IMG/VR virus record: IMGVR_UViG_3300003316_000274 | Span: 1 to 64,000 of that record | DNA: 64,000 nucleotides | Reading direction: 5' to 3' (one strand) | Source of the DNA: a virus | In this document: piece by piece, positions 1-64,000 of the stretch | Numbering within the stretch: position 1 is the stretch's first letter | Layout: every line of letters begins with the position of its first letter | Translations under genes and position numbers: made by a program | The notes under the pieces: generated by a model | Told to the model about the DNA's origin: nothing | The model's input: only the letters and a program-made list of their open reading frames with translations | Databases searched by the model: none

Positions 1-30
1 GTGCCCAGAACCGGACTTGAACCTGTGGCG
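1..30 (-). other. tRNA 3'-end-like fragment (T-arm plus 3' acceptor strand); not an intact tRNA; possible att-core remnant
   Basis: The reverse complement of 1-30 reads CCACAGGTTCAAGTCCGGTTCTGGGCAC, which contains the canonical T-loop GGTTCAAGTCC. I could not fold the following ~50 nt into D or anticodon arms, and the 5' acceptor strand does not pair (two G-G clashes). Confidence 0.3.
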
Positions 31-668
31 GCCGAGTCGCTGACCTGCGAAAACGCTCCGACCAGGCCATCCGCCCCCCGGATCGGGACGCTTCTCCACT
101 GGTTTCCCCGGAATTTCCCGCCAAATCGGCCCCCGTGTTCCCACGTTGGGAACACGGGAGAACACCTCGCCAGGGCGATGCGCTGAACTGGACAGACGCC
201 TCCGCGGCGATGCTCGCCAGGGCCCTTTGGCCGCCGGAGGCTCGAACCGATCTCCTCGTACCGGATATGGCTCAAACTGTTCGCGCAGAGCGCCTCTAGG
301 GCTACCCGCAGCCAGGTCAGGGTCCGGTTGAGAGGGGAAACAGAAGCGGGCCCGACAGTAGGTCTGCCGGGCCCGCCTGCGGCTCAGGAGTACTGCGATG
401 CGGAGCAGGCCCTGGAGCCACACACCGCCCGGCTCCCCCTGGAACCGGGCGGCGAGCTACACGTCGACGATGGTCGAATCGCTTCGCTTCAGTCATTCTG
501 CCCTGAAACTCCACGCGATCTGCCCACGAATACGACAATCTACGACTTCGTACATCTAGCATGCGGGCCCCGGCCACCCGTCGTTGAAGGGGAGATGGGC
601 GGCCGGGGCCTTTTCTTCCCTCCACGAAGGGGAGCCAACTCGCTCGCGAAGGGAAGCCTGGGGGGTGC

Positions 669-1232
669 CTAGATGGGGCCCGGCTGAGCCGGTACCCGTA
701 CCAGGACAGGGCGGCGAGGACTGCACACGCCGTGGACGAAGCAAGGTGCCCCCGAGCCGGTGTCGCCGGACTGCGCCACCTCGACCGAGTCGCCCTCGAC
801 GATGACCTGCCAGCACCTCCCGCACACGAGCCGGTCGAGCGCGCTCTGGATCTCTTCCACACCGATCGGCTCGCTGAGCGGACCGGGCTGAGTGATCAGA
901 GTGAGGAAAGACCGGCACAGAGTCGCCAGGTCGAACACCGCATCCTGAACGCGCCCCGGCGACCGCTCTTCCAAGGCCGACCTCTGGCTGTCGATCTGGT
1001 CCAGGACGCGGTAGCCGCCCCTCAGGGTATGCAGCGCGGTAGAGCGCATACTGCCGCGCATCCTCGGCGTGATGACCAGGGCCTCCGGCATCAGCATGTC
1101 GACGTACCGGCGCAGCTCGTCACGCAGCTCCAGAGTGCTGTCCCGGTCCTTCGGCCCGATGAAGATCACCAGGCCCGCCGCGTACGCGGTCCGGATCGTC
1201 TCGACGTCGACCGACGCCGCAGGACTGCTCAT
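669..1232 (-). CDS. hypothetical protein, DUF6415-like N-terminus (recalled family, weak)
   Basis: Tail of ORF 669..1310. Start chosen at MSSPAASVDVETIRTAY, which overlaps the upstream stop by 4 nt (ATGA). Good GC3. Confidence 0.6.
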   Translation of the reverse strand: MSSPAASVDVETIRTAYAAGLVIFIGPKDRDSTLELRDELRRYVDMLMPEALVITPRMRGSMRSTALHTLRGGYRVLDQIDSQRSALEERSPGRVQDAVFDLATLCRSFLTLITQPGPLSEPIGVEEIQSALDRLVCGRCWQVIVEGDSVEVAQSGDTGSGAPCFVHGVCSPRRPVLVRVPAQPGPI

Positions 1233-1786
1233 TCGCGTTCCCCCTCGTCCCTCAACGCCAGGTTGTAGCGGCCCCGCGCGATCATCTGCGACACCGCCTC
1301 CGGACTGCACAGCCTCCCCGCCTCCGCCACCGGCACCGCCCAGTAGAAACGGGCATTACCCGCGTCGACCCGCGTCGGCTCGGGCACCCCGACGTAGGAC
1401 CCGGTCCCCAAGAACGTCGCGTCGTCCCGGGCCGCCTCGCTCTGCCACTCACGGCGTTGCGACGCTTCCACGGGCACGAGGGCGTAGTAGCAGTCCGGGT
1501 AGACCCTCACGAAAACGGGGCCGCCGCCCAGCGCCTCAGCCAGATACGCATTGACATCCGCCGCCTTTTTCGTGCCCGCCACCGCCCACACGACCTCGGG
1601 CTGAATCTTGACCACGGCCCACTCCGTACCGCACGCCAGCAGCGTGGCTCCGAGCTTCTCCCACTCCTTGGCCGCCCTGGTCGGGTCGCCGGCGGCGAGA
1701 AGCAGCCACCCGCGCACGGTCCGCCAATGCGCTCTCTGCGCCCTCGCGGCTACGTCTTCCTCGTCCACACTCTGGCCTGCTGCCAT
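1229..1786 (-). CDS. hypothetical protein
   Basis: ORF 1229..1786 with non-degenerate composition and good GC3. Divergent from the regulator at 1918. Confidence 0.6.
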   Translation of the reverse strand: MAAGQSVDEEDVAARAQRAHWRTVRGWLLLAAGDPTRAAKEWEKLGATLLACGTEWAVVKIQPEVVWAVAGTKKAADVNAYLAEALGGGPVFVRVYPDCYYALVPVEASQRREWQSEAARDDATFLGTGSYVGVPEPTRVDAGNARFYWAVPVAEAGRLCSPEAVSQMIARGRYNLALRDEGERE

Positions 1787-1917
1787 CCGACGCCCCCAAG
1801 CGGCTGTCTGCGATTGTTGATTACGCGAGTACAGCGGGTCGTATGGTGGAGTGTGTAGCCCCCGGAAGCTCTGATGGGTTTACCGGGTTTAACGCCCTGC
1901 TTGGGAGGGTGGGACGA

Positions 1918-3312
1918 GTGACGAATCACTCGCGCGCGCAGAACGTGGCGCTCAAAGAGGCCCTGGCCGAAGCCAGCCTGACGTATGAACGGCTCGCCCT
2001 GGACGTGCGCCGCATCGGCGCCCTGGCGGGCCACGACCTCCGTACGAACAAGTCGGCGGTCGCCCACTGGGTCGCCGGCCGGGATCCAGACCCCGAAACC
2101 GCCACGTACATTGCCGAAGCGATCAGCCGCCGGATCGGCCGCCAAGTACAGCCGTCTGACCTGGGGTTCAGGCCCCGGAAAGCAGACCAGTCCCAAGCCC
2201 GGCTTGGGTTGGGCTTGGGACCAGATCCGATGGACATGCTACGGCGAATTGGAGAGGCTGACATCAACCGCCGAAAGATTCTCACCACGGCCGCATACAG
2301 CGTCGCCGCTGCGGCGCTTCCCCTCGCTCACCCCCAGGCCGCTGAAGCCCAGGAGCGGGCCCAGGCAGCGCGCGGTCGCTACGTCGGCGAGGCTGACATC
2401 ACCACCGTCCGCGCCATGCTCAAGGCGTTCACCACGATCGACGAGCGCCAGGGCGGGCGCCACGGCCGATCGGCGGTCGTCGAGTACCTGCGCTCCGACG
2501 TCGCGGACCTCACCAGGGGCCGGTTCGCCAAGGAATCCCTGCGCTCCGACGCGCTGACGACCGGCGCCGCATTTAGTTTCCTGGCCGGGTGGAAGGCGTA
2601 CGACGCCGGTGAGCACGGGCTCGCCCAGCGCTACTACCTCCAGACCCTCGCCCTGACCCGCGAGGCCGACAACCCCCTGCACAGTGCGTGGGTGCTCCGG
2701 ATCATGGCGCACAACGGGATGGACATCCACCGCCCGGAGCACACCCTCGACCTGGCCGATGCTGCCCTCAGCCTGGCGACCGGCCGTGCGGAGCCCGGCA
2801 TGCTGTCGATGTTCGTCGTCTGCCGGGCGCGTGCACTCGCGGTCGCCGGCCGGGGCGCCGAGGCCGCCGCCGAGATCCGTCGCGCCCAGGACCTGGCGCT
2901 CCGCGCCGACGACGAAGTCCTCCCCTACTGGACCGCCCTGAGCGGACCGCCTCGCGCGGCCGTCGGCTCTCACGCCGCAAAGACGTTCCGTACCCTGCGC
3001 GACCACGCCAACGCCGAGAAGCAGTACGGGATCGCCGGGCGCAACTACAGCGCCCACGACGCCGGCCTCCACCGCATCACCGCACTCTCCCTCTCGGCGC
3101 AAGGCAAAGAGCAGGCCGCGCAGGGCCATCTGGAGCAGGCATGTGGCACCTGGGGGCGGGCGCTCGACTACTTCGAGGGCGTCTATTCCGACCGGGCCGT
3201 CAAGCAGGTCAGCGGTATCCGCCGTAGCCTCGCCGTGTTCGACCGACGCGGCGTCGCCATGGCCGCCGACCTCGACGAACGAGCCCGCACCTGGCAGGCC
3301 ACCTACATGTAG
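1918..3312 (+). CDS. XRE-type HTH transcriptional regulator with long helical (TPR-like) C-terminal domain
   Basis: ORF 1843..3312. GTG at 1918 lies 9 nt after GGAGG. The N-terminal segment LTYERLALDVRRIG..NKSAVAHWVAG is HTH-like, and the C-terminus has repetitive helical A/L/Y-rich segments. Confidence 0.75.
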   Translation: MTNHSRAQNVALKEALAEASLTYERLALDVRRIGALAGHDLRTNKSAVAHWVAGRDPDPETATYIAEAISRRIGRQVQPSDLGFRPRKADQSQARLGLGLGPDPMDMLRRIGEADINRRKILTTAAYSVAAAALPLAHPQAAEAQERAQAARGRYVGEADITTVRAMLKAFTTIDERQGGRHGRSAVVEYLRSDVADLTRGRFAKESLRSDALTTGAAFSFLAGWKAYDAGEHGLAQRYYLQTLALTREADNPLHSAWVLRIMAHNGMDIHRPEHTLDLADAALSLATGRAEPGMLSMFVVCRARALAVAGRGAEAAAEIRRAQDLALRADDEVLPYWTALSGPPRAAVGSHAAKTFRTLRDHANAEKQYGIAGRNYSAHDAGLHRITALSLSAQGKEQAAQGHLEQACGTWGRALDYFEGVYSDRAVKQVSGIRRSLAVFDRRGVAMAADLDERARTWQATYM

Positions 3313-3324
3313 ACACCACTGTCA

Positions 3325-3510
3325 GTGATGGGCCGTACGGTTGAACGTATGTCCCGGCACGACCGTCTGCGCGACCACGCGCAGCGCATCAACGCGCGCA
3401 TCCGCCGACTCATGGCCGGCCCCGCTACCCGACAGCGCACCGCCGAGTACGAGCGCCTCCTCATCCAGTGGGAGGAAGCAACCAGGGGCGACGTCGACCG
3501 GGCCGCCTGA
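3325..3510 (+). CDS. small hypothetical protein
   Basis: 61-aa ORF with good GC3, followed directly by the hairpin at 3519-3545. Confidence 0.5.
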   Translation: MMGRTVERMSRHDRLRDHAQRINARIRRLMAGPATRQRTAEYERLLIQWEEATRGDVDRAA

Positions 3511-3518
3511 AAACGCTA

Positions 3519-3545
3519 CCGCCCGACGGTCATACCGTCGGGCGG
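3519..3545. terminator. bidirectional terminator hairpin at a convergent junction
   Basis: CCGCCCGACGGT-cat-ACCGTCGGGCGG, a perfect 12-bp stem, between the + gene ending at 3510 and the - gene ending at 3647. Confidence 0.6.
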
Positions 3546-3646
3546 AGCGCCGCACGAGCACCGCGTAGGACATCGCCGTAGACGGAGCCCATCATGCCTG
3601 TCGGCTCCTGGCCCAGGAGGATGACGCGCCGATCGGCAAGGGCCGG

Positions 3647-4042
3647 TCAAGGCCCGTTGTTCTCCTGCTCGGGCGGCACGGGACACGGTGCTCCCTCCGG
3701 CATGAGGCTGGCCAGGCGGCAGTTCGCTAGATCGACCGCGTCTCTCAGCGAGGCACCCGAGTTCGGCCGCATCTCGTGCTCCAGCCGCCGGAGCCGCTCG
3801 CCGATCGCCACCACGGCGCGTTCGGTGTGCTGGAGCCGTACCAGTACACCGGGCCGGGCCGGGACCCCCGGACGCTCGGGCTCGCCGTACCAGTCCGTCA
3901 GGTACTGGTCCATCCGCCTCCAGAAGCGGATGAGCGCCCGTACGGCCTGCCACAGGCCCGTCCCGATGCCCAAGGCGACGGAGAGCACGCCGCCCCAGAT
4001 GAGGACCTGGTCGAGCAGCCCAATGCCCGTGGGGTCCGGCAT
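3647..4042 (-). CDS. single-pass membrane protein downstream of the endolysin (holin-like or lysis-associated)
   Basis: Internal start MPDPTGIGLLDQVLIWGGVLSVALGIGTGLW of ORF 3647..4216. The ATG shares 1 nt with the endolysin stop (TGATG). One N-terminal TM segment followed by a helical region. Confidence 0.7.
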   Translation of the reverse strand: MPDPTGIGLLDQVLIWGGVLSVALGIGTGLWQAVRALIRFWRRMDQYLTDWYGEPERPGVPARPGVLVRLQHTERAVVAIGERLRRLEHEMRPNSGASLRDAVDLANCRLASLMPEGAPCPVPPEQENNGP

Positions 4043-4884
4043 CAGGACGCCAGCCGCGCGGCGAGCTGGTCGGCGACGAGTTCGGCGATCCGCTTCGCGA
4101 GGGTGGGCTCGGCGGCGATGCGGCTGGCGAGCGCAGCCAGCTGCTCCTCGGTGAGTTCCGGCGCGGAGGCCGCCTTGATGGCGGCCAGCAGGTCGTCGAA
4201 ATGGGAATCCGACCACTCCTGGTAATAGAGGGCCGGGATCGTCCGCGGCTTCCCGTCCGAGCCGAGCCTGAACCGATTGGGGATGCCGTATTCCCAGACG
4301 GCCTTCGCGTACTCAGCAGGGGTGGGCATATCGGTCTCCTCCGGCTCGGTGGGGTCCCAATCGGCTGCGCGGGCGACGATGGCGGGGAACAACGTCGTCC
4401 TGAACTGCGTGATGCGGGCCGCGCCCGGGCAGTCGGTTCCGCCGACCGACCATTCCGGGAACATGGAGTGGTAGCCGAACCCGGGCTCGTCCCAGGTCTG
4501 GCAGATCTTCAGCGGAAGCCCGTGTCGCTGGTGCATCCACACGCCGAGGGCGACGAGGGTCTTGACCTGCTTCGGCGTCCACGGGTCGGAGGAGTCGGTC
4601 TTGCTGGCCGTCTCGACGCTGACCGCGCCGCTACCGTCAGCGCGCCGGTTGGCCTCAGCGTTCGCATCCGCGCGAGTCTCCGTGCCGATGTACTGCCCCA
4701 CCGACCCGTCGTAGTCGACACCGAAGTGCGACTCCAGGGTCGTGGTCTTCCAGTGTTCGAGGAGGCGTTGTTCGTTCCACGGCGCGGCCATGCTGTGAAA
4801 GATGAGCTGCGTGGGGCGGATCGCTGGCTGCGCGTCACTCTCGGGCTGGAGCTCCATTTTCTGCGCCTTCTCCCACCAAGCCAT
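4042..4884 (-). CDS. endolysin, N-acetylmuramoyl-L-alanine amidase (PGRP/amidase_2-like) with C-terminal helical domain
   Basis: Start MAWWEKAQK within ORF 4042..5433. Sequence features: FHSMAAPW..LESHFGVDYDG..GYHSMF..TDCPG, resembling zinc amidase endolysins. 1-nt overlap with the upstream stop. Confidence 0.85.
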   Translation of the reverse strand: MAWWEKAQKMELQPESDAQPAIRPTQLIFHSMAAPWNEQRLLEHWKTTTLESHFGVDYDGSVGQYIGTETRADANAEANRRADGSGAVSVETASKTDSSDPWTPKQVKTLVALGVWMHQRHGLPLKICQTWDEPGFGYHSMFPEWSVGGTDCPGAARITQFRTTLFPAIVARAADWDPTEPEETDMPTPAEYAKAVWEYGIPNRFRLGSDGKPRTIPALYYQEWSDSHFDDLLAAIKAASAPELTEEQLAALASRIAAEPTLAKRIAELVADQLAARLAS

Positions 4885-5177
4885 CAGACACGCTCCAGCC
4901 AGTGCCAGGAGCCGCCCCGTCGCTCCCCGGGCGGAAGTGAGCAGCCGACCCCCTCCGGCTGATGCAGAAAGCTTCCGCCTTCCGCGAGGGAGTGGAAGAA
5001 CAAGCCGCTCGGGTTCTGGACGCACAGACCGACCTGATACGGCTCCTCCGCGTTGACCTCGGTGATGGTCGCGGCACGGCACGTAGCGACGTACGCCTGC
5101 GTACCGTCCGGCCGGATCGGGGTTCCGTGGGACACGTAGTGAACGACCCGGCCGACGGCGGCCGTGGATTGCGTCAA
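4884..5177 (-). CDS. small hypothetical protein
   Basis: ORF 4884..5189. The TTG at 5177 is preceded by GGAGG with a 5-nt spacer, so it is preferred over the TTG at 5189. Confidence 0.6.
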   Translation of the reverse strand: MTQSTAAVGRVVHYVSHGTPIRPDGTQAYVATCRAATITEVNAEEPYQVGLCVQNPSGLFFHSLAEGGSFLHQPEGVGCSLPPGERRGGSWHWLERV

Positions 5178-5205
5178 GGAAACCTCCAAGCGGAATGGCG
5201 GATGT

Positions 5206-5313
5206 GTCCGGACACTGTCCGGACGCCAGGGGAAGCAGCATCCGGACGCTGCTCCGGACGATCGACGTAATGGACTGTGACCTGCCCGGACACCATCCGG
5301 ACTCGGTCCGGAC
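5206..5313. repeat. array of 7 (N)TCCGGAC sites, 3 of them perfect GTCCGGAC, upstream of the lysis cassette
   Basis: GTCCGGAC at 5206, 5217 and 5306. ATCCGGAC at 5240 and 5295. CTCCGGAC at 5252. GCCCGGAC at 5284. Spacings are mostly 11-12 bp. The array lies in the 5190-5356 intergenic gap. Confidence 0.8.
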
Positions 5314-5356
5314 GATGTCTCGGATTAGCCACTGCCAGAACTGTAGACAACCGTCA

Positions 5357-5896
5357 TCAGATGCCCTGCCCGGCCTCGATGGCGTGCAGGTGGACCGTGG
5401 CCCCTGCCAGCGGCGCCGGAGCGCCCAGGACATTGATGCCGAGGACCACGACTACCGCGCTGGTGCGCACGTTGACCGTGCACGAGGACGCGGACAGCGC
5501 GGTGACCCGGGCCTCCACCGCGTTGGCGTTCGTCGTCTCCAGCGCCTGCGCCACCTTCGGCACGGCAGAGAACGGCGGGGAGAACGTGAAGACGACGTCC
5601 CCGCTCCCGTTGGACACGCCGGAGGCGGCGAAGATCCGGCGGGCTGCGGTCGGGGCGACGACCCACCGGGTGCCATCGGACTGCACGCGCCGCTCCCGCC
5701 CGGCCGGAACGGTCAGCGTCGCGACGGCGACGCCGTCGACCAGGAACGGCGTCGCCCCTGTCGAGGACCACACCGCGGAGGCGGTGGACGTGTTCGTCAG
5801 GTCGTGGGTGCGGCCCGCGACGGTCGTCGGGTCGGGGAGCGATTCGGCGGCCGAATCCGATTCGAGGATCAGCGCGTTTGTGTCGTGCAAGGCCAC
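5357..5896 (-). CDS. tail fibre-associated protein (possible H-type-lectin-like C-terminus)
   Basis: ORF 5357..5896. GTG start 8 nt after GAGG. Lies in the tail module. The C-terminal segment VVFTFSPPFSAVPKV..CTVNV is lectin-like. Confidence 0.65.
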   Translation of the reverse strand: MALHDTNALILESDSAAESLPDPTTVAGRTHDLTNTSTASAVWSSTGATPFLVDGVAVATLTVPAGRERRVQSDGTRWVVAPTAARRIFAASGVSNGSGDVVFTFSPPFSAVPKVAQALETTNANAVEARVTALSASSCTVNVRTSAVVVVLGINVLGAPAPLAGATVHLHAIEAGQGI

Positions 5897-5982
5897 GGCC
5901 TAGACCTCATTCCTGGGCAGTCGTACGCCCCTCACGGAGAACCCGATGGAGCGTCGGCTGAGAGATATCGAATGGTTGTTAC

Positions 5983-7869
5983 TCAGACGGTGTCGTCGAA
6001 GGCCTTCGACGCCAGCCTGTTCACGTTGGCCGCCGTCAGGGTCTTGGTCGCGGCGAGGCTGACCTCGGTGTCGAAGTGGACGAAGGCACCGCCGTTGAGG
6101 GTGGCGCCGCCGGCGACCCGGCACCGCTGCGTGGCCCCGTTCGCCGGGATGTTCAGCGTCGACCCCTGCTCCACAGTGCAGTCCCGAATCGGCTGCCCGG
6201 CGACCCGCGCACCGGCCACGGTCAACGTGGACTGGCCGCGCACCGACATACCGAACACGTCCGCCAGACCACCACCAGCCGTCCCCGTGAGGCCCGTGAG
6301 AGTCATCGTGGACAGCCCGGTGACGTGGTTGTTCCGGATCTGCTTCCCGACCCCGTCGCCCGTCGTGTACGTCAGCACGGACCCCGCGTCCACCTGGTTG
6401 TCGTGGAACGCGGACGCGGAGTTCAAGTCCGTGGACGCGTCCGTGATCGTCACCGTGCCGCCGTAGACCCGACACCCGTCCACCCACGCGCCGTTCGTCG
6501 TGCCCTCGATGCGCAGCCGACCGGCCGGGGAAGCCAGCGACGTCCCCTTCACCTCGGTGCGGGTCACGAAGTTCTGGTTCGTCCCGGCCGTGGTGGCGAA
6601 TTCCACGACACCTCCTGCGTCGACGCGGGCCTGGTCGACCCTGTCGCCCTGCGACGGAATCACCGAAGCCGTGGCGCCCGACTCGGTGACGCGGGCGCTC
6701 TGGCCCACGTACGTACCGAAGTTGAGGGACAGAGAGCGGACGGAGGTCACCTCCACCGTGCCGGAGTCGACGGTGGAGTTGTTGACGTTCACGTCCCCAG
6801 AAGACCCGGCCGCGGTGCGGACGGTGCCGCCGGTTGTCCGCGCCTGGGAGACGATCATCTGGCCCGTTCCCTGGTGGTCGAACGTGGTGAAGGCCGAATA
6901 CCCCTGCGTGATGTCCAGGCGCCCCGAGGCCGCACCCTTTGTCAACAGGATGTCATCGAAGGTCGCCTGCCGGATGTTGGCCGACGATCCGGCAGCCCCG
7001 TCGAGGCGCCACGCGTTGGTGAAGAACGACGCATCCACGGCGGTGATGGCGATATTGACGTCCCCCGGGCCCGCGATGATGGCACCGGTAGCGGTGTTCC
7101 CACGCAGCACGGAAGCGACGATCGACGTCGCCTGCGGCGTGGTGCCGCCCTGGCCGCGCAGCAGCGACGACCGCACCTCGGTGTTGTTGAGCGTCCACGA
7201 GCGCTGCGACCCGGCGTCCTGCACCAGCGTGGCCCCATACAGCTTGGTGCCGTTGTTCATCGTGATGGACCCGGTGGCCTGCTGCCCCGTGACCGTGGAC
7301 GCCTGAGCCTCCGCGTTCGTCATCGTGAACGTGCCGCCGGTCGTCACCGTCGACGCCCTCACGTCCGACTGCGTCCATGACCCCGACGTCCAGCCGGTCA
7401 TGTCGATGGTCGAGTCCCTGACGGTGTTCCGCTGGAACGAGCGGGCCGTCGCCGGTGCGGTGAGGGTCACGCTGTCGAGGTAGTTCTCGCTCCACAGCGC
7501 CGTGCCCCAAGGGAAGGTGCCGACGATCGGCGACGTACCCGTGGTGTCCCGGACGACGTTGTTCAGGTTGTCCCGCAATTCGACGAGTTGACCGACCGTG
7601 CCACGGTCGATGTCGTACAGGCCCTCCCACGCCTCGCCGTCGTACGGGGTGGTGACCTTCGCCTCCAGGGCCAGAGTCGAGGCGTTGACGGCGTGCAGCT
7701 CGACCAGGTTCGGGCCAGCCAGGGTCGTGCCCTGGCTGAAGTCGTTGACGACGTAGTGACACTGAGGGTCGAGGCCGCCGGCGTCCCGAAGGGCGCGCAG
7801 CGCCGCGGCCGTCATCGGGTCCGGGCAGGATGCCTGCGCCGGCGGGGTGTAGCTACCCGAGGTGGACAT
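5983..7869 (-). CDS. tail fibre or tail spike-like protein with T/G/S/V-rich repetitive beta-strand (beta-helix-like) body
   Basis: Start MSTSGSYTPP within ORF 5983..7917. Long runs of short T/G/N/V-rich repeats. Confidence 0.75.
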   Translation of the reverse strand: MSTSGSYTPPAQASCPDPMTAAALRALRDAGGLDPQCHYVVNDFSQGTTLAGPNLVELHAVNASTLALEAKVTTPYDGEAWEGLYDIDRGTVGQLVELRDNLNNVVRDTTGTSPIVGTFPWGTALWSENYLDSVTLTAPATARSFQRNTVRDSTIDMTGWTSGSWTQSDVRASTVTTGGTFTMTNAEAQASTVTGQQATGSITMNNGTKLYGATLVQDAGSQRSWTLNNTEVRSSLLRGQGGTTPQATSIVASVLRGNTATGAIIAGPGDVNIAITAVDASFFTNAWRLDGAAGSSANIRQATFDDILLTKGAASGRLDITQGYSAFTTFDHQGTGQMIVSQARTTGGTVRTAAGSSGDVNVNNSTVDSGTVEVTSVRSLSLNFGTYVGQSARVTESGATASVIPSQGDRVDQARVDAGGVVEFATTAGTNQNFVTRTEVKGTSLASPAGRLRIEGTTNGAWVDGCRVYGGTVTITDASTDLNSASAFHDNQVDAGSVLTYTTGDGVGKQIRNNHVTGLSTMTLTGLTGTAGGGLADVFGMSVRGQSTLTVAGARVAGQPIRDCTVEQGSTLNIPANGATQRCRVAGGATLNGGAFVHFDTEVSLAATKTLTAANVNRLASKAFDDTV

Positions 7870-7888
7870 CAGCGGTTCCTCTCGTCGA

Positions 7889-8992
7889 TCACGGTTGCAG
7901 GATGTCCAGCCGGACACGGATGGGGGCTGTGCTGCCGTCGGTGCTGTTCTGGTGGAAGAACACCGTGTTGGCGCTGGTGACCCGCACTGACCCGGATGGG
8001 GAGGACCCGAGCGGCCCGGACAGGTACGTGAGAAGCACGCGGCGGCCGGCCGTGAGGGCGTTGCTCAATACCTGGGCTCCGGGGTTCAGTTGCCCGGTCA
8101 GCGGCCACGTCACCGTCCCGAGGTCTGGGCTGCTGAAGGTGATCCCGGCGCCACCCGAGGCGTGCGGCGGGTTGCCGTACTGGAACTCGACGCTGGAGAC
8201 GCTGCTCCACGTCATGGTGGGCGAACCCGTCGTGGGGTCGTAGCAGCCGCTAGCGGGGGCGGCGAACCCGGTGGTGCCGGTCGGCGCGGGCACGACGTTG
8301 CACAGGTTCTCGCCCGCCGGGTCTGGGCCGTCCCCGAAGAACTGGCCTGTGGCTGTGAAGGCCGACGCGACGAAGGTCTCGTTCACGCAGGGCTCGAACG
8401 TCGCTGGGTCCACGACGAGACCTGTGGCGCCGTCGACCCAGTACAGGGTCTCCCCGCAGAGCAGCGGGAAGGCGCTGCGCTGCGGCTGGCCGGCCGCCGT
8501 GCGGTAGCAGCGAGCATCCCCGCCAGTGGGGCAGCAGCCGCACGGCAAAGAGGAGCCGACCGCGAACTGGCTGGCGTTGGTGAAGTCGAACGTCACCACC
8601 GGCGCGGTGCAGCACCCGTTGTTGGGGCTCTGCCCCACCCACAGCTCCACCGTGTGCGCGCCCGGGACCGCAGGCAGCGTGAAGGTGCGCGGCCCGGACC
8701 AGATCGGGCCGCCGCCGAGGATCGGCGTCACGGCACCCTGGTCGACGCCGTCGTAGACCAGGCGCGCCGGGACGTTCACGGCGCCGCTGTAGATGTCGCC
8801 GGACACGGTTGCCGTCCATGAGCCGGTCACCCCAGCCGGGATGGTGAACTGCGTCCGGTACCGCTGCGTGCCGGTGGGGCCGATCACCTCGTTCAGCGGG
8901 TTGGGCGCGGGCGGCCCGACCCACGTCGTGCCGCTGTTGCCCGACGCCTGCCAGCCAGTCGGGAAGTTGCTCACCCACGGCGCTACGGTCAC
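7889..8992 (-). CDS. minor tail protein
   Basis: ORF 7889..8992. GTG start after a GAGGGGG motif. Contains the LPCGCCPTGG motif shared with neighbouring tail proteins. Confidence 0.75.
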   Translation of the reverse strand: MTVAPWVSNFPTGWQASGNSGTTWVGPPAPNPLNEVIGPTGTQRYRTQFTIPAGVTGSWTATVSGDIYSGAVNVPARLVYDGVDQGAVTPILGGGPIWSGPRTFTLPAVPGAHTVELWVGQSPNNGCCTAPVVTFDFTNASQFAVGSSLPCGCCPTGGDARCYRTAAGQPQRSAFPLLCGETLYWVDGATGLVVDPATFEPCVNETFVASAFTATGQFFGDGPDPAGENLCNVVPAPTGTTGFAAPASGCYDPTTGSPTMTWSSVSSVEFQYGNPPHASGGAGITFSSPDLGTVTWPLTGQLNPGAQVLSNALTAGRRVLLTYLSGPLGSSPSGSVRVTSANTVFFHQNSTDGSTAPIRVRLDILQP

Positions 8993-9002
8993 GTCCGCCC
9001 CC

Positions 9003-9605
9003 TCAGCCGCAGTTGGTGACGTCGGCGGTCGGTACGAGGTTGCCCGCTTCGCTGTACCACTCCACGGTGCCGTTGCGGCGACGGCACGGGAACACGGTCT
9101 GGACCTCGACCAGTTGCAGCTCGCGCCAGAACGGCGCTTGGGTGCCGCCGATCTGCTTGTTCATGGTGTGCAGGACAACGCTGTCCACGCCGTCCACCTC
9201 GCCCCCGGCCGGGAGCAGGAACGTGAACGGCGCACCACCGTTCCCGCCCGTGCAGGGCAGCGACGCCAGCAGGGTGGCGCCGCTGTAGAAATCGGCGGTG
9301 AACTGGAACAGGCCGTCCGAGTCCGTCAGGATGCCCCCGCCCTGGTTCCACAGTCTCAGCCCCCGTACGCGGTTGTGCTGGGTGCTCAGCCCGTACGTGA
9401 CGCGCAGCGTGGTCGACGGGAGGTTCCCGAGGGTGGTGGTGTAGCCGGACAGGGCAGCCGAGTTCGTCACCCCGTCGATGGTCAGCGCCAGGTTCGTCGG
9501 GTTCCAGCCGGCCTGTGACGCCGTCTCGGCGACCGTGTCGAAGCGTGCCGTGGCCGGCGCGCACCGGTGCGCGCCGGTCGGGCAGCAGTCACAGGGCACG
9601 GCCAC
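9003..9605 (-). CDS. minor tail protein
   Basis: Only the last 200 aa of ORF 9003..10865 look coding. The GTG at 9605 overlaps the TAG of the upstream gene (TAGTG). N-terminus is VAVPCDCCPTG. Confidence 0.7.
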   Translation of the reverse strand: MAVPCDCCPTGAHRCAPATARFDTVAETASQAGWNPTNLALTIDGVTNSAALSGYTTTLGNLPSTTLRVTYGLSTQHNRVRGLRLWNQGGGILTDSDGLFQFTADFYSGATLLASLPCTGGNGGAPFTFLLPAGGEVDGVDSVVLHTMNKQIGGTQAPFWRELQLVEVQTVFPCRRRNGTVEWYSEAGNLVPTADVTNCG

Positions 9606-12600
9606 TACCGCTGAGTCCAGACGACGGCGGTCTGGCCGCCGATGGCGTCGATCGAGTTCGGGCCGGTCAGCGCATTGTCGTCGTCGACTGACCATGTCGC
9701 GGTGTAGCCGGCCGGGAGGCCGTTCATCGCGGTGGCGTTGCTGTCGACCACGTTGGCCGTCCCGGACAGGACGGTGAGGGTGACGCTGGTCAAGGTACCC
9801 ACGACGTCCGCCCCGGGCGTCCACGGCGCGTCGGCATCGGCGATGAGCCGTCCCTGCGCGGTGAGGGTGCGCACCGTGTCGTCCGACGGGCACGGCACGA
9901 TGTTGGCCTGTGTGATGGCCGTGCCGGTGACCGCGTCGATGAGGCTGATGGTCCCGTTGGGATTGCGGATCGCCGCGTAGGTGCCACTGCCGGTGTTTGT
10001 ACACCCCGAGCCAACCTGCACCGGGCAGCAGTCGGAGCAGACGCCCACGGTCCCGGTCGGGTTGTACGCGGCGCCGGCCAGGGTGAGGTTCGTCGTGGTC
10101 GTGACCGCGCCGGTCGTGGAGTTGAAGGTGAACCGGCGGATGAACGGGGTGCTGACCCCGGCCCCGGAGACGTCGCAGAGGACTTCCTCCGTGAAGTCGA
10201 AGTCGGTCGCCACCTGCGTGGTGCAGACTGCCACGGCGCCGACCGGCGCGAACGCGGCGCCCGCCAGGGTGGTGTCGGTGAAGCCCAGGACCACGCCGGA
10301 GGTCGCGTCGTACCGGTAGGAGCGCAGGAACCGGGTGCCATTGGCGTCGCAGAGGATCGAGGTCTCGACGTCGCGGTTCTCGCAGAGCTGCACCGTCCCG
10401 GTCGGGGCGTACGCCGCGCCGGCGAGGGTGTAGTTGCTGACGCCGGTGACCGCCCCGGTGGAGTCGCGGCGCACGTCGCGGATGAACGCGGTCGTCGTGC
10501 CGTTGGCCGCCACGTCGCAGAGGATCACGAGGTCCTGCTCCGGCAGGGCCTCGACCACCGGGCACGTCGAGACCGCCCCGACCGGGGCGAAGGCCGCACC
10601 GGCGAGGGTCCGATCCGTGAAGCCGGAGACGATGCCGGCCGCGTCGTAGGCGTACGTGCGCAGGAACCGCGCCCCGGTGCTGTCGCACAGGACCTCCGAC
10701 TCGGCGTCGGCCCGGTCCACGGAGCTGGCGCACACGCCGACCGTGCCAGTCGGCGCGTACGGGGCACCGGCCAGGGTGTAGTTCGTGAAGCCGATGACGG
10801 CGCCGTTCTCGTCCCTCCGGTAGTCCCGGACGAATGGGGTCGCCACGCCGGCGTTGACGTCGCACAGGACGACGATGTCCTGCTCCGGCTGGTCGGCCCC
10901 GGCCGGGCAGGTCGTGACCGTGCCGACCGGGACGTACGTCGCCCCGGTGGTGGCGTTGACCAGGCGTACGGACTCGATCGTGCCGTCAGCGGCGTAGTGG
11001 TACTCGATGAGGACGAGGCCCTGGACGTCCCCGTCGCCATCCACATCGCAGAACGTCCCGGACACCTGCACCGACTGGGAGGTGCTGCACGACATCGCTC
11101 CGGCCGGCGGCGGCCCGGCGGTGAACGCGCCGGTGAGCAGGTTGATCCATCCGTCCTGGGTGAGGACGCCGGTGTCGCAGTCGCGGCGGGCGACCACCCC
11201 GATCGGGGTTCCGTCGGCGAGGCATAGGCCGGTCATCGTGACCGGGTCGCAGACCTCCGCGCACGGCACGATGGTGAAGCCGTCGGCGGTCGGGTCGAGG
11301 AAGTTCCCCAGCGCGTCGAAGAACGCGATCCCGTTCGGCGTGACCGGGGTGTTCGGGATCGAGTCCTGATGCCGCGCCCAACCCGCATGGAGCTCCACGC
11401 CGGTCGACGTCAGCGTGTAGCAGATGGCCTCCCGGTCGGCGCTATCCGGCTCGCACAGCGCGACGGGGCCGACCGGCACGTAGACCGTGGAGCCGTCCAG
11501 CTCGAAGTCCCACAGGCTCGTGCTGACATCGGCGATCGGGCTGCCGAGGTACCGGCGGATGAACTGGTGCCCGCCGTTGCCCTGGTCGCACAGCACCTCT
11601 TCGTAGTACGAGTTCTCCGGGCAGGTCACGATCAGCGGGAACGGGGTGACCTCGACACCGGACTGGTTGTAGACGTGGGCGCCGCCCTCGGCGTCGCGGA
11701 CGAGGAACCCGCGGGCCGACCCGGTGGGGCCCGGGACGGAATAGCAGATCTCCCCGAGGGTGACATCGCCGCCGCAGGTGCCGACCTCTCCGACCGGGGT
11801 GTACGCCGCGCCGGCCAGCGTGAAGTCGCCCTGTGACTTGATCTGTGGCCGGTCGGTGTCGTCGGTCGTCTGCACGTACTTGCGCAGGAAGGGGCCGTTG
11901 TCGTCGCACAGCACCTGGTCCTGCATGAACGCGGTGTCGGTGCAGGACCCGATGAGGTAGGTCGTAGGCGTCTCCACCGGACCGCCGTCCGGCCCGATGA
12001 AGCTGTCCGCGAGCACGCCGCCGGAGGGGTCGGTGATGACGACCCGCTGGAGGTTGGTGCGGACGCCGCCGATGGTCGCGCACACGGGGTAGGTGTGCAC
12101 GAGGTTCGCGGCGACGGAGCCGCCTCCTTCCCCCGATGCCGTCGCCGGGCACGAGCCGGGGACCGGTGCCGGAGCCTGGCCCCAAAACGCCGAGTTCGTC
12201 AGGATCTCGCTGGTCTCCGCGTTCTGCCACGACTCGATGCGGCCGGCCTCGCAGATCGGCGACCACAGCTCGTCCTGGCACACGGTGGTGGTCTCGTCCA
12301 CGGTGACGACGCAGGTGTCATCGTCCGTGGTCGCGGTGGCGCGCTGGTTCGGCCTGTCGACGTAGGCCCTCATGTCCGTGAACAGCCCACCACGGGCGCC
12401 ACCGGCCGGGTTGTTCGTGGACAGCGCCAGCGTGTACGTCTGGCCGCTCACCAGCGGGATCGTCTGGTTGAACGTCGTCCAGGGGCCACCGTTGTAGACG
12501 ACACCGACGTTGTTCGTGGTGTTGTCGATCAGGGTGCCGTTCTGGGCGTCGCCCGTGTCGCCGCTGTCCAGGGTGATGCGGTGGTTCTCGCCGGGGTCAC

Positions 12601-14590
12601 GGGCGCCGTGGACGATCCGGATGATGAAGTCGGCCGAGGCCGGTGCCTGGAACGTCTGCCAGATGGTCGAGCGCCCGCCGGGCGGCGGCCCGTCGGACGT
12701 GACCTCCTGTACCGGGGTACCGCGAGGGGTGGGCGTGACACCCCCGGCGACGTCATGGCCCCAGATCTCGAAGGTCCGGCCGACGTCGTTGGTCTCCCAG
12801 CCGCGGTTGGCCACGTTGGTGCAGTTGGCGCGTCCGGCTGGCGGGTTGCCGGGGAACGGGCCGGGGTCGTCCTGGCGCGCCAGCAGGTGGTAGCCGTAGT
12901 TGCCGTCGGCGACCGGCGGGTTCAACGGCGGCGTCTCGTTGTACGCCGGGTTGATGACCATGTCCTGGCCACCGTTGTAGATCAGCTCGATCAGGTCCGG
13001 CGGGGACTGGTCCAGCCGGATGCACTCGATGTGGATCTGCATCGGCGCGGCGGTGCCGCAGATCGTCTGGCCCGCGTTGGGGTTCGTGATCGTGACTGTG
13101 GCCGCCGCCGGGACGCGACCCTCGATGAAGGTAGTGAGGTTCTGCCGGAACTTCTCGCCGTCCGGGTCGTCAACCTCCCAGGTGATGTTGGCGGCGTTCG
13201 TGACCTGGTCGACCTGCAAGCTCTGGACCGCGAAGCCCGGGTTGATCGGGAGGACCAGGTCGTACTGCCGGCCGGGGTGGTCGACCGGGCCCGTCGCCGT
13301 GGTGGTGCGGTGGAACGCGACGGGCGCCAGACAGCCGGTCTCGCCGGGGCACGGCATGAGGGTGCCCTGCGCCACGTACGGGTCGCCCGTCGCCGGGTCC
13401 ACGAAGGTCGGCGCGCCGGTCGGCGCGCCCGTGGCGTCGTACTCGTAGACGGCCAGGGCGGTACCTGCGATCGTCCCGTCGGAGAGGGTGTCGCAGAGGA
13501 GTGTCTGCTCGACGTCGACCGCGTCCGCTCCGGCGCCGCCCGCGTCGCAGGGCTGGGGGTCGAAGGGCGGCGGGGTGGCCGGGTCGGTGGTGAAGGTGCA
13601 TTCCGCAGACGCGTCGACAACGTTGTCGACCTGGTCGCGGACCTCGGTGCGGAAGTAGAACGTCGTCCCCGGGGCGAGGCCGCCGAAGACGTGGTTGACC
13701 GTCTGGCCCGGCAGCGTGGTGCCGGGCTGAGCCGGGGACTGCGCGACCGTGTACGGGCCTCCCGGAGCAGTGGCGAGAACGAGGCGCAGAGAGTGGTCCA
13801 GAGGCACGCCGTCAGCCGTACCGGACACGGCGGCCGTGGTGTCCGTGATGAGCGCCGGGTTGGCTGGCGTGGAGCACTGCGGGTTGAAGTCGGCAGGCTC
13901 CTCGGCGAGCGTGGTGAACGACTGCTCCGGCGACGTGTAGTACAGGCTCCCCGTGTTGTCGAACAGCCGGGCACGCCAGTAGATCTGAGTGTTCGACGGC
14001 AGACCGCTGAGAGTGGTCGACGGAGACAGGGAGTTGACGTCAGCAATCGGGGTGGAGCTGTACGGGCCGCCGGGCGTCGTCGACCAGTCCCAGATGACCT
14101 GATCGCTTTCGCAGCCGGTAGGTACGATGATCGTCTGACCCGAGTTACCGAGGAGCACGTCCGCCGAGCTGGTCGTGATGTTGCTGGCGAACTGTGAGAA
14201 CGTCGTGGGCATGGGGTCCGTGGAGAACGGCACGGCCCACCGGTCGACCTCGACGGCGCCGGGGTCACGCAGGACGATCTCCACCTCGTAGTTCATACCC
14301 GGAGTCAGCGCACCCGGCTGGCCGGCAGGCGCGCCGATGCCGTAGATCGTGGACGTGAGACCGCCCGGAGAGCCCGGGTTGGTGCGAGGGTTGCACTCGT
14401 AGACGGTCGTCGTGGTGGCCAGCGTGTACGGGCCGCCCACGGGACCGATGTTGGTCTCAATCGTGTACGAGCCGACCTGGCCGGTGTTCCACGGCGGGTT
14501 GTTGGCGTCGTACTGAAGCTCGATGCGCGTCCATGTCCGCTGCGTGAGCGGAAACACGATGTTCTGGATGTAGCCGTTCGGCGAGGGCAC
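9605..14590 (-). CDS. giant (1661 aa) tail or host-recognition protein with FN3-like N-terminal modules and Cys-bracketed ~47-aa repeats
   Basis: ORF 9605..14590. GTG start 6 nt after GGAG. Repeat units follow the pattern LCD..F(I/L)R....G.V.GF...TLAGAAYAP(T/V)G(T/A)V..C. Confidence 0.9.
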   Translation of the reverse strand: MPSPNGYIQNIVFPLTQRTWTRIELQYDANNPPWNTGQVGSYTIETNIGPVGGPYTLATTTTVYECNPRTNPGSPGGLTSTIYGIGAPAGQPGALTPGMNYEVEIVLRDPGAVEVDRWAVPFSTDPMPTTFSQFASNITTSSADVLLGNSGQTIIVPTGCESDQVIWDWSTTPGGPYSSTPIADVNSLSPSTTLSGLPSNTQIYWRARLFDNTGSLYYTSPEQSFTTLAEEPADFNPQCSTPANPALITDTTAAVSGTADGVPLDHSLRLVLATAPGGPYTVAQSPAQPGTTLPGQTVNHVFGGLAPGTTFYFRTEVRDQVDNVVDASAECTFTTDPATPPPFDPQPCDAGGAGADAVDVEQTLLCDTLSDGTIAGTALAVYEYDATGAPTGAPTFVDPATGDPYVAQGTLMPCPGETGCLAPVAFHRTTTATGPVDHPGRQYDLVLPINPGFAVQSLQVDQVTNAANITWEVDDPDGEKFRQNLTTFIEGRVPAAATVTITNPNAGQTICGTAAPMQIHIECIRLDQSPPDLIELIYNGGQDMVINPAYNETPPLNPPVADGNYGYHLLARQDDPGPFPGNPPAGRANCTNVANRGWETNDVGRTFEIWGHDVAGGVTPTPRGTPVQEVTSDGPPPGGRSTIWQTFQAPASADFIIRIVHGARDPGENHRITLDSGDTGDAQNGTLIDNTTNNVGVVYNGGPWTTFNQTIPLVSGQTYTLALSTNNPAGGARGGLFTDMRAYVDRPNQRATATTDDDTCVVTVDETTTVCQDELWSPICEAGRIESWQNAETSEILTNSAFWGQAPAPVPGSCPATASGEGGGSVAANLVHTYPVCATIGGVRTNLQRVVITDPSGGVLADSFIGPDGGPVETPTTYLIGSCTDTAFMQDQVLCDDNGPFLRKYVQTTDDTDRPQIKSQGDFTLAGAAYTPVGEVGTCGGDVTLGEICYSVPGPTGSARGFLVRDAEGGAHVYNQSGVEVTPFPLIVTCPENSYYEEVLCDQGNGGHQFIRRYLGSPIADVSTSLWDFELDGSTVYVPVGPVALCEPDSADREAICYTLTSTGVELHAGWARHQDSIPNTPVTPNGIAFFDALGNFLDPTADGFTIVPCAEVCDPVTMTGLCLADGTPIGVVARRDCDTGVLTQDGWINLLTGAFTAGPPPAGAMSCSTSQSVQVSGTFCDVDGDGDVQGLVLIEYHYAADGTIESVRLVNATTGATYVPVGTVTTCPAGADQPEQDIVVLCDVNAGVATPFVRDYRRDENGAVIGFTNYTLAGAPYAPTGTVGVCASSVDRADAESEVLCDSTGARFLRTYAYDAAGIVSGFTDRTLAGAAFAPVGAVSTCPVVEALPEQDLVILCDVAANGTTTAFIRDVRRDSTGAVTGVSNYTLAGAAYAPTGTVQLCENRDVETSILCDANGTRFLRSYRYDATSGVVLGFTDTTLAGAAFAPVGAVAVCTTQVATDFDFTEEVLCDVSGAGVSTPFIRRFTFNSTTGAVTTTTNLTLAGAAYNPTGTVGVCSDCCPVQVGSGCTNTGSGTYAAIRNPNGTISLIDAVTGTAITQANIVPCPSDDTVRTLTAQGRLIADADAPWTPGADVVGTLTSVTLTVLSGTANVVDSNATAMNGLPAGYTATWSVDDDNALTGPNSIDAIGGQTAVVWTQR

Positions 14591-14593
14591 GAC

Positions 14594-15079
14594 CTACTCC
14601 TCTGCTGCGGGATGCTTGGCGCGGCGGTGCGTGGCCAGACCGCGGGCAGTGGCGTACGGGTTACCGCAGACGTCGCACACGAACGGCGCTTCGTCGGCGG
14701 GGCTGTCGTCCAGCGGGGCAAAGTCCTGCGGGCCGGGCGGGGAGCCAGCCGAGGCGGTGCACTCGGGATACGGGTGGACCTCCTCATCTTCCTCCATGAA
14801 GCACAGGCCGCAGTCCAGCAGCCGAGCCCCGTCCGGCGTGGCCGGCACCCCCTCCACGCCGTCCGCCTCCTGGTCCTCGTCCTTGAGCGGGGAGACATAC
14901 ACGTGGCCGTCGACGAGTGCGCCGACAAGGACCCCGTCAGGCGCCAGGCCGAACAGGTCCGCGGGGACGGCGAACTCGGTCGACGAAACGGTGCGGATGC
15001 GGCTGGACTGGCCGGTCGCCCAGCGGGCGAAGTCACGGCGCTGCTGCGGCGCCGGACGGACGTGGATCGGCCGTGCCAT
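14594..15079 (-). CDS. small acidic protein with C-terminal C2H2-type zinc-finger motif
   Basis: Start MARPIHVRP within ORF 14594..15787. The ATG shares 1 nt with the upstream stop. Motif is FVCDVCGNPYATARGLATHRRAKH (C-x2-C-x12-H-x4-H). Confidence 0.7.
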   Translation of the reverse strand: MARPIHVRPAPQQRRDFARWATGQSSRIRTVSSTEFAVPADLFGLAPDGVLVGALVDGHVYVSPLKDEDQEADGVEGVPATPDGARLLDCGLCFMEEDEEVHPYPECTASAGSPPGPQDFAPLDDSPADEAPFVCDVCGNPYATARGLATHRRAKHPAAEE

Positions 15080-15933
15080 CACGGGCACACGGTCAAATCG
15101 ATGCGGACCGCGGCCGACTTGCAGCACGCGCGCTCCACTACGTATGTGATCTCCGCGAGGGCGGCCCGGTCGTTGGTGCGGTATGCGACGCCGCCCGCTT
15201 CTTCCGGGGGCAGCGGCTCGACGGGGCCGCGGCGTACTCGGATCGGCGGGGTCGCGTACAGCCACGCCTCGCCGGGCTCCGGGACGGTGCAGTCCGGAGG
15301 CCCGACGTTCACGCTGTACCCGGCGCCGATGACCACTCCGTTGCCCACGAGGGTGCGCAGGCAGGCGTCCGCGTTGTCGCATGCGCAGTCCGCGGGGAAC
15401 GCCAGACGTCCGTGGGACAGCAGCGCCCCGGCTCCCACGGGCGCGTGGATCAGGCCGGCGCCGCCGTATTCGTCGCCGAGCCATGTCTCCAGGACGCCGA
15501 GGGCCTGCACGACCGACAGCGGGCCTGCCGCTGGGGTGAGGTCGCTGGCTTCGGAGCACAGGATCTCGCGCATGAACCACGACTCCAGCGCCCGGGAGGC
15601 GCCCAGGCGTAGCGTCTCCGATGCGTGCTGGAGGGATTCCTCGTAGCTCCATCCGAAGGTGGAGCATTCGACTCCGGCGTACACGGTGACCGGGTCCGCG
15701 GGACACCAGCCGATCCGCTCGAACGTCTTGCGGGGCACTTCGCCGCCGCCGGGCGGGCACCAGGTGGTGTCGTGGGTGTCCGTGCACGACAGCTCGGGGT
15801 GTTCGGTGCCGTTCAGCTGGTGGGTGTCTGTGGCATCGACGACTTCGGTGCAGCCGCCGAGGAGGCCGTGAGGCAGCGGCGTGCCCCTGACGGCCTCCAC
15901 GTGGGCGCGCAGTCGGGGATGGGGCATGGTCAC
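15079..15933 (-). CDS. Cys-rich tail-module protein
   Basis: ORF 15079..15933. Start could be the GTG at 15933 or the ATG at 15927 (5 nt after AAGGAAGG). Confidence 0.75.
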   Translation of the reverse strand: MTMPHPRLRAHVEAVRGTPLPHGLLGGCTEVVDATDTHQLNGTEHPELSCTDTHDTTWCPPGGGEVPRKTFERIGWCPADPVTVYAGVECSTFGWSYEESLQHASETLRLGASRALESWFMREILCSEASDLTPAAGPLSVVQALGVLETWLGDEYGGAGLIHAPVGAGALLSHGRLAFPADCACDNADACLRTLVGNGVVIGAGYSVNVGPPDCTVPEPGEAWLYATPPIRVRRGPVEPLPPEEAGGVAYRTNDRAALAEITYVVERACCKSAAVRIDLTVCP

Positions 15934-15973
15934 CTTCCTTACGGCGGGGTAATCCGGGGTGAGTTTAATCGTG

Positions 15974-16264
15974 TCAGTTGCGGGTGTGGCCGGACATCAT
16001 GCGGGCGGTTTCGTCTGATACGCCCAAGGCCTTCATTTCCTCGTAGGCGGCTTCCGCAGCCGCTTCGCGGGCCTCTTCGGCGGCCTGGCGTGCCGCCTCC
16101 TTAGCGGCCAGCCGGGCGAGCCGGTCCGCGTCCCACTGTGCGTGACTGATGGGCGCGGCCGTCTTGGGCACGGTGAGGGGGATGCCCTCGCCCTGCTTGA
16201 CGCCGGTGCTGCCGTCCGGGAAGCGGTAGAACACCGCCGGGATGCCAGGCCTGTATTCGTACAT
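15974..16264 (-). CDS. small hypothetical protein with helical A/E-rich C-terminus
   Basis: Start MYEYRPGIPAVFY within ORF 15974..16333. Confidence 0.6.
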   Translation of the reverse strand: MYEYRPGIPAVFYRFPDGSTGVKQGEGIPLTVPKTAAPISHAQWDADRLARLAAKEAARQAAEEAREAAAEAAYEEMKALGVSDETARMMSGHTRN

Positions 16265-16274
16265 GTCGCGCTCC

Positions 16275-17114
16275 TTACACGGCCGCGTAGGCGATGGCAC
16301 GGATACCTGTGCTGATCGCGTCGTAGGTGGCACCGCCCGATCCCTCGCCGAGCTGGACGTCCAGCGGAATGATCACGGAGCCGCCGGCCGCGATGACGCC
16401 GACGGAGGTGATGTTGGTCTGGATGCTGATGTTGCCGATATCGCCGCCGCCGGTGTGCCGGTAGAGGAACTGGCGGTCGTTGTTGATGCGGTAGGCAGCC
16501 GAGCCGTTCGCCGGAATCCGGAAGTCGACGTCCGCCGACAGAAGCGCGAAGAACCGCATCTGCCGGCACGGGTCAGGATTGTTCAGGGTCACCGACGTGG
16601 AGAAGATCGTCGTCGCGGCCGGAGCGGGGACGGCAAGGTCCGCGTAGGTCTGGCCGGTGAACTGGGACACGACATCACCGTGGTACGCGGGATCGGCGAC
16701 AAGCTGACCGTCCCCGCGGCAGTACACACCCCTGGCCTGGGTGTCGATGTCACACGCGAACGGCCACGTGGCCGTGTTCACCGCGAGCGGCGAGCCGGCC
16801 GAGCCATCGCCCTCCAGGCCGCACCCGGTTGCCACCGTGGCACCCTGGGCCGGTACGTACAGGCAGTTGTCCGAACCGAGGACCAAGTTGTTGCCCGCGT
16901 CCCCGCTCACGCACGCCTGGATCACGCCGGTGGTGCTGTTGTACGTGACACCCGAGCCGGCGGACAGGCAGGCCCGCACGGCCGAGCAGTCCGGCGCGTC
17001 GGCCGAGACGATGTATGGGTTGGCCGGCGACCCGGAGCCAGTGACCGTAGTACCTGTCCCCGCCTGGACCACGCACTGGCACCCGGTCGAATCCCCACAC
17101 TGACAGCGCGCCAA
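16275..17114 (-). CDS. minor tail protein
   Basis: ORF 16275..17114. TTG start 7 nt after AGGAGG. G/T/S-rich with a Cys-rich N-terminus (MARCQCGDSTGCQC). Confidence 0.8.
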   Translation of the reverse strand: MARCQCGDSTGCQCVVQAGTGTTVTGSGSPANPYIVSADAPDCSAVRACLSAGSGVTYNSTTGVIQACVSGDAGNNLVLGSDNCLYVPAQGATVATGCGLEGDGSAGSPLAVNTATWPFACDIDTQARGVYCRGDGQLVADPAYHGDVVSQFTGQTYADLAVPAPAATTIFSTSVTLNNPDPCRQMRFFALLSADVDFRIPANGSAAYRINNDRQFLYRHTGGGDIGNISIQTNITSVGVIAAGGSVIIPLDVQLGEGSGGATYDAISTGIRAIAYAAV

Positions 17115-17136
17115 CTTGCCACCTCCTAAAGGGAGT

Positions 17137-17868
17137 TCAGAAGTACAGATCCAGGATTACGATTCCGGCCCTGCCTGCGGCACCAGCCTGGGCCGTGTTG
17201 AACGACACCGGGCCGCCCCCTCCGCCGCCCGGCCCGGGGCCCACCTGACCAGTCGCCTGGAAGCCGACGGAGCGCCCTCCGTGCCCCAGCAGCGAACTGC
17301 CGCCGCGGCCGGACGACGCCTCCGTACCGGAGAGCCGGAATCCTCCCTCTCCCGGGTCGCCGCCTGACACGATGTCGCCTGTCCCGGCGGCTGGTCCCGG
17401 CGGTCCGGACCCGACATCGGCGACCGTTCCAGCGGCCTGGAGCGCATTGCCCGAGAAGCCCCCGTTGGCGATGGCGAAGCTGCCGAAGGAGGAGGCGCCA
17501 CCGTCGCCCCCCGGGCCGTTGTTGGCCGCCCCGGCCGTTCCCCCGGCGCCCACCGTCACGTTGACGATGCCGGCCATCTGGGACCGCTGGACGAGCGTCT
17601 CCGCATACCCTCCGGACGACCCACCGGGCCGGGCGATGGCCTGCCCGGCAGGAGCCGACGCCCCGGACGATCCGCCTCCTCCACCGACCATGCGGGCGTT
17701 GACGCGCTGGAGGTTGGGATAGTCGGTCGGATCGAATTGGAACGTGCCCGGCGTCGAGAACACGAGCCTCTGGCGCAGCCCCAGATTGCTGCGGTTGATG
17801 CACAGCTGTCCCGTGTCCTCGGACACCGTGAAGTCGTCAGTGCACACGCATGCAGTCGCGATGGCCAA
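17137..17868 (-). CDS. glycine-rich minor tail protein
   Basis: ORF 17137..18021, but codons upstream of 17868 are GC3-poor. A TTG at 17868 follows GGAGG with a short spacer. Long GGxGG tracts, as in actinophage glycine-rich tail proteins. The start is uncertain. Confidence 0.7.
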   Translation of the reverse strand: MAIATACVCTDDFTVSEDTGQLCINRSNLGLRQRLVFSTPGTFQFDPTDYPNLQRVNARMVGGGGGSSGASAPAGQAIARPGGSSGGYAETLVQRSQMAGIVNVTVGAGGTAGAANNGPGGDGGASSFGSFAIANGGFSGNALQAAGTVADVGSGPPGPAAGTGDIVSGGDPGEGGFRLSGTEASSGRGGSSLLGHGGRSVGFQATGQVGPGPGGGGGGPVSFNTAQAGAAGRAGIVILDLYF

Positions 17869-18030
17869 CCCTCCTAAACAAAGTGCTGACGCCGTTCCCG
17901 CAGGCAGCGTCAAAGCTGCGCGGCAACATCGTCGCGGAAAGTTGACGGCCGTCAAAAAGCCGACATACACGACGATACCCCGCCCCCACGCCTGTTCTGC
18001 GGGACGAGTGCCGGGGCACAAGGCGTGATC

Positions 18031-18360
18031 TCAGTCCTTCGTGGTCATCCAGAAGTTCGCCCACGCCTGGGCGCCGGCGACCGCCCACGCCTCGATCAGG
18101 TGCACCCACACCGGCGCGTCGTGCCAGCGGCCAGACGTGGCGAGATACACGGCAACCGTGACCGCGGACAGCCAGAATCCGATGCAGAACGGGCACGACA
18201 GCAGGGTCACCCAGAACGTGCGCCAGGAAGAGGTGGGCTTGTCGGCGAACCAGTTGTTGAGGCGCTCGCGGAAACGGTCGAGCAGGGAGTCCGCAGTGAC
18301 GAAGCGTGTGGCGCGCGCTGCGGCGAAGGCCAGAATGATGAACTCGGTGAGAGTGAGCAC
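18031..18360 (-). CDS. integral membrane protein, DUF1360-like
   Basis: ORF 18031..18360 with 3 hydrophobic segments and the SCPFCIGFW motif recalled from DUF1360. Confidence 0.75.
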   Translation of the reverse strand: MLTLTEFIILAFAAARATRFVTADSLLDRFRERLNNWFADKPTSSWRTFWVTLLSCPFCIGFWLSAVTVAVYLATSGRWHDAPVWVHLIEAWAVAGAQAWANFWMTTKD

Positions 18361-18376
18361 GTGGGATCCCGTCTGG

Positions 18377-18856
18377 TCAGGCTCGTACAGGCGTCGCGGT
18401 CAAGTGCACGTCGATGTCCGCTCCGGCAAGTGCCACTGCGGCCACGCCCGGTGCGGCCTCGGCAGGAGCGCGCCATACTCGCACCGTCACTGCGGCCTGG
18501 GTCACCGTCTCGATGACGGCGAACAGTGCGACGCCGGTCGAGGTGTCATCGTTCTGTACGGTCGCGGCTACCACGGGAACGGAGGAGAACGCCTCGCTGT
18601 AGGTCCACGACGCGCGTCCGTCCGCGTCCGTGACGGCGATGGCCGCCCGCGTCTCCGGCCCAGGATCGCCAAGCGCGTCTGGGAACTCCGGCAGGACGGA
18701 AGAAGCCGCCTCGTCAGGTGCTGCCGGTTCCGTGCCGTCCTGCGGCGCCGCAGCCGCCCTACGGCGCCCTTTGCGGGTCTGCCGTACCGCATCCCGCATC
18801 ACGCCCGCCATCGGGTTGCCAGGCACCCGCCATGCGCCACCACCGCGCCGAGCCAT
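18377..18856 (-). CDS. hypothetical tail-module protein
   Basis: ORF 18377..18856, directly downstream of the 18858 gene. Confidence 0.6.
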   Translation of the reverse strand: MARRGGGAWRVPGNPMAGVMRDAVRQTRKGRRRAAAAPQDGTEPAAPDEAASSVLPEFPDALGDPGPETRAAIAVTDADGRASWTYSEAFSSVPVVAATVQNDDTSTGVALFAVIETVTQAAVTVRVWRAPAEAAPGVAAVALAGADIDVHLTATPVRA

Positions 18857-18857
18857 C

Positions 18858-19901
18858 TCAGATCCCTTCCGTATTGTCGCCGAGGGAGCTGAGAGGCGCG
18901 AGGACCACCTGCACCGACTCTCCCTCGGTACCGCTCTCCTCGACCTTGACCCCGATGATTTTCAAGCGCTGTGCCAAGGGCCTGCACGTCACGTTCGACG
19001 CGATGTCCACGCACCAGCCCGGCACCAGCGCGGCGACTTCGACGGCGGCGTCCGGTGACAGGGTGATCTCCTCGGTGGCCAGGAACAGCGGCACCGGGAA
19101 GTTCGCTGCCCTGATCGCGCGCGCCGACGAGGCCGCCGCCGTATCGGTGGTGATGGAGTCCTCGTCGACCGACCGCTCCAGCAGCCCGTAATACGTGTCG
19201 GTACCACCGGCCTCTCCGACTACGCCGGAGGCCTCCGAGCCGTGCACCACGACTCGCGTCGCCAGGAGTGAGCCGTCTTCAGCGACGACCAGTCCGGAGG
19301 GCATGTCCGCGTCGGTCAGCATCCCCACGCTGTCCTCGAAGTCCTCGGGGAGCAGGATGATCGTGCTGCCGACAGCGGTGTAGTCCAGGCCGGTGTCGGC
19401 GAGGTCACGCAGATGGTCCCCGGTCTGTCCGTCACCGGCCGTGTATTCCCTGCCCCCCTCGATGCCGGACTGGCCGATGACGGTGACCGTGTGCCCGGGG
19501 TCGTCCGGCGCGAACGCGTCCTCGATGAGCTCCTCCGCGATCACCGTGAGGTCTGTGTCCGCGAAGGCGAAGTCCTGGTGCGGGACGCGGCGGTCCAGCC
19601 ACGCGGTGATGTCGAGCGCGAACACCGACACCTGGCCCTGGCGCCACTCCACGCGGATCACGGGTCCGTCCCACACCACCTCGCCGTCGCGGGAGATGAC
19701 CAGGCGGTGGCGCCAAGTGCGGACGTTTCCGAGGCTCTCGCAGCAGTCTCCGTCCGGGATCACGCCGACGTTCGCTGTCGACACATCGTCCAGGACGCGC
19801 GTCCACTCGACCGAAGTGAGGACGTTCAGGTCGGTGACCACGGCGCCGTCACGGTCGATGATCTGCCCGGTGTGGCTGCCGCAGCCGACGGTGCCGGCCA
19901 T
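18858..19901 (-). CDS. minor tail protein (Tal-like by position)
   Basis: ORF 18858..19901. Second gene after the gp10-like gene. Acidic, globular composition. Confidence 0.8.
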   Translation of the reverse strand: MAGTVGCGSHTGQIIDRDGAVVTDLNVLTSVEWTRVLDDVSTANVGVIPDGDCCESLGNVRTWRHRLVISRDGEVVWDGPVIRVEWRQGQVSVFALDITAWLDRRVPHQDFAFADTDLTVIAEELIEDAFAPDDPGHTVTVIGQSGIEGGREYTAGDGQTGDHLRDLADTGLDYTAVGSTIILLPEDFEDSVGMLTDADMPSGLVVAEDGSLLATRVVVHGSEASGVVGEAGGTDTYYGLLERSVDEDSITTDTAAASSARAIRAANFPVPLFLATEEITLSPDAAVEVAALVPGWCVDIASNVTCRPLAQRLKIIGVKVEESGTEGESVQVVLAPLSSLGDNTEGI

Positions 19902-19902
19902 C

Positions 19903-21207
19903 TCAAAGCCCCCGGCCTGAGACGGACAGCGTCAACGACGCGTTCGCGGCCGGCGGATCGGCCAGGGCATTCACGCAGACCTGGACCACGTAGGAGGCAC
20001 AGTCCAGCGTGGGCCAGACCGGGGCACCACCATCACGGCCCACGACGTTCGTCGCCGAGGTGCACACACCGCGGCAGGTGAGGGTGGCCCGTCCTACCTC
20101 TCCGTCCAGAGTGAGAACAGCGTCTGCCGCCAGGTAGTTGATGTTCCACTCCGCGATCGGCTCGCACCGGCGCTTGACCGTCAGCTCCTCGCACGTCAGT
20201 CCCTCATCCGCGCCGAGGCGTTCGTAGATCGCGATCTGTACGCCCCGCAGCGGCGCAGCCCCCGAGGACAGCTCGAACATGGGCGCGTCCTCCGACCAGT
20301 TCGGCCGATCGGTCAGGTCCAGCTCGTAGCAGTCGCACTCGTACGCCAGAGGAGTGCAGAAGCAGGAGCTGCCGGCTGTCGCCGTGGGAGGGACGGCGGG
20401 CGGGCAGTCCGGGTCCTCGCAGCCCGTGGCGGAGTCTGTACATGCCTTCAGGTGGCACGAGCCGACCGCGCACTCCCCGGGCTCCCCCGCGCCGTCGGCG
20501 CTCTCCTGGAGGCACCACTGGACGCACTCGTCCCCGACCTCGGGCAGGCTGACGCTGAGGACCTCGACCGGGTCGGTGTACGCCCATGGTGTGGCCGAGC
20601 CGAACACCATCTCCACCGTGAGGATCTCCGCTCCCCCGCAGCGGTCGGTGCAGTCCCCGCCCCCGGCTCGGCCTGTGATCGTCGGCCCCGAAAGCAGCGC
20701 GGTGCGGCGGAAGGTCCGCCGGTAGCGGGCGTTGAAGTCCTCTGGCGTCATCTCCTCCTCGGGACAGCAGAAAAAGGTGGTCGCGCAGTCCCCGCCACAG
20801 GCTGATCCCGTGCAGCCGAGCGCAGCCCGGGAGAGCCACTGGAGCCCGTATCCGACTCCGCAGCACGATGCTCCGATCAGGAGTCCCGTCACGGTCCAGG
20901 TGCGCGGCTGGACCCGGGCCGGGCCGAGTGCGCCGCCCCCGGTGACGGCCTGCGTCATGGTGCGGGTGACGGGATAGGGGTCGTCGATGCCGTCGATCGT
21001 GAGCGGGAGGAAACCGAGGAAGTCCGCGGACTCGGGCACGTCGGCGTCGTACCAGGGAGCCGGGTCGGTAGCGGGGGTGTCGTACGGCTCGTCGCCGAGT
21101 TGCACGTTGGTCAGTGTGGAGCACGAGCACACCTGGGCGCCCGAGTCCAGGGGGCTGCCGACGTTCGCCAGGTAGGTGCGCAGGCGGGCCGTGTTGATGA
21201 CTTCCAA
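19903..21207 (-). CDS. Cys-rich minor tail protein (Dit-like by position); the N-terminus may extend to about 21234
   Basis: ORF 19903..21207 (TTG start). The same frame stays open upstream and reads ILIDYLELGG, with GGAGG 6-9 nt before an ATC/CTG pair. Confidence 0.75.
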   Translation of the reverse strand: MEVINTARLRTYLANVGSPLDSGAQVCSCSTLTNVQLGDEPYDTPATDPAPWYDADVPESADFLGFLPLTIDGIDDPYPVTRTMTQAVTGGGALGPARVQPRTWTVTGLLIGASCCGVGYGLQWLSRAALGCTGSACGGDCATTFFCCPEEEMTPEDFNARYRRTFRRTALLSGPTITGRAGGGDCTDRCGGAEILTVEMVFGSATPWAYTDPVEVLSVSLPEVGDECVQWCLQESADGAGEPGECAVGSCHLKACTDSATGCEDPDCPPAVPPTATAGSSCFCTPLAYECDCYELDLTDRPNWSEDAPMFELSSGAAPLRGVQIAIYERLGADEGLTCEELTVKRRCEPIAEWNINYLAADAVLTLDGEVGRATLTCRGVCTSATNVVGRDGGAPVWPTLDCASYVVQVCVNALADPPAANASLTLSVSGRGL

Positions 21208-21288
21208 GCCGCCGAGTTCGAGGTAGTCGATCAGGATGGTGTGCCTCCGGGGTGTTCGTCTCGGCCAGCGTCCGAGCGGTTGTGTAGG

Positions 21289-21669
21289 TCAACGAGCCGC
21301 GCGGAGGGCCTCTTGCATGAATGGGTTCGGCTTGTTCCCGGGGTGGTCGACGAGCTTGGCGAACACCAGATCTCCGGACCGGGCCTGGAACCTCAGCGCC
21401 TTTGCGCGGCGTGGGCGGATGAAGTGTCGCGGCGTGCCCTTGGTCACGTAGACGGCAGCGCGGTGGGTCAGGACGACGTGTCCGGTGAGTCCTCGGGAGG
21501 TCTCGTCGTAGCGGGTGGTGATCGCCTCCGACATCGATCCGGGGGCGGTCCGGCGTGCCTCGTCGGCGACCGCCTCGGTACGGCGCTCCAGGGACCGGCG
21601 AGCGAGGCCGCCTCGGGCGTGCAGGAAGCGCGCGAGCGCTCCTTGGTTGATCGTTACAGTGACGGGCAT
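21289..21669 (-). CDS. head-tail joining protein, HK97 gp10-like
   Basis: Start MPVTVTINQG within ORF 21289..22356. The ATG shares 1 nt with the upstream stop. C-terminal HPGNKPNPFMQEALRAA resembles the gp10 family. Confidence 0.75.
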   Translation of the reverse strand: MPVTVTINQGALARFLHARGGLARRSLERRTEAVADEARRTAPGSMSEAITTRYDETSRGLTGHVVLTHRAAVYVTKGTPRHFIRPRRAKALRFQARSGDLVFAKLVDHPGNKPNPFMQEALRAAR

Positions 21670-22250
21670 CAGGGGTTCGCTCCTTCGGACGGGCAGGCGC
21701 ATCCACCGAGAGCGACGGTCACGATCTGCTCCAGGCCGACGCATCTGCCCTGGGGGCCGATGACTCGCTGCTCGCCGACGAGGTAGCGCAGTCGGCGCCC
21801 GTCTGCGGCGAGGCCCGGCACGCAGCAGTGCAGGGCGTTGGCGATGCCGGCGGCGTCGGCGTGCAGGATGCGGGCGGACTCGGCGAGGTCGTCGCACGAC
21901 GGCGGGATTCCGTTGTCGTCGGCTACAGGCGCGCACCGGGCGAGCGTGATCGTGAACTCTGCGGCGGTGAGCAGTGGCGGGCATGAGTGCCCGGTGCGCA
22001 CCTCGGTGAACGGGCGGGGGAAGTCGCGGCTGGGGTAGAGGCGGCGCATGCCTACGTACAGCTCGCCTGGGCAGGTGGTGCCGCAGTCCGCTGCGCACCA
22101 GTCCCAGGCCGGTTGGCCCGGTACGAGGCAGGTGTTGCACGGACAGCCGGGATGGCCTTCCACTGTGGCCGGCAGTTCGTCCAGGGCGGCGCAGACGCAC
22201 GCGAGGATGCCTTCCGCCATGGTGTGGATCGAGGTAGCGGTCAGGGCCAA
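21669..22250 (-). CDS. Cys-rich head-tail connector module protein
   Basis: ORF 21669..22250. TTG start 7 nt after GAGGAG. Confidence 0.7.
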   Translation of the reverse strand: MALTATSIHTMAEGILACVCAALDELPATVEGHPGCPCNTCLVPGQPAWDWCAADCGTTCPGELYVGMRRLYPSRDFPRPFTEVRTGHSCPPLLTAAEFTITLARCAPVADDNGIPPSCDDLAESARILHADAAGIANALHCCVPGLAADGRRLRYLVGEQRVIGPQGRCVGLEQIVTVALGGCACPSEGANP

Positions 22251-22261
22251 GGCGGGGCTCC

Positions 22262-23113
22262 TCAGGCGGGGTTCTGGTGGGAGTAGGAGAAGCGCAGGCG
22301 TGGGAGGTCAGGGCTGTATACGCGGGATCGGCTGACTCCGCGTCCGCCGCCGACACTGATGATCCACTGGTCGGCGATCGCGTTGCCGGTCAGGCCGTTG
22401 GCGAGGAGTTCGGTCACGTCCTGGAACTCCTGGGAGACGCCCTGGCGGGTCACCCGGATGAGGTTCCCCGGGATGCGGCAGCCGCACGAGCCGGGCACCC
22501 CACAGGTCTTGAGGGCGGCGCAGTACAGGGACGACACGGCGCGGATCGCGGCGGCGTCGAGCTGGAGGCCGGTGCGGTAGGTGATGGCGAAAGTGTCTTC
22601 CTCGCCGGGGTTCTTCGACATGTCCTGGCAGTCGGGCCACACTCCGCCATCGGTGCGGACGATCCGGTTGCCGTTGTCGGGGCGGTACGCGTCGTCGGGC
22701 AGCGTCTCGGTGCCGACCTGGATGGACACGATGTTGTAGATCGGTGACTCGCCGGGGAGCCAGATCTCTTGCAGCTCCGGTCCGCAGTGGCAGTCCGTCC
22801 GGCAACCGCACACGGGCCAGTTCCTCCACACTCCCGCGCTGTCGGTGTAGGGGATCCACGGGGCTCCGTAGGCGGCGCTGTAGGGGAAGGGGGAGACGTC
22901 CGCGCAGTCACGTCTGCACGGCCGTACCGTCACGGGGCAGGAGGGACCGAACCGCCAGCCGGTGGCGGCGTCCAGGAGGGACTGCGCGACTTTGCGGGCG
23001 AAGTCCCGGACATCGGGGTCGGCCGCTTCGGACTCTTCGGTGCAGCAGCCCTGCGCGGGCGCGACGGGCCACAGGCTGCATTCGGTTCTGAGCGGCAGTG
23101 CCACAGCAGGCAT
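22262..23113 (-). CDS. head-to-tail adaptor (connector) protein
   Basis: ORF 22262..23155. Start is the ATG at 23113 or the GTG at 23104. The N-terminal segment ECSLWPV....CC...ATGWRFGPSCPVTVRPC matches the actinophage adaptor pattern as I recall it. Confidence 0.7.
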   Translation of the reverse strand: MPAVALPLRTECSLWPVAPAQGCCTEESEAADPDVRDFARKVAQSLLDAATGWRFGPSCPVTVRPCRRDCADVSPFPYSAAYGAPWIPYTDSAGVWRNWPVCGCRTDCHCGPELQEIWLPGESPIYNIVSIQVGTETLPDDAYRPDNGNRIVRTDGGVWPDCQDMSKNPGEEDTFAITYRTGLQLDAAAIRAVSSLYCAALKTCGVPGSCGCRIPGNLIRVTRQGVSQEFQDVTELLANGLTGNAIADQWIISVGGGRGVSRSRVYSPDLPRLRFSYSHQNPA

Positions 23114-23146
23114 CTCCTTGAGTGGGGCGCGGGCCGGATGGCGGAC

Positions 23147-23176
23147 GGCCCGCAACCGGGCGAGTGGTTGCGGGCC
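23147..23176 (-). terminator. stem-loop after the putative tube gene (terminator, attenuator or mRNA stabiliser)
   Basis: GGCCCGCAACC-gggcgagt-GGTTGCGGGCC, a perfect 11-bp stem with no U-tract. Confidence 0.45.
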
Positions 23177-23201
23177 GTTCTCGGTGGTCGCCGTGCCGCG
23201 C

Positions 23202-23894
23202 TTAGGGCACCAGCGCCGGGACGGTGATGTAGTCGCACGCGGGGTCCGCGACCGGCGGCGCCACGCGGGTCTGGAAGATCCTGCGGTGGCAGGTGTCTCC
23301 GAGCGGGGTGAGGAGGCGTCCGGGTGTGCCGTTCGCGTCGGTCTCCTGGACGTTGTACGGGCCCGTGCCCCAGCCTCCGCCGGCCTTGGTGGTGCCGGTG
23401 TATTCCAGCTCGACAGTCTCGCCCGCGAGTTCGATGTCGCCGACGCGGCCGTTCTGCAGCCAGGGCAGTAGGCCGTAGAGGTGGGTGGGGAGGTTGTCGG
23501 TGCACTCGCCGCCGATGGTCTCTGCCCACCATTCGAGGGCGAAGCCGGGGCCGGGGCACTCGTACTGGCAGGAGTCGAAGCCGATCGGGGCGCCGTCGAA
23601 GCCGAGGTAGCGGGGCTGACCGGTGACGATGTCGATGAACTCGGGGCTGATGGCGCCGATCGTCAGCGTGACGTCGTAGCCGAGGAGCTGGGAGCAGCCG
23701 CGCTTGATGGCACAGACGCGGCCGGTACCGGACTTGTAGATGATGTCGTCGTTGTCTTCGGTGGCGGCGGCCATCGCGATGGAGGCGACGCAGTCGAAGA
23801 CGAAGCCGTTGTCGGCACCGACGACCGGCACGCCGCAGGAGTCGAGGCGTGTGACGCGGATGGTCGAGATGCCCGCGAGGTATACACAGCTCAC
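23202..23894 (-). CDS. major structural protein; putative major tail (tube) protein, alternatively a head decoration protein
   Basis: ORF 23202..23894. GTG start 8 nt after AGGAGG. Lies immediately after the capsid gene and is followed by a stem-loop. It is the only unassigned candidate for a tube protein, which the 1394-aa tape measure requires. Confidence 0.6.
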   Translation of the reverse strand: MSCVYLAGISTIRVTRLDSCGVPVVGADNGFVFDCVASIAMAAATEDNDDIIYKSGTGRVCAIKRGCSQLLGYDVTLTIGAISPEFIDIVTGQPRYLGFDGAPIGFDSCQYECPGPGFALEWWAETIGGECTDNLPTHLYGLLPWLQNGRVGDIELAGETVELEYTGTTKAGGGWGTGPYNVQETDANGTPGRLLTPLGDTCHRRIFQTRVAPPVADPACDYITVPALVP

Positions 23895-23927
23895 TGGGGG
23901 TTCCTCCTTCCCGGGGTCAGGGCGCGG

Positions 23928-25589
23928 TCAGCCGACGGGGCAGGTCTGGACGACCTGGCCGCCTGTGGTGCCGGACGGGCAGACGGGGACGGTCACGAGG
24001 CGGACCGCACCGTCCGGCGCGCGTACGACGGTCGCGACGCACTCTTCGGCGAATGCAGCGGTGTAGTCGTTGGTCTGAAGGCTGGCGTGGTCGTAGACGA
24101 CGCCGAGGTTGATGTCGGCGCCGCGGCCGATCTGGACCTGGCCGGCCGGATAGATCAAGAACTGGATTTCTTCTGGCCACACTGTTGCCGGCGTGGTGCC
24201 GCCGATGACGTTGTTCGCGGGGTCGTTGTCGACGGGGAAGGGCACGTCGGTGATGCCGCGGGCCCACTGCACGCGGACGCCGAGGGACGAGTAGATCGCC
24301 TGGACGTCGGCCGTGGTGACCTCCTCGACGCTGACGCCGTTGCGGCGCGCGACGTCGGCGAGGAAGAGGTTGCGCGTCCACCAGGGGAAGACCACTTCGA
24401 GCGCGATGTTGTCGCACAGGGAGAACCGCTCGATGATGTCGGCGGCCTGGAGCGCGACGGCGGAGTAGACGGCGGACAGCGCGCCGAACGAGGCGGCGAT
24501 CGTGACCGGCGTCGCGGCTGCGGCGACCTGGTTGAGGAGGACCTGGCGGACGCGGATCTCCTGCGCCACCATCGTGAGCGACAGGTAGTGCGCGATCAGC
24601 TCGGGGAAGTGGCGCTGCGTCAGAAGGCCGGCGCGGACGCAGATGCCGACGGCGTCGCAGCGGACCTCGACCGGCTCATCACACGGGACGGTGAAGCACG
24701 GCTTCGGGGTTCCGGCGATGTCCGCGGCCTCGGTGTGCACGAACGTCATGTTGGCGACGTCGAGGACCGGAGTGGGGAAGAAGCGGAGGCCGCCGCGGCG
24801 GAGCTGGACTTCGGGGGCGTCCCACAGCATGTCCGGGCAGGAGATGCTGAGGAAGTCGTACATGGTCTCCGAGGGGGCGCACCAGCCGCCGGAAGCGACG
24901 AGGTCGCCCCCCTTGAGGCGGCTCTGCTTGGAGGCGTACAGGGTGACTGCGGAACCCTCACCCGGGCTTCCGAGGTCATCGACGACGAGCTCCTCGGGGA
25001 ACGGGTGGTGGTAGGACGCGATCAGGCCGGAACCGCCCCCCTGCGACTTGAGAGCGTTGGCGCGGGCGATCGCGCCGGGGACGAGGTCGCCGAGCGCCAT
25101 GGTCTCGCCGGCACGGTAGCCGGGGACGTCGACGGAGGCGGTGATCTCCGGCTTGAGGCGGGCCGGTCCGGGCTCGGGGCTGGTGATCTCCGGGAGGCGC
25201 TTGCGGACCGAGTTGAGGCGCACCAGAGGCTTCTGCGCGATCCGGGTGGACGCGGTGACGTCGTCGGTGACGTCGGTCTCCTCGACGACCGCGGTCTCGG
25301 CCTGGGCGTCGGCCTCGTCGGCGCGGGTCTCTTCCCCGAGGATCTGGGCGGAGAGCTGGGCGATCTCGGCGTTGGCGGCCTCGGCGGCGGCCTGGCGGTT
25401 CGCATGCTCGCCGCGCAGGGTCTCGATGCCTGCGGCGAGGGCGCGCAGGGCGGGGAGGTCTTCGGTGGTGAGGTCGGGGCTCTCCCGCATCGCCTGGAAG
25501 GCGGCGGTGGCGTCGGCGATGTGCTGGTCGAGTTCGTCGGAGGACAGCGCCGTGACGTCTTCGGGAAGGGTGTAGCTCTCGTGGGCCAT
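23928..25589 (-). CDS. major capsid protein with N-terminal coiled-coil (scaffold/delta-like) extension
   Basis: ORF 23928..25589. ATG start 6 nt after AGGAGA. Has an acidic helical N-terminus followed by the GGWCAPSE motif typical of actinophage HK97-fold capsid proteins. Confidence 0.9.
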   Translation of the reverse strand: MAHESYTLPEDVTALSSDELDQHIADATAAFQAMRESPDLTTEDLPALRALAAGIETLRGEHANRQAAAEAANAEIAQLSAQILGEETRADEADAQAETAVVEETDVTDDVTASTRIAQKPLVRLNSVRKRLPEITSPEPGPARLKPEITASVDVPGYRAGETMALGDLVPGAIARANALKSQGGGSGLIASYHHPFPEELVVDDLGSPGEGSAVTLYASKQSRLKGGDLVASGGWCAPSETMYDFLSISCPDMLWDAPEVQLRRGGLRFFPTPVLDVANMTFVHTEAADIAGTPKPCFTVPCDEPVEVRCDAVGICVRAGLLTQRHFPELIAHYLSLTMVAQEIRVRQVLLNQVAAAATPVTIAASFGALSAVYSAVALQAADIIERFSLCDNIALEVVFPWWTRNLFLADVARRNGVSVEEVTTADVQAIYSSLGVRVQWARGITDVPFPVDNDPANNVIGGTTPATVWPEEIQFLIYPAGQVQIGRGADINLGVVYDHASLQTNDYTAAFAEECVATVVRAPDGAVRLVTVPVCPSGTTGGQVVQTCPVG

Positions 25590-25598
25590 GCCTGGTCT

Positions 25599-25616
25599 CC
25601 TGCGTGGTCACGCAGG
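25599..25616 (-). promoter_or_regulatory. hairpin overlapping the capsid Shine-Dalgarno sequence
   Basis: The mRNA sense reads CCTGCGTG-AC-CACGCAGG followed by AGACCAGGCATG. The 3' arm supplies the AGG of AGGAGA. Confidence 0.45.
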
Positions 25617-25669
25617 GCAGGCCCATAACCATCACCGTGCGCGTCGGGGGCAGGCCCATAACCATCACC
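25615..25669. repeat. 22-bp perfect direct repeat x2 in the capsid leader
   Basis: GGGCAGGCCCATAACCATCACC at 25615-25636 and again at 25648-25669. Confidence 0.85.
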
Positions 25670-25697
25670 CGGGGGCATGGTAACGCAGACCGGATAT

Positions 25698-25837
25698 TTC
25701 CGGACAAGGGTGGCTGGATACCCGGACTGTCCGGACGCTCCGTCGACGGACAGTCCGGGTGTTTTGAGCGGCAGCCTCCGAACCTGCGCGGACACCATCC
25801 AGATAGTGTCCGGACGGCGTCCGGACGCCGTCCGGAT
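25698..25837. repeat. array of GTCCGGAC-type sites upstream of the capsid gene
   Basis: TTCCGGAC at 25698. ACCCGGAC at 25720. GTCCGGAC at 25729. GTCCGGGT at 25753. GTCCGGAC at 25808 and 25819. GTCCGGAT at 25830. The last three are spaced exactly 11 bp apart. Confidence 0.85.
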
Positions 25838-25841
25838 GCGG

Positions 25842-26162
25842 TTATCCGCGCTTGCGTGTCTTCAGGCTGACGTCTTCTGCTGCTGGAGCTGCCTCCTGCT
25901 GCGGTTCCTCCTGCGAGGCGACGGCTCCGGCGGCGGGAGTCTCGACGGCCGGGGCGGCGTCGGGATCCGGCTCGATGACGGCGCCCGGGTAGTTGCCCCG
26001 GACCTTCCGCGCGAGGGACACGTCGTGGGTCTGGAACGCGACCTTCCCGGCCCCGCCGTTGGTGACCACCCGGTAGAGAGTGCGGCCGCCGGTTCCCCGA
26101 GCGTACGGCGCAGCCGCCCCGGGGCCCAGCTTCACGCCCTGGCCGCACGATCCGCACGCCAT
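25842..26162 (-). CDS. small protein with N-terminal MACGSCG motif
   Basis: ORF 25842..26162. The ATG overlaps the upstream stop (TGATG). Confidence 0.65.
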   Translation of the reverse strand: MACGSCGQGVKLGPGAAAPYARGTGGRTLYRVVTNGGAGKVAFQTHDVSLARKVRGNYPGAVIEPDPDAAPAVETPAAGAVASQEEPQQEAAPAAEDVSLKTRKRG

Positions 26163-26320
26163 CAGGCACCCACCTTCTGCACTTCGCGCACTGTCGCACC
26201 GTGCTTGGCGCCCATCGCGTCAGCCGTGGTCTTGAACGGCGTCGGCCCGAAGAGCCGCTTCCCGCTCGCGTCGACGACCTCGTACTGAACCGTGTTCTTG
26301 CCGCCGCAGTTGCACGCCAT
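26162..26320 (-). CDS. 52-aa protein with N-terminal MACNCGG motif (not in the ORF track; below the size cut-off)
   Basis: Hand translation gives MACNCGGKNTVQYEVVDASGKRLFGPTPFKTTADAMGAKHGATVREVQKVGA. An AGGAGGAG motif lies 7 nt upstream. Good GC3. Confidence 0.55.
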   Translation of the reverse strand: MACNCGGKNTVQYEVVDASGKRLFGPTPFKTTADAMGAKHGATVREVQKVGA

Positions 26321-26321
26321 C

Positions 26322-29300
26322 TCAGGCTCCTCCTGTTGTCTGCGCCGGCAGCACGGAGGCGGCCAGCGCGTCGATCTCTGCTCTCAAGGCCGCCGCTTCC
26401 CCGGCCCGTTCTGCCTCCCTGCGCAGCAGCGCGTCCGCGAGGCCGTCCAGCAGGGCCGGATCGGAGAAGGCAGTCGTCAGGGCAGCTGTGATGTCCTCGA
26501 CGTCAAACGTGACCATCCCTTCGGCTACGGGCTCGGGCTCCGGCTGGAGGATCTGCTCGGCCGTGAAAGCCGCGCTCGCGGCGAGCGCCATGTTGGACCG
26601 CTCGACCACGGACGCGACGAGCGGCGAGGAGTGCCCCGGCACCGGAACAGACAGGACCGCCCTCAGCTGCCACTGGCCCCCCGGGCCCTGGGTCATGTGG
26701 TAGCTGGGCTGGCAAGTCAGCATGATGCGCCGGTCGATCTCGGAAACCCAGGGGGTCGCCGCACCGGAGAACCACATGCCGCCCTCATTCATGCCGACGG
26801 TGACAATGCCGGCCACAGTGCGTGTGTCGTCGAGCTGGCAGGCCGCGGTCTCGCACTCGTAGCCGTCGCGGTGGTGCCCGACGTCCATGGTGTAGGCGCC
26901 GGCCCTAACCTCGGTGCCGTCGTCCAGGGCGTACTTCTGGCGCAGGAAGTGGCTGAGGTCGAGTCCCTTCGCGGCGATCTTCTCGATGGTGACCTTCGCC
27001 CCATACGAGGCGTGGGGGACGCCTGCCTGCGCGACCCAGCCGTAGATCCGGCCGGCCTTGTAGTGGACTCCGCCCGATCCCGGGGGGAGTTCCTCGGTGG
27101 TCGGCTCGCGGAACCACTCGGCGGGCATCGGTGGCAGGTCCTGCATGGCCCTCCACGCTGATGCCTCCAGGACGTCCATCTCGCTGTCGCCGTCGTCCTC
27201 GTCGGCCCAGGGGACGGTGGCGGGTGGGTCATCGGGGAACGTCTCGTTGATGCGCCCATACAGCGTCTCGACCTTGGCCCGCAGGGCGGGCACGTCGGCT
27301 TCCGGTACGTCTACGCCACCCCGCGCGCCCTGCAAGGCCGCCGCGACCGCGAACACGCCCTGCGGGAAGATGTGGAGCCCGCCATCGACCGGGCGGGCAA
27401 TACCCAGCTTGTACGCGCCGAGCGTCGCCGGGTCGGCTTCGTCGTCCCGCCACAAGAACGCATCCGCCAGCTTGTCGGCGTCGACCTCGCCGTCTTCTCC
27501 GGTAGCCCAGGCGAGGGTCTCGGACGCGGCGGCGGGGCCATCCCACTCGGCGTCCCGGACCTCGTGGATGGGCAGGTCGGTGTTCCCGGTGACCGAGGCG
27601 ACGAGGGAGCCCTCGGGCAGAGTGGCCGGGGCGGTGTAGCGGCGCCCCGAGCGCGCCACGTGCCCCTTGTCGACGGCAGTCTTGAGGTGCGCCCGGACAG
27701 TGAGGAGCGGAAGTCCCGTGGCCTCGGTGATGTCGCGGGAGGAAAGCACGTCAGGGCGTCCCCACACCACGTGCACGACGCGGCTGTAGTCATCGAGGGC
27801 GGCAGCGGCCAAGGCGAAGTCGTCCTCGGCCACGGCCCGCTCGGCGTCAGCGGGCTCCTCGTACGGATCGATGACGACACGTGCCCGCGAGTAGGCAGGC
27901 AGTGTCACGAGCGTGGCACCGCGGACCCGAGCCCGGGTCACCCGCATCAGGAACTCGCCGCTGCGCTGGACCTCCAGGACCTCGGCGTCGGCGCCAGGGT
28001 CGGGGTCGCCGGCCGCAGCGGTCAGGGAAGGCGCGAGGAGGACGGCGACGTCGCGGCTGACCCTGCCGTTGAGGTCGGTCACGAGGGTGACCTGACGCGT
28101 CCCGGAGGCGACGCTCAGCCCTGAGGCGGTCACCTGGGGGGCGGTGGACGCGGTCAGGGACCAGCCGCCGTCCGCGAGTCTCATCAGGGACGCCCGGTGC
28201 AGGTGCGCCGACGCCACGATCGCCGGTTCGACGTCGACGCCGGCATCGTCTGGAAGCGGCGCCGTGGAGATGAGCTCCAGGTCGACGGCGTCCAGGTCGA
28301 CAGACACGCCGACGGGGGCGTCCTGGTCGAGGAGCGTGGCCACTTCCCAGCCGGCGTCCTGCGTCATGTAGAAGACGCCGGACCCAGTGATCCGGTCGCC
28401 GTCGCGGCCGAGTTGTGTGGCGGCGCCGGCGAGTTCGCCGCCGTCGTGGCCGTAGCCCATTGCGTCGCAGTAGTGGATCGGCCAGGAGTCGCCCTCCCAG
28501 TACAGGGAGCCGGGGGCGAATACCCGGTCATCGCCGGTCTGTTCGTTCTCGAACGCCAAGGCGGTGTCGCCGGGCGTCGACCACGTCCGCACCGGGAAGA
28601 CCGGTGCCGCCGTCATCTCCCTGTCGTTCGGTTCGTGCATCGGCTCCTCCTGTTCTTCGGGGGCGAGTTCGCCGCCCACGTACCAGCGGTGGATCTCATC
28701 GGTTCCGTCGAGCACGATGCCGTACGCGGGGCCCGGGTCGACCTCGGCGACGGTGCCGGTCGTGGAGCCTTCGTCGTGCGGTTTCCCGGTCACCACAACC
28801 CGGTCGCCCGGCGTGAACGCACGCCCGGCTGCCGTGATGCCGGGAGTGAGCGGGATGTCGGTCGCATCGCCTGCGAACACGACTCGGATCCGGTCGAACA
28901 CGACGGGTCCCAGGCGCTCCGTCATCGGCTGCATGAGAGCTGTGTCGGTCCGGTAGCCAGCCGTGACGTGCGCTACCCACGGCGAGTGCTGCACGGCCGG
29001 TTCGGGCAGCCCTTCGGTGCCGAGGGCGGCGTCGACAGCGATGGTGTGCGCCGTGTCGAGCCCGGACCCGGGCGTGTCCCGGTCGTCGCTGGTCGCCCAC
29101 ACCCATGCGGGATCGTCGCTGTCCGGGTTCCAGTGGTTGATGCCGAACAGGCGTGCCTGGACGGGCCCGTCGATCGCTGCGGCGCGGGTCTGCACGGCTG
29201 CGGTCAGGGCGGCGCGCTGCTGCTCGCTCCACTCCGACGCGTCGCCGGTCAGGTAGTACAGCGTGCAGTGGAGTTCGGTCGCGTCGTGGCCGCCGTCGAC

Positions 29301-30185
29301 GGCCAGGCGCTCGGCATCGGCGGCCGTGGGGATGAGGGCGATCATGCCGCCCCGGTTCGGGTTGTCTGTGGCAGCGGCGAGGTCGGTCATGGACGCCGTC
29401 CTTTCCGAAGGCGCGGGTTCTACCCGCATGACGCAGCGGCAGTTCACTGTGAGGTCCGGCGGGGCCGAGGGGTCTCCGGGGTACTGCATCAGCGCGCCGC
29501 CGACGGTGAACGCCTCGTCGAGGAGCCGTAGCTGGCCGTTGACGGCCCTGTGGGTGTCGCGCACGCGTGCGTCACCTCTGGTCCGCCACTGCTTCACGAG
29601 TGGCCGGTCCGGGCCGGTCAGTGCTTCTGCCGCTGCTTGTACGCCGGCGTTCCAGGCGCGGGTGGCTTCCGTGGCTGCGATGCGTTCCGCGCGGGCCTCG
29701 CCGAGTTGTTCGCCGTCCGCGCGGAGAAATGCCCGCAGGCGTGCCCGTAGCGCCTGAGTGTCCTCGCCTGCGGCGATGCCGTCGCTGAGTTCGCGGGCGG
29801 CGCCCTGGGCGATCCGGTCGCCGATCGCCCTGACGAGCGCTTCGGTGGCGGTTGCGTAGTTGGTCAGGGAGGCTGGCAGGGTCTGGTCGTCGTACCGGTC
29901 GGAGAGGCTGTCGAGGCCTTCCGGTGTGCGGCCGTCTCCTGCCGTGTCGGCCGTGGAGGACACGGCGGGCTGGGCGGCGGAGCGGAAGAGACGCCGCATG
30001 ATGGCGGATACGTGCTCGCGCCACAGCTGTGCGATACGGCGCACCGACCATGCTGCTGCGGTGATCTCGTCCGCGCGGCCGAGTTCCTGGACCGCCTGGC
30101 GGGCGACGGCCCGCAGCGCGGCCTTCACCTCGCGCAGGACCGCGTCCTCCGCTGCCGCGAGGGCTTCTTCTTCAGCGGTGGCCAA
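26322..30185 (-). CDS. head morphogenesis polyprotein: MuF-like domain, 2H-phosphoesterase-like domain, prohead serine protease-like domain, wHTH-like segment, and a long C-terminal region
   Basis: ORF 26322..30224. A TTG at 30185 lies 6 nt after GGAGG. MuF motif: RDTHRAVNG..PGDP..NCRC. Two HxT motifs: LHCTLYY and AHVTAGY. Protease-like segments: GYGHDGGELAG...VGVSVD...ATLVTLPAYSRARV. Confidence 0.9.
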   Translation of the reverse strand: MATAEEEALAAAEDAVLREVKAALRAVARQAVQELGRADEITAAAWSVRRIAQLWREHVSAIMRRLFRSAAQPAVSSTADTAGDGRTPEGLDSLSDRYDDQTLPASLTNYATATEALVRAIGDRIAQGAARELSDGIAAGEDTQALRARLRAFLRADGEQLGEARAERIAATEATRAWNAGVQAAAEALTGPDRPLVKQWRTRGDARVRDTHRAVNGQLRLLDEAFTVGGALMQYPGDPSAPPDLTVNCRCVMRVEPAPSERTASMTDLAAATDNPNRGGMIALIPTAADAERLAVDGGHDATELHCTLYYLTGDASEWSEQQRAALTAAVQTRAAAIDGPVQARLFGINHWNPDSDDPAWVWATSDDRDTPGSGLDTAHTIAVDAALGTEGLPEPAVQHSPWVAHVTAGYRTDTALMQPMTERLGPVVFDRIRVVFAGDATDIPLTPGITAAGRAFTPGDRVVVTGKPHDEGSTTGTVAEVDPGPAYGIVLDGTDEIHRWYVGGELAPEEQEEPMHEPNDREMTAAPVFPVRTWSTPGDTALAFENEQTGDDRVFAPGSLYWEGDSWPIHYCDAMGYGHDGGELAGAATQLGRDGDRITGSGVFYMTQDAGWEVATLLDQDAPVGVSVDLDAVDLELISTAPLPDDAGVDVEPAIVASAHLHRASLMRLADGGWSLTASTAPQVTASGLSVASGTRQVTLVTDLNGRVSRDVAVLLAPSLTAAAGDPDPGADAEVLEVQRSGEFLMRVTRARVRGATLVTLPAYSRARVVIDPYEEPADAERAVAEDDFALAAAALDDYSRVVHVVWGRPDVLSSRDITEATGLPLLTVRAHLKTAVDKGHVARSGRRYTAPATLPEGSLVASVTGNTDLPIHEVRDAEWDGPAAASETLAWATGEDGEVDADKLADAFLWRDDEADPATLGAYKLGIARPVDGGLHIFPQGVFAVAAALQGARGGVDVPEADVPALRAKVETLYGRINETFPDDPPATVPWADEDDGDSEMDVLEASAWRAMQDLPPMPAEWFREPTTEELPPGSGGVHYKAGRIYGWVAQAGVPHASYGAKVTIEKIAAKGLDLSHFLRQKYALDDGTEVRAGAYTMDVGHHRDGYECETAACQLDDTRTVAGIVTVGMNEGGMWFSGAATPWVSEIDRRIMLTCQPSYHMTQGPGGQWQLRAVLSVPVPGHSSPLVASVVERSNMALAASAAFTAEQILQPEPEPVAEGMVTFDVEDITAALTTAFSDPALLDGLADALLRREAERAGEAAALRAEIDALAASVLPAQTTGGA

Positions 30186-30360
30186 TGCGAACCTCCGGTA
30201 GATCCGGGTCGGCACACACGTCACACATGGCCCATGAGCCGATCGTCTGGACGCCGTGCTCCGTGACCAGCAGCAGCGGCGCGGCCAGGGCGGTGAAGGC
30301 CTTGCACGGCGTGCACCACGCCTCGTGTCGCAGGCCGTACGCCAGGAATCCGCCCTTCAC
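30172..30360 (-). CDS. small zinc-ribbon-like protein
   Basis: The GTG at 30360 overlaps the portal stop (GTGA). Sequence is VKGGFLAYGLRHEAWCTPC...MCDVC. Good GC3. It is the tail of ORF 30172..30537. Confidence 0.55.
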   Translation of the reverse strand: MKGGFLAYGLRHEAWCTPCKAFTALAAPLLLVTEHGVQTIGSWAMCDVCADPDLPEVRIGHR

Positions 30361-32060
30361 CGGCCCGCTCCCGCCTGACGAACCAGGGTGACAACGTTGT
30401 CGTATGTGTGAGGAGTCTGCGTGGTCAGCAGAGCGATGACGTACCGGTCTAGGGCGGCGGTCAGCGCGCCGGGAGCGGCGCCTGACCGGACGGCTACCTC
30501 GGGCACACCGCTCCACGCGCCTTCGAGGAGTCCCCACGCCTCGACCTCCCGCTCGTTCACCCGGTACACCCGGTAGCGCTGCGCGGCGGGAACGGACTGG
30601 GCCGCTTCACGCTCGGCGCGCGGGCACACGGGCCGGTTCAGCATCCGCTCTCCCACGCGGGTCAGCGCGCTGTTCACGGCGACGTCGAGCGCGGCGCACA
30701 GCGCTGCGTCCGGACCGGGCAGCGCGGACGCGGAAGGCTCGGCGGGCATCGCTTCGGTCTCGGCAACCGGGAGTGCCGGACGGCCCGCCGCAGGCTCCAC
30801 GGGCGCCGTGCCGGCGCCGGGGGCGTCGGCTTCGGTGAATCCCGTCTCCCGTCGGGCCGCTTGGCCGCTGATCAGCCCTGCCTGATACGCCTCCAAGGCG
30901 ATCGCCGCCTTGTTCGTGGCGGTGCGCAGGCTCGCAGTGTCGTACCAAACGAGAACGTCGTCGGCGTCCGGGACTCTACGGGCGTCCAGCGCGGGCCGCA
31001 GCCACGCGGTAGTGAGGGCGTGGCACACCGTCGCGAGTTTCGGCTCGACCGCGGTCTGGATCGCGTCGCCCTTGATCGACCAGACGTTCCAGTGCGATGC
31101 GTCGGAGAGGCCGGTGATGATTTCCTTCGGCACGTCCATGCCGATCGCGATCCGCTCGCGCAGCTCTCCCCTCAGCTGCTGGGCCATCGTGTCGAACTCG
31201 GAGTCGAGGGTGAGGTGGCGCACCTCGCCGATCACATCGGCGGGGACCTCCAGAACAATGGGGACCGTGGCGGCTGCGCTGCCGGGCTCACGGATCGCGG
31301 TCGACGCGACCTCCATGAACACGTCCAGGAGGTCGTCCTCGGCGTCCCCGACGGTGCCCTGCTGGGTGGGGAATCTTGTTCCTTTGGGGACGAGGAGGAT
31401 GCCGCGGCCGGTGATGCGGGAGCGGGCGATCGCCTGGATCGCCAGGGACAGCAGGTTCAGCTCCTCGATCAGGCCGAGGGACGACTTGATCGCACTGTCC
31501 GCGTCGCGGTGCATGAACGGGTCCGGCTCCCACACACGGAACGCGACCGGGTTGGTGTCGTCGGGGTCGTCCTCGTCGTAGGCGGGGATCACCACCTCGA
31601 CGCCGTCCTTCTGGACCGTCAGGCGACCGCGCTCGGGGCGGACTTCCTGCGTCGACAGGACGCGCCATTCGTAGCTCGACGGCTGCCCGGTCACCGCATC
31701 GATCACGGGAGACACCAGCGTCCACGCCTCGCCGGTCACGGTCAGGTGGGGGCCGAATGCCCCGAGGAAGTCGGGCTGCCCCGATACGCCGCCGGCGATC
31801 TGCGCGACGATCTCGGATGCGGGGTGGTCATCCGGGAGCGGCGCGATGCTGTTGTCGGGCCCGGGGCGGCCGGCGAAAAGAGTTGCCTGGGACATGGCGC
31901 TCCCGATCCACCGGGCGACGAAACGAATCTCCGGCACGGTCCGGTACGCGTTGATCGCAGCAGGCTGCCAGCTCCCGTCGGCCGGGATCGCCCGGGACGC
32001 GGCGAGCTGCGCGGTGTAGCGCTGCGCGGCGGCGGTCAAGACCCTGCGAGGCTGGGCCAA
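30357..32060 (-). CDS. portal protein
   Basis: ORF 30357..32060. TTG start 6 nt after GGAGGAGAG. Size, position and composition are typical of siphovirus portals. Confidence 0.85.
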   Translation of the reverse strand: MAQPRRVLTAAAQRYTAQLAASRAIPADGSWQPAAINAYRTVPEIRFVARWIGSAMSQATLFAGRPGPDNSIAPLPDDHPASEIVAQIAGGVSGQPDFLGAFGPHLTVTGEAWTLVSPVIDAVTGQPSSYEWRVLSTQEVRPERGRLTVQKDGVEVVIPAYDEDDPDDTNPVAFRVWEPDPFMHRDADSAIKSSLGLIEELNLLSLAIQAIARSRITGRGILLVPKGTRFPTQQGTVGDAEDDLLDVFMEVASTAIREPGSAAATVPIVLEVPADVIGEVRHLTLDSEFDTMAQQLRGELRERIAIGMDVPKEIITGLSDASHWNVWSIKGDAIQTAVEPKLATVCHALTTAWLRPALDARRVPDADDVLVWYDTASLRTATNKAAIALEAYQAGLISGQAARRETGFTEADAPGAGTAPVEPAAGRPALPVAETEAMPAEPSASALPGPDAALCAALDVAVNSALTRVGERMLNRPVCPRAEREAAQSVPAAQRYRVYRVNEREVEAWGLLEGAWSGVPEVAVRSGAAPGALTAALDRYVIALLTTQTPHTYDNVVTLVRQAGAGR

Positions 32061-32114
32061 GGCGCTCTCTCCTCCACGGGTCGTAGTCGGTTGCTCGCTC
32101 AGGGTACGACGCGG

Positions 32115-35100
32115 CTAGAGCGAGGCTCCGGCAATGGCGAGCCGGGACAGTACCCGGTCGGCGGTGACACGCGCATCACCAACCTCCGTGATGTTGAACG
32201 TCACGTTGTTAGTGGTCGCTTCGGCTTTGCTGCTGCCGCGGGATTCCTGGGCTGCCAGGCGGTCGAGCCCGGTCCTCTGCATGAGTTCCACCGCGCGGGA
32301 GCGGCGGGTCAGCGGAATGATCACCTCTGGTCCGGCCTCGCCGACGAGGGCCGGGGTGGGGCCGAGCACCACGCCGCCGTCGGCGAAGGGAAGCAGGGCA
32401 CGCACCGACGAGGGCAGGCCCGCCTTGATGTTCGAGATGATCCGGGAACCGATGTTTCCGACTGCAGCAACGATCCGGGAAGGCAACCCGCGGAACAGGC
32501 TCACAATGCTGTTGATCAGGCCGTTCACGGCTGAGGTGGCCGAGGACACGGCCGACTGGAACACTCCCGCGATCCGCGATCCCAGGGACGACAGGGCTGA
32601 TGCGGCCCTGCCGGGGAGCTGTGAGAAGAACCTGACCACGGAGGACACGAGATCAGACGTTCTGTTCTGGGCCGCCGACGATGTCCTGGCGAACACGGAC
32701 GTCACCGCTGTCACCAGGGCGGACAGAGCCGCCGATGCCCGGCTCGGGAGCGACTGGAAGAACCCGACGACACGGTTGATGAAGCCCGTGACGGTGGCGG
32801 TGACCGATGCGGCCGTTTGTGTGAACCATTGCCCGACCGCTGTCGCCAGAGAAGAGAGGGCAGCGGAGAGCCGCCCCGGCAGCGCGGCGAAGAAGGCGAC
32901 CGTGTTGTTCAGGAATGCCGTCACGCCTGCGGTGATCGATGCCCACAGGCTGGAGAAGAACGCCGACAGCGACGCCGCCAGGCCCACTACGGCGTTGAGG
33001 ATCCGCTGCGGCAGCTCAGTGAAGATGAAGATCAATGCGGCCAGTTCGGTGAGCAGTGCGATGGCGACCTGGGAGACGGCGAACACGAACAGATCCACCA
33101 GCAGGCCGGGCAGCGCCTGGAGGAAGGCGAGGATCCGTCCCGGCAGGGCGGCGAAGAAGTCCGTCACCGCGGTGAACGCCGATGCCACGCCGGCGGCGAT
33201 CGAGGTGCCCAGCGAGGAGAAGAACGAGGACACCGTCCCGGCCAGCGAGGAAAGGCCCGAGGTCACCGCGTCGGGGATCCCGGCGAAGAAGTCCCCCAGC
33301 GAGGACGCGAAGCCCGACGCCGACGAGGCCGCTGAGGAGAACGCGGACGACACTGCGGCCGGGAGGTCCGTGATGGAGGTGACCGTGGCCGTGACGGTGT
33401 CGATGACGCCGGTCATCACGTCTGTGAATGCCTGGAGAGCGGGCACGACGCCCCGGACGGCGACCAGGGACAGCAGCCCGGCGGCAAGTTCCAGGACGGG
33501 CCCGGTGATCTGGGCCACCAGTACGAGCAGCGGTGCCAGCGCCTCCACCAGGCCGACGAGTGAGGGAAGCAGTGGAAGCGTTGCGGTCGCGAGTGCCGTG
33601 AACGCTTCGATCAGTGGCGGCAGGACGGGTAGCAGGGCGTCTGTCAGGGCCTGGATGACCGGTGTGAGGGCGGTCGCGAGCTGGGCGACGGTGACTGCCA
33701 TCGCGGCGAAGAGGGGCGTGGTCTGGCTGACGAGGGAGGCCAGGGCTTGGCCGATCCCTGTGACCAGCGGAGTCAGGGCCTGGACGAGCGTGACGAACGC
33801 TGCTGTCAGCGGGGGCAGTACGGGGGCGAGGGCGCCGACGAGGGACTGGATGACCGGGGTCAGGGCGTCCGCTGTGGCTGAGAGGGCCGGCGCGAGGATG
33901 GAGGCGACGGATGCGGCGAGTTCACCCACCAGCGGCAGGAGCGGTGAGAGGCCCTGGAGGAGTGCGGCGACCGCTGCGCCGACGGGGCCGAGGGCTGGCC
34001 CGAGCGCGGCCAGTCCGGTTGCCAGGGCCTGGCCGACCGTGGTCAGTGACGGCGCGATGGCAGCGAGAGCAGGCCCGAGCCCATTGATGACGTTGGTGAT
34101 GGCAGGGCCGAGGGCCTGGAACAGGGGTGCCAGGGACGGAGCGATCGCGCCGATCTGGGTGACGAGCGCGGCGAGGATCGGTCCGAGCTGGGCGGCCACC
34201 GTGGAAATGGTGGAGAAGATGCTGGTCAGGGCAGTCTGTCCTTGTGCGGACTCGACGAACTCGCGGATCTGACCCGTGATCTGCTGGAGGTTGTTCAGGA
34301 ATCCGCCGCCGACCGCGGTCCCCGCCTGGAACACGGAGACGATGATGGTGCCGACGTTGCTGAGGATGGAGCCGAGCTGAGCGAACACGGTCAGCGCCTG
34401 CTGCACCCATGCGACGGCCTGGCCGCCCTCGGAGATGCGGGTGAGGAACGCGGCGACCCGGTCGCCGATGGCGGTGATCGTGGATTCCAGCTTTGCGCCG
34501 AACGCGTCGGAGATGACGGCGCCGAGCCGGAGGAAGCCTGCTGTCAGGCCGTTGGACGTCTGGGCCAGGCCCCGGACGGCTGATGTCGATCCCTGGAGGA
34601 TCGACTGGACGTTGCTGACGCCCTCGGCTGACTGGACGTATTGCAGGACGCCGCGAGCAGCCAGGCCCCACTGGGCGGCGATCGCTGCGAGGCCGGTCTT
34701 CAGGGGGCCCTGGAGAGCCTCGGCTGTCCGGGTGATCTGTCCTTCGATCTCGCCGAAGAACGCATCCTGGACGGAGTTCCGCAGGTCTTCGAAGGCGGGC
34801 TTGAGTGCCCGTACTTCCCGGGCCGCTGCCACAGCCGCCGGGGAGAGATTCTCCAGGGACTCCTCGAACTTCGCGGCGTCCTTGGTGAGGGCGGCGCTGA
34901 AGGCGTCGCCCACGCCCTGGAGGGCGAATTTCAGGGTGTTGATCGCGGCGACGGAGCCGAGGATGGCCGCCGGGCCGGCGGCGAGGATGCCGACGGCGGG
35001 GGCCAGGGCTGCGGTGAATGCGCCGATGGATGAGGCGGCGCTGGCTGCCGCGATGCCCACGGCGCCGAAAGACAGGAGGCTCTGGAGTCCTCTGGCGGCT

Positions 35101-36299
35101 GAGGCTGCGGCTGGTCCGAGGGCGGCCAGGGAGCGCCGGAAGCGGTCGTTGTCGGCTTCGACGGGCACCCGGACAGGGCGGGGCTCAGGGACGACGCGCA
35201 GGGAGATCTCTTCGCCCGACACCGCGGCCTGGGCGCGGGCGACGAAGTTCGTCATGTCCGGCGCGACCGTGATGGCGAGGTCGAGATCGCCGAGGGCGTG
35301 CGCTTCCCGTTCGAGCTGGCGGGTGAAGCGGCGCAGGTCCGGTACGACGGACACCGCGAGGTCGATGTCTCCGAGGGCGCGGGCCTCGCGCGCGAGCTGG
35401 CGGGTGAAGCGGCGCAGGTCGGGTACGACGGTCACCGCGAGGTCGATACCGGTGAGGGAGCGGAGTGCTGCGCGCAGCTCGATGCCGAGACGGCGGGCGT
35501 CCAGGGCGGTGGCGACCTGGACGGTGGCGTCCGCCTGGCGGGCTGCGCGGGAGAGGGCGGCCTGGAGCCGGGCCGCCTGGACCTCCACGCCCACGGGGAT
35601 AGTGGCCTGCACCGCGCGTACGGCGCGCGTCAGGGCCGTCTGAAGGCGCGAGGTGTCCGGCTGCACCTCGACGCTGATCCGTGCCCGGACGGTGCGGACC
35701 GCCCGGTCGAGGGCGGCCTGGAGACGGGAGGCGTCCGGCTCCACGATGGCCCGCACCTGTGCCCGGACGGAGCGCACGGCGCGGTCGAGGGCAGCCTGGA
35801 GGCCGGAGGCGTCCGGCTGCACCGTGGCGCGGACCTGTGCCCGGACGGAGCGCACGGCGCGGTCGAGGGCAGCCTGGAGGCCGGAGGCGTCCGGCTGCAC
35901 CGTGGCGCGGACCTCGGCGCTCGCTGTGCGCACAGCTTGGTTCAGTGCGGCCTGGAGGCGGGAGGCGTCGATGGCGACCGGTACGGTCACCGGCGCTGTC
36001 GCGGCGCGTGACGCGGCCCGGATCTGCGCGTCGAGGCGGGCGGTGTTCAGCTCGATGTCGAGCCGGATCGAAGTGGCTGCTGAGCGGGTGGCTGTACGGA
36101 TCTTGCTGTCCAGGCTGCGCACCGCGCGGTCGATGCCCTGGGTCAGGTTCCGTTCGAGGGTGCGCCCGATGGTCTGGGTGCCTCGGTCGAGGGCGCGGCG
36201 GATGCGGTCGGCGGCAGTACGGGAGTCTGCCGCAATCCGTGTCGTGTCGAGGACAACCTGGACCTCAGCCTGGCCGAGGTCTTCTGCGGGCGTTCCCAT
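32115..36299 (-). CDS. tape measure protein (1394 aa)
   Basis: ORF 32115..36299. N-terminal coiled-coil tandem repeats, a long A/L/G/S/V-rich hydrophobic repeat core, and a C-terminal ALVGEAGPEVIIPL motif typical of tape measure proteins. Confidence 0.9.
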   Translation of the reverse strand: MGTPAEDLGQAEVQVVLDTTRIAADSRTAADRIRRALDRGTQTIGRTLERNLTQGIDRAVRSLDSKIRTATRSAATSIRLDIELNTARLDAQIRAASRAATAPVTVPVAIDASRLQAALNQAVRTASAEVRATVQPDASGLQAALDRAVRSVRAQVRATVQPDASGLQAALDRAVRSVRAQVRAIVEPDASRLQAALDRAVRTVRARISVEVQPDTSRLQTALTRAVRAVQATIPVGVEVQAARLQAALSRAARQADATVQVATALDARRLGIELRAALRSLTGIDLAVTVVPDLRRFTRQLAREARALGDIDLAVSVVPDLRRFTRQLEREAHALGDLDLAITVAPDMTNFVARAQAAVSGEEISLRVVPEPRPVRVPVEADNDRFRRSLAALGPAAASAARGLQSLLSFGAVGIAAASAASSIGAFTAALAPAVGILAAGPAAILGSVAAINTLKFALQGVGDAFSAALTKDAAKFEESLENLSPAAVAAAREVRALKPAFEDLRNSVQDAFFGEIEGQITRTAEALQGPLKTGLAAIAAQWGLAARGVLQYVQSAEGVSNVQSILQGSTSAVRGLAQTSNGLTAGFLRLGAVISDAFGAKLESTITAIGDRVAAFLTRISEGGQAVAWVQQALTVFAQLGSILSNVGTIIVSVFQAGTAVGGGFLNNLQQITGQIREFVESAQGQTALTSIFSTISTVAAQLGPILAALVTQIGAIAPSLAPLFQALGPAITNVINGLGPALAAIAPSLTTVGQALATGLAALGPALGPVGAAVAALLQGLSPLLPLVGELAASVASILAPALSATADALTPVIQSLVGALAPVLPPLTAAFVTLVQALTPLVTGIGQALASLVSQTTPLFAAMAVTVAQLATALTPVIQALTDALLPVLPPLIEAFTALATATLPLLPSLVGLVEALAPLLVLVAQITGPVLELAAGLLSLVAVRGVVPALQAFTDVMTGVIDTVTATVTSITDLPAAVSSAFSSAASSASGFASSLGDFFAGIPDAVTSGLSSLAGTVSSFFSSLGTSIAAGVASAFTAVTDFFAALPGRILAFLQALPGLLVDLFVFAVSQVAIALLTELAALIFIFTELPQRILNAVVGLAASLSAFFSSLWASITAGVTAFLNNTVAFFAALPGRLSAALSSLATAVGQWFTQTAASVTATVTGFINRVVGFFQSLPSRASAALSALVTAVTSVFARTSSAAQNRTSDLVSSVVRFFSQLPGRAASALSSLGSRIAGVFQSAVSSATSAVNGLINSIVSLFRGLPSRIVAAVGNIGSRIISNIKAGLPSSVRALLPFADGGVVLGPTPALVGEAGPEVIIPLTRRSRAVELMQRTGLDRLAAQESRGSSKAEATTNNVTFNITEVGDARVTADRVLSRLAIAGASL
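35678..35911 (-). repeat. 78-bp (26-aa) in-frame tandem repeats in the tape measure gene; two copies are identical
   Basis: Segments 35756-35833 and 35834-35911 are identical by eye (peptide RATVQPDASGLQAALDRAVRSVRAQV). Diverged copies flank them. A second 81-bp family (DLAVxVVPDLRRFTRQL) lies at about 35270-35470. Confidence 0.8.
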
Positions 36300-36372
36300 G
36301 GGTACTCCCCTGGTTGCGTTGTGTAGTGGCGTGTCCGTCCGCTGCGGCCGGCGTCAAGGCGAGGCGGGCGGG

Positions 36373-36885
36373 TCAGCTTCCGAACCGTGCGTCTTCCGCG
36401 TCGATGCGGGCCAGGAGCTCGGCGACGGACGCGGCGGGCATTCGCAGGGTCGGGCCGGCTTTCTGCTGCTCGGGCGCAGCCGGGACGGATGTCGGTCGGG
36501 CCTGGCGCCCGATCGGGCGGGGCGGGGCGTACAGGCGGGTCCGGAGCTTCGTCCGCTCCTTGTCGTCCTCTGCTGACGCGTAGATCTGCTGCTCCGCCGC
36601 ATTCAGCATCCTCGCGGCGCTCCATGTGCGCGGGTCGATGCCCTGGAGAGCGAGCTGGCCGTCCCACTCGTCCCAGGCGTCGGCGACGCTGCTCAGGAGG
36701 CGGCAGACGGCATGGTAGGGCGGGCGGACGCACCGGTGCCGGCGCCGTGGAGCTCCATGACCCATTCCAGGAGCTCCAACAGGATCCGCTGGGGCAGCTG
36801 GAGGCGTTCGCGGACTTTCGAGCCGGGCAGTGAAGCGGATGACGCCTTTGCTGCGGCGGGGTCGGTGAACGACGCGGCGACAACG
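36373..36885 (-). CDS. -1 frame extension of the tail assembly chaperone (GT-like frameshift product, T part)
   Basis: The -1 frame is open from about 36885 to 36373 and overlaps the end of the G frame. It encodes ...LLSSVADAWDEWDGQLALQGIDPRTWSAARMLNAAEQ. The exact slip site is not resolved. Confidence 0.6.
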   Translation of the reverse strand, partial: RCRRVVHRPRRSKGVIRFTARLESPRTPPAAPADPVGAPGMGHGAPRRRHRCVRPPYHAVCRLLSSVADAWDEWDGQLALQGIDPRTWSAARMLNAAEQQIYASAEDDKERTKLRTRLYAPPRPIGRQARPTSVPAAPEQQKAGPTLRMPAASVAELLARIDAEDARFGS

Positions 36886-37151
36886 TTGTCAGCGGTGATG
36901 ACGTCGAGGGTGAGGAGTAGGGTGGCAGACTCGTCGGTCATGAGGGCGGCGAGGAACTCGCGAACGGCCCTCAGGCTGGTCCGGAGGGTCTCGGCGTCGC
37001 CGCCGTCCTTCGCGGCCTGCTGCGCCGCCTGCAGAATGGCGTAGGCGTCGAGCATCTCGGTTCCGAGGACCTCGGGCAGAAAATGCAGGAGGGTGTCGCC
37101 CACCACTGCCTTGTGGGGCTCGGTGTTCAGAGTGAAGGTGCGCTGAGCCAC
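36693..37151 (-). CDS. tail assembly chaperone (G-like product)
   Basis: The GTG at 37151 lies 5 nt after AGGAG. Sequence begins VAQRTFTLNTEPHKAVVGDTLLHFLPEVLGTEML. Lies directly upstream of the tape measure. Confidence 0.75.
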   Translation of the reverse strand: MAQRTFTLNTEPHKAVVGDTLLHFLPEVLGTEMLDAYAILQAAQQAAKDGGDAETLRTSLRAVREFLAALMTDESATLLLTLDVITADNVVAASFTDPAAAKASSASLPGSKVRERLQLPQRILLELLEWVMELHGAGTGASARPTMPSAAS

Positions 37152-37310
37152 GGATACTCCTGAGGTGGTCGTGCCCCGCGGGCGCGCGGGCACTGCGGGC
37201 AGGCCGGGATCTTACGGTACGTCGCGCTTTGCGCGCGCCCGGTGACGCCAATGCGGATCCGACTCGACGATTCGCCCCCCAGAGCCGCCCGACGCCAGAG
37301 CGAGCCATCA

Positions 37311-37331
37311 CATAAAACGCCCGAAACGGGC
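37311..37331 (-). terminator. candidate intrinsic terminator
   Basis: The minus strand reads GCCCG-TTT-CGGGC followed by GTTTTATG. It sits in an AT-richer 200-bp gap between the terminase block and the chaperone/tape-measure block. The stem is short. Confidence 0.4.
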
Positions 37332-37392
37332 CATATCTACACTCACATAACGCGCATCTTGGACATGGCCACCGTCCGGAGACCGGCCTCCG

Positions 37393-37641
37393 TCAGAACA
37401 GGGACATCGCCTCGTCCGGCTCCACGGCGTCTCCGTCGGCGGGAATCTCGATCTCCAGCTGGCCGTACGGCAGATCGACGATCTCCAGCGACCCGCCGCA
37501 CGACACCAGCCGCTCGTCCGGAAGACGGCGCTCCAAGGGCGGGTCGTGGCGCCAGATGCGGCCCTTGCCCAGGCGCCCGGCGACCGGCCCGGCGGCGATC
37601 GGCCGGTCGCACTTCCCACAGTGGACACGCGGAAGCTTCAT
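37393..37641 (-). CDS. small Cys-containing protein
   Basis: Start MKLPRVHCGKCDRP within ORF 37393..37791 (an alternative ATG is at 37686). Excellent GC3. Confidence 0.6.
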   Translation of the reverse strand: MKLPRVHCGKCDRPIAAGPVAGRLGKGRIWRHDPPLERRLPDERLVSCGGSLEIVDLPYGQLEIEIPADGDAVEPDEAMSLF

Positions 37642-37878
37642 CCGCCCAGTGTGACGGGGCCGGCTGCACGGTCGCCGACGTTTCATCCGGTTCGGGTCCG
37701 TTGGGCTATGCTGCCCGCTCCGGGGGCGGTGGTCCTGCTTGACGCCAGCGCCCATGGGAAGCGCCGAGCCTGATCCGTACTCGGTGGCCACTGCCTCCGG
37801 TCGAAGACAGGGACGCCGCCGACAGGCGATTGGCTCTTCGCTCCAGCCCGCCGGCTCCGAAACGGCGGCGCTCCCTGA

Positions 37879-40527
37879 TCACTTCCCGATAGGACGGCTG
37901 TAGCGGGCCGCTGCCTTCGACGGCCTTCGGGCATCCTGTCCCCGCTTCACCGGGGCGTGGACGGCGGCCTCATCCAGGAGTTCAGCGGCGAACGCCATTG
38001 CCACCGCATCACCGCGGTCCGGGGAGCGGCCGAGGCGGGTGACCAGGTCGTCCTTCGTCTCGATGTGGATCTTCGGCGGGATACCGGTGGTGATGTCCCA
38101 GGTCGGCGCGGTCAGGTCGCTGATCAGGAGGTCATCGGGCGGGAGCATCACCTCGGCGCCGAAGGCGGGGTCGAGGAGCTCGCGGAGGCGGTAGTACGCG
38201 GCGCTGCGCAGGTTGACGTACCCGTATTCGTGGTCGCGAGTCCTGGCCTTGGTCTTCGCTGCGCCCGTGTACGGCAGGACGGGGGCACGTAGCTCGCGCA
38301 GGCGGTCAACGACGCCGCCGCCCACGCCGGCGGAGTCGACGACGGGGATGACGCGGTCCTTCTTCGGGCCGGTGGCGCCCTGCACGCGGGCGGTGGTCTG
38401 CATGGTGTCCTGCCGGTCGTGGATGTCGAGGCGGGTGATGCAGGCGCCGTGACGGTGGGCGAGGACGGTGGAGTCGCCACCGGCGCGGGCGACGTCGACA
38501 CCGATGACGCGACGCCCTTGGAGAGCCGGTCGTCCGGCGTCGTTCCATTCGTGCCAGCGCGCGACGGCAGCCTCGACCCAGGCCAGTGGGATAACGGCGT
38601 CCTCGTCGCTCGCGTGGAACTCGCCGCGGACGCGGTTGGCGTACATGGCGGAGTCGGCACCCCACTGACGCTTGCGCTGCTCCGCCCATTCCCGGCTGAT
38701 CCGGCCGGCGGCGATCGCCTCTTCCAGGGTGACGTGCCGTACCCACCAGTCCTCCAGGCCTGGGGCGCGCTTGTGGATTTCGTAGAACCGGCCGGCTGGC
38801 TGGCCCGGGGTGGAGATGGCGAGGGCGAATGCTTCGGGAAGTCCCTCGGTGCGGCCTCCGGAGAACGCGCCTTCGATCGCGTCCCAAGTGGCGTCGGGGA
38901 CGACCTTGGCCTCGTCGATCAGGTACAGCAGGGAGTCGGCGTGCGCGCCCTCGATGAGCTCGGCCTTGTTGGAGGCGACCGGAGAGGCGGCGCCGTGGAC
39001 GAGCTTCAGGTTCAACGCGAGGAGCTCGCGGATGTCGGAGAACGGCGCGCGGCCGAGAACGTCCCAGCGGATACGCCGCGACCACTTATGGATCTCTGGC
39101 CAGAGGTAGACCGTGAGATGTCTCCAGGCGGACGCGGTGGTGATGACCTTCCAGTCCCACCCCGCGGCTTCGCGTGTAGTCGCGAACCACAGGGTGGTGA
39201 TCGCTGCCAGACCGCTGTTGTGCGTCGGCACCATGGACTCGCCGGCCAGGAACAGGTGTGACGGCGAGTCGACCTCGATGCACTGAGTGGGCTGGTCCTC
39301 CACCTTCCGGATGTCGGTGATGGTCCGTTGGGTGTGCCGGGACGCCTGGGCCCCGGCAGGCTGCCAGTCGTACCGTGGCAGACGGTATGGGTTGAAATCG
39401 AAGCGGGCGGCGATACGCCACCGGCGACCGACTACCCGTCCGTTGATCTTGCTGTCACTCTCCCGGACGCGGACGACCAGGCCGAGCGAGCGCAGCAGGT
39501 CGGCCACGTCGTCGGCCAGTGGCTTGCAGGTGAGGGTGATCTCGTCACAGCCTCCTGCCTGCCGGTATCCGTCGGAGTCCCACAGACCACGCACCAGCTC
39601 CCGTCGCTGCTCCACTGACGCTCGTAGGTAGCTCATGGGGATGTGCTTGTTGCCGAGCACGCCGAGTGCTCGCAGGCGGCCGTTTAGCGACTCTCGTCCC
39701 GGGCCGCCGCCCCGCTGTACGGGCATCGTGGACACGGTGACGCTCAGGGCGTCCGGGTTGCGGCTGTCGCCTCTCGGAGCGCCGTGGTGGTACTCGGCGC
39801 CAGCGATGCGCTCTTGCAGGTACGGCCAGTCGCTGCTGTGCACGACGATCTCGGAGGATCGGGTGCGGCCGTCCCCGAGCCAGTAGCCGAAGAGGTACGG
39901 GTCTACCGGCAAGTCTGCGGCGGGAAGGTTGAGCGGGCGCGCGGTCGGGATGCGCCACCGGGGCTGGCCGCCTGCTGTCCGCAGGTGCTTGGCCATGTGG
40001 GCGGTGGTTACGCGCTTGGTCGCGTCCCAGTGGTCGCGCCAGTCCTTGACCGTGATGGGCCGGCGGTTCGGGCGAGGGGTCTTCGGCCGGTTGTAGACGT
40101 CGACGGCGTTCCACTCGTGCTCGCCGTGGGTCGTGATGACGGTCCCGTCGGCGAACTCCACCACGTAGGTGTCGGCGTTCCAGACGGGCGACTTGGCGAC
40201 GACCCGGCATCGCTTGCCGTGCTCGTCAAACAGCTCGTCACCAGGGCGCAGTGCGCCGATTGTTGACCATCCGGTCGGGGTCGGAATCCTCACATTGCAT
40301 TGTAGAGCCTTGCCTAGGCCGTGAGGGCCGCGTACGGCCACCCGCTTCTTCGTCGGCAGGGCGTTTAGGACGTCGTTCTGGTAGGGGGTCAGGCCGCCTG
40401 TAGGGCCCCAGTCGATGACGTCGCGTGCCCAGGCGACCGGGTCGTACCTCCACGAGGTGCGCTGGCTGTCCAGGGCGAAGGACCGGCCGGCGTGCGCCCA
40501 GGGGTCGATGTCAGCTGGGTTCGGCAT
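37879..40527 (-). CDS. terL: terminase large subunit, interrupted by an intein in the Walker A P-loop
   Basis: Start MPNPADIDPW at 40527 within ORF 37879..41073. The upstream 182 aa overlap terS in an R/P/S-rich shadow frame. Exteins join as VAVRGPHGLGK|SGLAAITTLWF. The C-terminal part carries a nuclease-like region. Confidence 0.9.
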   Translation of the reverse strand: MPNPADIDPWAHAGRSFALDSQRTSWRYDPVAWARDVIDWGPTGGLTPYQNDVLNALPTKKRVAVRGPHGLGKALQCNVRIPTPTGWSTIGALRPGDELFDEHGKRCRVVAKSPVWNADTYVVEFADGTVITTHGEHEWNAVDVYNRPKTPRPNRRPITVKDWRDHWDATKRVTTAHMAKHLRTAGGQPRWRIPTARPLNLPAADLPVDPYLFGYWLGDGRTRSSEIVVHSSDWPYLQERIAGAEYHHGAPRGDSRNPDALSVTVSTMPVQRGGGPGRESLNGRLRALGVLGNKHIPMSYLRASVEQRRELVRGLWDSDGYRQAGGCDEITLTCKPLADDVADLLRSLGLVVRVRESDSKINGRVVGRRWRIAARFDFNPYRLPRYDWQPAGAQASRHTQRTITDIRKVEDQPTQCIEVDSPSHLFLAGESMVPTHNSGLAAITTLWFATTREAAGWDWKVITTASAWRHLTVYLWPEIHKWSRRIRWDVLGRAPFSDIRELLALNLKLVHGAASPVASNKAELIEGAHADSLLYLIDEAKVVPDATWDAIEGAFSGGRTEGLPEAFALAISTPGQPAGRFYEIHKRAPGLEDWWVRHVTLEEAIAAGRISREWAEQRKRQWGADSAMYANRVRGEFHASDEDAVIPLAWVEAAVARWHEWNDAGRPALQGRRVIGVDVARAGGDSTVLAHRHGACITRLDIHDRQDTMQTTARVQGATGPKKDRVIPVVDSAGVGGGVVDRLRELRAPVLPYTGAAKTKARTRDHEYGYVNLRSAAYYRLRELLDPAFGAEVMLPPDDLLISDLTAPTWDITTGIPPKIHIETKDDLVTRLGRSPDRGDAVAMAFAAELLDEAAVHAPVKRGQDARRPSKAAARYSRPIGK
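39217..40308 (-). mobile_element. 364-aa intein with LAGLIDADG homing endonuclease; class-3 (WCT)-like signature
   Basis: Starts ALQCNVRIPTPTGWSTIGAL and ends VPTHN|S. Block B is TTHGEHEW. LAGLIDADG motifs are LFGYWLGDGRT and LVRGLWDSDGY. Block F is PTQCIEVDSPSHLFLAG. The first codons are GC3-poor (CTA CAA TGC AAT). Confidence 0.8.
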
Positions 40528-41188
40528 GCGGGGCTCCGGTGACGGCGGCGATCTGCTCGGGGACGATCCGGGCGAGCCAGCCCGGCCATTCGCGCCGGAC
40601 GAGGGCGGCGTCCTGGTCGCCGAGGAGACCGGTGAGGCGGTCGAGGAGGCTGTCGGTGGAGCGGCGGATGACGTCCGCGAGCATGGCGCCCTGCTGTTCG
40701 GCGAGGTGGACCAGACGCTCGCTGATGCCGGCGTCGAGCGCGGTCTTGGAGACGTGGACGAGGTGTCGGCGCTCGCGGTGGTACAGGTCGAGCCAGACGC
40801 TGGGGCGGGCCGTCGCCTTGCGGTCGGTGCCGGGTGACAGCGTCGCTGTCTTGTCGGTTTCTTCGGTGATGCCCCAGGTGAGGTCGGTGTCGTCGAGCTC
40901 GCGGATTTTCTGCGCGAGCCAGGCCACGTGTCCGGCGGTGCGGTGGACCTCTTCGAGGAGCGCGGCGGCCGGGTCGATGTCGCGGGGCAGGCCGTAGGTG
41001 ATGACGGCCTGGCGGGCGTGTTCCTCGGCGAGTCGGGTGGCGGCTTTGCGGCGTACCTGGCTCGCTGCTCCACCGTGCATGCGGCATGTGGCGCCTCCGG
41101 GGATCGCCGTGTTCTTGCACTGTTCGCCGCTGCGTTTCGACTTCGCGGTGCAGCGGCGTCGGTTGGAGTCCATGGGGTCCATGATCAT
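40511..41188 (-). CDS. terS: terminase small subunit (N-terminal zinc-ribbon type)
   Basis: ORF 40511..41188. The segment RRCTAKSKRSGEQCKNTAIPGGATCRMHGGA is typical of actinophage TerS. Overlaps terL by 17 nt. Confidence 0.75.
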   Translation of the reverse strand: MIMDPMDSNRRRCTAKSKRSGEQCKNTAIPGGATCRMHGGAASQVRRKAATRLAEEHARQAVITYGLPRDIDPAAALLEEVHRTAGHVAWLAQKIRELDDTDLTWGITEETDKTATLSPGTDRKATARPSVWLDLYHRERRHLVHVSKTALDAGISERLVHLAEQQGAMLADVIRRSTDSLLDRLTGLLGDQDAALVRREWPGWLARIVPEQIAAVTGAPHAEPS

Positions 41189-41272
41189 TCTCCGGCTCCA
41201 TGTGGTGTCGCAGGCACGGGCGGTGATGGTACGTCAGCGCAGTGCAGGTGGCTGTGGCCGTGGGGAATGCGT

Positions 41273-41305
41273 GAAGCCCGCCGCGCGTGATGCGGGGCGG
41301 GCTTC
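41273..41305 (-). terminator. GC-rich terminator hairpin after the PP2C gene
   Basis: GAAGCCCGCC-(13 nt)-GGCGGGCTTC, a perfect 10-bp stem that can be extended, 17 nt downstream of the stop at 41322. Confidence 0.55.
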
Positions 41306-41321
41306 GGGGCGATGGGCTGCT

Positions 41322-42062
41322 TCAGGGGAGATCGGCGATGAGGACCGTGGCGTTGTCAGCGCGCGTGGTGGCGTGGTCGATGGCGGCCTGGACGAAGTCG
41401 TGGGCGGCGTGTGCGGGGGTACCGGTGAGGTAGTCGGCGAGGTTGCGGCAGGAATCCTCCAGGGGCTCGTACGCGCCGTCGGACGCGAGGAGGAGTCGGT
41501 GAGGGCCGTTGTCGAGGGCGAGGGTGGTGGACTCGATGGCGGGGTGCCCGTACTGGGCCTTGACCTCGTCGTCGGTCTCGTAGGCGCCGAGGCAGGAGGT
41601 GAGGAGGTTGCGGTTGCCGCCGGGGCTGGTGGGGTAGCTCGTGCCGGGCGGGTAGACGCGGCGGAGGTTGTGGTCCTGGGTGAGGCGCCGGAGGGTGGTG
41701 CCGGTGAAGAGGTAGGCGCGGGAGTCGCCGCACCAGGCGACGGTGAGGTTCCGGCCGTTGATGACGGCGACGACTGCGGCGGCCTGCGGGAGATCGGGGC
41801 CGTACGGGCCGCGCCGGGCAGGTTCGGCGGCGTACTGGTCGTAGACAGCGCGCAGTCCAGTTTCGGCGTCGGCATGTCGGGCGGCGGCCTGCGCGAGGCG
41901 CACGGCGCCGGTGCGGGCCCAGTCGCGGACTTCGTCGTTGGAGCCGATGCCGTCGAAGAGGACGTAGGCGCGGGTGACACCGTCGGGGTTGGTGCGGGTG
42001 GCGGTGGCGTCGCACTGATGAGTGCGGTCACCGATGAGCTGGGCGGTCGCGTGAGTACGCAT
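41322..42062 (-). CDS. PP2C-family Ser/Thr protein phosphatase
   Basis: Start MRTHATAQL within ORF 41322..42116. Motifs: FDGIGS, WCGDSRAYLF, LTQDHN, LLASDGAYE, ADNATVLIADL. Confidence 0.85.
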   Translation of the reverse strand: MRTHATAQLIGDRTHQCDATATRTNPDGVTRAYVLFDGIGSNDEVRDWARTGAVRLAQAAARHADAETGLRAVYDQYAAEPARRGPYGPDLPQAAAVVAVINGRNLTVAWCGDSRAYLFTGTTLRRLTQDHNLRRVYPPGTSYPTSPGGNRNLLTSCLGAYETDDEVKAQYGHPAIESTTLALDNGPHRLLLASDGAYEPLEDSCRNLADYLTGTPAHAAHDFVQAAIDHATTRADNATVLIADLP

Positions 42063-42121
42063 GGAGCCCCCTGAGGTTCTGATCTTGTGGTGGCGGTGGG
42101 GTGCCGGGCGAGGCACCGTGG

Positions 42122-42279
42122 GTCCGGACGCGTCCGGAGGGTGGTGTCCGGATCTGTCCGGACGGGTGGGGTTAGGGGGCCTCGGTGGACCGGTGTCCGG
42201 ATGATGTCCGTGCAGGTCAGTGAGGTCTCCGGAAGTGTCCGCCGGGCGGTGTCCGGACGCCGGTGGATGGCGTCCGGGT
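42122..42279. repeat. array of GTCCGGAC-type sites upstream of the PP2C gene
   Basis: GTCCGGAC at 42122, 42156 and 42251. GTCCGGAG at 42132. GTCCGGAT at 42146 and 42195. CTCCGGAA at 42227. GTCCGGGT at 42272. Degenerate GTCCGTGC and GTCCGCCG also occur. Spacing within pairs is 10 bp. Confidence 0.85.
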
Positions 42280-42304
42280 CACGGCTGGCGGATGGCTCGT
42301 AGTG

Positions 42305-42490
42305 TCAGTGGCGGTGGGTCTGGATGTCGATACGAACGTCGGGGCGGTGGCTGAAGTCGCGGCGGAGCTCGGTGCAGACGTCGTCGATGTCGCGGAAGTC
42401 GGTGACGGCGCGGTAGCGCAGGAGGTCGGTGTCGCGGCCGTTCTCGACGCGGAGGACGGAGATGCCGTACGTGGTGGTGTGGTGGTTCAT
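42305..42490 (-). CDS. small hypothetical protein
   Basis: ORF 42305..42490. ATGA overlap with the upstream gene. Confidence 0.55.
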   Translation of the reverse strand: MNHHTTTYGISVLRVENGRDTDLLRYRAVTDFRDIDDVCTELRRDFSHRPDVRIDIQTHRH

Positions 42491-42633
42491 CGGCTGGTGT
42501 CCTTCCGGGTGGGGGTGGGGGTGATGCGGCCGGAGACGGCGCCGGTCCGGGTGCCGTTGTCGGTGCGGATGATGGTGGTGGTCTTGCCGCTGTGGGTGCG
42601 GATGGTGCCGGCGGCGATGACGTGGCGGCCCAT
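42487..42633 (-). CDS. 48-aa T/R-rich hypothetical protein
   Basis: Start MGRHVIAAGTIRTHSGK within ORF 42487..42834. The ATG shares 1 nt with the upstream stop. Confidence 0.45.
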   Translation of the reverse strand: MGRHVIAAGTIRTHSGKTTTIIRTDNGTRTGAVSGRITPTPTRKDTSR

Positions 42634-43379
42634 CAGGCGGCCACCGCCGCCAGCTCGGTGGTCTGGGTGGTGACGGCGACCTTGAAGGTGTCGCGGCGGC
42701 CCTTGCGGGGCGGGACGCCGAGGCCGGCGTCGAGGTAGTCGATGGCGACCTGGTCGCCGTCGATGACGCTGCCGCCCGGGGTGCGGGTGACGGTGACGCG
42801 GCCGAAGGTGCCGACGGGGAGCTGGCGCAGCCACTTCTTTACGCTCTCGGCGCTCTTGGTGAGTTCCTTGGCCCTGGCGTCGAGGGCGGCGAATTCGTCA
42901 GCGCGGGCCTCGATCTCGGCGACCGTAGGGAGCTGGTCGGCGGGGAGCGTCTTGTCGGCGGCCGACGTCGAAGCGAGCGCGGTCTTGCCGAAACGCTCAG
43001 CGATCCGGCCGACGGTGCGGGAGGCGGCGCGGGCGGCCCGGAGAGCGAGAGAGTCGACGCGACGGGCGATGGCGCCGGCGGCGCGCCGAGCGACGACGGC
43101 TTCCGCCTTGGCCTGCTTCGCGGCGGCGACCAGGTCGGCGAGCTTGGTGTTGGCGCGGTCGGCGCGGCGGGTGGCCGCAGCCACGCCCTGCCCGGTGCGG
43201 ATGGCGGTGCGCAGCTCACGCCGGGCGATGGCCGCGATGGTGCGGGCGGCGGTGACGCGGCCTGCGGCGCGCTCGGCGGCGCGGGCGGCGCGGGTCTCGA
43301 TCTTGCGAGCGTCCTGGAGGGTGGTCTCAGCCTCGGCGAGCTTTGCCATGAGGCGGGCGGTGCGTGTGGTGCTGCTCAT
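42633..43379 (-). CDS. coiled-coil protein, first gene of a leftward early operon
   Basis: ORF 42633..43379. A/R-rich helical N-terminus and a beta-rich C-terminus. Confidence 0.7.
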   Translation of the reverse strand: MSSTTRTARLMAKLAEAETTLQDARKIETRAARAAERAAGRVTAARTIAAIARRELRTAIRTGQGVAAATRRADRANTKLADLVAAAKQAKAEAVVARRAAGAIARRVDSLALRAARAASRTVGRIAERFGKTALASTSAADKTLPADQLPTVAEIEARADEFAALDARAKELTKSAESVKKWLRQLPVGTFGRVTVTRTPGGSVIDGDQVAIDYLDAGLGVPPRKGRRDTFKVAVTTQTTELAAVAA

Positions 43380-43438
43380 GTCCTGGTCCCTCCGTCCTGG
43401 GCCGGGCGTCTTGCCGGCCTGACGGAAAGAACACTACA

Positions 43439-43475
43439 CAAGTGACTTGCACAAGTCTACTGTCCAAGCGACTTG
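43439..43475. promoter_or_regulatory. operator cluster of CAAGT/ACTTG half-sites in a divergent intergenic region
   Basis: CAAGTGACTTG at 43439-43449. ACTTGCACAAGT at 43445-43456. CAAGCGACTTG at 43465-43475. GCTTAAGC at 43475-43482. The region is locally AT-richer. Confidence 0.65.
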
Positions 43476-43551
43476 CTTAAGCGTTTTGAGCCCCCCGTTC
43501 CGCGACCGGGCGTGCTGCTGCCGTTCACATGGCCAAGCCGGTTGTGCAACC

Positions 43552-43842
43552 ATGCGGCGTATGAGCGACTACACCCCCAGCCCCCCTCTGGCCGCGAAGC
43601 TGGCCCAGTGGGCCGAACTGGAGAAGACCCGGGACGAACTCCGCGTCGAACTGCGCGGGCTCATCGCGGAAGACCTGAAGAACACAGGCGTGACCGCGGA
43701 GGAAATGGCCGCGCACGTGCCGTGGACCAGGGAGACCGTCCGGGGCATCGCCCGCGAGTACGCGGTCCCGCACAAGCGCAAACCGACCGTCCGCTCCATC
43801 AAGCCGCAGAAGCGCACCACCGGGAGGAAGTCCTCCGGCTGA
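43552..43842 (+). CDS. small HTH-like DNA-binding protein (Cro, repressor or Xis-like candidate)
   Basis: Start MRRMSDYTPS within ORF 43447..43842 (an alternative ATG is at 43561). Contains VTAEEMAAHVPWTRETVRGIAREY and a basic tail. Confidence 0.6.
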   Translation: MRRMSDYTPSPPLAAKLAQWAELEKTRDELRVELRGLIAEDLKNTGVTAEEMAAHVPWTRETVRGIAREYAVPHKRKPTVRSIKPQKRTTGRKSSG

Positions 43843-43951
43843 ACGGCTAGATCTCGCGCTGTCAAATTCACCGCCTCCGGGGTTCACGCTGTCGGCCTGT
43901 CGCGCCTCTTACCTACGTATGCCGTGAACCTCAATGGAGGAGGGTGCTGCT

Positions 43952-44134
43952 ATGCCCGGTAGGCAGGGGCCAGACGATCGCGACGAAGCCGCCATCCACG
44001 AGTGGCTTGTCCAGGCCCGCGACGACGGCCTGGCATGTCTCGGCGCCGTGCTCGACATCGAGCATGGGCTACAGGAGATCGTGACGTGCACTGGAGCCGA
44101 GGGGGCCGGAGCCAGCTGGGAATCACTTGAGTAG
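43952..44134 (+). CDS. small acidic hypothetical protein
   Basis: ATG 7 nt after GGAGGAGGG, within ORF 43934..44134. Confidence 0.5.
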   Translation: MPGRQGPDDRDEAAIHEWLVQARDDGLACLGAVLDIEHGLQEIVTCTGAEGAGASWESLE

Positions 44135-44153
44135 AGGGCGGCCAACGTGACCA

Positions 44154-44185
44154 GGCGCACCGGACCGGAGTTTCGTCGGTGCGCC
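44154..44185. terminator. hairpin between convergent small genes
   Basis: GGCGCACCG-(14 nt)-CGGTGCGCC. Confidence 0.5.
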
Positions 44186-44193
44186 TTCACTGC

Positions 44194-44319
44194 CTACTTC
44201 CTGCGCATCGCTTCCGCCTCGATCTTCGCGATCTCGACTTTCGCGTGCATCCAGATCGACAGGGCGGCCACGCCGCACCCGCCGATGAGTACACACACCA
44301 TTGCTGTCGTCGCTGCCAT
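44194..44319 (-). CDS. 41-aa single-TM peptide (not in the ORF track)
   Basis: Hand translation gives MAATTAMVCVLIGGCGVAALSIWMHAKVEIAKIEAEAMRRK. Bracketed by hairpins. Confidence 0.4.
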   Translation of the reverse strand: MAATTAMVCVLIGGCGVAALSIWMHAKVEIAKIEAEAMRRK

Positions 44320-44371
44320 AAATCCGCCTCTCTGATCACCGGGGCGGCGGCAGGGTAGCGGATCCGGGCAG

Positions 44372-44411
44372 CCGTAAGGGCCGCGTCGTAGTGAAGACGC
44401 GGCCCTTACGG
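44372..44411 (-). terminator. strong terminator hairpin
   Basis: CCGTAAGGGCCGCGTC-gtagtgaa-GACGCGGCCCTTACGG, a perfect 16-bp stem, 19 nt downstream of the stop at 44430. Confidence 0.75.
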
Positions 44412-44429
44412 AGTCCAGAGAAAGCGGCT

Positions 44430-44669
44430 TCAGGCCAGGCCGGTGGCTTTTCCGATCAGGCCCGCCAGGATCAGGGCGCCGACGAGAGCGAACACCTTCC
44501 AGTCACCCATGCTCGGCATTCCCCAGGAGTTCGACAGGATCGCCTCGTGCATCGGGTGCATTCCGTCGTGCCTGGCGTCACGATGCTCCCGGCCGCGTTC
44601 TTCAGCGCCGCGCCGCGTCGAGAACGGCTTTGACGTCAGTCCGCAGCTCTTGCATTCGTACCGGTGCAT
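44430..44669 (-). CDS. membrane-anchored small protein with N-terminal CxxC...H-rich segment
   Basis: ORF 44430..44669. Sequence is MHRYECKSCGL...HRDARHDGMHPMHE followed by a C-terminal TM segment. Confidence 0.7.
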   Translation of the reverse strand: MHRYECKSCGLTSKPFSTRRGAEERGREHRDARHDGMHPMHEAILSNSWGMPSMGDWKVFALVGALILAGLIGKATGLA

Positions 44670-44788
44670 TGCTGGCCCCCTGGGTGAGTCTTTCGTCCGC
44701 GTTGCCCCGTCCGGGTTGGGTGCGTGACGAGATTAGCGCGCCGCGTGACCACCCGGGAAGCCGTGTCCGTTTCGTCCCCTCCTCTCGC

Positions 44789-44832
44789 CCGGTAGGGCCG
44801 GTAGTAGCCGGTAGGTAGGCGCCTACCGGTAG
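44789..44832. repeat. four CCGGTAG repeats around a 14-bp perfect palindrome
   Basis: CCGGTAG at 44789, 44798, 44808 and 44826. The palindrome GGTAGGCGCCTACC is at 44814-44827. Confidence 0.8.
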
Positions 44833-44850
44833 GCGACCGATACCCCTCTC

Positions 44851-44890
44851 GGCCGGGGGAGAGGGGGGCTCCCTGGCCTCTCCCCCGGCC
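44851..44890 (-). terminator. strong terminator hairpin
   Basis: GGCCGGGGGAGAGG-(12 nt)-CCTCTCCCCCGGCC, a perfect 14-bp stem, 39 nt downstream of the stop at 44929. Confidence 0.7.
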
Positions 44891-44928
44891 CGGCCGGGAG
44901 CCGCCCCCGGCGGCAGCCGCGGGGCGGC

Positions 44929-46050
44929 CTATTCTCCGGCCGCTCTGGGCATCGGGATGACGGCCGCATCCGGGCTCTCGTTCTCGGCCGATTCTCCACC
45001 TGAATCAGGGGGCGAATCAGTGGCCGGTTTCGATGCTGAAATGACCCTCGGACCGGGGGTTTTATCCGGTACTAGATGAGGGGGCAGATTGACCCTCCGC
45101 CCGAGACTTTTCGCAAGGTCGTCCACGTGTACGCCAGGTACGTTCTGCTGCCTCCACTTCCCCCCCTCCGGGGTGACCGTCAGCACGTGGAATTTCATCT
45201 GATCGCGCACGGTCAAACCCGCCCTTTGCAGCAGCACCGTCATGGCCTTCCGGTCATAGCCTGGAAGGCCTCCGTTTTCCTGCTGCTCAGCCAGTAGATC
45301 ATCGACACGGGCGCCCTTTCCGCGAAGGCCTTCTCTGTGGCCTTCCGCGCATTCCGCAACGCGCTCTTCGACGTACCGAACCAGGCGATCACGGATAACT
45401 TCCCATGGCTCCCCTGCCGGTTTTCCGGATTCTCCGACAGGAGATTCCTCGGGCTGCTCCCCCGCGTTCTCGTCATGATCATCCTCAGTGTGGGCGGCCT
45501 CCTCTGGGGCGAAGCAGACGGCGCCGGTGCACCACGCGATGATCAGGGCGGCGACGATCCAGCCTCGGTACGGGGCGACGTAGACCCACACGCCGGCGAG
45601 CACACCACCGAGGACGGAGAGCCCCAGGGCCGCGACGAAGAGGCCCATGGCGAGGCGCTCCGCCACGTCGCCGATCCCGGCCGGCCCCGTGGTCCTTGCG
45701 GTGGACGCGGCCGGGGTGTCGTCCTCGGCCTTCTCGCTCTTCTCGCCCTTGTTCCTGCTCTCCTGCGTCTCGGCGGGAGCGGCGGGCTTCGCCTCGCTGC
45801 TCTGCGTCCGGGAGGCCGCCTTCAGCGCTTTCCAGATCGTCGCGACGATCCAGCGGGCCAGGACGGGGCTCCCGGAGGCAACCGCCGCGACGAGGGCCTT
45901 CAGCGGCGCCAGGACCTCCTCACGCAGGACTTTCCGGAGTTCCTCTTCTTCCGTCTTCCGGGGATTCGTCTCGGGCTTGGCCGGGATGTCTTCCCCGGCC
46001 GCGCCCGGGTCCGGCTCGGGGTGGCTGCGCTTGGCCAGGTCGAAGGTCAT
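44929..46050 (-). CDS. membrane protein (charged N-terminus, central TM cluster, soluble C-terminal domain)
   Basis: ORF 44929..46050. The 3' half visibly uses more A/T-ending codons than its neighbours. Confidence 0.75.
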   Translation of the reverse strand: MTFDLAKRSHPEPDPGAAGEDIPAKPETNPRKTEEEELRKVLREEVLAPLKALVAAVASGSPVLARWIVATIWKALKAASRTQSSEAKPAAPAETQESRNKGEKSEKAEDDTPAASTARTTGPAGIGDVAERLAMGLFVAALGLSVLGGVLAGVWVYVAPYRGWIVAALIIAWCTGAVCFAPEEAAHTEDDHDENAGEQPEESPVGESGKPAGEPWEVIRDRLVRYVEERVAECAEGHREGLRGKGARVDDLLAEQQENGGLPGYDRKAMTVLLQRAGLTVRDQMKFHVLTVTPEGGKWRQQNVPGVHVDDLAKSLGRRVNLPPHLVPDKTPGPRVISASKPATDSPPDSGGESAENESPDAAVIPMPRAAGE

Positions 46051-46051
46051 G

Positions 46052-46531
46052 TCAGCCTCCGGAGATCTTCGCGGCGAGCATGCGGATGATGTTGACGACG
46101 ATGCCGGGGATACCGCCGGCCTGACCGGCGAGGACGGCTCCGGCCAGACCGAGGAGGGCGGGCCACAGCATTCGCTTCTTCCACGGCCACGCCCAGGCGA
46201 TGAGGAGCAGGATGCAGGCGGAGCCGCCGAGGCCCGGGTCGCCGAAGCCGGTGTCGGTGGTCAGGCCCAGGCCGACCTCGCCCATGCTGTTGCCGAAGTC
46301 GCCCCAGGTGCCTCCGGCGGCCATCCACAGCGTGCCGGTGAGGAATCCCCAGAGGAGGGCCTGGTCCTTGTTGTTGATCTTGATGCGGTCGCTGCCCCGC
46401 AGGCCTGCGACGAAGGCGATCGTGGACAGGCCGGCGAGGGCGGAGATCGTGATGGGTCCGGCGAGTTGCAGGCCGTGGATGCCCGGTGCTGCGGTGACGT
46501 GGGTGTGGGCGGCGGCGAAGGTGGTGTGCAC
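46052..46531 (-). CDS. polytopic membrane protein
   Basis: ORF 46052..46531 with G/A/L/W-rich hydrophobic segments. Confidence 0.75.
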   Translation of the reverse strand: MHTTFAAAHTHVTAAPGIHGLQLAGPITISALAGLSTIAFVAGLRGSDRIKINNKDQALLWGFLTGTLWMAAGGTWGDFGNSMGEVGLGLTTDTGFGDPGLGGSACILLLIAWAWPWKKRMLWPALLGLAGAVLAGQAGGIPGIVVNIIRMLAAKISGG

Positions 46532-46541
46532 GGGGGGCCTT

Positions 46542-47411
46542 TCAGACGACGGGGGTTCCCGTGTAGTGGGCGGTTGCGAGGAGGATGGATGCCAGGGGGA
46601 TCCTCACGACCCATCGGGCGAGTGCGGGCAGGTGACGGACACGCCGGTCCAGCACCCACCACACGCCGTAGCCCAGGCCCAGCGTGGTCAGCAGGAGGCT
46701 GATGGCGTTGGGGCCGAGGCCCCATTCCTGGCCGTAGGCGTTGAGCCACGCGACGAGAGCGGGAGCAAAGCGGCGTCCGACTTCGGCGGCGCCGACGGCG
46801 ATGAGGATCCGGGAGATCAGCGGGAAGGGCAGGACGTACTGCACGGCCGGAGAGCGGGTGACCATCCACGAGCCGTAGACCCCGCCGGCGGCCGTGAACA
46901 GACTGACCGTGCCGACCGCGCCGGCCTCGGCAGCCGGCAGGACATCGTTGACGAGCGAAACCAGCCCGACGCCGTAGCCAACCATCCCGGCGGACACGTT
47001 GAACGCGACGATCCGCATCCGGCGGTCCTCGGACACGCCGTGCGCCACCTTCCGGACCGCAGTCCGCTTAGGCTCCCTCTTGCCCGTGCCCTTCCGCACC
47101 GGGGCATCTGACGTGGGCGCTGTCTCCACCGCCTCGTGCTTAGGCGACACAGGTTCGCCGGCGTCGTCCGGCTCTTCAGGGCCGTCGTCCTGGACGTCGC
47201 CGGGGTCAGGATCGACGCTCAAGTGCGGGCGGCCGGTGCGCCACCAGTCGGTCACGCGCGGCGAGGACTGCGGCTGCTGCGGCATCGGCAACTCGACGGG
47301 AACCTGCGCCCCCGGCTCCTCACCCGGCTCGCTGGAATCGCCGTGGCCAGCCGGGCGGGCTCCGAGTCCGCCAAGGATGCGCTGTGTCCAGCGCTCGTGC
47401 GCGGAGGTCAC
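46542..47411 (-). CDS. polytopic membrane protein with acidic/Pro-rich N-terminal region
   Basis: The GTG at 47411 (VTSAHERW) overlaps the upstream stop (GTGA), within ORF 46542..47582. Confidence 0.7.
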   Translation of the reverse strand: MTSAHERWTQRILGGLGARPAGHGDSSEPGEEPGAQVPVELPMPQQPQSSPRVTDWWRTGRPHLSVDPDPGDVQDDGPEEPDDAGEPVSPKHEAVETAPTSDAPVRKGTGKREPKRTAVRKVAHGVSEDRRMRIVAFNVSAGMVGYGVGLVSLVNDVLPAAEAGAVGTVSLFTAAGGVYGSWMVTRSPAVQYVLPFPLISRILIAVGAAEVGRRFAPALVAWLNAYGQEWGLGPNAISLLLTTLGLGYGVWWVLDRRVRHLPALARWVVRIPLASILLATAHYTGTPVV

Positions 47412-47548
47412 CGGATCACTCCCATCACCCAAGTACCGATAGCGGGCATGGACGTGATGACGACCTCGACGGCCAGCGCGAGGAGACCGAAGAGGACGGC
47501 GACTGCGGCGCCCATCGCGAGGAGGACATCGGGGCGGGGCCCGGTCAC
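47408..47548 (-). CDS. 46-aa single-TM peptide
   Basis: The GTG at 47548 overlaps the upstream stop (GTGA). Sequence is VTGPRPDVLLAMGAAVAVLFGLLALAVEVVITSMPAIGTWVMGVIR. Confidence 0.45.
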   Translation of the reverse strand: MTGPRPDVLLAMGAAVAVLFGLLALAVEVVITSMPAIGTWVMGVIR

Positions 47549-47769
47549 GTCGCCGCCCTCCCGTTTCCGGCGCTTCCGCCAATCACGCGGCACATTGCCT
47601 CGTAGGCGTCGAGCGCCCGGGAGTCGAAGCGCCCCAGCCGGTTCTGGATGTCCTTGCCGAGCGCGTCGTACAGGCGAGCGGCCGTACGGTAGTCGCCCTG
47701 CTGCTCGGCTTGCGCCGCCTCGTCCATGCGGCAGTCGATCTCTTCCTGCGTGAGGCCCCGAGCGTTCAC
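47545..47769 (-). CDS. small soluble helical protein
   Basis: The GTG at 47769 overlaps the upstream stop. Sequence is VNARGLTQEEIDCRMDEAAQAEQQGDYRTAARLYDALGK. Confidence 0.55.
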   Translation of the reverse strand: MNARGLTQEEIDCRMDEAAQAEQQGDYRTAARLYDALGKDIQNRLGRFDSRALDAYEAMCRVIGGSAGNGRAAT

Positions 47770-48032
47770 TGGGCACTCCGCACGGCGTCGACCAGGGTGT
47801 GGACGGCAGGGAGCAGCGGGGCCACCATCGTGACGGAGGCCACGGCCCACAGGGCGACCCACACCAGGGTGATGTCGACCGCGTTCTTCGTCGACCGGAG
47901 CTGGAGGGCGATCACGCAGATCAGGCCGATGGCGGCGATGGCCGTCGATTCCGTCTGGAGCCTGGCGGGGGTGGCCGAGATGCCGATGATCAGCAGGGCG
48001 GCGTAGACGACGAGTCGGGCGATGCGTCCCAT
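47766..48032 (-). CDS. 88-aa membrane protein (3 TM segments)
   Basis: Start MGRIARLVVYAALLIIGISA within ORF 47766..48320. Confidence 0.6.
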   Translation of the reverse strand: MGRIARLVVYAALLIIGISATPARLQTESTAIAAIGLICVIALQLRSTKNAVDITLVWVALWAVASVTMVAPLLPAVHTLVDAVRSAQ

Positions 48033-48040
48033 GGGGTGGA

Positions 48041-48727
48041 TCACCTTCCGAGGTAGGGCGGCAGCAAGCGGGCCGCGATAGTGACGAAGTTCGATGGGCG
48101 CTGGCGGGGCAGCCGCTCCGCGTCGAGGCGGCGCAGGACCGTGCAGGCGTCGACGGCCGCGACGATGTGGATGCCGTTGAGCCGGTACTCGCCGCCGTTG
48201 GCCAGCCGGCCGTCGATGATCGCGACGGGTACGGGGTGTGTGCTGAGGAGGCTCGCGACGGCGCGGGCTCCGCGCTTCAGGCCGTCGAGCCGGTCGGTGA
48301 CGTCTCGGTTGTCGTGCCACAGCCGGCCGCCGTGGACGCGCACCGTGTGGCGGGCGGACATCCTCTTCGGGTCGAGGATGTACACGTGGCCGCGCGGGCT
48401 GATGGCGAGGGCGTCGATGTTCGTCGAGCCGGTCGGCAGCCTGCGGTCGTACAGGATCGTCCAGCCGTCGCGGTCGAGTTCGGCCAGGAGCTCGGCGACG
48501 TACTGCTCTCCTCTGGCCCCGGCCTCGTAGCGGTCGGCGAGCTGCCCGGCCTGGGTGGGGATGTTCAGTGCGGTGGCCAGCCGGGTCAGGGGGGTGCGTA
48601 GTTCCTGCGCGCGGGCCAGCGCCGAGGCGCCGGGAGCGCCCGGCTTCGGCCGGCGTCCGGGGCGCCCCAGTCGGTTCCAGGCGTAGATCGCGGCAGCGAT
48701 GAGGGCTACGGCCGTCGGAAGGGACAT
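48041..48727 (-). CDS. membrane-anchored NERD (nuclease-related) domain protein
   Basis: Start MSLPTAVALIAAAIYAW within ORF 48041..48931. Contains GARGEQYVAELLAELDRDGWTILYDRRLPTGSTNIDALAISPRGHVYILDPK. Confidence 0.75.
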   Translation of the reverse strand: MSLPTAVALIAAAIYAWNRLGRPGRRPKPGAPGASALARAQELRTPLTRLATALNIPTQAGQLADRYEAGARGEQYVAELLAELDRDGWTILYDRRLPTGSTNIDALAISPRGHVYILDPKRMSARHTVRVHGGRLWHDNRDVTDRLDGLKRGARAVASLLSTHPVPVAIIDGRLANGGEYRLNGIHIVAAVDACTVLRRLDAERLPRQRPSNFVTIAARLLPPYLGR

Positions 48728-48842
48728 CAGCGGTTTCCTTGCGCGAGGAGCAGGACGAGGTCGACGAGGAGCAGGAGGAGGGAGGCGAAGGCGAGGCCGA
48801 CCACTAGGTGGTCGGCCCCAACCTTCACGCGGCGGCGCCCGG

Positions 48843-48995
48843 TCACCAGGCGTCGTAGTAGACGAGGGAGGCGACGAGAGCGGCCAGGGCCACCCAGCTG
48901 CCGAGGGGCGCCAGATCACGGGGCTTGCCACGCACCGCGTAATAGAGGCCGAGGAGGCCGCTGACCTGGACGACGTAGATAAGAGGGGGGATCAC
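48843..48995 (-). CDS. 50-aa membrane peptide
   Basis: The GTG at 48995 overlaps the upstream stop (GTGA). Sequence is VIPPLIYVVQVSGLLGLYYAVRGKPRDLAPLGSWVALAALVASLVYYDAW. Confidence 0.45.
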   Translation of the reverse strand: MIPPLIYVVQVSGLLGLYYAVRGKPRDLAPLGSWVALAALVASLVYYDAW

Positions 48996-50101
48996 GAGAC
49001 CTTCTTCTGGGCCTTGCGGCGGTTGCGGAGTACGGTCTCCCCGAGCTTCGGGCGGTCGCCGTGGACGTCCTTGACTGCCTCGATCAGGTCGTCGTCGCTG
49101 ATGCCGGGTCTCTCGCGCAGGAGGCCGCGGACTGTCGAGGCGATCGACGGCGCGATGCCCGATGTCGGCGGGACCGGCGGAACAGACACGGACGGCTGTC
49201 CGGACGGGGCCTCGGCGGGAGAGGCCAGGGGCATGCCTGGAGCAGGCGGCTGTGTGAACGATGGAACCGGCGCAGTCGGCGGCGCGGGTACCGGAGCGGG
49301 GGAAGCCGGCGGCGGGACTGGCGGCGCGGCGGGCGCGGGCTGCTGGACGCGTCCGGACGGCGTCGCGGACGCGTCCGGACGCTGTCCGGACGGGATCTCG
49401 TCCATCCGGTTCGCGGCTTGCACGGTTGCCTGCGCGGCTGACCAGTCGTCTGCGCCGTACGTGAGGGCCGCATATGCCTGGCGGCTGCCGATGCGGTGCT
49501 TGAAGGAAGTCAGGGCTTCGGCGGCCGACAGGTCTTCCAGCTTGCGCTGGAGGGCGTTGGCGACGGGGCGACGCAGCTTGACCTGCCGCACCCGGAACAC
49601 GACCCACCACGAGCCCTTGGCCATCAGCGACACAGCGGCGCCGACGATGCCCGCCGCTTTCTCGTGCTCGTGGAAGCCTTCCACGAGCACTGCGGCGACG
49701 ACAACGACCACGGCGATCCATCCGGCGGTCTGCATCGGCCGCGCCCGGTCCGGCTGGCCCCGCAGGAGCCACTCGGCGACCAGGCAGACGATCCAGAGCA
49801 GCTCGAACAGAGAGGCCGCTGCGACAGCGATGGACGGCTCACCGACGACGGGGCTGAGGAGGCGGCTGATGCTGGCGGTCGACCAGACAACCGCGACGGC
49901 CGTGGAGGCGATCGCCACGGTCATCAGGAACCGCATCAGGACACCGTCCCAGTCACGCGGCGGAAGCGGCACATCCACCTCGTACGGCTCATAGTCGACG
50001 TGCTCCTCGCCGAAGACGTGGGTCACGACGGGCCGGTAGCGGATCTCCTTGCCGTAGCGCACGCCGGGCACTCTGGGCTGCTCGGCGGGGGTTTCGGTCA
50101 T
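48992..50101 (-). CDS. polytopic membrane protein with Pro/Ala-rich linker and C-terminal HTH-like domain (DUF2637-like; weak recall)
   Basis: ORF 48992..50131. The ATG at 50101 (MTETPAEQ) has a weak GAAGGG upstream. Confidence 0.7.
   Translation of the reverse strand: MTETPAEQPRVPGVRYGKEIRYRPVVTHVFGEEHVDYEPYEVDVPLPPRDWDGVLMRFLMTVAIASTAVAVVWSTASISRLLSPVVGEPSIAVAAASLFELLWIVCLVAEWLLRGQPDRARPMQTAGWIAVVVVVAAVLVEGFHEHEKAAGIVGAAVSLMAKGSWWVVFRVRQVKLRRPVANALQRKLEDLSAAEALTSFKHRIGSRQAYAALTYGADDWSAAQATVQAANRMDEIPSGQRPDASATPSGRVQQPAPAAPPVPPPASPAPVPAPPTAPVPSFTQPPAPGMPLASPAEAPSGQPSVSVPPVPPTSGIAPSIASTVRGLLRERPGISDDDLIEAVKDVHGDRPKLGETVLRNRRKAQKKVS
49198..49391. repeat. four perfect GTCCGGAC sites inside the linker-coding part of the 48992 gene
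   Basis: Sites at 49198, 49351, 49373 and 49384. The last three are spaced 22 and 11 bp apart. They are translated as SGQRPD and PSGR. Confidence 0.8.
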
Positions 50102-50178
50102 GGCTGCGCCCTTCACGCTGGGGTGGTTCATTGAGTGAGCCGGGCCCGGATCGATCGGGCCCGGCTCGTGCGGGGCGG

Positions 50179-50328
50179 TCAGTCGAGCGGGATGGTGGCC
50201 GCGTCCCCGAGCTTGGCCAACCTGATCTTGTGTTTGCGTGCGCGGTCCAGGCTGGCGGCGGCCTCCTTGGCCGCCTTGGCCTTGGCCTTCTCGATCTCCT
50301 TCGTGGTCGGCGGCGTCCGCTTCTTCAC
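50179..50328 (-). CDS. 49-aa basic helical peptide
   Basis: The GTG overlaps the upstream stop. Sequence is VKKRTPPTTKEIEKAKAKAAKEAAASLDRARKHKIRLAKLG. Confidence 0.45.
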   Translation of the reverse strand: MKKRTPPTTKEIEKAKAKAAKEAAASLDRARKHKIRLAKLGDAATIPLD

Positions 50329-50585
50329 CGGGACATCGCCTCGCGGAGACGGCCCGCGTATTCCTGCCGGGTCTCGCCGTCGTACGAGGTGGGCATCACC
50401 GCGTACATCCCGGCGAGCACGTACAGTGACTCGTCCTTGCTCAGCTCGTTGGCCAGGTGGACGATCGAGCGCCACTTCGCCGGACCGTCCGGGTCGGTCT
50501 CGGTCAGCCGGTCGGCGAGTTTCAGAAGCAGGTCCCGCATCCGCACCGGCTCCCAGTCCGCGGCCGTCGGGGTCTCATCAGTCAT
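50325..50585 (-). CDS. small hypothetical protein
   Basis: Start MTDETPTAADWEPV within ORF 50325..50702. A GGGGAGGG motif lies upstream. Confidence 0.6.
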   Translation of the reverse strand: MTDETPTAADWEPVRMRDLLLKLADRLTETDPDGPAKWRSIVHLANELSKDESLYVLAGMYAVMPTSYDGETRQEYAGRLREAMSR

Positions 50586-50689
50586 CGAGCCGCCCTCCCC
50601 GCCGTGGTGACACCCGTGTCGGTCCAGGCTCCGCAGCTCCTGCACACGAGCTGCTGGCCCTCGGGCTCCAACGGTCGTCCGCAGCACAT
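50582..50689 (-). CDS. 35-aa Cys-rich peptide (not in the ORF track)
   Basis: Hand translation gives MCCGRPLEPEGQQLVCRSCGAWTDTGVTTAGRAAR. It is overlap-coupled to its neighbours at both ends. Confidence 0.35.
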   Translation of the reverse strand: MCCGRPLEPEGQQLVCRSCGAWTDTGVTTAGRAAR

Positions 50690-50829
50690 CACCGCTGGCC
50701 ACCCGCCTTGCCCTGGGCGCCGTGGATCTGGATGCGGGTGACCGCGTCCTTGACCGCCTTCGGGTCCCGATGGGCGTGGCCGGCCGCGTAGGCGGCGCGG
50801 GCCTTCTTCAGCTCGTCGGCGGCGCTCAC
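50689..50829 (-). CDS. 46-aa peptide
   Basis: The GTG at 50829 overlaps the upstream stop (GTGA). Sequence begins VSAADELKKARAAYAAGHAHRDPK. Confidence 0.45.
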   Translation of the reverse strand: MSAADELKKARAAYAAGHAHRDPKAVKDAVTRIQIHGAQGKAGGQR

Positions 50830-51233
50830 CGGCTCACCCCCGGCAGGCTCCCGCCGGCGTTCTCGCCCGGACGGCGCGGGCCCGGGATCCGGGGAATCAC
50901 CGGTCCGTTGTCGTCCCACTCGCAGCCCAGCCACGTCGCGATCCGACGCAGCCGCAGCGACAGCTCGCCGCGCGTGATGCCCTCCACCACCCCGCCGGCC
51001 GCGCCCAGCGCGGCCCTGGAGACGGCGCTCACGCCGCCGTGGCAGCTCTCCCCGACCAGTTCGTACGCCGCAGCGCCGACCCGGACCGGGAAGTCGAGCA
51101 GGTCGACCGGCGCCTCGGGGCGCTCCGCCGCGTACTTGTCAGCGACCGTGCCGAGCACCCAGCTCGCACACGCCTTGTGTTCCTCGGTGAGGCCCTGTGC
51201 CCCGCTACGCGGGAGATCAGTACCCTGTGCCAT
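50826..51233 (-). CDS. hypothetical protein, first gene of a leftward operon
   Basis: ORF 50826..51233. Confidence 0.65.
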   Translation of the reverse strand: MAQGTDLPRSGAQGLTEEHKACASWVLGTVADKYAAERPEAPVDLLDFPVRVGAAAYELVGESCHGGVSAVSRAALGAAGGVVEGITRGELSLRLRRIATWLGCEWDDNGPVIPRIPGPRRPGENAGGSLPGVSR

Positions 51234-51264
51234 GCGTCAGCTCCTGTCTCGTCAGGTCTGGCGC

Positions 51265-51303
51265 GGCCCCCGGTCGGCGTTTTCGAGGCCCCGACCGGGG
51301 GCC
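51265..51303. promoter_or_regulatory. 13-bp-stem hairpin in a divergent control region
   Basis: GGCCCCCGGTCGG-(13 nt)-CCGACCGGGGGCC. Confidence 0.5.
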
Positions 51304-51351
51304 GACTTGTACGTACGAGACCGAAGGGAGCGGCCTCGCCAGGACAACGTA

Positions 51352-51385
51352 AACCCTAGGGTTGCTGATTTGCAACCCTAGGGTT
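51352..51385. promoter_or_regulatory. two copies of the 12-bp perfect palindrome AACCCTAGGGTT, 22 bp apart (operator pair)
   Basis: Copies at 51352-51363 and 51374-51385, separated by GCTGATTTGC. They lie 43 bp upstream of the + gene start at 51428. Confidence 0.75.
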
Positions 51386-51427
51386 TAACCTGCGCGTGTC
51401 CGCACTCCGTGACAGAGGGGAGCGGAA

Positions 51428-51760
51428 GTGTCACAGGTCGAGGAACCCGAGGAGGTGAGACGGCTGGACGAGGCCATTAAGGCGCTTGCCGAGATAGAGG
51501 ACGACGAGGCTTGCGCGAAGGCGGTGAGCCTGGTCCTGGACAAGTGGCCAGATCTGCATGAGCAGTTGCGCGAGATCCGTCAGGTGAGGGTCAATCGGCT
51601 GCGTAACCGTCGGCTGACGTGGGGGGCGATCGGCGCCCTGCTCGTCAAACGGAACGGCAGGGGCGTCTCGGCGGCCCGCGCGCAGCAGATCGCGACCGGT
51701 ATGAGCGGAGCGACGCGCAAGAAGCGGAAGAGGGCGGCCGAGGAACAGCCCGAGGAATAG
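51428..51760 (+). CDS. small HTH-like regulator candidate (acidic N-terminus, basic C-terminus)
   Basis: ORF 51428..51760. GTG start after GGGGAG. Contains LTWGAIGALLVKRNGRGVSAARAQQIA. Confidence 0.65.
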   Translation: MSQVEEPEEVRRLDEAIKALAEIEDDEACAKAVSLVLDKWPDLHEQLREIRQVRVNRLRNRRLTWGAIGALLVKRNGRGVSAARAQQIATGMSGATRKKRKRAAEEQPEE

Positions 51761-51791
51761 GAAGGCCGAGCGGTGGTCGAGACCGCCCGGC

Positions 51792-51908
51792 CGTAGCGCA
51801 CGAGATCACGAAGAGAGGCGCTACGTTGAGCGTAGCCTGCCGACTGCCCCGCGCCCCTGCCTCGTATTGAGGTGGGGGCGCCCGCCCCTCGGGGGCGAGG
51901 CGGGCGCC
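51792..51908 (+). promoter_or_regulatory. 3'-UTR-like region with mutually exclusive hairpins and a GC-rich terminal stem-loop
   Basis: CGTAGCGC (51792), GCGCTACG (51818) and CGTAGC (51831) can pair in two alternative ways. A further stem GGCGCCCGCC-(12 nt)-GGCGGGCGCC spans 51877-51908. Confidence 0.4.
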
Positions 51909-52072
51909 GTTGTCTCCGGGGGCCGCTGTCCCGCGCAGGGCGGGAAGGATCCAGTCGCCTGGTTCCGGCTGGTCCCGGCAGACGTGCGTCGTTGGCTATT
52001 CGCCGGCCGTGCCGGGTGCCCAGGTCTCCCGTGGGCAGACAACGAGCGCAGTCTCAGGATGCCACGAGAGGG

Positions 52073-52348
52073 CTATCCCTCCACGTTGCTCTGGGCGGCC
52101 AGCAGCGTCGTGACGGACGCTCCGCGCATCGTGGTGAGCATGACGTTGGCCAGTGCGTCCGCCGCTTCCGCCCCGTGGGATTCCTCGACGTGACGCACTG
52201 CGGCAATGATCGCCTCGGCGAACACGGCGGCGCCTTCGGCCAAGTTGGCTTTCCCTTTCGGGAGACGGGCGGCCAGAGCCTTGTCCATGGCGTTGCCTTG
52301 ATGGATCTCCATGGTTTTGATGAAGGCGACGCGTGGGGGATCAGTCAT
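52073..52348 (-). CDS. small hypothetical protein
   Basis: ORF 52073..52348. Confidence 0.55.
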   Translation of the reverse strand: MTDPPRVAFIKTMEIHQGNAMDKALAARLPKGKANLAEGAAVFAEAIIAAVRHVEESHGAEAADALANVMLTTMRGASVTTLLAAQSNVEG

Positions 52349-52564
52349 GTCTCAACTCTCCCATGTCCAGGGTTCACGCGGCGCCGAGTTCAGCAACGAC
52401 GATCGGCGTGACGAAGCCCTTCCCCCTGCTCGCCTGCGGGAAGGGCCTCGTTTTACGGTGCGGGGCCGCGGAGTCTCAACGTCTCGCGATGGGTCTTACG
52501 CCGCGTAGGGCTCCCCACCAGGCGCTCCGCCAGAGCAGCGGACCGGCCCCGCGCGGACATAATA

Positions 52565-52593
52565 GTCCGACCGATGTCCGGCGGTGTTCGGAC
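52565..52593. repeat. three degenerate GTCCGGAC-like sites
   Basis: GTCCGACC at 52565, GTCCGGCG at 52576 and GTTCGGAC at 52586, spaced 11 and 10 bp apart. Confidence 0.4.
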
Positions 52594-52596
52594 TGG

Positions 52597-53055
52597 TCAG
52601 CGTGTTCCAGCGATGACGGCTGCGGCCAGGGCAATGCACCCCTTATGCACGGCCTGGTCCAGGAGGGCCGGGGCGCCGGGGTCACGGCTGAGCCACTTCC
52701 CCTTGCCGAGAGCATGTGCGGCTCGTACCAGGGCCGGAGCGTCGGGGCCGTCCTCGGCCCAGTGGCCGGCGCACCGGTCGGTCGCGTAATGAGTGAGGGC
52801 GGACAAGGCAACGCCGGCGGCCGCGCGGCCGGGGGTGAGCCCGAGACCGAACGCGCGGTGCGCGGCCCAGAGAGCGGCGGCCTGCGTAAGGGCGTAGGAC
52901 CGGACGTGCCGCGCGCAGGCGGCGGCCCCCTCGTGTCCGGGCTTGCCCTTCGCTGCTGCGTCGGTGTCGCGCTGGACGATGTAGTCCCCTACCTCGTGGG
53001 CGGCGGTGAGGGCGGCGTATGCGGCGGCGAACCGGGTGCCGGGTGTCGTGGTCAT
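52597..53055 (-). CDS. DUF3307-like protein
   Basis: ORF 52597..53055. The AHEVGDYIVQ motif resembles the H..DF..Q motif recalled for DUF3307. Confidence 0.65.
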   Translation of the reverse strand: MTTTPGTRFAAAYAALTAAHEVGDYIVQRDTDAAAKGKPGHEGAAACARHVRSYALTQAAALWAAHRAFGLGLTPGRAAAGVALSALTHYATDRCAGHWAEDGPDAPALVRAAHALGKGKWLSRDPGAPALLDQAVHKGCIALAAAVIAGTR

Positions 53056-53145
53056 CGGGGTGGTTCTCTCCTGTGTCGTGGACCATCGTGGTCGTGCGGT
53101 GGTGTTCGGTGTGCACTGTGTTGTGCGCTGCGGATGTGGAGCGGA

Positions 53146-53508
53146 TCACGAAGACCGGCGGCGCGGGGGCGGTCCGTACGGGGAGGCCCAGGCGGGCCGA
53201 TTACGGCCGGGTCGGTCGGCGGGCTGCTGCGGGATGGCCGCGCGCAGGGCGCGGCCGAAGTCGGCCATGGCGGCGGCTGCCGCCTGGACGGCCGGGCGCA
53301 TCGCCTCGATGAACGCGCGGATGGGAGCCATGGCCTCGGCCATGACGGCGGCGGCCTCGGCGACGACCAGGTGGGTGTGCGGTCCGTCTTCTCGGCGGCG
53401 GCACTGGGCGACCGCCGTGACGGCCTCCTCGACGGTCAGGCCGTGGCGTTTGATCAGGCGCCCGATCAGGATGAGCGCGGCTTGGGCGGATGCTTGCTCG
53501 GGAGTCAT
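53146..53508 (-). CDS. hypothetical protein
   Basis: ORF 53146..53508. The C-terminal RPAWASPYGPPPRRR tail is common in small actinophage proteins. Confidence 0.6.
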   Translation of the reverse strand: MTPEQASAQAALILIGRLIKRHGLTVEEAVTAVAQCRRREDGPHTHLVVAEAAAVMAEAMAPIRAFIEAMRPAVQAAAAAMADFGRALRAAIPQQPADRPGRNRPAWASPYGPPPRRRSS

Positions 53509-53629
53509 CGTTCGCTCCAGGTGATTTTGTGGATTCTGTCTGGGAGTTCAGCGTGGGGGCCTGCGGGATCGTTGTCGGGTCCGGAGGCCCAGACGGAGGG
53601 TGTTCGGCGTCACAGGAGGAAGGACAAGA

Positions 53630-53902
53630 TCATTCGCCCTTGTCCTGCTTGGTGATCCGGAGAGCTGGACGCTTGCCGGTCGTGCGTTCGTGGGTGACGG
53701 TGTAGGCCGCCTTGCGGAGGGCGTCGGCGTACTGGTCGAGGCGGGCAGCCTCGTCAGGGCCGTCGTGCCAGACGCGGACGGTGCGGGGGCTGGCCTGGGT
53801 GGCGCGGTGGCCGGGGCGCCATTCGGCTCCGGTGAGGGCGTTGGGATGGCATCGGGCGGTGAGGGTGCGGGCGATCTCGGCGGCGGTGACACGGCAGTGC
53901 AC
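53630..53902 (-). CDS. small hypothetical protein
   Basis: The GTG at 53902 lies 7 nt after AGGAG, within ORF 53630..54160. Confidence 0.6.
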   Translation of the reverse strand: MHCRVTAAEIARTLTARCHPNALTGAEWRPGHRATQASPRTVRVWHDGPDEAARLDQYADALRKAAYTVTHERTTGKRPALRITKQDKGE

Positions 53903-53931
53903 GGACGGGCTCCTATCGGCTGCGCGAGGGG

Positions 53932-54165
53932 TTATAGGCGGGGCGGCTCCCCGTCCCAGGTGATCTCGTTGGCGGCGAAGGCACGGACGATCGCGGGGTC
54001 GTCGAGGTAGGACTGGAGACTGTCCAACTCGGTGTCCCAGTCGTCTTCCTGCAGGCGCGCGATCACCTTGGTGAGGGCGCGCTCTTTGATCTCGTCGGCG
54101 GCGTTCGCTTCGATCAGGGCGTCGGCGATGACGTTGAACAGGCTGTAGGCAGAACCCCACCCCAT
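53932..54165 (-). CDS. small acidic hypothetical protein
   Basis: ORF 53932..54165. AAGGAGGG lies 7 nt upstream of the ATG. Confidence 0.65.
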   Translation of the reverse strand: MGWGSAYSLFNVIADALIEANAADEIKERALTKVIARLQEDDWDTELDSLQSYLDDPAIVRAFAANEITWDGEPPRL

Positions 54166-54168
54166 GGG

Positions 54169-54801
54169 TCAGCCCTCCTTGTCCGGACGTCCGGATGCGT
54201 CCGCGTCCTGGCGCGTCCGGATGGTGTCCGTGCTGGTCATCGCGGTGTCCAGGACGGCCTCGCGCGTCCGTCCGGCGCCGTCAACGTCCGCGTCCGGACG
54301 GCCGTCCGGACGACTCCGGACGCAGTCGTCCAGTCCGCAGGAGCAGTTCGCGCAGCCGGCACAGAACTGGTCCCCTTGGAAGTTCTCGTAGCTGACGGGG
54401 CCGCCACCGCATACGCAGCAGCGGATGCCGACAACCGGGTCCGGGGTGTCGTTGAGAGCGGCCGCGATGGTCGCCTCGGCTCGCTCGTAGCCATCGCTGT
54501 CGGTCGCGGGATCGAACTGCCAGGGCTCGCCGTGGGAGTCGGAGACGAGGCTCCAGCCGTACGCGTGGCCGTCGCTGTCGATGTGAAGGGCGAGGGCCAG
54601 GCCGCGTGGATGGAGTGCGACCCGGTTGATCAGCCACAGCAGCCCGGAGTCGCGGAGCCGGGCGAAGGAACGGGCGGTGGCGTCGGTGGCATGGTGCGGG
54701 AGCCCAGGAGCTGGAGCCGCGCTGGCGCCCTTGCGGATCTCCTCGGCGGCACGAAGGGTGTCGGCGGTGTAGCAGGCGTACGCCCGGCCGCGCGCGGTCA
54801 C
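54169..54801 (-). CDS. Cys-rich hypothetical protein; its last ~45 codons run through a GTCCGGAC array
   Basis: ORF 54169..54801. The globular part ends near CAGCANCSCGLDDC. The tail is RPDGRPD...SGRPDKEG. Confidence 0.65.
   Translation of the reverse strand: MTARGRAYACYTADTLRAAEEIRKGASAAPAPGLPHHATDATARSFARLRDSGLLWLINRVALHPRGLALALHIDSDGHAYGWSLVSDSHGEPWQFDPATDSDGYERAEATIAAALNDTPDPVVGIRCCVCGGGPVSYENFQGDQFCAGCANCSCGLDDCVRSRPDGRPDADVDGAGRTREAVLDTAMTSTDTIRTRQDADASGRPDKEG
54181..54321. repeat. array of GTCCGGAC-type sites
   Basis: GTCCGGAC at 54181, 54292 and 54304. GTCCGGAT at 54189 and 54215. CTCCGGAC at 54314. Several degenerate copies (GTCCGCGT, GTCCGTGC, GTCCGGCG) also occur. Confidence 0.85.
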
Positions 54802-55259
54802 GGGGTGGTCCCGAGGATCTGCCGGGCCACGGCGAGGGCGTGCTCAGTGCGGCCACGGAGTTCGGCGCCTGGGACGCTGTCGATGAGGTCGGCCTCGAAC
54901 TCCAGCCAGTCGGCAAGGGCGAGTCCGGCCCTGGGGCCCATGGCGACGATGTACTCAGCGTGTCGGGCGCGCATGCGTACTGGTCGGTGCTGGCTGCCGC
55001 CGTGCAGCAGTTTGGGCCAGGAGTAGTGGCTACCGTCGGCGTGCTGGAGGCGGTCGCCCCAGATGATGCGGTTGCCGTCGTCGGGCACGCCGGGACAGGA
55101 ACCACAGGGTTTGGCATGCCAGTCGGCGGTGGGTGTGCCGTCATCGTCGGTGCTGGCGGCGGTGGCGAGTTCGCGCAACTTGGTTGCGGCGGTGCGGAGT
55201 TCGTCGGCGAACGGGCAGGGGGCTTCGGCCGTGGACGGCTGGCTGTTGGTCATGGTCAC
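54798..55259 (-). CDS. hypothetical protein
   Basis: ORF 54798..55259. ATGA overlap with the downstream gene. Confidence 0.65.
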   Translation of the reverse strand: MTMTNSQPSTAEAPCPFADELRTAATKLRELATAASTDDDGTPTADWHAKPCGSCPGVPDDGNRIIWGDRLQHADGSHYSWPKLLHGGSQHRPVRMRARHAEYIVAMGPRAGLALADWLEFEADLIDSVPGAELRGRTEHALAVARQILGTTP

Positions 55260-55314
55260 TGCTCCGTGGTCTGGTCGATGGCGTCGCTGGTGATCGAGTC
55301 GACGGTGTGGCGCG

Positions 55315-55587
55315 TCAAGCCGCGTCCTCCTCGGTGAGGGATTGGGGTGGGCGTACGGGGGGTGTGTGGCCGTCTGCAGGCTTTTCGGGTGCCGAGTGGT
55401 CCTGGAGGGCGCGGCACGCTTGCGCAGCCGCCACAGCGGCCCCCAGTGCCCCGCACGCCACCCTCGCCGCCCACGTGACTGCGGCGCACCCGATGAACAG
55501 CGCGATCGTGGCGATTGCGGAGAGGATGACGATCCACGCGGCGAGGGCCCATCCGAGAGTGATCAACGCGTCCACGGCTTCCGCCAT
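55315..55587 (-). CDS. small membrane protein
   Basis: Start MAEAVDALITLGWALAAWIVILSAIATIALFIG within ORF 55315..55740. The ATG overlaps the upstream stop. Confidence 0.55.
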   Translation of the reverse strand: MAEAVDALITLGWALAAWIVILSAIATIALFIGCAAVTWAARVACGALGAAVAAAQACRALQDHSAPEKPADGHTPPVRPPQSLTEEDAA

Positions 55588-55784
55588 CACATCCGGCCCT
55601 CGGTGTGCTCGGGGCAGAGGTCGAGTAGACGACCGCCCTGCCGACGACGAGTCCATCCCCGGTGCGTTTTCAGCAGCCGCCGCAACTCGGTGTGGGTGTG
55701 GGGGTTCTCGCGCACTGGCCAGTGGCCCTCGGCGTCGCATCCGTCGTAGTCACAGTTGATCGTCAGGTAGCAATCCGCGCTCAC
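55587..55784 (-). CDS. small Cys/His-rich protein
   Basis: ORF 55587..55784. Confidence 0.55.
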   Translation of the reverse strand: MSADCYLTINCDYDGCDAEGHWPVRENPHTHTELRRLLKTHRGWTRRRQGGRLLDLCPEHTEGRM

Positions 55785-56629
55785 TGGCTACCCTCCCTGT
55801 CACCGGACTCCTGCGTCTCAGGCTGGTCGTCGCCCATCTGCCTGGCTTCGATCTCCCGGGCGCAGAGGCGGAGGTAACTGGCGGAGATGATGCCGATGTC
55901 CTTGGTCGTCGGGTCACCGAAGACGTTGGCGAGATCGTCGGCGGCCTCTCTCAGCACGGCGGCCCGATCGGTGGGTTCGGGCAGCATCACACCGTCGGAA
56001 AGCGCGGTGGCCGCACGGATGGACATGCGGTATCTGCGCGCTTTCGCCACCGCATCCGCGTTCCAGCCGTGCCGTTCGGCCATCTCCTGCATGGCGCCGC
56101 CGTTGTCGCACAGGTCGTCGTGCTCATGCTTCTTTTCGCAGTCCCATCCGACGAGGACGGCCCACAGCCACGCGTCAACCCTATAGATGCCCCAGTCGCG
56201 GGAGCTGGTGGCGATGAGGCGGCCGAGTCCGTCAAGGGCAGCGGCCAGGACGTCCGCCTTCGCCTGCTGCGGCCCCGTGCGATCGGCGGGCGCAGTCAGC
56301 ACGCGCAACACCGCATCGGCACGGCTGTACGCGTTGGCACGCACGGCCTCCAGGGTGCTTCCGGGTTCGGGATCCTCGCCGCGGTATACCCACTGGATGA
56401 GCGCGTTGGCGATGCGGTCGCGGAGGGCAGTTCCGTGGATAGACGGGACCGGGGTGGTCATCGCGTCGAGTGCGGCGTGGACGGCGCGCCAGAGCATCGC
56501 GTTCCGGTGAACCGTGGTGGGCGGCATTTCTTCGCCGAGGCCGTGGATGAACGCGAACACGGCGTCGTACGCGGGCTGCCTCGGGTCGCCGGTCGGCGGG
56601 GTGGGTGCGGTCGGATCGGTCATGGTCAT
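55781..56629 (-). CDS. hypothetical protein
   Basis: Start at the ATG at 56629 or 56623, within ORF 55781..56701. Confidence 0.65.
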   Translation of the reverse strand: MTMTDPTAPTPPTGDPRQPAYDAVFAFIHGLGEEMPPTTVHRNAMLWRAVHAALDAMTTPVPSIHGTALRDRIANALIQWVYRGEDPEPGSTLEAVRANAYSRADAVLRVLTAPADRTGPQQAKADVLAAALDGLGRLIATSSRDWGIYRVDAWLWAVLVGWDCEKKHEHDDLCDNGGAMQEMAERHGWNADAVAKARRYRMSIRAATALSDGVMLPEPTDRAAVLREAADDLANVFGDPTTKDIGIISASYLRLCAREIEARQMGDDQPETQESGDREGSQ

Positions 56630-56770
56630 CTCCAGGGGTGTGTGAGGAGGTTGGGGGTACCGGCCGCCCGCGGCTCCAACGCGGGCGGCCGACCTGGTCA
56701 CGAGACAGGCCCGGCGGCGAGAGCCTCGGGGCAGCCGGCGTGCAGGTAGCAGCCGTGCTTGCAGCCTTGG

Positions 56771-56983
56771 TCAGCGGGGTAGTTCGCTCCAGCCGAAGGG
56801 GGACTCGCCGCCGTCGGTGTCTACGACGACCAGAGCGGTGTCGGGCAGTGCGCAGGTGACGCGGTCCGGGTCTCGGGTGAACAGGTCACAGAGGGGGAGT
56901 TCGCTGCTCGTGCGCAGGCAGCACCTGGTGAAAGAGCCACCGGGCGGCGGGCATTCGTGGACGACGCCGTGCGGGGTGCTCAC
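56771..56983 (-). CDS. small Cys-rich protein
   Basis: The GTG at 56983 overlaps the upstream stop (GTGA). Confidence 0.5.
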   Translation of the reverse strand: MSTPHGVVHECPPPGGSFTRCCLRTSSELPLCDLFTRDPDRVTCALPDTALVVVDTDGGESPFGWSELPR

Positions 56984-57357
56984 GTCTTGCTCCGGCCGTG
57001 CGGGCACCAGTCGTCGTGTTCGGCTCCGACTGTCGACCAGTAGCGGGTGCAGCCGCATCGGCTGCGCATCTCACGGCGGGCGGTGCGAGCGGCATGGAGC
57101 CGGCGGAGCGGTCCCGGGTGTTGTGGCCTCCTGGCCATCGCTGTCTCGGGCTCGTCCTCGATGTCGTCGGTGTACGTGCCGGGTGCGGTGTCGCGGCCGG
57201 CCTCGCGGATCGCGCCGGTCACGCACAGGGCTGCGAGCGCATACGCTGCGGCTGCGTCCTGCCAGTGGCCTGCGCTGACGTGGCTTCCGCCGATCGCTGT
57301 GCAGGCCACGAAGCCCAGACCGAACACGGTGCTGATGATCATGCTGGTGCGCTTCAC
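56980..57357 (-). CDS. small membrane protein with basic Cys-containing C-terminus
   Basis: The GTG at 57357 follows GGAGGTGGG and overlaps the upstream stop (GTGA). Confidence 0.55.
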   Translation of the reverse strand: MKRTSMIISTVFGLGFVACTAIGGSHVSAGHWQDAAAAYALAALCVTGAIREAGRDTAPGTYTDDIEDEPETAMARRPQHPGPLRRLHAARTARREMRSRCGCTRYWSTVGAEHDDWCPHGRSKT

Positions 57358-57479
57358 TTGGCCCACCTCCGGTAGCGGCGGATGCAGAAGTGGGTCCACC
57401 AGTAGACGGCCGGACACCACACCGGTAGGAAGAGGACGCCCACGAGGGCGAAGACGGCCTGATCGCTGAGTGGCGTCAT
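57354..57479 (-). CDS. 41-aa membrane peptide
   Basis: Sequence is MTPLSDQAVFALVGVLFLPVWCPAVYWWTHFCIRRYRRWAK. ATGA overlap. Confidence 0.45.
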   Translation of the reverse strand: MTPLSDQAVFALVGVLFLPVWCPAVYWWTHFCIRRYRRWAK

Positions 57480-57850
57480 GAGGCCGGGGCCAGGGGGAAA
57501 CTGTGCGTGGCGCGGCCGTTGGGCAGCGTGATCTTCCATGGCCCGGCGAAGAGGCCGTAGGCGGCCCAGTTGCAGCCGCGGCCCTTGTATTTGCCGCGCC
57601 CCTTGTTGAGGGCGCCGAGGGTGCGGCCAATGCACTCCTGGCCGACGATGTCCGAGGCGATGACCGGCTCTTTGGTGCGGAGGTTTGTGCGGGGGTGCTC
57701 GGCCAGTGCGGCGCGGAAGTCGTTGCCGTTGGCGGTGTCGCCGCATGCTGGGCAGGTGAACGCCCACTTCAGGGGGTCACTGCCAAAGCGCTCGGTCGCT
57801 TCGGCGATCAGTTCGGCCTGTGTGAGAGTGCGATGGTCGGTGGTGGTCAC
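57476..57850 (-). CDS. conserved phage protein (VVA0879-like; recalled family)
   Basis: ORF 57476..57850. Contains FTCPACGD...GRGCNWAAYGLFAGPW. Confidence 0.65.
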   Translation of the reverse strand: MTTTDHRTLTQAELIAEATERFGSDPLKWAFTCPACGDTANGNDFRAALAEHPRTNLRTKEPVIASDIVGQECIGRTLGALNKGRGKYKGRGCNWAAYGLFAGPWKITLPNGRATHSFPLAPAS

Positions 57851-57912
57851 GCGCTATGCCCTTCGTGGTTGGTTGCGGCTGGGCCCGACCGAGGCCGGGC
57901 CCAGCTGAGAGG

Positions 57913-58500
57913 TCACTGCCTGGGCCGCAGCAAAACGTCCGCGAGGTCGACGGCGGCCTGCATGGTCGATGTCTCGACGAGCCCCTGCTCTTCGGCGACG
58001 GACTCGTATGCGGCGTCCAGGATTGCGGTGACGGCGCGGCCGACATCGGGGCCGAGGAGCGCGATGTACGCGGCGTCCGTCGCGGCCTGGGGGTTTCCGG
58101 CGGGGCCGGTGCGGGCGACGCAGTCCTGGCCGTGGTCGCCGCCGGCGACGAACTCGACACCGGGCAGTGTCCGCATGGACGTGGGAGTCCGTCTGGGGGT
58201 CCAGATGCCTCCGGTGGCCCCGTTGACGTGGGCGCGGAGCAGTTCTGCGGCGTTCTGGAGGCGGTAGTCCGCGCGCTCCGGCGGGATGGGCGCGGGGATG
58301 AGTCCGGCGATGATGACGCGTGGCTTCATGCGGCTTCCGGAGCAGCCGGCGCAGTAGTCCTGGCCCGCCGTGTGTCGCCAGCCGTGCGCAGCTGCGATGG
58401 TGCGGGCCTCCCCGATCGTCAGGCCGTCCGTCTGTAGCCGGGACGCGCACGACGAGGAGCCCCGGACGGTGTTGCAGCTGACCGTGATGCTCGTGCTCAT
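57913..58500 (-). CDS. hypothetical protein
   Basis: ORF 57913..58500. Confidence 0.6.
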   Translation of the reverse strand: MSTSITVSCNTVRGSSSCASRLQTDGLTIGEARTIAAAHGWRHTAGQDYCAGCSGSRMKPRVIIAGLIPAPIPPERADYRLQNAAELLRAHVNGATGGIWTPRRTPTSMRTLPGVEFVAGGDHGQDCVARTGPAGNPQAATDAAYIALLGPDVGRAVTAILDAAYESVAEEQGLVETSTMQAAVDLADVLLRPRQ

Positions 58501-59255
58501 GCCCGGCCGCCTTTCATGTCCAGGCCGTAGGCGTACGCGCGCATGTACAGGCTGGCGCCGGAGAAGCCCGCGCCGAAGTCCTGGCTGGTGTTCTTGGAGA
58601 TGAACGGGCCGACCTTGTGCATGAGCGCGGCTAGGCCCCGGGCGTGCTGGGCGAGGAACTCGCCGGCGTACCGCTGCGCGTCAGCGTCGCGGTGGCCGGC
58701 CTCGCAGTACACCTCGGCCAGGTGCCGGTACATGTCCTCGAAGTCGTCGGCCGCGTTCGCCCCCAGCGCTCCGGAAACGAGGTCGCGGATCTCATTGGTG
58801 CTCCGGATGTAGTGGCAGGGGCACTGGCGTCCCTTGCCTGCGGGTACGCACCTTCCCTGGCAGACGATGGGGTGGGGGTCGGTGCAGTTGCATCCGGTGA
58901 CTGCCCGGACCAGCAGCCAGGCCGCTTCCTGGCGGTCGATCGGCTTCAGTGTGTCGTCGACCTCGCTGGTGAAGAGCACCTGCTGGGACGTGGTGGCGCG
59001 GCGGACGAGGAATGTGCGATTGGCCATGATCCACTGCTCATCGCCTTCGACCGGGCGGTTCGGCCCGGCGGGAAGCGCGTCCCGTTCGAGGCGGACCTTG
59101 ATCTTGCTCTCGGTGATCTCCAGGATCTGGCCGATGATCGTGAGCATCTTCGATGTCGTGGCGCCGACGACGTCACCGGGGCGGATCGAAATGCCAGCGG
59201 CATCGCGCGTTGCTTCCTTCACAGGGTGGCTCCTGGTTTTCTGGGTGGTGGTCAC
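58497..59255 (-). CDS. hypothetical protein (the start could be 59255 or 59222)
   Basis: Within ORF 58497..59402. Both candidate GTG starts have AGGAG-type sites upstream. Confidence 0.6.
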   Translation of the reverse strand: MTTTQKTRSHPVKEATRDAAGISIRPGDVVGATTSKMLTIIGQILEITESKIKVRLERDALPAGPNRPVEGDEQWIMANRTFLVRRATTSQQVLFTSEVDDTLKPIDRQEAAWLLVRAVTGCNCTDPHPIVCQGRCVPAGKGRQCPCHYIRSTNEIRDLVSGALGANAADDFEDMYRHLAEVYCEAGHRDADAQRYAGEFLAQHARGLAALMHKVGPFISKNTSQDFGAGFSGASLYMRAYAYGLDMKGGRA

Positions 59256-59293
59256 CCCGGACTTCTCCTCCGGGGTGGCCGTATTGCTGGTGG

Positions 59294-59497
59294 TCAAGAG
59301 AGGTCGGTGTACTCGGTGTACTCGGCGTCCCGTTGCGCTGTCTTGGCAGCCTCTTGTGCCGTCTTGGCAGCCTCGATCGCGTTGTGGCGACAGGTGTCGC
59401 ACAGCACCAGCCGGGCGGCGTCCTCGGCGCTCACGAATCCGGCGACCGCGCGGGCGGCCTCCTCGTGCGGGGGCAGGTCTTCGGGCATGTCAGTCAC
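59294..59497 (-). CDS. small acidic protein
   Basis: ORF 59294..59497. Contains an AAKTAQ x2 duplication. Confidence 0.5.
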   Translation of the reverse strand: MTDMPEDLPPHEEAARAVAGFVSAEDAARLVLCDTCRHNAIEAAKTAQEAAKTAQRDAEYTEYTDLS

Positions 59498-59699
59498 CGC
59501 ATTTCTGGCAGGGCTGGACGACGAGGTCGACGCAGACGACGCAGAGGGACGTGGGCTCCGTGTCGTCGTCCGCCCAGGGCACGCCGGCGACGTCGGCCCC
59601 GCACAGCGCGATGTCCTCGTCGCAGGGGCAGGCGGCGTGCGACAGGTCGTCGTCGTGATCGGCGCCGCTGGTCGTCGGTTCGGGGGCGAGGGTGGTCAA
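59490..59699 (-). CDS. small acidic Cys-rich protein
   Basis: ORF 59490..59699. Confidence 0.5.
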   Translation of the reverse strand: MTTLAPEPTTSGADHDDDLSHAACPCDEDIALCGADVAGVPWADDDTEPTSLCVVCVDLVVQPCQKCGD

Positions 59700-60127
59700 G
59701 CGGACTCCTCGGTCAGGGGGGAGGCGGGGGCGGGGCGGCAGCGCAGCAGGGCGCGGGCCACGGTGCGGGCGCCATACCGGCGTACGGCCTCGTCGTGGCC
59801 GAACTCGGCGACCGCCTCGCAGATCTCGTCCAGCGGCAGCACCACAGGAACCGTCGGGGTCTGGTCGGGGATCTGGCCTCGGCGCCGGTTCGTGGCACAG
59901 AACAGGCAGCCGCCGCCGGTGGTCGGGTCCACCGGTGCACCGGGGTGCTGGCGGCAGCCGGCCGGGGCCAGCTCTGCGCGGACACCGGCGAGAAGACGCC
60001 GCGCACGGTCGAGGTCCTGGCCGATCTCGTCGAGCTGCTCGGGCGCAGCCTCGAAGACCGCCAGCCGGTCCCCGTGCTCGCCCAGAACACGCAGCACGCG
60101 CCCCAGCCCGGTAGTCGTGTCGGTCAT
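59696..60127 (-). CDS. hypothetical protein
   Basis: Start MTDTTTGLGRVLRVLGEHG within ORF 59696..60217. ATGA overlap with the initiator gene. Confidence 0.6.
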   Translation of the reverse strand: MTDTTTGLGRVLRVLGEHGDRLAVFEAAPEQLDEIGQDLDRARRLLAGVRAELAPAGCRQHPGAPVDPTTGGGCLFCATNRRRGQIPDQTPTVPVVLPLDEICEAVAEFGHDEAVRRYGARTVARALLRCRPAPASPLTEESA

Positions 60128-61407
60128 CGGTCGTTCACGTCCTCGGTGGTGGGGGATCCCCAGCTCGCGGCCAAGCCGGCGCAGTGCTCGGCCGCCTCGC
60201 GTTTGCAGTCCTGGCACTCACCGTCGCCCGGTTCGGGCTCGCGGCGCTTGGGATTTCGACAGATCCGGCATTCCCACCAGGACCGCCCGGATCGCTGCGC
60301 GGGCACCGCCCCCTTCCCGGGCCGGTCCGCCTTGCGCTGCTCGCAGGCCCGGCAGTCCGCGCCAGTATCGATCAACTCGCCGTCCTCGCACCCCGCGTCC
60401 GGGCACTCACCGGCCCGCACGAGCGCCTGGAGGACCGCGTACGGATTCGCAATGCCCTTCCCGGCCAGGAGGTCGCCCTGGAAGCCGTAACGCACCCAGC
60501 GGCGAGCTACACGGTCCGCGAGCTGCTCCGGCGTCCGGTGCTCCATCTCCCGCAGCACGGCCATCCGGAACGTGTGCGGCACCGTCTTGCCCGCCAGCAG
60601 CTCCAGCAGTGACTCGGGCACTCCCCGCTCGACCACGGCGACGGCACGAGCCTCGTCCGGGGTGAGGTTGATCTGCCTCCTCGAGGACGCTGGCTTTTCC
60701 GGCGCGGCGGAGCCGCCACGCGCGGCGCGCGCCCTACTACCGGTAGAGGCCCTACGGGCGTCACCAGCGCTACGCGCCGAAGGCGCCAATTCCTCCGAAG
60801 GTGACTGAGAAGGTGACTCAGAAGGTTGTGGGACTTCTAGTCCCTGGGGTGGGGACTGACAGTCCCGGGGGTGGGGACTATCAGTCCCCAGGTCGGCGCC
60901 TTCCGGGTCGTTCCCGACCCAGGGACTATCAGTCCCTGGGTCTTCACCCGCCTGGCCGTCCTTCTTCTTGGGCCGCTTCGTGCCCTTGTCGGCCCGGGTC
61001 TTCTTCGGCGGGGCGTCGGCGAGCGCGGGCCGGTTCTCCCGGGTCAGCGGGTGCCGACCGAGCGATGCCCGCTGCTCGTTGATCTCGTCGAGCTGGACGG
61101 CGCTCCAGAAGTCGACCGGGATCATGACCTCCCAGACGACCGGGCGCTGCTTCTCCGGGATCGCGAGCCACGCCTGGGACCGGTACTGCTCCTGTCGGCG
61201 CAGGATGCCGCGCTGCTCCATCTCGCGGCACCGGCGACCGGCCGTCTTCGTGTCGACCCGGGCGACCTTGGCGAGCGTGCCGTACGAGCGGAAGCAGTTG
61301 CAGCCGTCGAAGTCACCCTTCATCACCAGGGCGATGAGGATGGCCCGTTCTTCGGCATCGCGCACCGGGGCGTGCTCCGCAGCCCAGATGATCGGATACA
61401 GACTCAC
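60124..61407 (-). CDS. replication-initiator-like protein: N-terminal winged-HTH, low-complexity linker, C-terminal Cys-rich (zinc-ribbon-like) region
   Basis: ORF 60124..61407. Contains MSLYPIIWAAEH...GTLAKVARVDTKTAGRRCREMEQRGILRR. The linker DNA carries the palindrome array at 60830-60936. Confidence 0.7.
   Translation of the reverse strand: MSLYPIIWAAEHAPVRDAEERAILIALVMKGDFDGCNCFRSYGTLAKVARVDTKTAGRRCREMEQRGILRRQEQYRSQAWLAIPEKQRPVVWEVMIPVDFWSAVQLDEINEQRASLGRHPLTRENRPALADAPPKKTRADKGTKRPKKKDGQAGEDPGTDSPWVGNDPEGADLGTDSPHPRDCQSPPQGLEVPQPSESPSQSPSEELAPSARSAGDARRASTGSRARAARGGSAAPEKPASSRRQINLTPDEARAVAVVERGVPESLLELLAGKTVPHTFRMAVLREMEHRTPEQLADRVARRWVRYGFQGDLLAGKGIANPYAVLQALVRAGECPDAGCEDGELIDTGADCRACEQRKADRPGKGAVPAQRSGRSWWECRICRNPKRREPEPGDGECQDCKREAAEHCAGLAASWGSPTTEDVNDR
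60797..60936. repeat. origin-like array: a 12-bp tandem repeat plus four GGGACT-N3-AGTCCC palindromes
   Basis: GAAGGTGACTSA x2.4 at 60797-60826. Palindromes at 60830-60844, 60852-60866, 60874-60888 and 60922-60936, spaced 22, 22 and 48 bp apart. Confidence 0.7.
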
Positions 61408-61458
61408 TCAGCCCTCCTGGCAGCAGAGGCTTCCTTGATCCTCAATGTGTACACTACC

Positions 61459-61472
61459 GTACCGCACGGTAC
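61459..61472. promoter_or_regulatory. 14-bp palindromic operator candidate upstream of the Phd-like gene
   Basis: GTACCGCACGGTAC, 19 bp upstream of the ATG at 61491, in the divergent gap 61408-61490. Confidence 0.55.
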
Positions 61473-61490
61473 TTCAGATACTCTTGCGGC

Positions 61491-61700
61491 ATGCCAGAGC
61501 ACACGAGCGTCAAAGAGATCGGGCTGCGGGAACTGCGCGCGGACCTCGGGGCCGTCGTCCTGGAGGTCGGCGTCCGACGGGAGATCACCTACGTGATGAA
61601 CCGAGGCCGGCGAATCGCGGCGATCGTGCCGCTGGACGTCGCGGAGAAGGCCGAAGCGCTGATGGCCAACGAGTCGGGGAGCGACGCCTCCTCGACCTGA
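61491..61700 (+). CDS. Phd/YefM-family antitoxin-like protein
   Basis: ORF 61491..61700. Contains KEIGLRELRADLGAVVLEV...VMNRGRRIAAIVPLD. Confidence 0.7.
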   Translation: MPEHTSVKEIGLRELRADLGAVVLEVGVRREITYVMNRGRRIAAIVPLDVAEKAEALMANESGSDASST

Positions 61701-61715
61701 TCGAGGAGACAGCCG

Positions 61716-62165
61716 ATGCGGCTCGACGACCAACCGACCGCCCTGTACCGCTTCTACGACTCCAGCGGAACCCTGCTGTACGTCGGCATCACCAACGACC
61801 CCGAGGCGCGATGGCGCTACCACGCCCTCACCAAGGCGTGGTGGCCGACCGTCGTGCGGAAGTCCGTGGACTGGCGCCCCAACCGTCCTGACGCTGAACG
61901 CGCCGAGGCGGCAGCGATCTTCACGGAGCGCCCGCGTCACAACTGCATCCACTCGTTCACCGAGCCCGAGGACATGCCTCTCGGGGACGCGCGGCGCCGC
62001 TTCACGCACGTGGTCGACCACGTCCGGGCAACCGGAGAGCCGCGCTGGATCACCCGCCACGGGCACCGGTCTGCCGTGCTCGTGTCCCCCGAGTTCTACG
62101 AGCGCGCCCTGGCGGCCCTCGGCGACGACGTGCCGACGCAGGAGTCCGTGGCTGCGGGCTCCTGA
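61716..62165 (+). CDS. GIY-YIG nuclease domain fused to a C-terminal Phd/YefM-like domain
   Basis: ORF 61716..62165. N-terminal ALYRFYDSSGTLLYVGITNDPEARWRYH...E...N. C-terminal PLGDARRRFTHVVDHVRATGEPRWITRHGHRSAVLVSPEFYE. Confidence 0.75.
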   Translation: MRLDDQPTALYRFYDSSGTLLYVGITNDPEARWRYHALTKAWWPTVVRKSVDWRPNRPDAERAEAAAIFTERPRHNCIHSFTEPEDMPLGDARRRFTHVVDHVRATGEPRWITRHGHRSAVLVSPEFYERALAALGDDVPTQESVAAGS

Positions 62166-62182
62166 CGCCAGGGCGCGCCCGT

Positions 62183-62647
62183 TCATCCCTGCGCCCGCAC
62201 GTGCTTGATGGCCGCCGAGCACAGGCCTGCGACGTCGGCGAAAAGCTGGCTGACGCACCGGGTGAAGTGCTCGCCGCCCTTCTTCCACACCACCGCGTAC
62301 AGGGCCCGCTCGTTGTCGGCGTCGCCGTTGCAGTAGGCGACGAGGAACTGGACGGCGAACTCCTGCGCGTGGATGTCGCCGTCCGGCTTCCGCATGCGGT
62401 GCAGGAGGGGCCGCAGGTTGATGACGGCCCAGTAGTCGCCTCGGGACAGGTCGGGCGCCTTGTCGCCGAACAGCTTCTCCAGGGCCTGTTTCCCAGGGGC
62501 GGCGATCGCGCAGCACACGCCGTACATACGGGCCCCGTCGCTGTCGGCGCCGAGGCGGGCGATGTTGTGGGCGGCGGTGTCCGTGTCGCCGTTCACGGCC
62601 GCTTCGATCGCCTCGAAGACGAGGCGGGCGGCGTCTTCCGAGGGCAT
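62183..62647 (-). CDS. hypothetical protein, paralogue of the upstream gene
   Basis: The ATG at 62647 shares 1 nt with the upstream stop, within ORF 62183..63364. Sequence begins MPSEDAARLVFEAIEAAVNGD. Confidence 0.6.
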   Translation of the reverse strand: MPSEDAARLVFEAIEAAVNGDTDTAAHNIARLGADSDGARMYGVCCAIAAPGKQALEKLFGDKAPDLSRGDYWAVINLRPLLHRMRKPDGDIHAQEFAVQFLVAYCNGDADNERALYAVVWKKGGEHFTRCVSQLFADVAGLCSAAIKHVRAQG

Positions 62648-63099
62648 CACATCCATCTCCCGGTGATCTGGCAGTGGAGTGCGTTGCCGGTGGCGTACGC
62701 GACGTCGGAGATGAGCTGGGTCAGGCAGCGCACCACGTGTTCCCGTCCGTCCTGGAGGGCGGCGTGGATGAGGCGGCGGACGGTGGCGTGGTCCCGGGCG
62801 CAGTACGCGGTCAGGAAGGCGTCCGCGAAGACGTGCTCGGGGGTGTCGAGGTGGTGGTGGGGCCGGATGCGGTCGATGCTCCATGTGTGGCCGGCCGGGG
62901 GGCGGCACTTCTCGGCGCGCTCCAGCGCCTCGACCGCCTCCCGTGCATGGTGCGCGGCCCCAAGGAACAGGGCGTCCAGATTGTCGTCCTCGCGGTCCTC
63001 GACGAGCTGGGCGATGAGGTGAGCGGCGCGCTCGAAGGCTCCGGCACCGGCCGCGTAGATCGTGTCCTGGAGGACCTTGGCGGTCTCCTGCGGTGTCAT
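62647..63099 (-). CDS. hypothetical protein, paralogue of the downstream gene
   Basis: The ATG at 63099 shares 1 nt with the upstream stop, within ORF 62647..63591. Sequence begins MTPQETAKVLQDTIYAAGAG. Confidence 0.6.
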   Translation of the reverse strand: MTPQETAKVLQDTIYAAGAGAFERAAHLIAQLVEDREDDNLDALFLGAAHHAREAVEALERAEKCRPPAGHTWSIDRIRPHHHLDTPEHVFADAFLTAYCARDHATVRRLIHAALQDGREHVVRCLTQLISDVAYATGNALHCQITGRWM

Positions 63100-63800
63100 C
63101 ACCGTCGGCCTCCCGCGAAGTTCCCCGGCAGGTAGTTCGTGGCCGTCCAGTACTGCTCTTCCAGAGCCGCGATGGCCTGCCGTGGATGGTCGTCCTGGGC
63201 CGCTTCTTTCTCCAGGACTTCGTGGCCGGACACGAGTGCGTCGAGGGCCTCGCTGTACGTCGCCAGCCGTCCCTCGCGCCACCAGTCGACGGACGTCGGC
63301 TCGCCGAGGTCGAACAGCAGCATCTCCGGCCTTTTCGACCAGGAGCGGACCGTCCAGGTCGCACACACGCCGGGGTTGCGGGGGTCCATCTTTCCGTCGG
63401 GGGCCACGGTGCCCTCGGGCAGGTCGGGGCGGCGCCGCATGGCCGGGTGGGTGAGGAACGGGCAGACCTTCACCGTGTACTCGGCGCAGTCCTTGTGTGC
63501 CGGCGGCTCGGCGCTGATGCGGTTGATGGTGCACATCACGCCGATCACGAACGTCTGGTAGGCGCCGAGGGTGTCGCCGCACAGGAAGCACGCGTTGAAG
63601 CGGACCGCGTCCCGCAGGCGGTCCTGGTCGGCGATGCGGTGGTCGGGTCGGCCGTCGACGTACGCAACGAAGTAGGGCACAAGTCTCTGATGGCGGTCAC
63701 GGGGGCGCCCCGCGAGGCGCGCGGGGACCGGCACGGTGGCCGGGGTGGGCTGGGTGGTGCTCACGGAGTGCTCCAGAGGTACGGGGTGGGCCGGGTGCAT
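63099..63800 (-). CDS. Cys-containing conserved hypothetical protein
   Basis: ORF 63099..63800. Contains VPYFVAYVDGRPDHR...CFLCG...EPPAHKDCAEYTVKVCPFL. Confidence 0.65.
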   Translation of the reverse strand: MHPAHPVPLEHSVSTTQPTPATVPVPARLAGRPRDRHQRLVPYFVAYVDGRPDHRIADQDRLRDAVRFNACFLCGDTLGAYQTFVIGVMCTINRISAEPPAHKDCAEYTVKVCPFLTHPAMRRRPDLPEGTVAPDGKMDPRNPGVCATWTVRSWSKRPEMLLFDLGEPTSVDWWREGRLATYSEALDALVSGHEVLEKEAAQDDHPRQAIAALEEQYWTATNYLPGNFAGGRR

Positions 63801-64000
63801 CAGCAGCCGCCTAGGTCGAGGTCGAGGTCGACCTCGGGGTGCGGGCCGTGACGGTAAGGGGACGGAGACGGGGGCCTCGGTGCGGCGGGGCGCGGCGTCT
63901 TGGAGACCGGAGCCGGGACGCGGGTGTGCGTGGGCTGCGACGGTTCCTTGCGGAAGCTGGGACGGCCGGTGTTGGCCGGGACCGTATACGCGGTGCCACA
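63800..64000 (-). CDS. 3' end of a gene that continues beyond the window (Pro-rich C-terminus)
   Basis: The frame is open from the window edge and ends ...HGPHPEVDLDLDLGGC. Its TGA overlaps the next ATG (TGATG). It is not in the ORF track because there is no start in the window. Confidence 0.45.
   Translation of the reverse strand, partial: CGTAYTVPANTGRPSFRKEPSQPTHTRVPAPVSKTPRPAAPRPPSPSPYRHGPHPEVDLDLDLGGC

Follow-up and report, generated by a model that had tools for sequence, protein, structure and literature searches.

The window analysed here, a stretch of 64,000 nucleotides, is part of a ~75.4-kb temperate siphovirus genome that was recovered as a circular assembly. The virus falls in a clade of Streptomyces phages, and a co-directional gene train of ~60 kb starts at the early promoter on the Cro side and ends with the genes for lysis. 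Encoded in the other ~11 kb are an integrase of the tyrosine type, a CI/Cro pair, YqaJ, RecT, RusA and WhiB. The Pfam records of L115 and L117, together with our own scans, cover ~38 kb of the ~75 kb; L115 and L117 themselves take in little of the structural block and are separated by 1.2 kb. Megablast of 24-28 kb of the window against GenBank phages gave no match, and profile searches (Pfam, PHROGs, PDB) of ~30 window proteins returned only PP2C and weak matches. The Samy prophage has a serine integrase and is set beside phiC31 in its paper; by description only, it was deemed to lie outside the clade.

A short palindrome, GTCCGGAC, recurs across the window. The initial annotation had counted 18 perfect copies, placed 16 of them in five tight clusters and pointed to an exact 11-bp ladder at 25808-25840. 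Its coordinates proved exact, the ladder is confirmed, and 16 of the 18 copies do have a neighbour within 160 bp, in five clusters. Shuffled sequences contain 4.5±2.0 copies (largest 13), and 0 of 100 shuffles reach 18; when copies are placed at random, at least 8 of 18 with a neighbour within 160 bp already has P ~0.002. These shuffles and placement simulations rule out chance or composition as the source of the arrays. Copies paired at a distance of 11 bp (TCCGGAC-N4-TCCGGA, with at most one mismatch) are present 12 times against 0.23 expected. Tandem Repeats Finder, as an independent check, found repeats with a period of 11 bp at 5286-5313, 25808-25836 and 49345-49392, and with a period of 24 bp at 42118-42170. 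One-mismatch copies had also been ascribed to each cluster; they are enriched inside the clusters but not over the whole window (87 against 85 expected). A literature search for the octamer retrieved primers only.

Table 1. Arrays and associated genes, in coordinates of the window.
Feature	Position	Strand	Description
Lysis cassette	small gene 4884-5177; amidase 4042-4857	both minus	Amidase_2
Array A	5206-5313	no strand	3 perfect and 4 one-mismatch sites; intergenic
Array B (flagged)	25698-25837	no strand	3 perfect, 2 one-mismatch and several decayed in-phase copies; intergenic, between small gene 25842-26162 and major capsid gene 23928-25589 (minus)
Array C	42122-42279	no strand	3 perfect and 3 one-mismatch sites; intergenic, 59 nt upstream of PP2C phosphatase gene 41322-42062 (minus)
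Regulator proposed initially	43561-43842	+ (called reverse-strand)	small helix-turn-helix protein
Array D	49198-49391	no strand	4 perfect sites in SpdB_N gene 48992-50101 (minus)
Candidate binder 2 (weak)	50826-51233	minus	135 aa, conserved ITRGEYAL-LRR motif
Regulator proposed initially	51428-51760	+ (called reverse-strand)	small helix-turn-helix protein
Array E' (decayed)	52565-52593	no strand	directly downstream of gene 52597-53055 (minus)
Gene downstream of array E	53146-53508	minus	three-helix protein with long third helix
Array E	54181-54321	no strand	3 perfect and 3 one-mismatch sites in last ~50 codons of 54169-54801 (minus)
Candidate binder 1 (weak)	54169-54801	minus	hypothetical protein, invariant GLLWLINR...GWSL core
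Other palindromes	60830-60940	no strand	four GGGACT-N3-AGTCCC in linker of 60124-61407 (minus); period 22

Each array (Table 1) consists of 3-8 copies of YGTCCGGACR, some of them decayed, at multiples of ~11.1 bp. Array A separates the last tail-fibre-like gene from the lysis cassette. Array C precedes a PP2C gene that is the first of a block with the small and large terminase genes. Array D is found in the proline-rich linker of a membrane protein with an SpdB_N domain (PF27080). The initial placement of the arrays ahead of functional blocks holds, but only A, B and C are intergenic, whereas D and E lie within genes.

A check for the arrays in relatives, as proposed in the initial annotation, located them at the same, syntenic positions in 20 or more related contigs of Streptomycetaceae prophages or phages (40-75% amino acid identity). 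Cultivable carriers among these are Streptomyces sp. A1136 (NZ_SSBJ01000015, L130) and Actinacidiphila sp. ITFR-21 (CP134608.1, L250). Counterparts of array A occur upstream of the homologue of the small lysis-cassette gene (L005, L032). Those of array B precede the capsid homologue by 500-900 bp in L007, L013, L018, L020, L039 and L067, as well as L068, L071, L078, L079, L081 and L084, mostly within the 3' end of a MuF/protease fusion gene. Array D has counterparts in the homologous SpdB_N linker (L034, L036, L037), and array E has them 120-700 bp upstream of the 53146-53508 homologue (L034, L130, L243, L245, L249, L250). The degenerate sixth cluster that had been listed, array E', is real in that two relatives (L027, L250) carry perfect pairs at this position; a third (L130) has sites near its 52597-53055 homologue. 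The cultured, syntenic relative TurkishDelight contains only 2 sites in 93.6 kb and no arrays, and neither a ranking of clustered k-mers nor a repeat search in its genome revealed a substitute motif. Since TurkishDelight and other syntenic relatives do without arrays, the system is evidently dispensable or replaceable.

The full site is a 10-bp palindrome, YGTCCGGACR, as seen in a family logo of 152 sites. Its core, TCCGGA, was the search seed and is thus fixed by construction, so that only the flanks are informative: the G and C beside the core are ~88% conserved, with Y and R outside them. Such symmetric conservation of the flanks is as expected if the reader is a dimer. Variant positions are concentrated at the outer bases of the site. 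All but one of the 16 clustered copies are followed by G on the + strand, as was reported initially, which places a C 5' of the motif on the coding strand, but this asymmetry is absent from the family logo, for which strand assignment at the related loci is approximate.

Spectral power in the window has its maximum at 11.0-11.25 bp (12.3), as it does in 48 loci of capsid homologues chosen without regard to the motif (29). Distances between sites in those loci fall near 11, 23, 34, 45, 56, 66, 78, 90, 101 and 111 bp. As the ~11.1-bp period is held over more than 100 bp, the sites share one face of the DNA helix.

Within genes, the motif always falls in linkers or tails, where it is read as SGQ, RPD or VRT/IRT, that is, in all three frames. 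Two of these (SGQ, RPD) are used in array D and all three in array E. Peptide repeats as an explanation are ruled out by this use of three frames and by the presence of the motif in non-coding DNA. Because coding linkers read the motif in every frame, the constraint is on the DNA, and selection evidently acts at that level and not on the peptide. Disordered protein linkers can thus be overprinted with regulatory DNA in all three frames, as the arrays show, which is relevant to gene annotation and to the engineering of these phages, or of their integrases, as tools.

Transcribed palindromes could pair into long hairpins, and the initial annotation had offered processing or attenuation of mRNA as an alternative. 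Between blocks of cistrons, the arrays might then be processed by RNase III, stabilise the transcript or attenuate it, for which T7 provides a precedent. The arrays do fall between functional blocks of the long co-directional gene train, adjacent copies can form an 8-bp stem with a 3-nt loop, and the transcript of array B has a predicted folding energy of -92.1 kcal/mol against -63.1±4.5 for shuffles (z = -6.4). However, a run of palindromes folds strongly by default, and pairing does not explain a constant ~11.1-nt period over more than 100 nt. It is the octamer sequence itself, not mere complementarity, that is conserved at 40-50% amino acid identity, and the clustering of variants at outer positions is expected for a site read by a protein. 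Array D lies 400-600 nt before the stop codon of its host gene, so that cleavage there would destroy that message. Further, the same arrays act on DNA as origin iterons elsewhere (see below), and Rfam covariance models run over the whole window at gathering thresholds gave 0 matches. On this analysis, hairpins in RNA seem highly improbable as the basis of the arrays.

These results support the general idea put forward initially, that the arrays are dispersed, conserved, helically phased sites for protein binding on DNA ahead of functional blocks. We consider it most plausible, with a probability of about 0.45, that they resemble operators, bound cooperatively by a dimeric protein through which the passage of transcription into the middle and late modules is gated. 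Each array would be a docking platform on which every palindrome is bound by one dimer of a sequence-specific protein, and neighbouring dimers would touch to build a cooperative nucleoprotein tract of 60-150 bp. Such tracts would form before the conserved 53146/52597 gene pair (arrays E and E'), inside the SpdB gene ahead of a NERD and membrane-protein block (D), and before the PP2C/terminase block (C), the capsid gene (B) and the lysis cassette (A). Their most likely role would be to control entry of transcription into these modules. Occlusion or a roadblock is favoured as the mechanism, and would add a second genome-wide layer of repression or timing apart from the CI/Cro switch, because the last site of array E adjoins the ribosome binding site of the next gene (AAGGAGG) and the gene-proximal site of array A ends 18 nt before GGAGG. 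The last site is 15 nt from the ATG at 54165 in array E and 28 nt from a TTG start codon in array A, and in L250 the distance to the start codon is 16 nt, so that there is no space for a promoter downstream of the array. Activation is possible at arrays B and C. No sigma-70 promoter or intrinsic terminator consensus was detected at A, B or C, although a consensus scan is weak evidence in an actinomycete genome of 70% GC. Against this preferred reading, each of the five products tested for co-occurrence with the arrays is also found in array-free phages or contigs, unrelated phages use the same phased motif as an origin iteron, syntenic relatives do without arrays, and none of the arrays belongs to the tail genes.

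Several gene products were considered as the binder. The 54169-54801 product was modelled as helix-helix-beta-hairpin-helix (pLDDT 59 overall, 86-88 in the core), and its modelled core resembles a winged helix. Arrays occur in or beside its gene in the window and in L036, L047 and L243. A Foldseek search of the model against PDB returned no significant match. It was not retained as the binder, given the low-confidence model and TurkishDelight gp83, which has the same core in a genome with no arrays or other repeats. The 50826-51233 product occurs in array-bearing contigs only (6 in the profile and L037) and in none of the array-free relatives; it matched nothing in Pfam or PDB. Other early or middle products seen solely in array-bearing contigs are g37, g39-41 and g25. 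The 53146-53508 product, of which ~50 homologues are known, has an invariant RPAW..YGPP.R tail, and its model (pLDDT 85) had no match in PDB. Arrays lie upstream of its gene in 7 contigs, but it was rejected as the binder on account of its homologue in L251, which keeps every invariant residue in a contig with no array within 20 kb.

The two regulators suggested by the initial annotation are both disfavoured. The 43561-43842 product (listed there as 43552) has 17 homologues with a common LPW(S/T)xETVRGIAREY..P.KRKPTVRSIKP region, and three unrelated contigs of 30-46 kb encode the same recognition region with no arrays within ±10 kb. In those three contigs the gene adjoins a GIY-YIG gene, which suggests a mobile cassette. 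For the 51428-51760 product, the helix-turn-helix of gp91 from the array-free TurkishDelight is near-identical to that of the L036 and L243 homologues. Also rejected were the CI-like immunity repressor, which has no sites at its own switch, and the C-terminal domain of the SpdB_N protein, which is conserved in TurkishDelight.

The arrays could instead be iterons for an initiator-type winged-helix protein, serving as extra origins, as origin-enhancing sites or as sites of handcuffing and copy control. Precedents are the ori/crr of P4, where crr enhances the origin, and incA of P1, which acts in handcuffing and copy control. At least 17 unrelated viral contigs (GC 0.39-0.70) carry (T)GTCCGGAC(A) units with 11-bp spacing in the linkers of replication-initiator genes. 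These initiators belong to several families, including Lin1244_N (34 bits), Phage_rep_org_N (22.5 bits, just below the cut-off) and DUF1376-like proteins, and some of the genes are followed by a DnaC/IstB-like loader. Origin iterons in initiator genes, of the lambda O/ori or replisome-organiser type, resemble the arrays in having an 8-10-bp palindrome, a period of ~11 bp and a linker-coding location, and those of the unrelated contigs share the very same sequence. The tandem, phased architecture of the arrays agrees with that of iterons, and array E is placed in the tail of a possible winged-helix gene in the replication and recombination region. However, the phage has its own recognisable initiator-like gene, 60124-61407, and the linker of this gene contains different iterons; the 60830-60940 palindromes there probably mark the phage's origin.

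Origin iterons also differ from the arrays in number and placement. One (or two) loci per replicon would be expected beside an AT-rich or low-complexity unwinding element, whereas the phage has five to six arrays over 50 kb, mostly in middle and late genes, four of them among the SpdB, packaging, capsid and lysis genes. Array B is flanked by no AT-rich unwinding element (minimum GC of 58% in 50-bp windows). Iteron arrays of a similar kind are built from another palindrome, GACCGGTC, which was used as a control, in 18 other contigs, and since only 256 eight-base palindromes exist in total, the sharing of the motif with iterons may be coincidence. We regard replication iterons as an unlikely explanation. 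It is doubtful, too, though conceivable, that an origin-type module has evolved into an iteron regulon, in which one protein, of phage or host, would coat phased arrays genome-wide, those within disordered linkers of coding genes included. Equally doubtful is the proposal that such a regulon couples replication with middle and late timing and perhaps with SpdB-mediated handling of phage DNA in the mycelium.

The presence of an array inside the SpdB_N gene, which is seen in four phages, raises another possibility. The arrays might be centromere-like loci (of the ParR/parC, omega or N15 SopB type) or clt-like loci. ParR/parC of R1 and omega of pSM19035 use ribbon-helix-helix dimers on tandem 7-11-bp units, and the resulting cooperative coat overlaps promoters; the omega protein controls several dispersed promoters, and the parC architecture consists of tandem 11-bp units. 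The arrays share the tandem short units, but they are built of palindromes, not of direct or heptad repeats, and can occupy coding sequence. The search of the phage yielded neither par genes nor a protein recognisable as ribbon-helix-helix. Neither ParA, ParM, SopA nor a ParB domain appears in the L115/L117 Pfam records, and ParA, ParM, SopA and TraB/FtsK-type ATPases are likewise missing from those records and the annotation of the rest of the window, which extend over all but 1.2 kb of the genome.

With SpdB-like proteins, an extrachromosomal or newly injected genome might be partitioned, or pumped between hyphal compartments, and there are parallels for this among Streptomyces plasmids. Their clt loci are arrays of direct 8-bp repeats read by TraB, an FtsK-like protein encoded beside them, and SpdB2 homologues of actinophages have been proposed to aid the spread of phage DNA (PMC4447253). 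SpdA2 binds a palindrome repeated in its own gene and affects plasmid stability (PMC4170104). The SpdA2/sps system of pIJ101 resembles the arrays in that a short palindrome is present in 2-3 copies in a coding region of a Streptomyces mobile element with spd genes, serves as the binding site of a protein that the element encodes, and has been conserved despite divergence of the proteins (PMC4170104). It differs in using a 12-bp palindrome of another sequence, CGTCACGTGACG, at a single locus, in every case the gene of the binder itself. The phage has no recognisable SpdA homologue, and none of the window translations was seen to have an SpdA-like N-terminus. TraB recognition sequences are direct and non-palindromic, unlike the motif, and no FtsK/TraB-like gene was recognised in the annotated or Pfam-covered parts of the ~75-kb genome, although a TraB of the host or of an AICE might be used. 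In favour of this reading, one relative, L250, is on a separate 103.5-kb record (CP134608.1); against it, the phage carries a tyrosine integrase. In addition, TurkishDelight has a full-length SpdB homologue and no arrays, and the SpdB genes of L249 and L250 are free of arrays although both contigs carry E and E'. A role in segregation, or in the transfer of DNA between compartments, therefore seems improbable.

To our knowledge, almost nothing has been established on middle and late gene control in Streptomyces phages beyond phiC31. A conserved cis-element common to dozens of Streptomycetaceae prophages provides a direct experimental handle: an array can be used as bait for the binder, synonymous positions in the SpdB linker can be mutated as a test of function, and the element can be used to find and classify prophages of the clade. 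If the arrays are roadblocks, then genome-wide silencing of the stoperator kind would have arisen in actinophages a second time and independently.

The stoperators of cluster A mycobacteriophages, with which the arrays had been compared initially, are single asymmetric sites of 13-14 bp, 20-35 per genome, that are oriented with transcription and identical to the operator of the immunity repressor at the early lytic promoter. The likeness lies in many copies of one motif near gene boundaries of a co-directional temperate actinophage genome, and a block to transcription is plausible for the arrays too. The analogy fails beyond this. The phage sites are symmetric 10-mers, gathered in phased arrays at 5-6 loci (16 of 18 copies in five arrays), and both the CI/Cro switch and the immediate-early region as a whole are free of them. 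Neither GTCCGGAC nor TCCGGA occurs in or around the divergent intergenic region of the CI-like and Cro-like genes, and no array was found in the ~11 kb outside the window, of which all but the 1.2 kb between L115 and L117 was covered.

The SARP and OmpR/PhoB type of site, also invoked initially, consists of 2-3 direct repeats of 6-7 bp with 11-bp spacing, at or beside the -35 element. This comparison does not hold either, as the units are palindromes, of which an array can have as many as 8 in a span of more than 100 bp, and some arrays end at a Shine-Dalgarno sequence, 15-28 nt from the start codons at E and A. No gene for a SARP or a winged-helix response regulator is present in the L115/L117 Pfam records or our own scans (~38 kb of ~75 kb), although a regulator encoded by the host is conceivable. 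Ogr of P2 and C of Mu each act on one type of dyad-symmetric site before packaging, head and lysis operons, with one site per promoter at about -55. The arrays share this repeated use of one dyad-symmetric site before the same kinds of operon, and differ in having up to 8 sites each, some reaching the ribosome binding site and some lying within middle genes.

The octamer GTCCGGAC occurs 18 times in the window, as had been counted by eye in the initial annotation; dinucleotide-preserving shuffles contained 4.5 ± 2.0 copies (maximum 13), and none of 100 reached 18. Sixteen copies fall within the five clusters first described, and 16 of the 18 have a neighbor within 160 bp, where under random placement even 8 of 18 has a probability of about 0.002. 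Core pairs 11 bp apart (TCCGGAC-N4-TCCGGA, at most one mismatch) number 12 against 0.23 expected, and Tandem Repeats Finder independently found period-11 arrays. One-mismatch copies, said to accompany each cluster, do concentrate there, most of them differing at the two outer positions, but they are not enriched window-wide (87 versus 85 expected).

The 152 clustered sites, drawn from the window and from 25 related loci, yield the consensus YGTCCGGACR, which is perfectly palindromic over 10 bp. Its central TCCGGA is invariant by construction, because it served as the search seed; the G and C flanking it are about 88% conserved. The flank asymmetry claimed earlier, a C on the 5' side on the coding strand, holds in the window (15 of 16 copies) but not family-wide, where strand assignment in the related loci is approximate. 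Core distances pile up near 11, 23, 34, 45, 56, 66, 78, 90, 101 and 111 bp, and the helical phasing first suggested by eye is recovered as a sharp spectral peak at 11.0-11.25 bp (power 12.3 in the window, and 29 across 48 capsid-homologue loci chosen by protein similarity, not by motif). Decayed copies lie in phase between strong sites. The arrays are thus structures arranged on one face of the helix of double-stranded DNA.

Forty-eight loci emerged when 2.9 million viral contigs were scanned for pairs of copies spaced 11 bp. Some 20 of them encode proteins related to those of the window (40-75% identity) and have arrays at the same places. The shared places are upstream of the capsid homologue, usually within the 3' end of the MuF/protease gene; in the SpdB linker of two related contigs (L034, L036) and of the otherwise distant L037; in or adjoining the homologue of gene 54169-54801 (L036, L047, L243); and upstream of the lysis-cassette gene (L005, L032). 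Among the 48 motif-independent capsid relatives, strict arrays lie 550-900 bp upstream of the capsid gene in seven, and arrays whose left halves are degenerate (e.g., CCCGGACA) in four more. Further carriers, identified by genome scans and context look-ups, are Streptomyces sp. A1136, a Streptomyces contig (L249) and a 103.5-kb Actinacidiphila record. The latter (CP134608.1, 103,521 bp, Actinacidiphila sp. ITFR-21) carries strong E and E' arrays and is separate from the chromosome; it could represent a phage-plasmid, or else a plasmid with an integrated prophage.

Within genes, the motif is translated in all three frames (SGQ/SGR, RPD, VRT/IRT), always in linkers or tails, so selection acts on the DNA. 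The trait is lineage-specific: in the cultured, syntenic phage TurkishDelight the 93.6 kb contain 2 sites, with no substitute motif found, the 68.4-kb Mischief19 record lacks TCCGGA throughout its first 50 kb, and BG-cluster phages have none of the sites. The feature is real, far from random, conserved and selected at the level of DNA. We found no published description of these arrays in the open-access literature.

Two further observations concern the motif elsewhere. In Mischief19, a capsid relative of the window phage (MK686071.1, bases 1-50000, ~70% GC), about 16 TCCGGA would be expected by a hand estimate from base composition; their absence suggests that a BspEI/AccIII-type restriction site is strongly avoided there, whereas the window phage does not avoid it. 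In a gammaproteobacterial Rhodanobacteraceae MAG (JANPJV01), GTCCGGAC-N3-GTCCGGAC pairs occur on many contigs (L147, L191, L199, L201 and ~15 other loci), spaced 35-38 bp in the first three and 92 bp in L201. They seem to form a dispersed repeat family that has no relation to the phage clade.

By exact protein matches, the window lies on a soil-metagenome contig of 75,379 bp; another assembly, of 75,402 bp, has a different start point, implying a circular or terminally redundant molecule. Codon-bias gene calls place almost all window genes on the minus strand, and homologues of the proteins come from Streptomyces, Kitasatospora and Actinacidiphila. Encoded outside the window are a tyrosine integrase, a divergent CI-like/Cro-like helix-turn-helix pair, YqaJ, RecT, RNase T, RusA and WhiB. 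No further arrays were present in the remaining 11 kb as read in two loci separated by a 1.2-kb gap. Actinophage homologues of SpdB2 may, according to a published suggestion, help phage DNA to spread through the mycelium (PMC4447253).

Arrays and other features of the window, with order of transcription
Feature	Coordinates	Strand	Order	Remarks
Small PhD-like antitoxin-type gene, then 149-aa protein	61491-62165	plus		Weak GIY-YIG match and PhdYeFM_antitox domain in second protein; possible toxin-antitoxin or homing module, with expression presumed in the lysogen
Initiator-like gene	60124-61407	minus	1	After early genes; winged-helix-like segment at N-terminus
Four GGGACT-N3-AGTCCC palindromes	60830-60940			15 bp each, spaced 21-47 bp, in linker of initiator-like gene
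Array E	54181-54321		2	Followed by conserved gene pair
Array E' (decayed)	52565-52593		2	After conserved gene pair
Array D	49198-49391		3	Inside SpdB_N gene
SpdB_N, NERD-domain and multi-pass membrane proteins	48992-50101, 48041-48727, 44929-47411		3	One block; SpdB_N is a plasmid-type spread protein
Array C	42122-42279		4	Followed by PP2C, small terminase, large terminase with intein-like insertion
Large terminase	37879-40527	minus	4	882 aa; only residues 437-876 align with the 547-aa TurkishDelight terminase (73% identity); extra N-proximal segment (CNVRIPTPTGW...) reads like a Hint/intein insertion
Tape measure, portal, MuF/protease fusion, two small genes			5	
Array B	25698-25837		6	Followed by capsid and tail genes
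Exact 21-bp direct repeat GGCAGGCCCATAACCATCACC	25621-25641, 25652-25672	plus		Copies 31 bp apart, between array B and capsid start codon
Array A	5206-5313		7	Followed by lysis genes

We consider the arrays to be protein-binding arrays on DNA, with a probability of roughly 0.8. The alternative raised initially, that adjacent copies form RNA hairpins for processing or attenuation, finds an echo in the predicted fold of the array B transcript, which is very stable (z = -6.4), although this is expected from any run of palindromes. The period is constant at ~11.1 bp across 100 bp, the sequence itself is conserved beyond its pairing potential, the pattern of variants points to the inner core being read, array D lies mid-gene, and there is no Rfam match; RNA elements are thus very improbable.

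The last site of array E abuts AAGGAGG, 15 nt before the ATG, that of array A stops 18 nt short of GGAGG and 28 nt short of the start codon, and that in the Actinacidiphila record ends 16 nt ahead of a start codon. No promoter fits downstream of arrays so near to starts; the array would either overlap the local promoter or be met by transcription reading through from upstream. The last site of array B is 108 nt from the ATG, and array C stops 59 nt short of the PP2C start codon; activation is possible at both. No sigma-70 consensus promoter or intrinsic terminator was identified at A, B or C, which is weak evidence at 70% GC. Given this geometry and the 60-kb co-directional gene train, the arrays would fit occlusion or roadblock gates better than upstream activating sites. 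That they gate transcription of the middle and late modules is a tentative proposal, to which we give slightly less than even odds.

Candidate binders were assessed by whether they track the arrays. Neither regulator proposed in the initial annotation does so. The 51428 homologue of array-free TurkishDelight, gp91, has a helix-turn-helix nearly identical to those of the L036 and L243 homologues, and among 17 homologues that share the recognition region of the 43561 product (annotated initially as 43552), three sit beside a GIY-YIG gene on longer contigs that are array-free over ±10 kb. Also rejected was the SpdB_N protein, conserved as a full-length homologue in TurkishDelight. Four phages have arrays within or adjacent to the gene for the 54169-54801 product (helix-helix-beta-hairpin-helix in a low-confidence model, nothing significant in Foldseek); the same core is kept in TurkishDelight without arrays. 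The 53146 product belongs to a family of ~50 Streptomycetaceae prophage proteins with arrays 120-700 bp upstream in seven contigs, and was rejected as the homologue in contig L251 keeps every invariant residue with no array in 20 kb. In this family (53146-53508, alignment A2) a 47-residue helix precedes the invariant C-terminal motif RPAW..YGPP.R, a tail that resembles a peptide for docking to a conserved host partner; the confident AlphaFold model has no PDB match. In a presence/absence table of 10 array-bearing versus 4 array-free genomes, the 50826-51233 product is exclusive to array bearers (6-7 positives, 0 negatives) and has no detectable family or fold. The only others exclusive to them are 43561, the membrane proteins 44929-47411 and a small protein (26162-26320). 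It is possible that the binder is a host protein.

The 43561-43842 product, a small helix-turn-helix protein whose tail, KRKPTVRSIKP, hardly varies, is also encoded in three otherwise unrelated phage contigs (L246, L247 and L248, at about 10001-10550), where a GIY-YIG gene follows on the reverse strand. The two genes look like a mobile cassette; the window has a 587-bp gap at the expected site of the partner. L248 also has type IV CRISPR Csf genes.

The other loci of the viral scan belong to unrelated phages (GC 0.39 to 0.70), in which (T)GTCCGGAC(A) units with 11-bp spacing are found in linkers of replication-initiator genes (Lin1244_N, Phage_rep_org_N at a borderline score, DUF1376-like and others), in some cases just ahead of an IstB/DnaC-like loader. 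This matches the classic arrangement of an origin inside the initiator gene. With no more than 256 possible eight-base palindromes, the shared octamer is probably coincidence or convergence; similar arrays of GACCGGTC, a control palindrome matched in composition, occur at 18 loci. The shared architecture is nevertheless informative, being the one that DNA shows where dimers of a small DNA-binding domain align cooperatively. The palindromes in the phage's own initiator-like gene probably mark its replication origin, and since they differ from GTCCGGAC, we rejected the arrays as the origin of that protein. Their half-sites resemble the DosR/DevR box (GGGACT..AGTCCC), but with a 3-nt spacer here.

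Compared with known systems, the arrays do not group with the stoperators to which they were initially likened, as no sites occur at the CI/Cro switch; nor are there any at immediate-early genes. The likeness to SARP/OmpR sites was similarly not upheld. The arrays also fall outside par centromeres and TraB clt, and centromere- or clt-like sites are an unlikely explanation. Replication iterons, a doubtful reading, are matched in architecture but not in context. Other possibilities share the small probability that is left. The arrays would best be described as phased operator or iteron arrays, but dispersed and partly overprinted on coding linkers.

Follow-up and report, generated by a model that had tools for sequence, protein, structure and literature searches.

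Results

Organization of the locus

The window analyzed here, a 64,000-nt stretch of viral DNA, contains a single unbroken open reading frame on the minus strand (26322..30224) that was listed as encoding 1300 aa from its first GTG codon. A TTG codon at 30185, which would yield 1287 aa, is the likelier start because it is preceded by GGAGG with a 6-nt spacer, its product is 100% identical to a 1287-aa database entry (P0005), and it aligns in register with the YDN12 and Xkcd426 starts. We assigned the gene to 26322..30185 from the ORF list, this Shine-Dalgarno-like element, and the identity to P0005, although residues are numbered throughout in the 1300-aa frame beginning at GTG 30224. The head polyprotein of ∼1290 aa described in the initial annotation was thus confirmed. 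The gene sits between the portal gene, directly upstream (30357..32060; 48% identity to YDN12 portal gp11, E 3e-161), and the downstream major capsid protein gene (23928..25589; 51% identity to the YDN12 major capsid hexamer protein); these and all features below lie on the minus strand. The order of the portal, fusion, small, and capsid genes is syntenic with YDN12 and Xkcd426. The product is a polyprotein for head morphogenesis, and the phage or prophage that encodes it is related to the Streptomyces phages of cluster BG (Woodruffvirus). From the N to the C terminus the polyprotein comprises a MuF domain, a 2H phosphoesterase, a small SH3-like insert, an S78-like protease, a winged helix, an accessory domain, and a conserved beta domain with a helical tail; we are highly confident of this overall architecture and of the 2H identity. 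Each motif quoted in the initial annotation (RDTHR...NCRC, MIALIP, LHCTLYY, VAHVTAGY, ITEATGLPLL..., and RIYGWVAQAGVPH) was found at its expected position.

MuF and 2H phosphoesterase domains

The MuF (phage Mu F-like head morphogenesis) domain covers aa 21-275 (29400..30164). Its Pfam core, aa 144-266, matched PF04233 above threshold (1.7e-12, 48.5 bits versus a cut-off of 29.6) and contains the RDTHR...NCRC motif from which the domain had been proposed. The region also matched PHROG 2468 and 3517 ('head morphogenesis'), and MuF was detected in 37 of the 37 relatives scanned.

A 2H segment had been proposed between the MuF domain and the protease from a pair of HxT motifs, and structure prediction bore this out. 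The AF2 model of the 2H (LigT-like) phosphoesterase domain (aa 291-460, 28845..29354) had a pLDDT of 93.7 and a pTM of 0.88, and ranks 1-44 of a Foldseek search against the PDB were all 2H-superfamily enzymes (E down to 9e-6, TM 0.5-0.6). The PDB matches included LigT, Usb1, Acb1, phage PDE-9, the penguinpox cGAMP PDE, and AKAP18; the closest neighbors were archaeal and bacterial LigT-type RNA-end enzymes (2'-5' RNA ligase/CPDase) and Usb1, rather than Acb1. The segment matched PHROG 2659 ('RNA ligase') at 1.2e-26, and PF13563 was sub-threshold in the window protein (0.0048) and reached 1.4e-7 in relatives. MIALIP, LHCTLYY, and VAHVTAGY all fall within aa 294-424 (28953-29345), with motif 1 (H319-C-T321, 29262-29270) in LHCTLYY and motif 2 (H419-V-T421, 28962-28970) in VAHVTAGY. 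A profile of the segment found the domain in 119 of 125 database sequences, namely 115 of the 121 full-length relatives from Streptomyces phages and prophages (the window protein counted, and the cluster BG phages YDN12 and Xkcd426 included), three stand-alone proteins, and one fragment. Given this conservation and a confidently modeled fold whose 44 best PDB matches are all 2H enzymes, the HxT pair is not coincidental.

Motif 1 is HxT in 118 of the 119 2H sequences, the motif-2 histidine is invariant wherever its position is aligned, and both motifs are retained in homologues from Arthrobacter, Microbacterium, Gordonia, and Mycobacterium phages. At the motif-2 Thr position, 44 of 118 relatives have Cys and 8 have Ala (52 in all), which makes the active site non-canonical in part of the family. 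These replacements, and the presence of AKAP18 among the structural matches, would suit an inactive fold that serves as a spacer in the structure or as a binder of nucleotides or nucleic acids (the central domain of AKAP18 binds AMP), for example of the DNA end at the portal. The MuF protein SPP1 gp7 binds DNA, in keeping with such a role. However, both histidines and the motif-1 Thr hardly vary even among deeply diverged homologues, which is a sign of retained catalysis, and the window protein has both canonical motifs; we consider an inactive fold very unlikely. The 2H domain of the window protein is well folded and apparently active, with both catalytic HxT motifs intact.

Insert and candidate protease domain

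Alignment occupancy and an architecture survey delimited a lineage-specific insert between the 2H domain and the protease (aa 461-537, 28614..28844), across which ∼10% of relatives have aligned residues. It probably consists of a small beta-barrel of the SH3 type and an acidic linker; its one match, to DUF1918, was weak (E 0.027). Inserts of 68-83 aa occur at the same junction in P0007, P0008, P0009, P0048, P0064, P0087, and P0103, and that of P0008, the one of the seven inspected, is clearly homologous to the window insert.

The conserved mid domain (aa 538-795, 27840..28613) includes the region previously called protease-like (aa 545-785). An hhalign comparison with an HK97 gp4-family profile (HK97 gp4 plus 136 representatives) gave P = 0.0085 over 193 columns, and placed HK97 H65 on H593 (28446-28448) and S114 on S641 (28302-28304), the candidate catalytic residues. 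S641 does not vary in either the 37-sequence set or the 109-sequence alignment; H593 is invariant in the former and at least 90% conserved in the latter. Residues ∼661-740 form a family-specific insertion of ∼80 aa, and Pfam S78 gave no match to the window protein or the scanned relatives. In Microbacterium phage Megan, whose 'capsid maturation protease' is a stand-alone protein, the mid domain makes up the N-terminal half of that protein. It is a probable HK97-type (S78-like) prohead serine protease and, at a marginal P value, the best candidate region for this activity.

Winged helix, accessory domain, and C-terminal region

The stretch beginning ITEATGLPLL (aa 810-866), earlier described as MarR-like, lies within a winged helix-turn-helix segment (aa 800-878, 27591..27827). 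That description held at the family level, where the segment of relatives matched AbiEi_4 (in 24 of 37, the most for any family), HTH_20, MarR_2, and HTH_IclR; in the window protein itself the matches were sub-threshold (SelB_WH 0.12, PHROG MarR 0.043). The accessory alpha/beta domain that follows (aa 881-1018, 27171..27584) was defined from AF2 (pLDDT ∼97), alignment occupancy (0.5-0.6), and the architecture survey; it is present in ∼55% of relatives and had no significant PDB neighbor by Foldseek and no Pfam match.

The C-terminal beta-rich domain (aa 1020-1222, 26559..27167; AF2 pLDDT ∼90-96) is the most conserved part of the protein, with 75-84% column identity and invariant H1071, H1117, D1120, C1124, C1129, S1174, H1176, and H1198. 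It contains RIYGWVAQAGVPH at aa 1059-1071, from which a second protease had been suggested. The domain matched PHROG 18402 ('head maturation protease') at 5.6e-9, and BFVD returned homologues annotated as capsid maturation protease or RNA ligase, followed by weak, low-TM matches to proteins named prohead protease. A second protease is not supported: Foldseek gave no PDB neighbor with E ≤ 0.001, and the hhalign comparison with the S78 profile was non-significant (P = 0.054) and in the wrong register. The C-terminal and mid domains occur together in Megan gp19, Terij gp20, Hendrix gp55, Acadian gp11, and Tank gp18, and in the actinophage 'capsid maturation proteases' the C-terminal domain is always found alongside the mid domain. 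The remaining tail (aa 1223-1300, 26325..26558) has low sequence conservation and was modeled by AF2 as long helices (model residues 327-347 and 363-412). Other prohead proteases have targeting tails and scaffolds at the matching position, and by analogy this tail may be a scaffold-like or capsid-interior targeting segment.

Distribution and reshuffling of the head-block modules

The same 2H clade was found in 362 actinophage genomes, where it is usually annotated 'RNA ligase' (also '2'-5' RNA ligase'). It is covalently attached right after MuF in the Streptomyces, Arthrobacter, and Microbacterium lineages, and is a separate head-block gene in the cluster C mycobacteriophages and in contig L011, which has the modules as adjacent genes (portal, MuF, ADP-ribosyltransferase, 2H, mid-opt-Cterm, capsid). 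The 2H domain of Gordonia phage MelBins is joined not to MuF but to the protease module's conserved C-terminal domain, and no mid domain was detected in this fusion. The head-block domains are reshuffled across actinophages, with 2H found on MuF, on protease-module domains, or in a gene by itself. P0015, P0038, and P0059 carry ADP-ribosyltransferase domains as insertions on either side of 2H; T4 Alt, an injected effector, has a domain of this type. The initial annotation had implied that the 2H-carrying polyprotein was unusual. It is instead a solid but ordinary example, because the arrangement is shared by hundreds of related actinobacterial phages, the published cluster BG among them, and has already been described and interpreted in print.

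Discussion

Proposed function of the 2H domain

Our best explanation, held tentatively at a little under an even chance, is that the 2H enzyme is packaged in the head, freed by the protease, and ejected to hydrolyze phosphodiester substrates. The MuF domain and the C-terminal helical tail would carry the polyprotein into the procapsid at the portal, and the internal S78-like protease (H593/S641) would cleave the linkers during maturation. The released 2H enzyme would be retained in the head at low copy number, exit with the DNA at infection, and hydrolyze phosphodiester or 2',3'-cyclic-phosphate substrates in the new host before any phage gene is expressed. The likeliest substrates would be immune messengers of the cyclic or 2'-5'-linked oligonucleotide type, for which Acb1 and phage PDE-9 are the precedents; RNA ends would be the main alternative. 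Taken by themselves, packaging and ejection have roughly an even chance of being correct, and the choice of immune messengers, made by analogy, is possible but doubtful. The cargo-like setting, with ADP-ribosyltransferase domains flanking 2H in relatives, is a supporting observation; no published virion proteomics for this phage lineage was found in the literature.

The 2H domain could instead act only in the producing cell or the assembling head, either late and within abundant unassembled polyprotein or until maturation, when it would be broken down or leave with the scaffold fragments, the fusion merely ensuring co-expression with late genes. In HK97, lambda, and P2, maturation commonly destroys the internal segments of protease-scaffold polyproteins, and the near-universal occurrence of the domain and its separate genes in L011 and the cluster C mycobacteriophages, which have no evident capsid-targeting fusion, point the same way. 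We nevertheless judge this alternative unlikely, as 2H directly follows MuF, a portal-associated minor head protein, in three lineages, and injected Alt-type ADP-ribosyltransferase domains fill the same slots. With its presence in 115 of 121 relatives, its age, and its five host genera, the 2H domain looks more like a housekeeping head part than fast-evolving arms-race cargo. The stand-alone genes, the LigT-type top structural neighbors, the motif-2 Thr loss, and the marginal protease P value are further counterpoints to the packaged-enzyme explanation.

With respect to substrate, the best structural matches and the 'RNA ligase' name given to the clade would agree with an enzyme that heals or processes RNA ends bearing 2',3'-cyclic phosphates, such as tRNAs that host anticodon nucleases or toxin RNases have cleaved, or with a Usb1-like RNase, rather than one acting on immune second messengers; an RNase role is one of two options in Iyer et al. 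2017 (PMC5512222). On the other side, no RNA ligase, kinase-phosphatase (polynucleotide kinase), or Tpt1 partner was found at E ≤ 1e-4 among the 53 ORFs of the window, and these 2H versions are not associated with RNA ligases according to Iyer et al. (PMC5512222). Fold similarity cannot discriminate substrates, as Foldseek also matched immune-evasion PDEs that have been validated by experiment, 9Q2Y/9Q2G (E 1e-4) and Acb1 7T27 (1.3e-3). An RNA-end role is in our view improbable. For the preferred immune-messenger substrates, Doherty et al. found that PDE-9 (9Q2Y) cleaves 3'3'-cGAMP and that viral 2H PDEs of two structural groups were inactive on all of 18 immune messengers. The injected anti-defence reading is plausible, and it is not new, since Iyer et al. 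(2017, 2022) already proposed it for 2H-MuF and 2H-portal fusions (PMC5512222, PMC9503650).

Comparison with known systems

Acb1 (T4 gp57B; FBB1 Acb1, 7T27) and PDE-9 (Burkholderia phage BCSR5, 9Q2Y/9Q2G), both shown to evade CBASS by cleaving cyclic oligonucleotides, share the 2H fold and two catalytic histidines with the window domain at target-normalized TM scores of 0.57-0.59 and 13-16% identity. They are small stand-alone proteins, whereas the window 2H domain is closer to the LigT type and part of a structural polyprotein; neither protein is described as a virion component in the papers examined, and the Acb1 paper makes no mention of virions or packaging. The 2H-MuF and 2H-portal proteins of Iyer et al. 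('polyvalent' or packaged effectors) follow the same principle of a MuF anchor plus an enzyme in the head block, and were proposed to be injected and break down defence signals made of 2'-5' oligoadenylate or cyclic nucleotides, or to act as RNases; the two papers are computational surveys that do not cover the full architecture of the window lineage, with its internal 2H domain followed by the protease module (PMC5512222, PMC9503650). The MuF-ADP-ribosyltransferase fusions of Microbacterium phages Percival and Goodman (prototype T4 Alt) are also MuF-anchored enzymes and predicted virion components, but their cargo is a different enzyme and is at the C terminus, whereas the window 2H domain is embedded upstream of the protease. 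The mid domain resembles the HK97 gp4 prohead protease (Peptidase_S78) in the superposition of H593/S641 and in lying between the portal and capsid genes; it differs in its lack of a Pfam match, a P value of only 0.0085, the ∼80-aa insertion, and its constant pairing with a second conserved domain that lacks a significant PDB neighbor.

No nucleotide-level match to any sequenced phage was found. The closest known system is the 'capsid maturation protease and MuF-like fusion protein' of cluster BG Streptomyces phages (Woodruffvirus: YDN12 gp12, TP1604, Xkcd426 gp12, and Geonosis), which by tblastn is collinear with the window protein over aa 53-1253 at 44-50% identity; full-length alignment gave 50-52% identity for YDN12 gp12 and Xkcd426 gp12 over the aligned length. 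The domain order matches, including the 2H, winged-helix, accessory, and C-terminal domains, as does the gene neighborhood (tape measure, portal, fusion gene, small gene, and capsid). The window differs in the extra ∼77-aa SH3-like insert after 2H, in a small Zn-ribbon ORF between the portal and polyprotein genes, and in motif 2, which is HVT in the window protein and HVA in Xkcd426.

Polyprotein gene and domain map

The polyprotein is encoded by one long minus-strand ORF (26322..30224) of 1300 aa counted from its first GTG, and this frame is used for residue numbering. A TTG codon at 30185 is preferred as the start over the GTG at 30224 because it has GGAGG six bases upstream, because its 1287-aa product is identical, verbatim, to public-collection entry P0005, and because the phage homologues start at the corresponding position. 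The initial annotation had proposed this start for a fused head polyprotein; its choice was the better one, the fusion ORF was confirmed, and every motif that it quoted was found where it had placed it.

The domain map was drawn from Pfam and PHROG scans, a 109-sequence family alignment, domain HMMs derived from that alignment, and two AlphaFold models. The MuF domain (aa 21-275), also called initially, was upheld by PF04233, which matches aa 144-266 with 48.5 bits against a gathering score of 29.6. It is followed by a 2H phosphoesterase domain (aa 291-460, assigned by structure and conserved histidines), a probably SH3-like insert (aa 461-537) with a weak DUF1918 match and about 10% of the relatives aligned there, a conserved "mid" domain (aa 538-795) with conserved H593 and S641, a winged helix (aa 800-878), an accessory alpha/beta domain (aa 881-1018), a beta-rich C-terminal domain (aa 1020-1222), and a variable helical tail (aa 1223-1300) of low conservation for which long helices are predicted. 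NCBIfam and PHROG scans of the single unexplained segments returned nothing beyond the multi-domain PHROGs 859 and 21470 and PHROG 18402, and a whole-family profile search against PDB sequences gave only noise (best E 0.087, a ribosomal protein).

The stretch read initially as MarR-like corresponds to the winged helix, an assignment that stands for the relatives but is sub-threshold in the window protein itself. The best matches of the latter were SelB_WH at 0.12 and PHROG MarR at 0.043, whereas the homologous segments of the relatives gave AbiEi_4, MarR, and IclR-type matches in up to 24 of 37 (AbiEi_4 in 24, best 2.5e-5; HTH_IclR at 1.2e-6). The accessory domain (window 27171-27584) is present in about 55% of the relatives and was modeled with a pLDDT of ∼97; it had no significant PDB neighbor and no Pfam match. 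In four relatives (P0041, P0050, P0053, and P0122) it precedes the winged helix instead of following it.

The segment after MuF has a predicted 2H fold

The segment spanning aa 280-465 was modeled with AlphaFold2 together with 70 relatives, giving a mean pLDDT of 93.7 and a pTM of 0.88. When this model was compared with the PDB using Foldseek, ranks 1-44 were exclusively 2H-superfamily structures (E 9e-6 to 0.65, TM 0.45-0.60), among them archaeal and bacterial LigT/2'-5' RNA ligase-like proteins, Usb1, AKAP18, CPDase, the penguinpox cGAMP PDE, the Burkholderia phage BCSR5 phosphodiesterase (9Q2Y at E 1e-4), and Acb1 (7T27 at E 1.3e-3). The 2H family is recognized by a pair of H-x-T/S motifs ∼80-100 residues apart, both placed on beta strands; in the model, H319-C-T321 and H419-V-T421 lie on strands 41-47 and 140-145, both of them central. 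The sequence criterion was a match to PF13563 or PF02834, and PF13563 scored below its gathering threshold in the window protein (17.4 bits versus 27, E 0.0048) and matched 14 of 37 relatives at E ≤ 0.1 (best 1.4e-7); PHROG 2659, named "RNA ligase", scored 1.2e-26 for the window protein. The Pfam sequence models are too distant here, and it is the predicted structure that decides 2H membership.

The catalytic residues were evaluated across the family. Of 119 database sequences with a 2H domain, 118 have HxT as motif 1, and the motif-2 histidine is invariant wherever it is aligned. The third residue of motif 2 is more variable (T in 66, C in 44, and A in 8 of 118). Both motifs are retained in the homologues from Arthrobacter, Microbacterium, Gordonia, and Mycobacterium phages. 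This pattern of conservation, as read from the alignment, is that of an active enzyme. The 2H domain proposed initially is thus borne out by the modeled fold together with the conserved histidines. Among relatives P0006-P0124, a large subclade has HxC (44/118) or HxA (8/118) where aa 419-421 of the window protein form the canonical second HxT, with the histidine unchanged. This form of the 2H active site is unusual.

The mid domain is a probable S78-type protease

A protease-like region had been assigned to what we call the mid domain. No match to PF04586 (Peptidase_S78) was obtained in the window protein (E ≤ 1), in 37 relatives (E ≤ 0.1), or in four phage homologues (E ≤ 1). In a profile comparison, hhalign aligned the aa 538-795 profile with a profile of HK97 gp4 and 136 representatives at P 0.0085 over 193 columns, in a register that pairs HK97 H65 with H593 and S114 with S641. 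H593 and S641 are conserved, and control segments gave P values of 0.019-0.2. This catalytic-residue alignment came solely from the broader HK97 gp4 profile built by representative search, a narrow profile of 120 close relatives being uninformative for the mid and C-terminal domains alike. On the basis of the profile alignment, which has moderate statistical support, the mid domain is probably an S78-type protease. The motif LTAAAGDPD (aa 733-741, window 28002-28028), which lies within a variable insertion of the S78-like domain, is strongly conserved (91 of 109 relatives) and may mark a site of processing or interaction. A recurring T-A-A-A/A-S-A linker motif was considered as a cleavage site and rejected as too unspecific in an Ala-rich protein.

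The C-terminal domain had been credited with a second protease-like motif, a suggestion that stays unproven. AlphaFold modeled aa 1020-1222 with confidence, and Foldseek found nothing in the PDB at E ≤ 0.001. The BFVD matches of the model were actinophage entries carrying the names "capsid maturation protease" or "RNA ligase", together with weak, low-TM matches to generic prohead proteases. hhalign detected no relationship of this domain to the S78 profile or to the mid domain, and the idea that the mid and C-terminal domains are duplicates of each other was discarded for want of any such kinship. No other part of the protein is as well conserved as the C-terminal domain, in which H1071, H1117, D1120, C1124, C1129, S1174, H1176, and H1198 are invariant. 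Every actinophage "capsid maturation protease" examined, stand-alone or fused, has the mid domain followed by the C-terminal domain, and the gap between them is an insertion hot spot: in Hendrix gp55 it is filled by 745 aa, in the window protein by the winged helix and the accessory domain. The modeled domain (window 26559-27167) may represent a new fold on which capsid maturation in actinophages depends, and it may be metal-binding or catalytic.

Distribution and modular construction of the fusion

In tblastn searches, every Streptomyces phage of cluster BG (Woodruffvirus), among them YDN12, TP1604, Xkcd426, and Geonosis, had a collinear protein with 44-50% identity; these proteins are annotated as "capsid maturation protease and MuF-like fusion protein". 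The window and these phages have the same gene order (tape measure, portal, fusion gene, small gene, and capsid). The MuF gene adjoins the portal gene in the head module: a portal homologue lies directly upstream and is 48% identical to that of YDN12, and the major capsid proteins are 51% identical. More than 300 further homologues were found in Streptomyces genomes and metagenomes. The 2H domain occupies the same place in 115 of 121 full-length relatives, the window protein included, and is missing from six. Its clade occurs in phages of Mycobacterium (209 genomes), Gordonia (131), Streptomyces (17), Rhodococcus (4), and Mycolicibacterium (1), 362 genomes in all, mostly under the names "RNA ligase" or "head maturation protease". 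These counts remove the rarity that the initial annotation implied for a 2H-MuF-protease fusion. The window polyprotein is at most ∼60% identical to any other sequence, and no nucleotide-level relative of the window was found among sequenced phages.

The same parts recur in other arrangements. Contig L011 has separate adjacent genes for portal, MuF, ADP-ribosyltransferase, 2H, a protein combining the mid, accessory, and C-terminal domains, and capsid; those for MuF, ADP-ribosyltransferase, 2H, and protease (L011 3708-8516) overlap one another. Arthrobacter and Microbacterium phages have the order MuF-2H-mid-C-terminal domain, and no stand-alone 2H gene was found between MuF and protease in the Microbacterium phages Megan and Terij. 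In Gordonia phage MelBins, 2H is joined not to MuF but to the protease module, through that module's conserved C-terminal domain, and no mid domain was detected in that fusion protein. In cluster C mycobacteriophages, 2H is a stand-alone protein of 183 aa whose gene lies five genes downstream from that of the portal. ADP-ribosyltransferase domains (PF03496) stand on either side of 2H in the Streptomyces relatives P0015, P0038, and P0059. The slots flanking the 2H domain accept extra modules.

Several further insertions were noted. A module of ∼80 aa with the pattern YWLxGEGxxKIxWGTPGSFDRC was read near 2H in P0008, P0089, and P0120, and about a dozen other relatives have an insert of similar size in that slot. 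In P0031, MuF itself is interrupted by an intein-like insertion. The MelBins locus encodes a histidine-triad (HIT) nucleotide-binding protein (L013 2156-2518) directly after its MuF-like gene and upstream of the 2H-containing "RNA ligase" gene, another nucleotide hydrolase of the head block.

Neighboring genes in the window

A small minus-strand ORF of ∼62 aa (30172-30360) separates the portal and polyprotein genes. It begins with a GTG that shares bases with the portal TGA (GTGA) and has GGGAG 6 nt upstream, its stop codon falls in the start region of the polyprotein gene, and its two CxxC pairs (WCTPC and MCDVC) resemble a zinc ribbon. YDN12 and Xkcd426 differ in lacking this ORF: there, the portal gene directly overlaps the fusion gene. 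Upstream of the portal gene, a 1394-aa repeat-rich ORF (32115-36299, minus strand; repeats such as "QPDASGLQAALDRAVRSVRAQVRATV") matches the annotated tape measure gene of the cluster BG phages by position; for a siphovirus, a gene order with such an ORF in this place is unusual. Pfam matches to Baculo_PEP_C and Apolipoprotein, typical of repeat-rich proteins, occur among the window ORFs and probably derive from it. A 1064-aa ORF (37879-41073, minus strand) contains a LAGLIDADG homing-endonuclease domain at aa 478-554 (PF14528, 4e-9; PF05204, 1e-4). This points to an intein within a large protein, perhaps the terminase, whose gene lies upstream of the head genes. The minus strand also encodes a PP2C-type protein phosphatase at 41322-42116 (PF00481, 1.3e-10), and NERD, Phd/YefM antitoxin, and GIY-YIG domains are also present among the window ORFs. 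No tRNA genes were found.

Possible function of the 2H domain

The functional reading offered initially, that of an injected anti-defense enzyme, re-derives a published hypothesis, and both fusion and concept exist as computational predictions. Iyer et al. 2017 (PMC5512222) proposed that such 2H domains act as RNases or degrade 2'-5' oligoadenylate and cyclic nucleotide defense signals, and the window protein has the arrangement of their MuF-anchored packaged effectors, or polyvalent proteins: MuF and an enzymatic conflict domain in a single polypeptide, encoded among late head genes. Iyer et al. 2022 (PMC9503650) considered such fusions to suggest head packaging and injection against oligonucleotide immune signaling. 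MuF-protease and MuF-VIP2 fusions were described in Microbacterium phages (PMC7302621), and 13 of the 75 phage 2H PDEs of Doherty et al. 2025 (10.1101/2025.08.21.671373) are multidomain, some with protease domains. The window protein adds one example and a cleaner domain map to an idea already in print.

The architecture comprises a MuF domain, a predicted 2H domain that is catalytically intact, a position in the head block, shuffled domains, and Alt-type ADP-ribosyltransferase domains in the slots neighboring 2H. MuF is portal-associated in SPP1 and Mu, according to literature cited in PMC5512222. In the proposed mechanism, MuF and the helical tail would bring the polyprotein into the procapsid, the linkers would be cut by the internal protease, and the 2H enzyme would stay in the head and exit with the DNA. 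By analogy with Acb1 (PMC9117128) and PDE-9 (PDB 9Q2Y; 10.1101/2025.08.21.671373), which act on cyclic or 2'-5'-linked oligonucleotide defense messengers, its substrates could be such messengers; alternatively, they could be RNA 2',3'-cyclic phosphate ends. No RNA ligase, kinase, or Tpt1 partner gene was detected within the window, and the signaling option is therefore weakly favored, as Iyer et al. argued. Several points weaken the arms-race reading. Almost all members of the lineage have the 2H domain, and the structures closest to it are LigT-like. Of the viral 2H PDEs tested by Doherty et al. 2025, two structural groups cleaved none of the 18 immune messengers. No virion proteomics of this lineage turned up in the literature searched, which also yielded no biochemical work on a MuF-linked 2H. 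An anti-signaling function of the window 2H domain is plausible by analogy. We regard as rather doubtful the full proposal of a virion-packaged phosphodiesterase, fixed in almost all of a large actinophage lineage and freed from a self-processing head polyprotein, that would enter with the DNA and destroy cyclic-oligonucleotide or 2'-5'-linked messengers (CBASS, type III CRISPR, and similar) before phage transcription.

If that proposal were correct, the phosphodiesterase would be brought ready-made, bypassing the time window in which nucleotide-signaling defenses fire, and it would be the first experimentally accessible injected Acb1-like activity. The packaged-enzyme idea is directly testable in the cultured relatives YDN12, TP1604, Xkcd426, and Geonosis (on S. 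griseus). The Acb1 paradigm would widen from expressed proteins to structural cargo; with the Acb1-type anti-CBASS nucleases, the window 2H domain has in common the fold and the catalytic histidines, and the likeness in activity is predicted.
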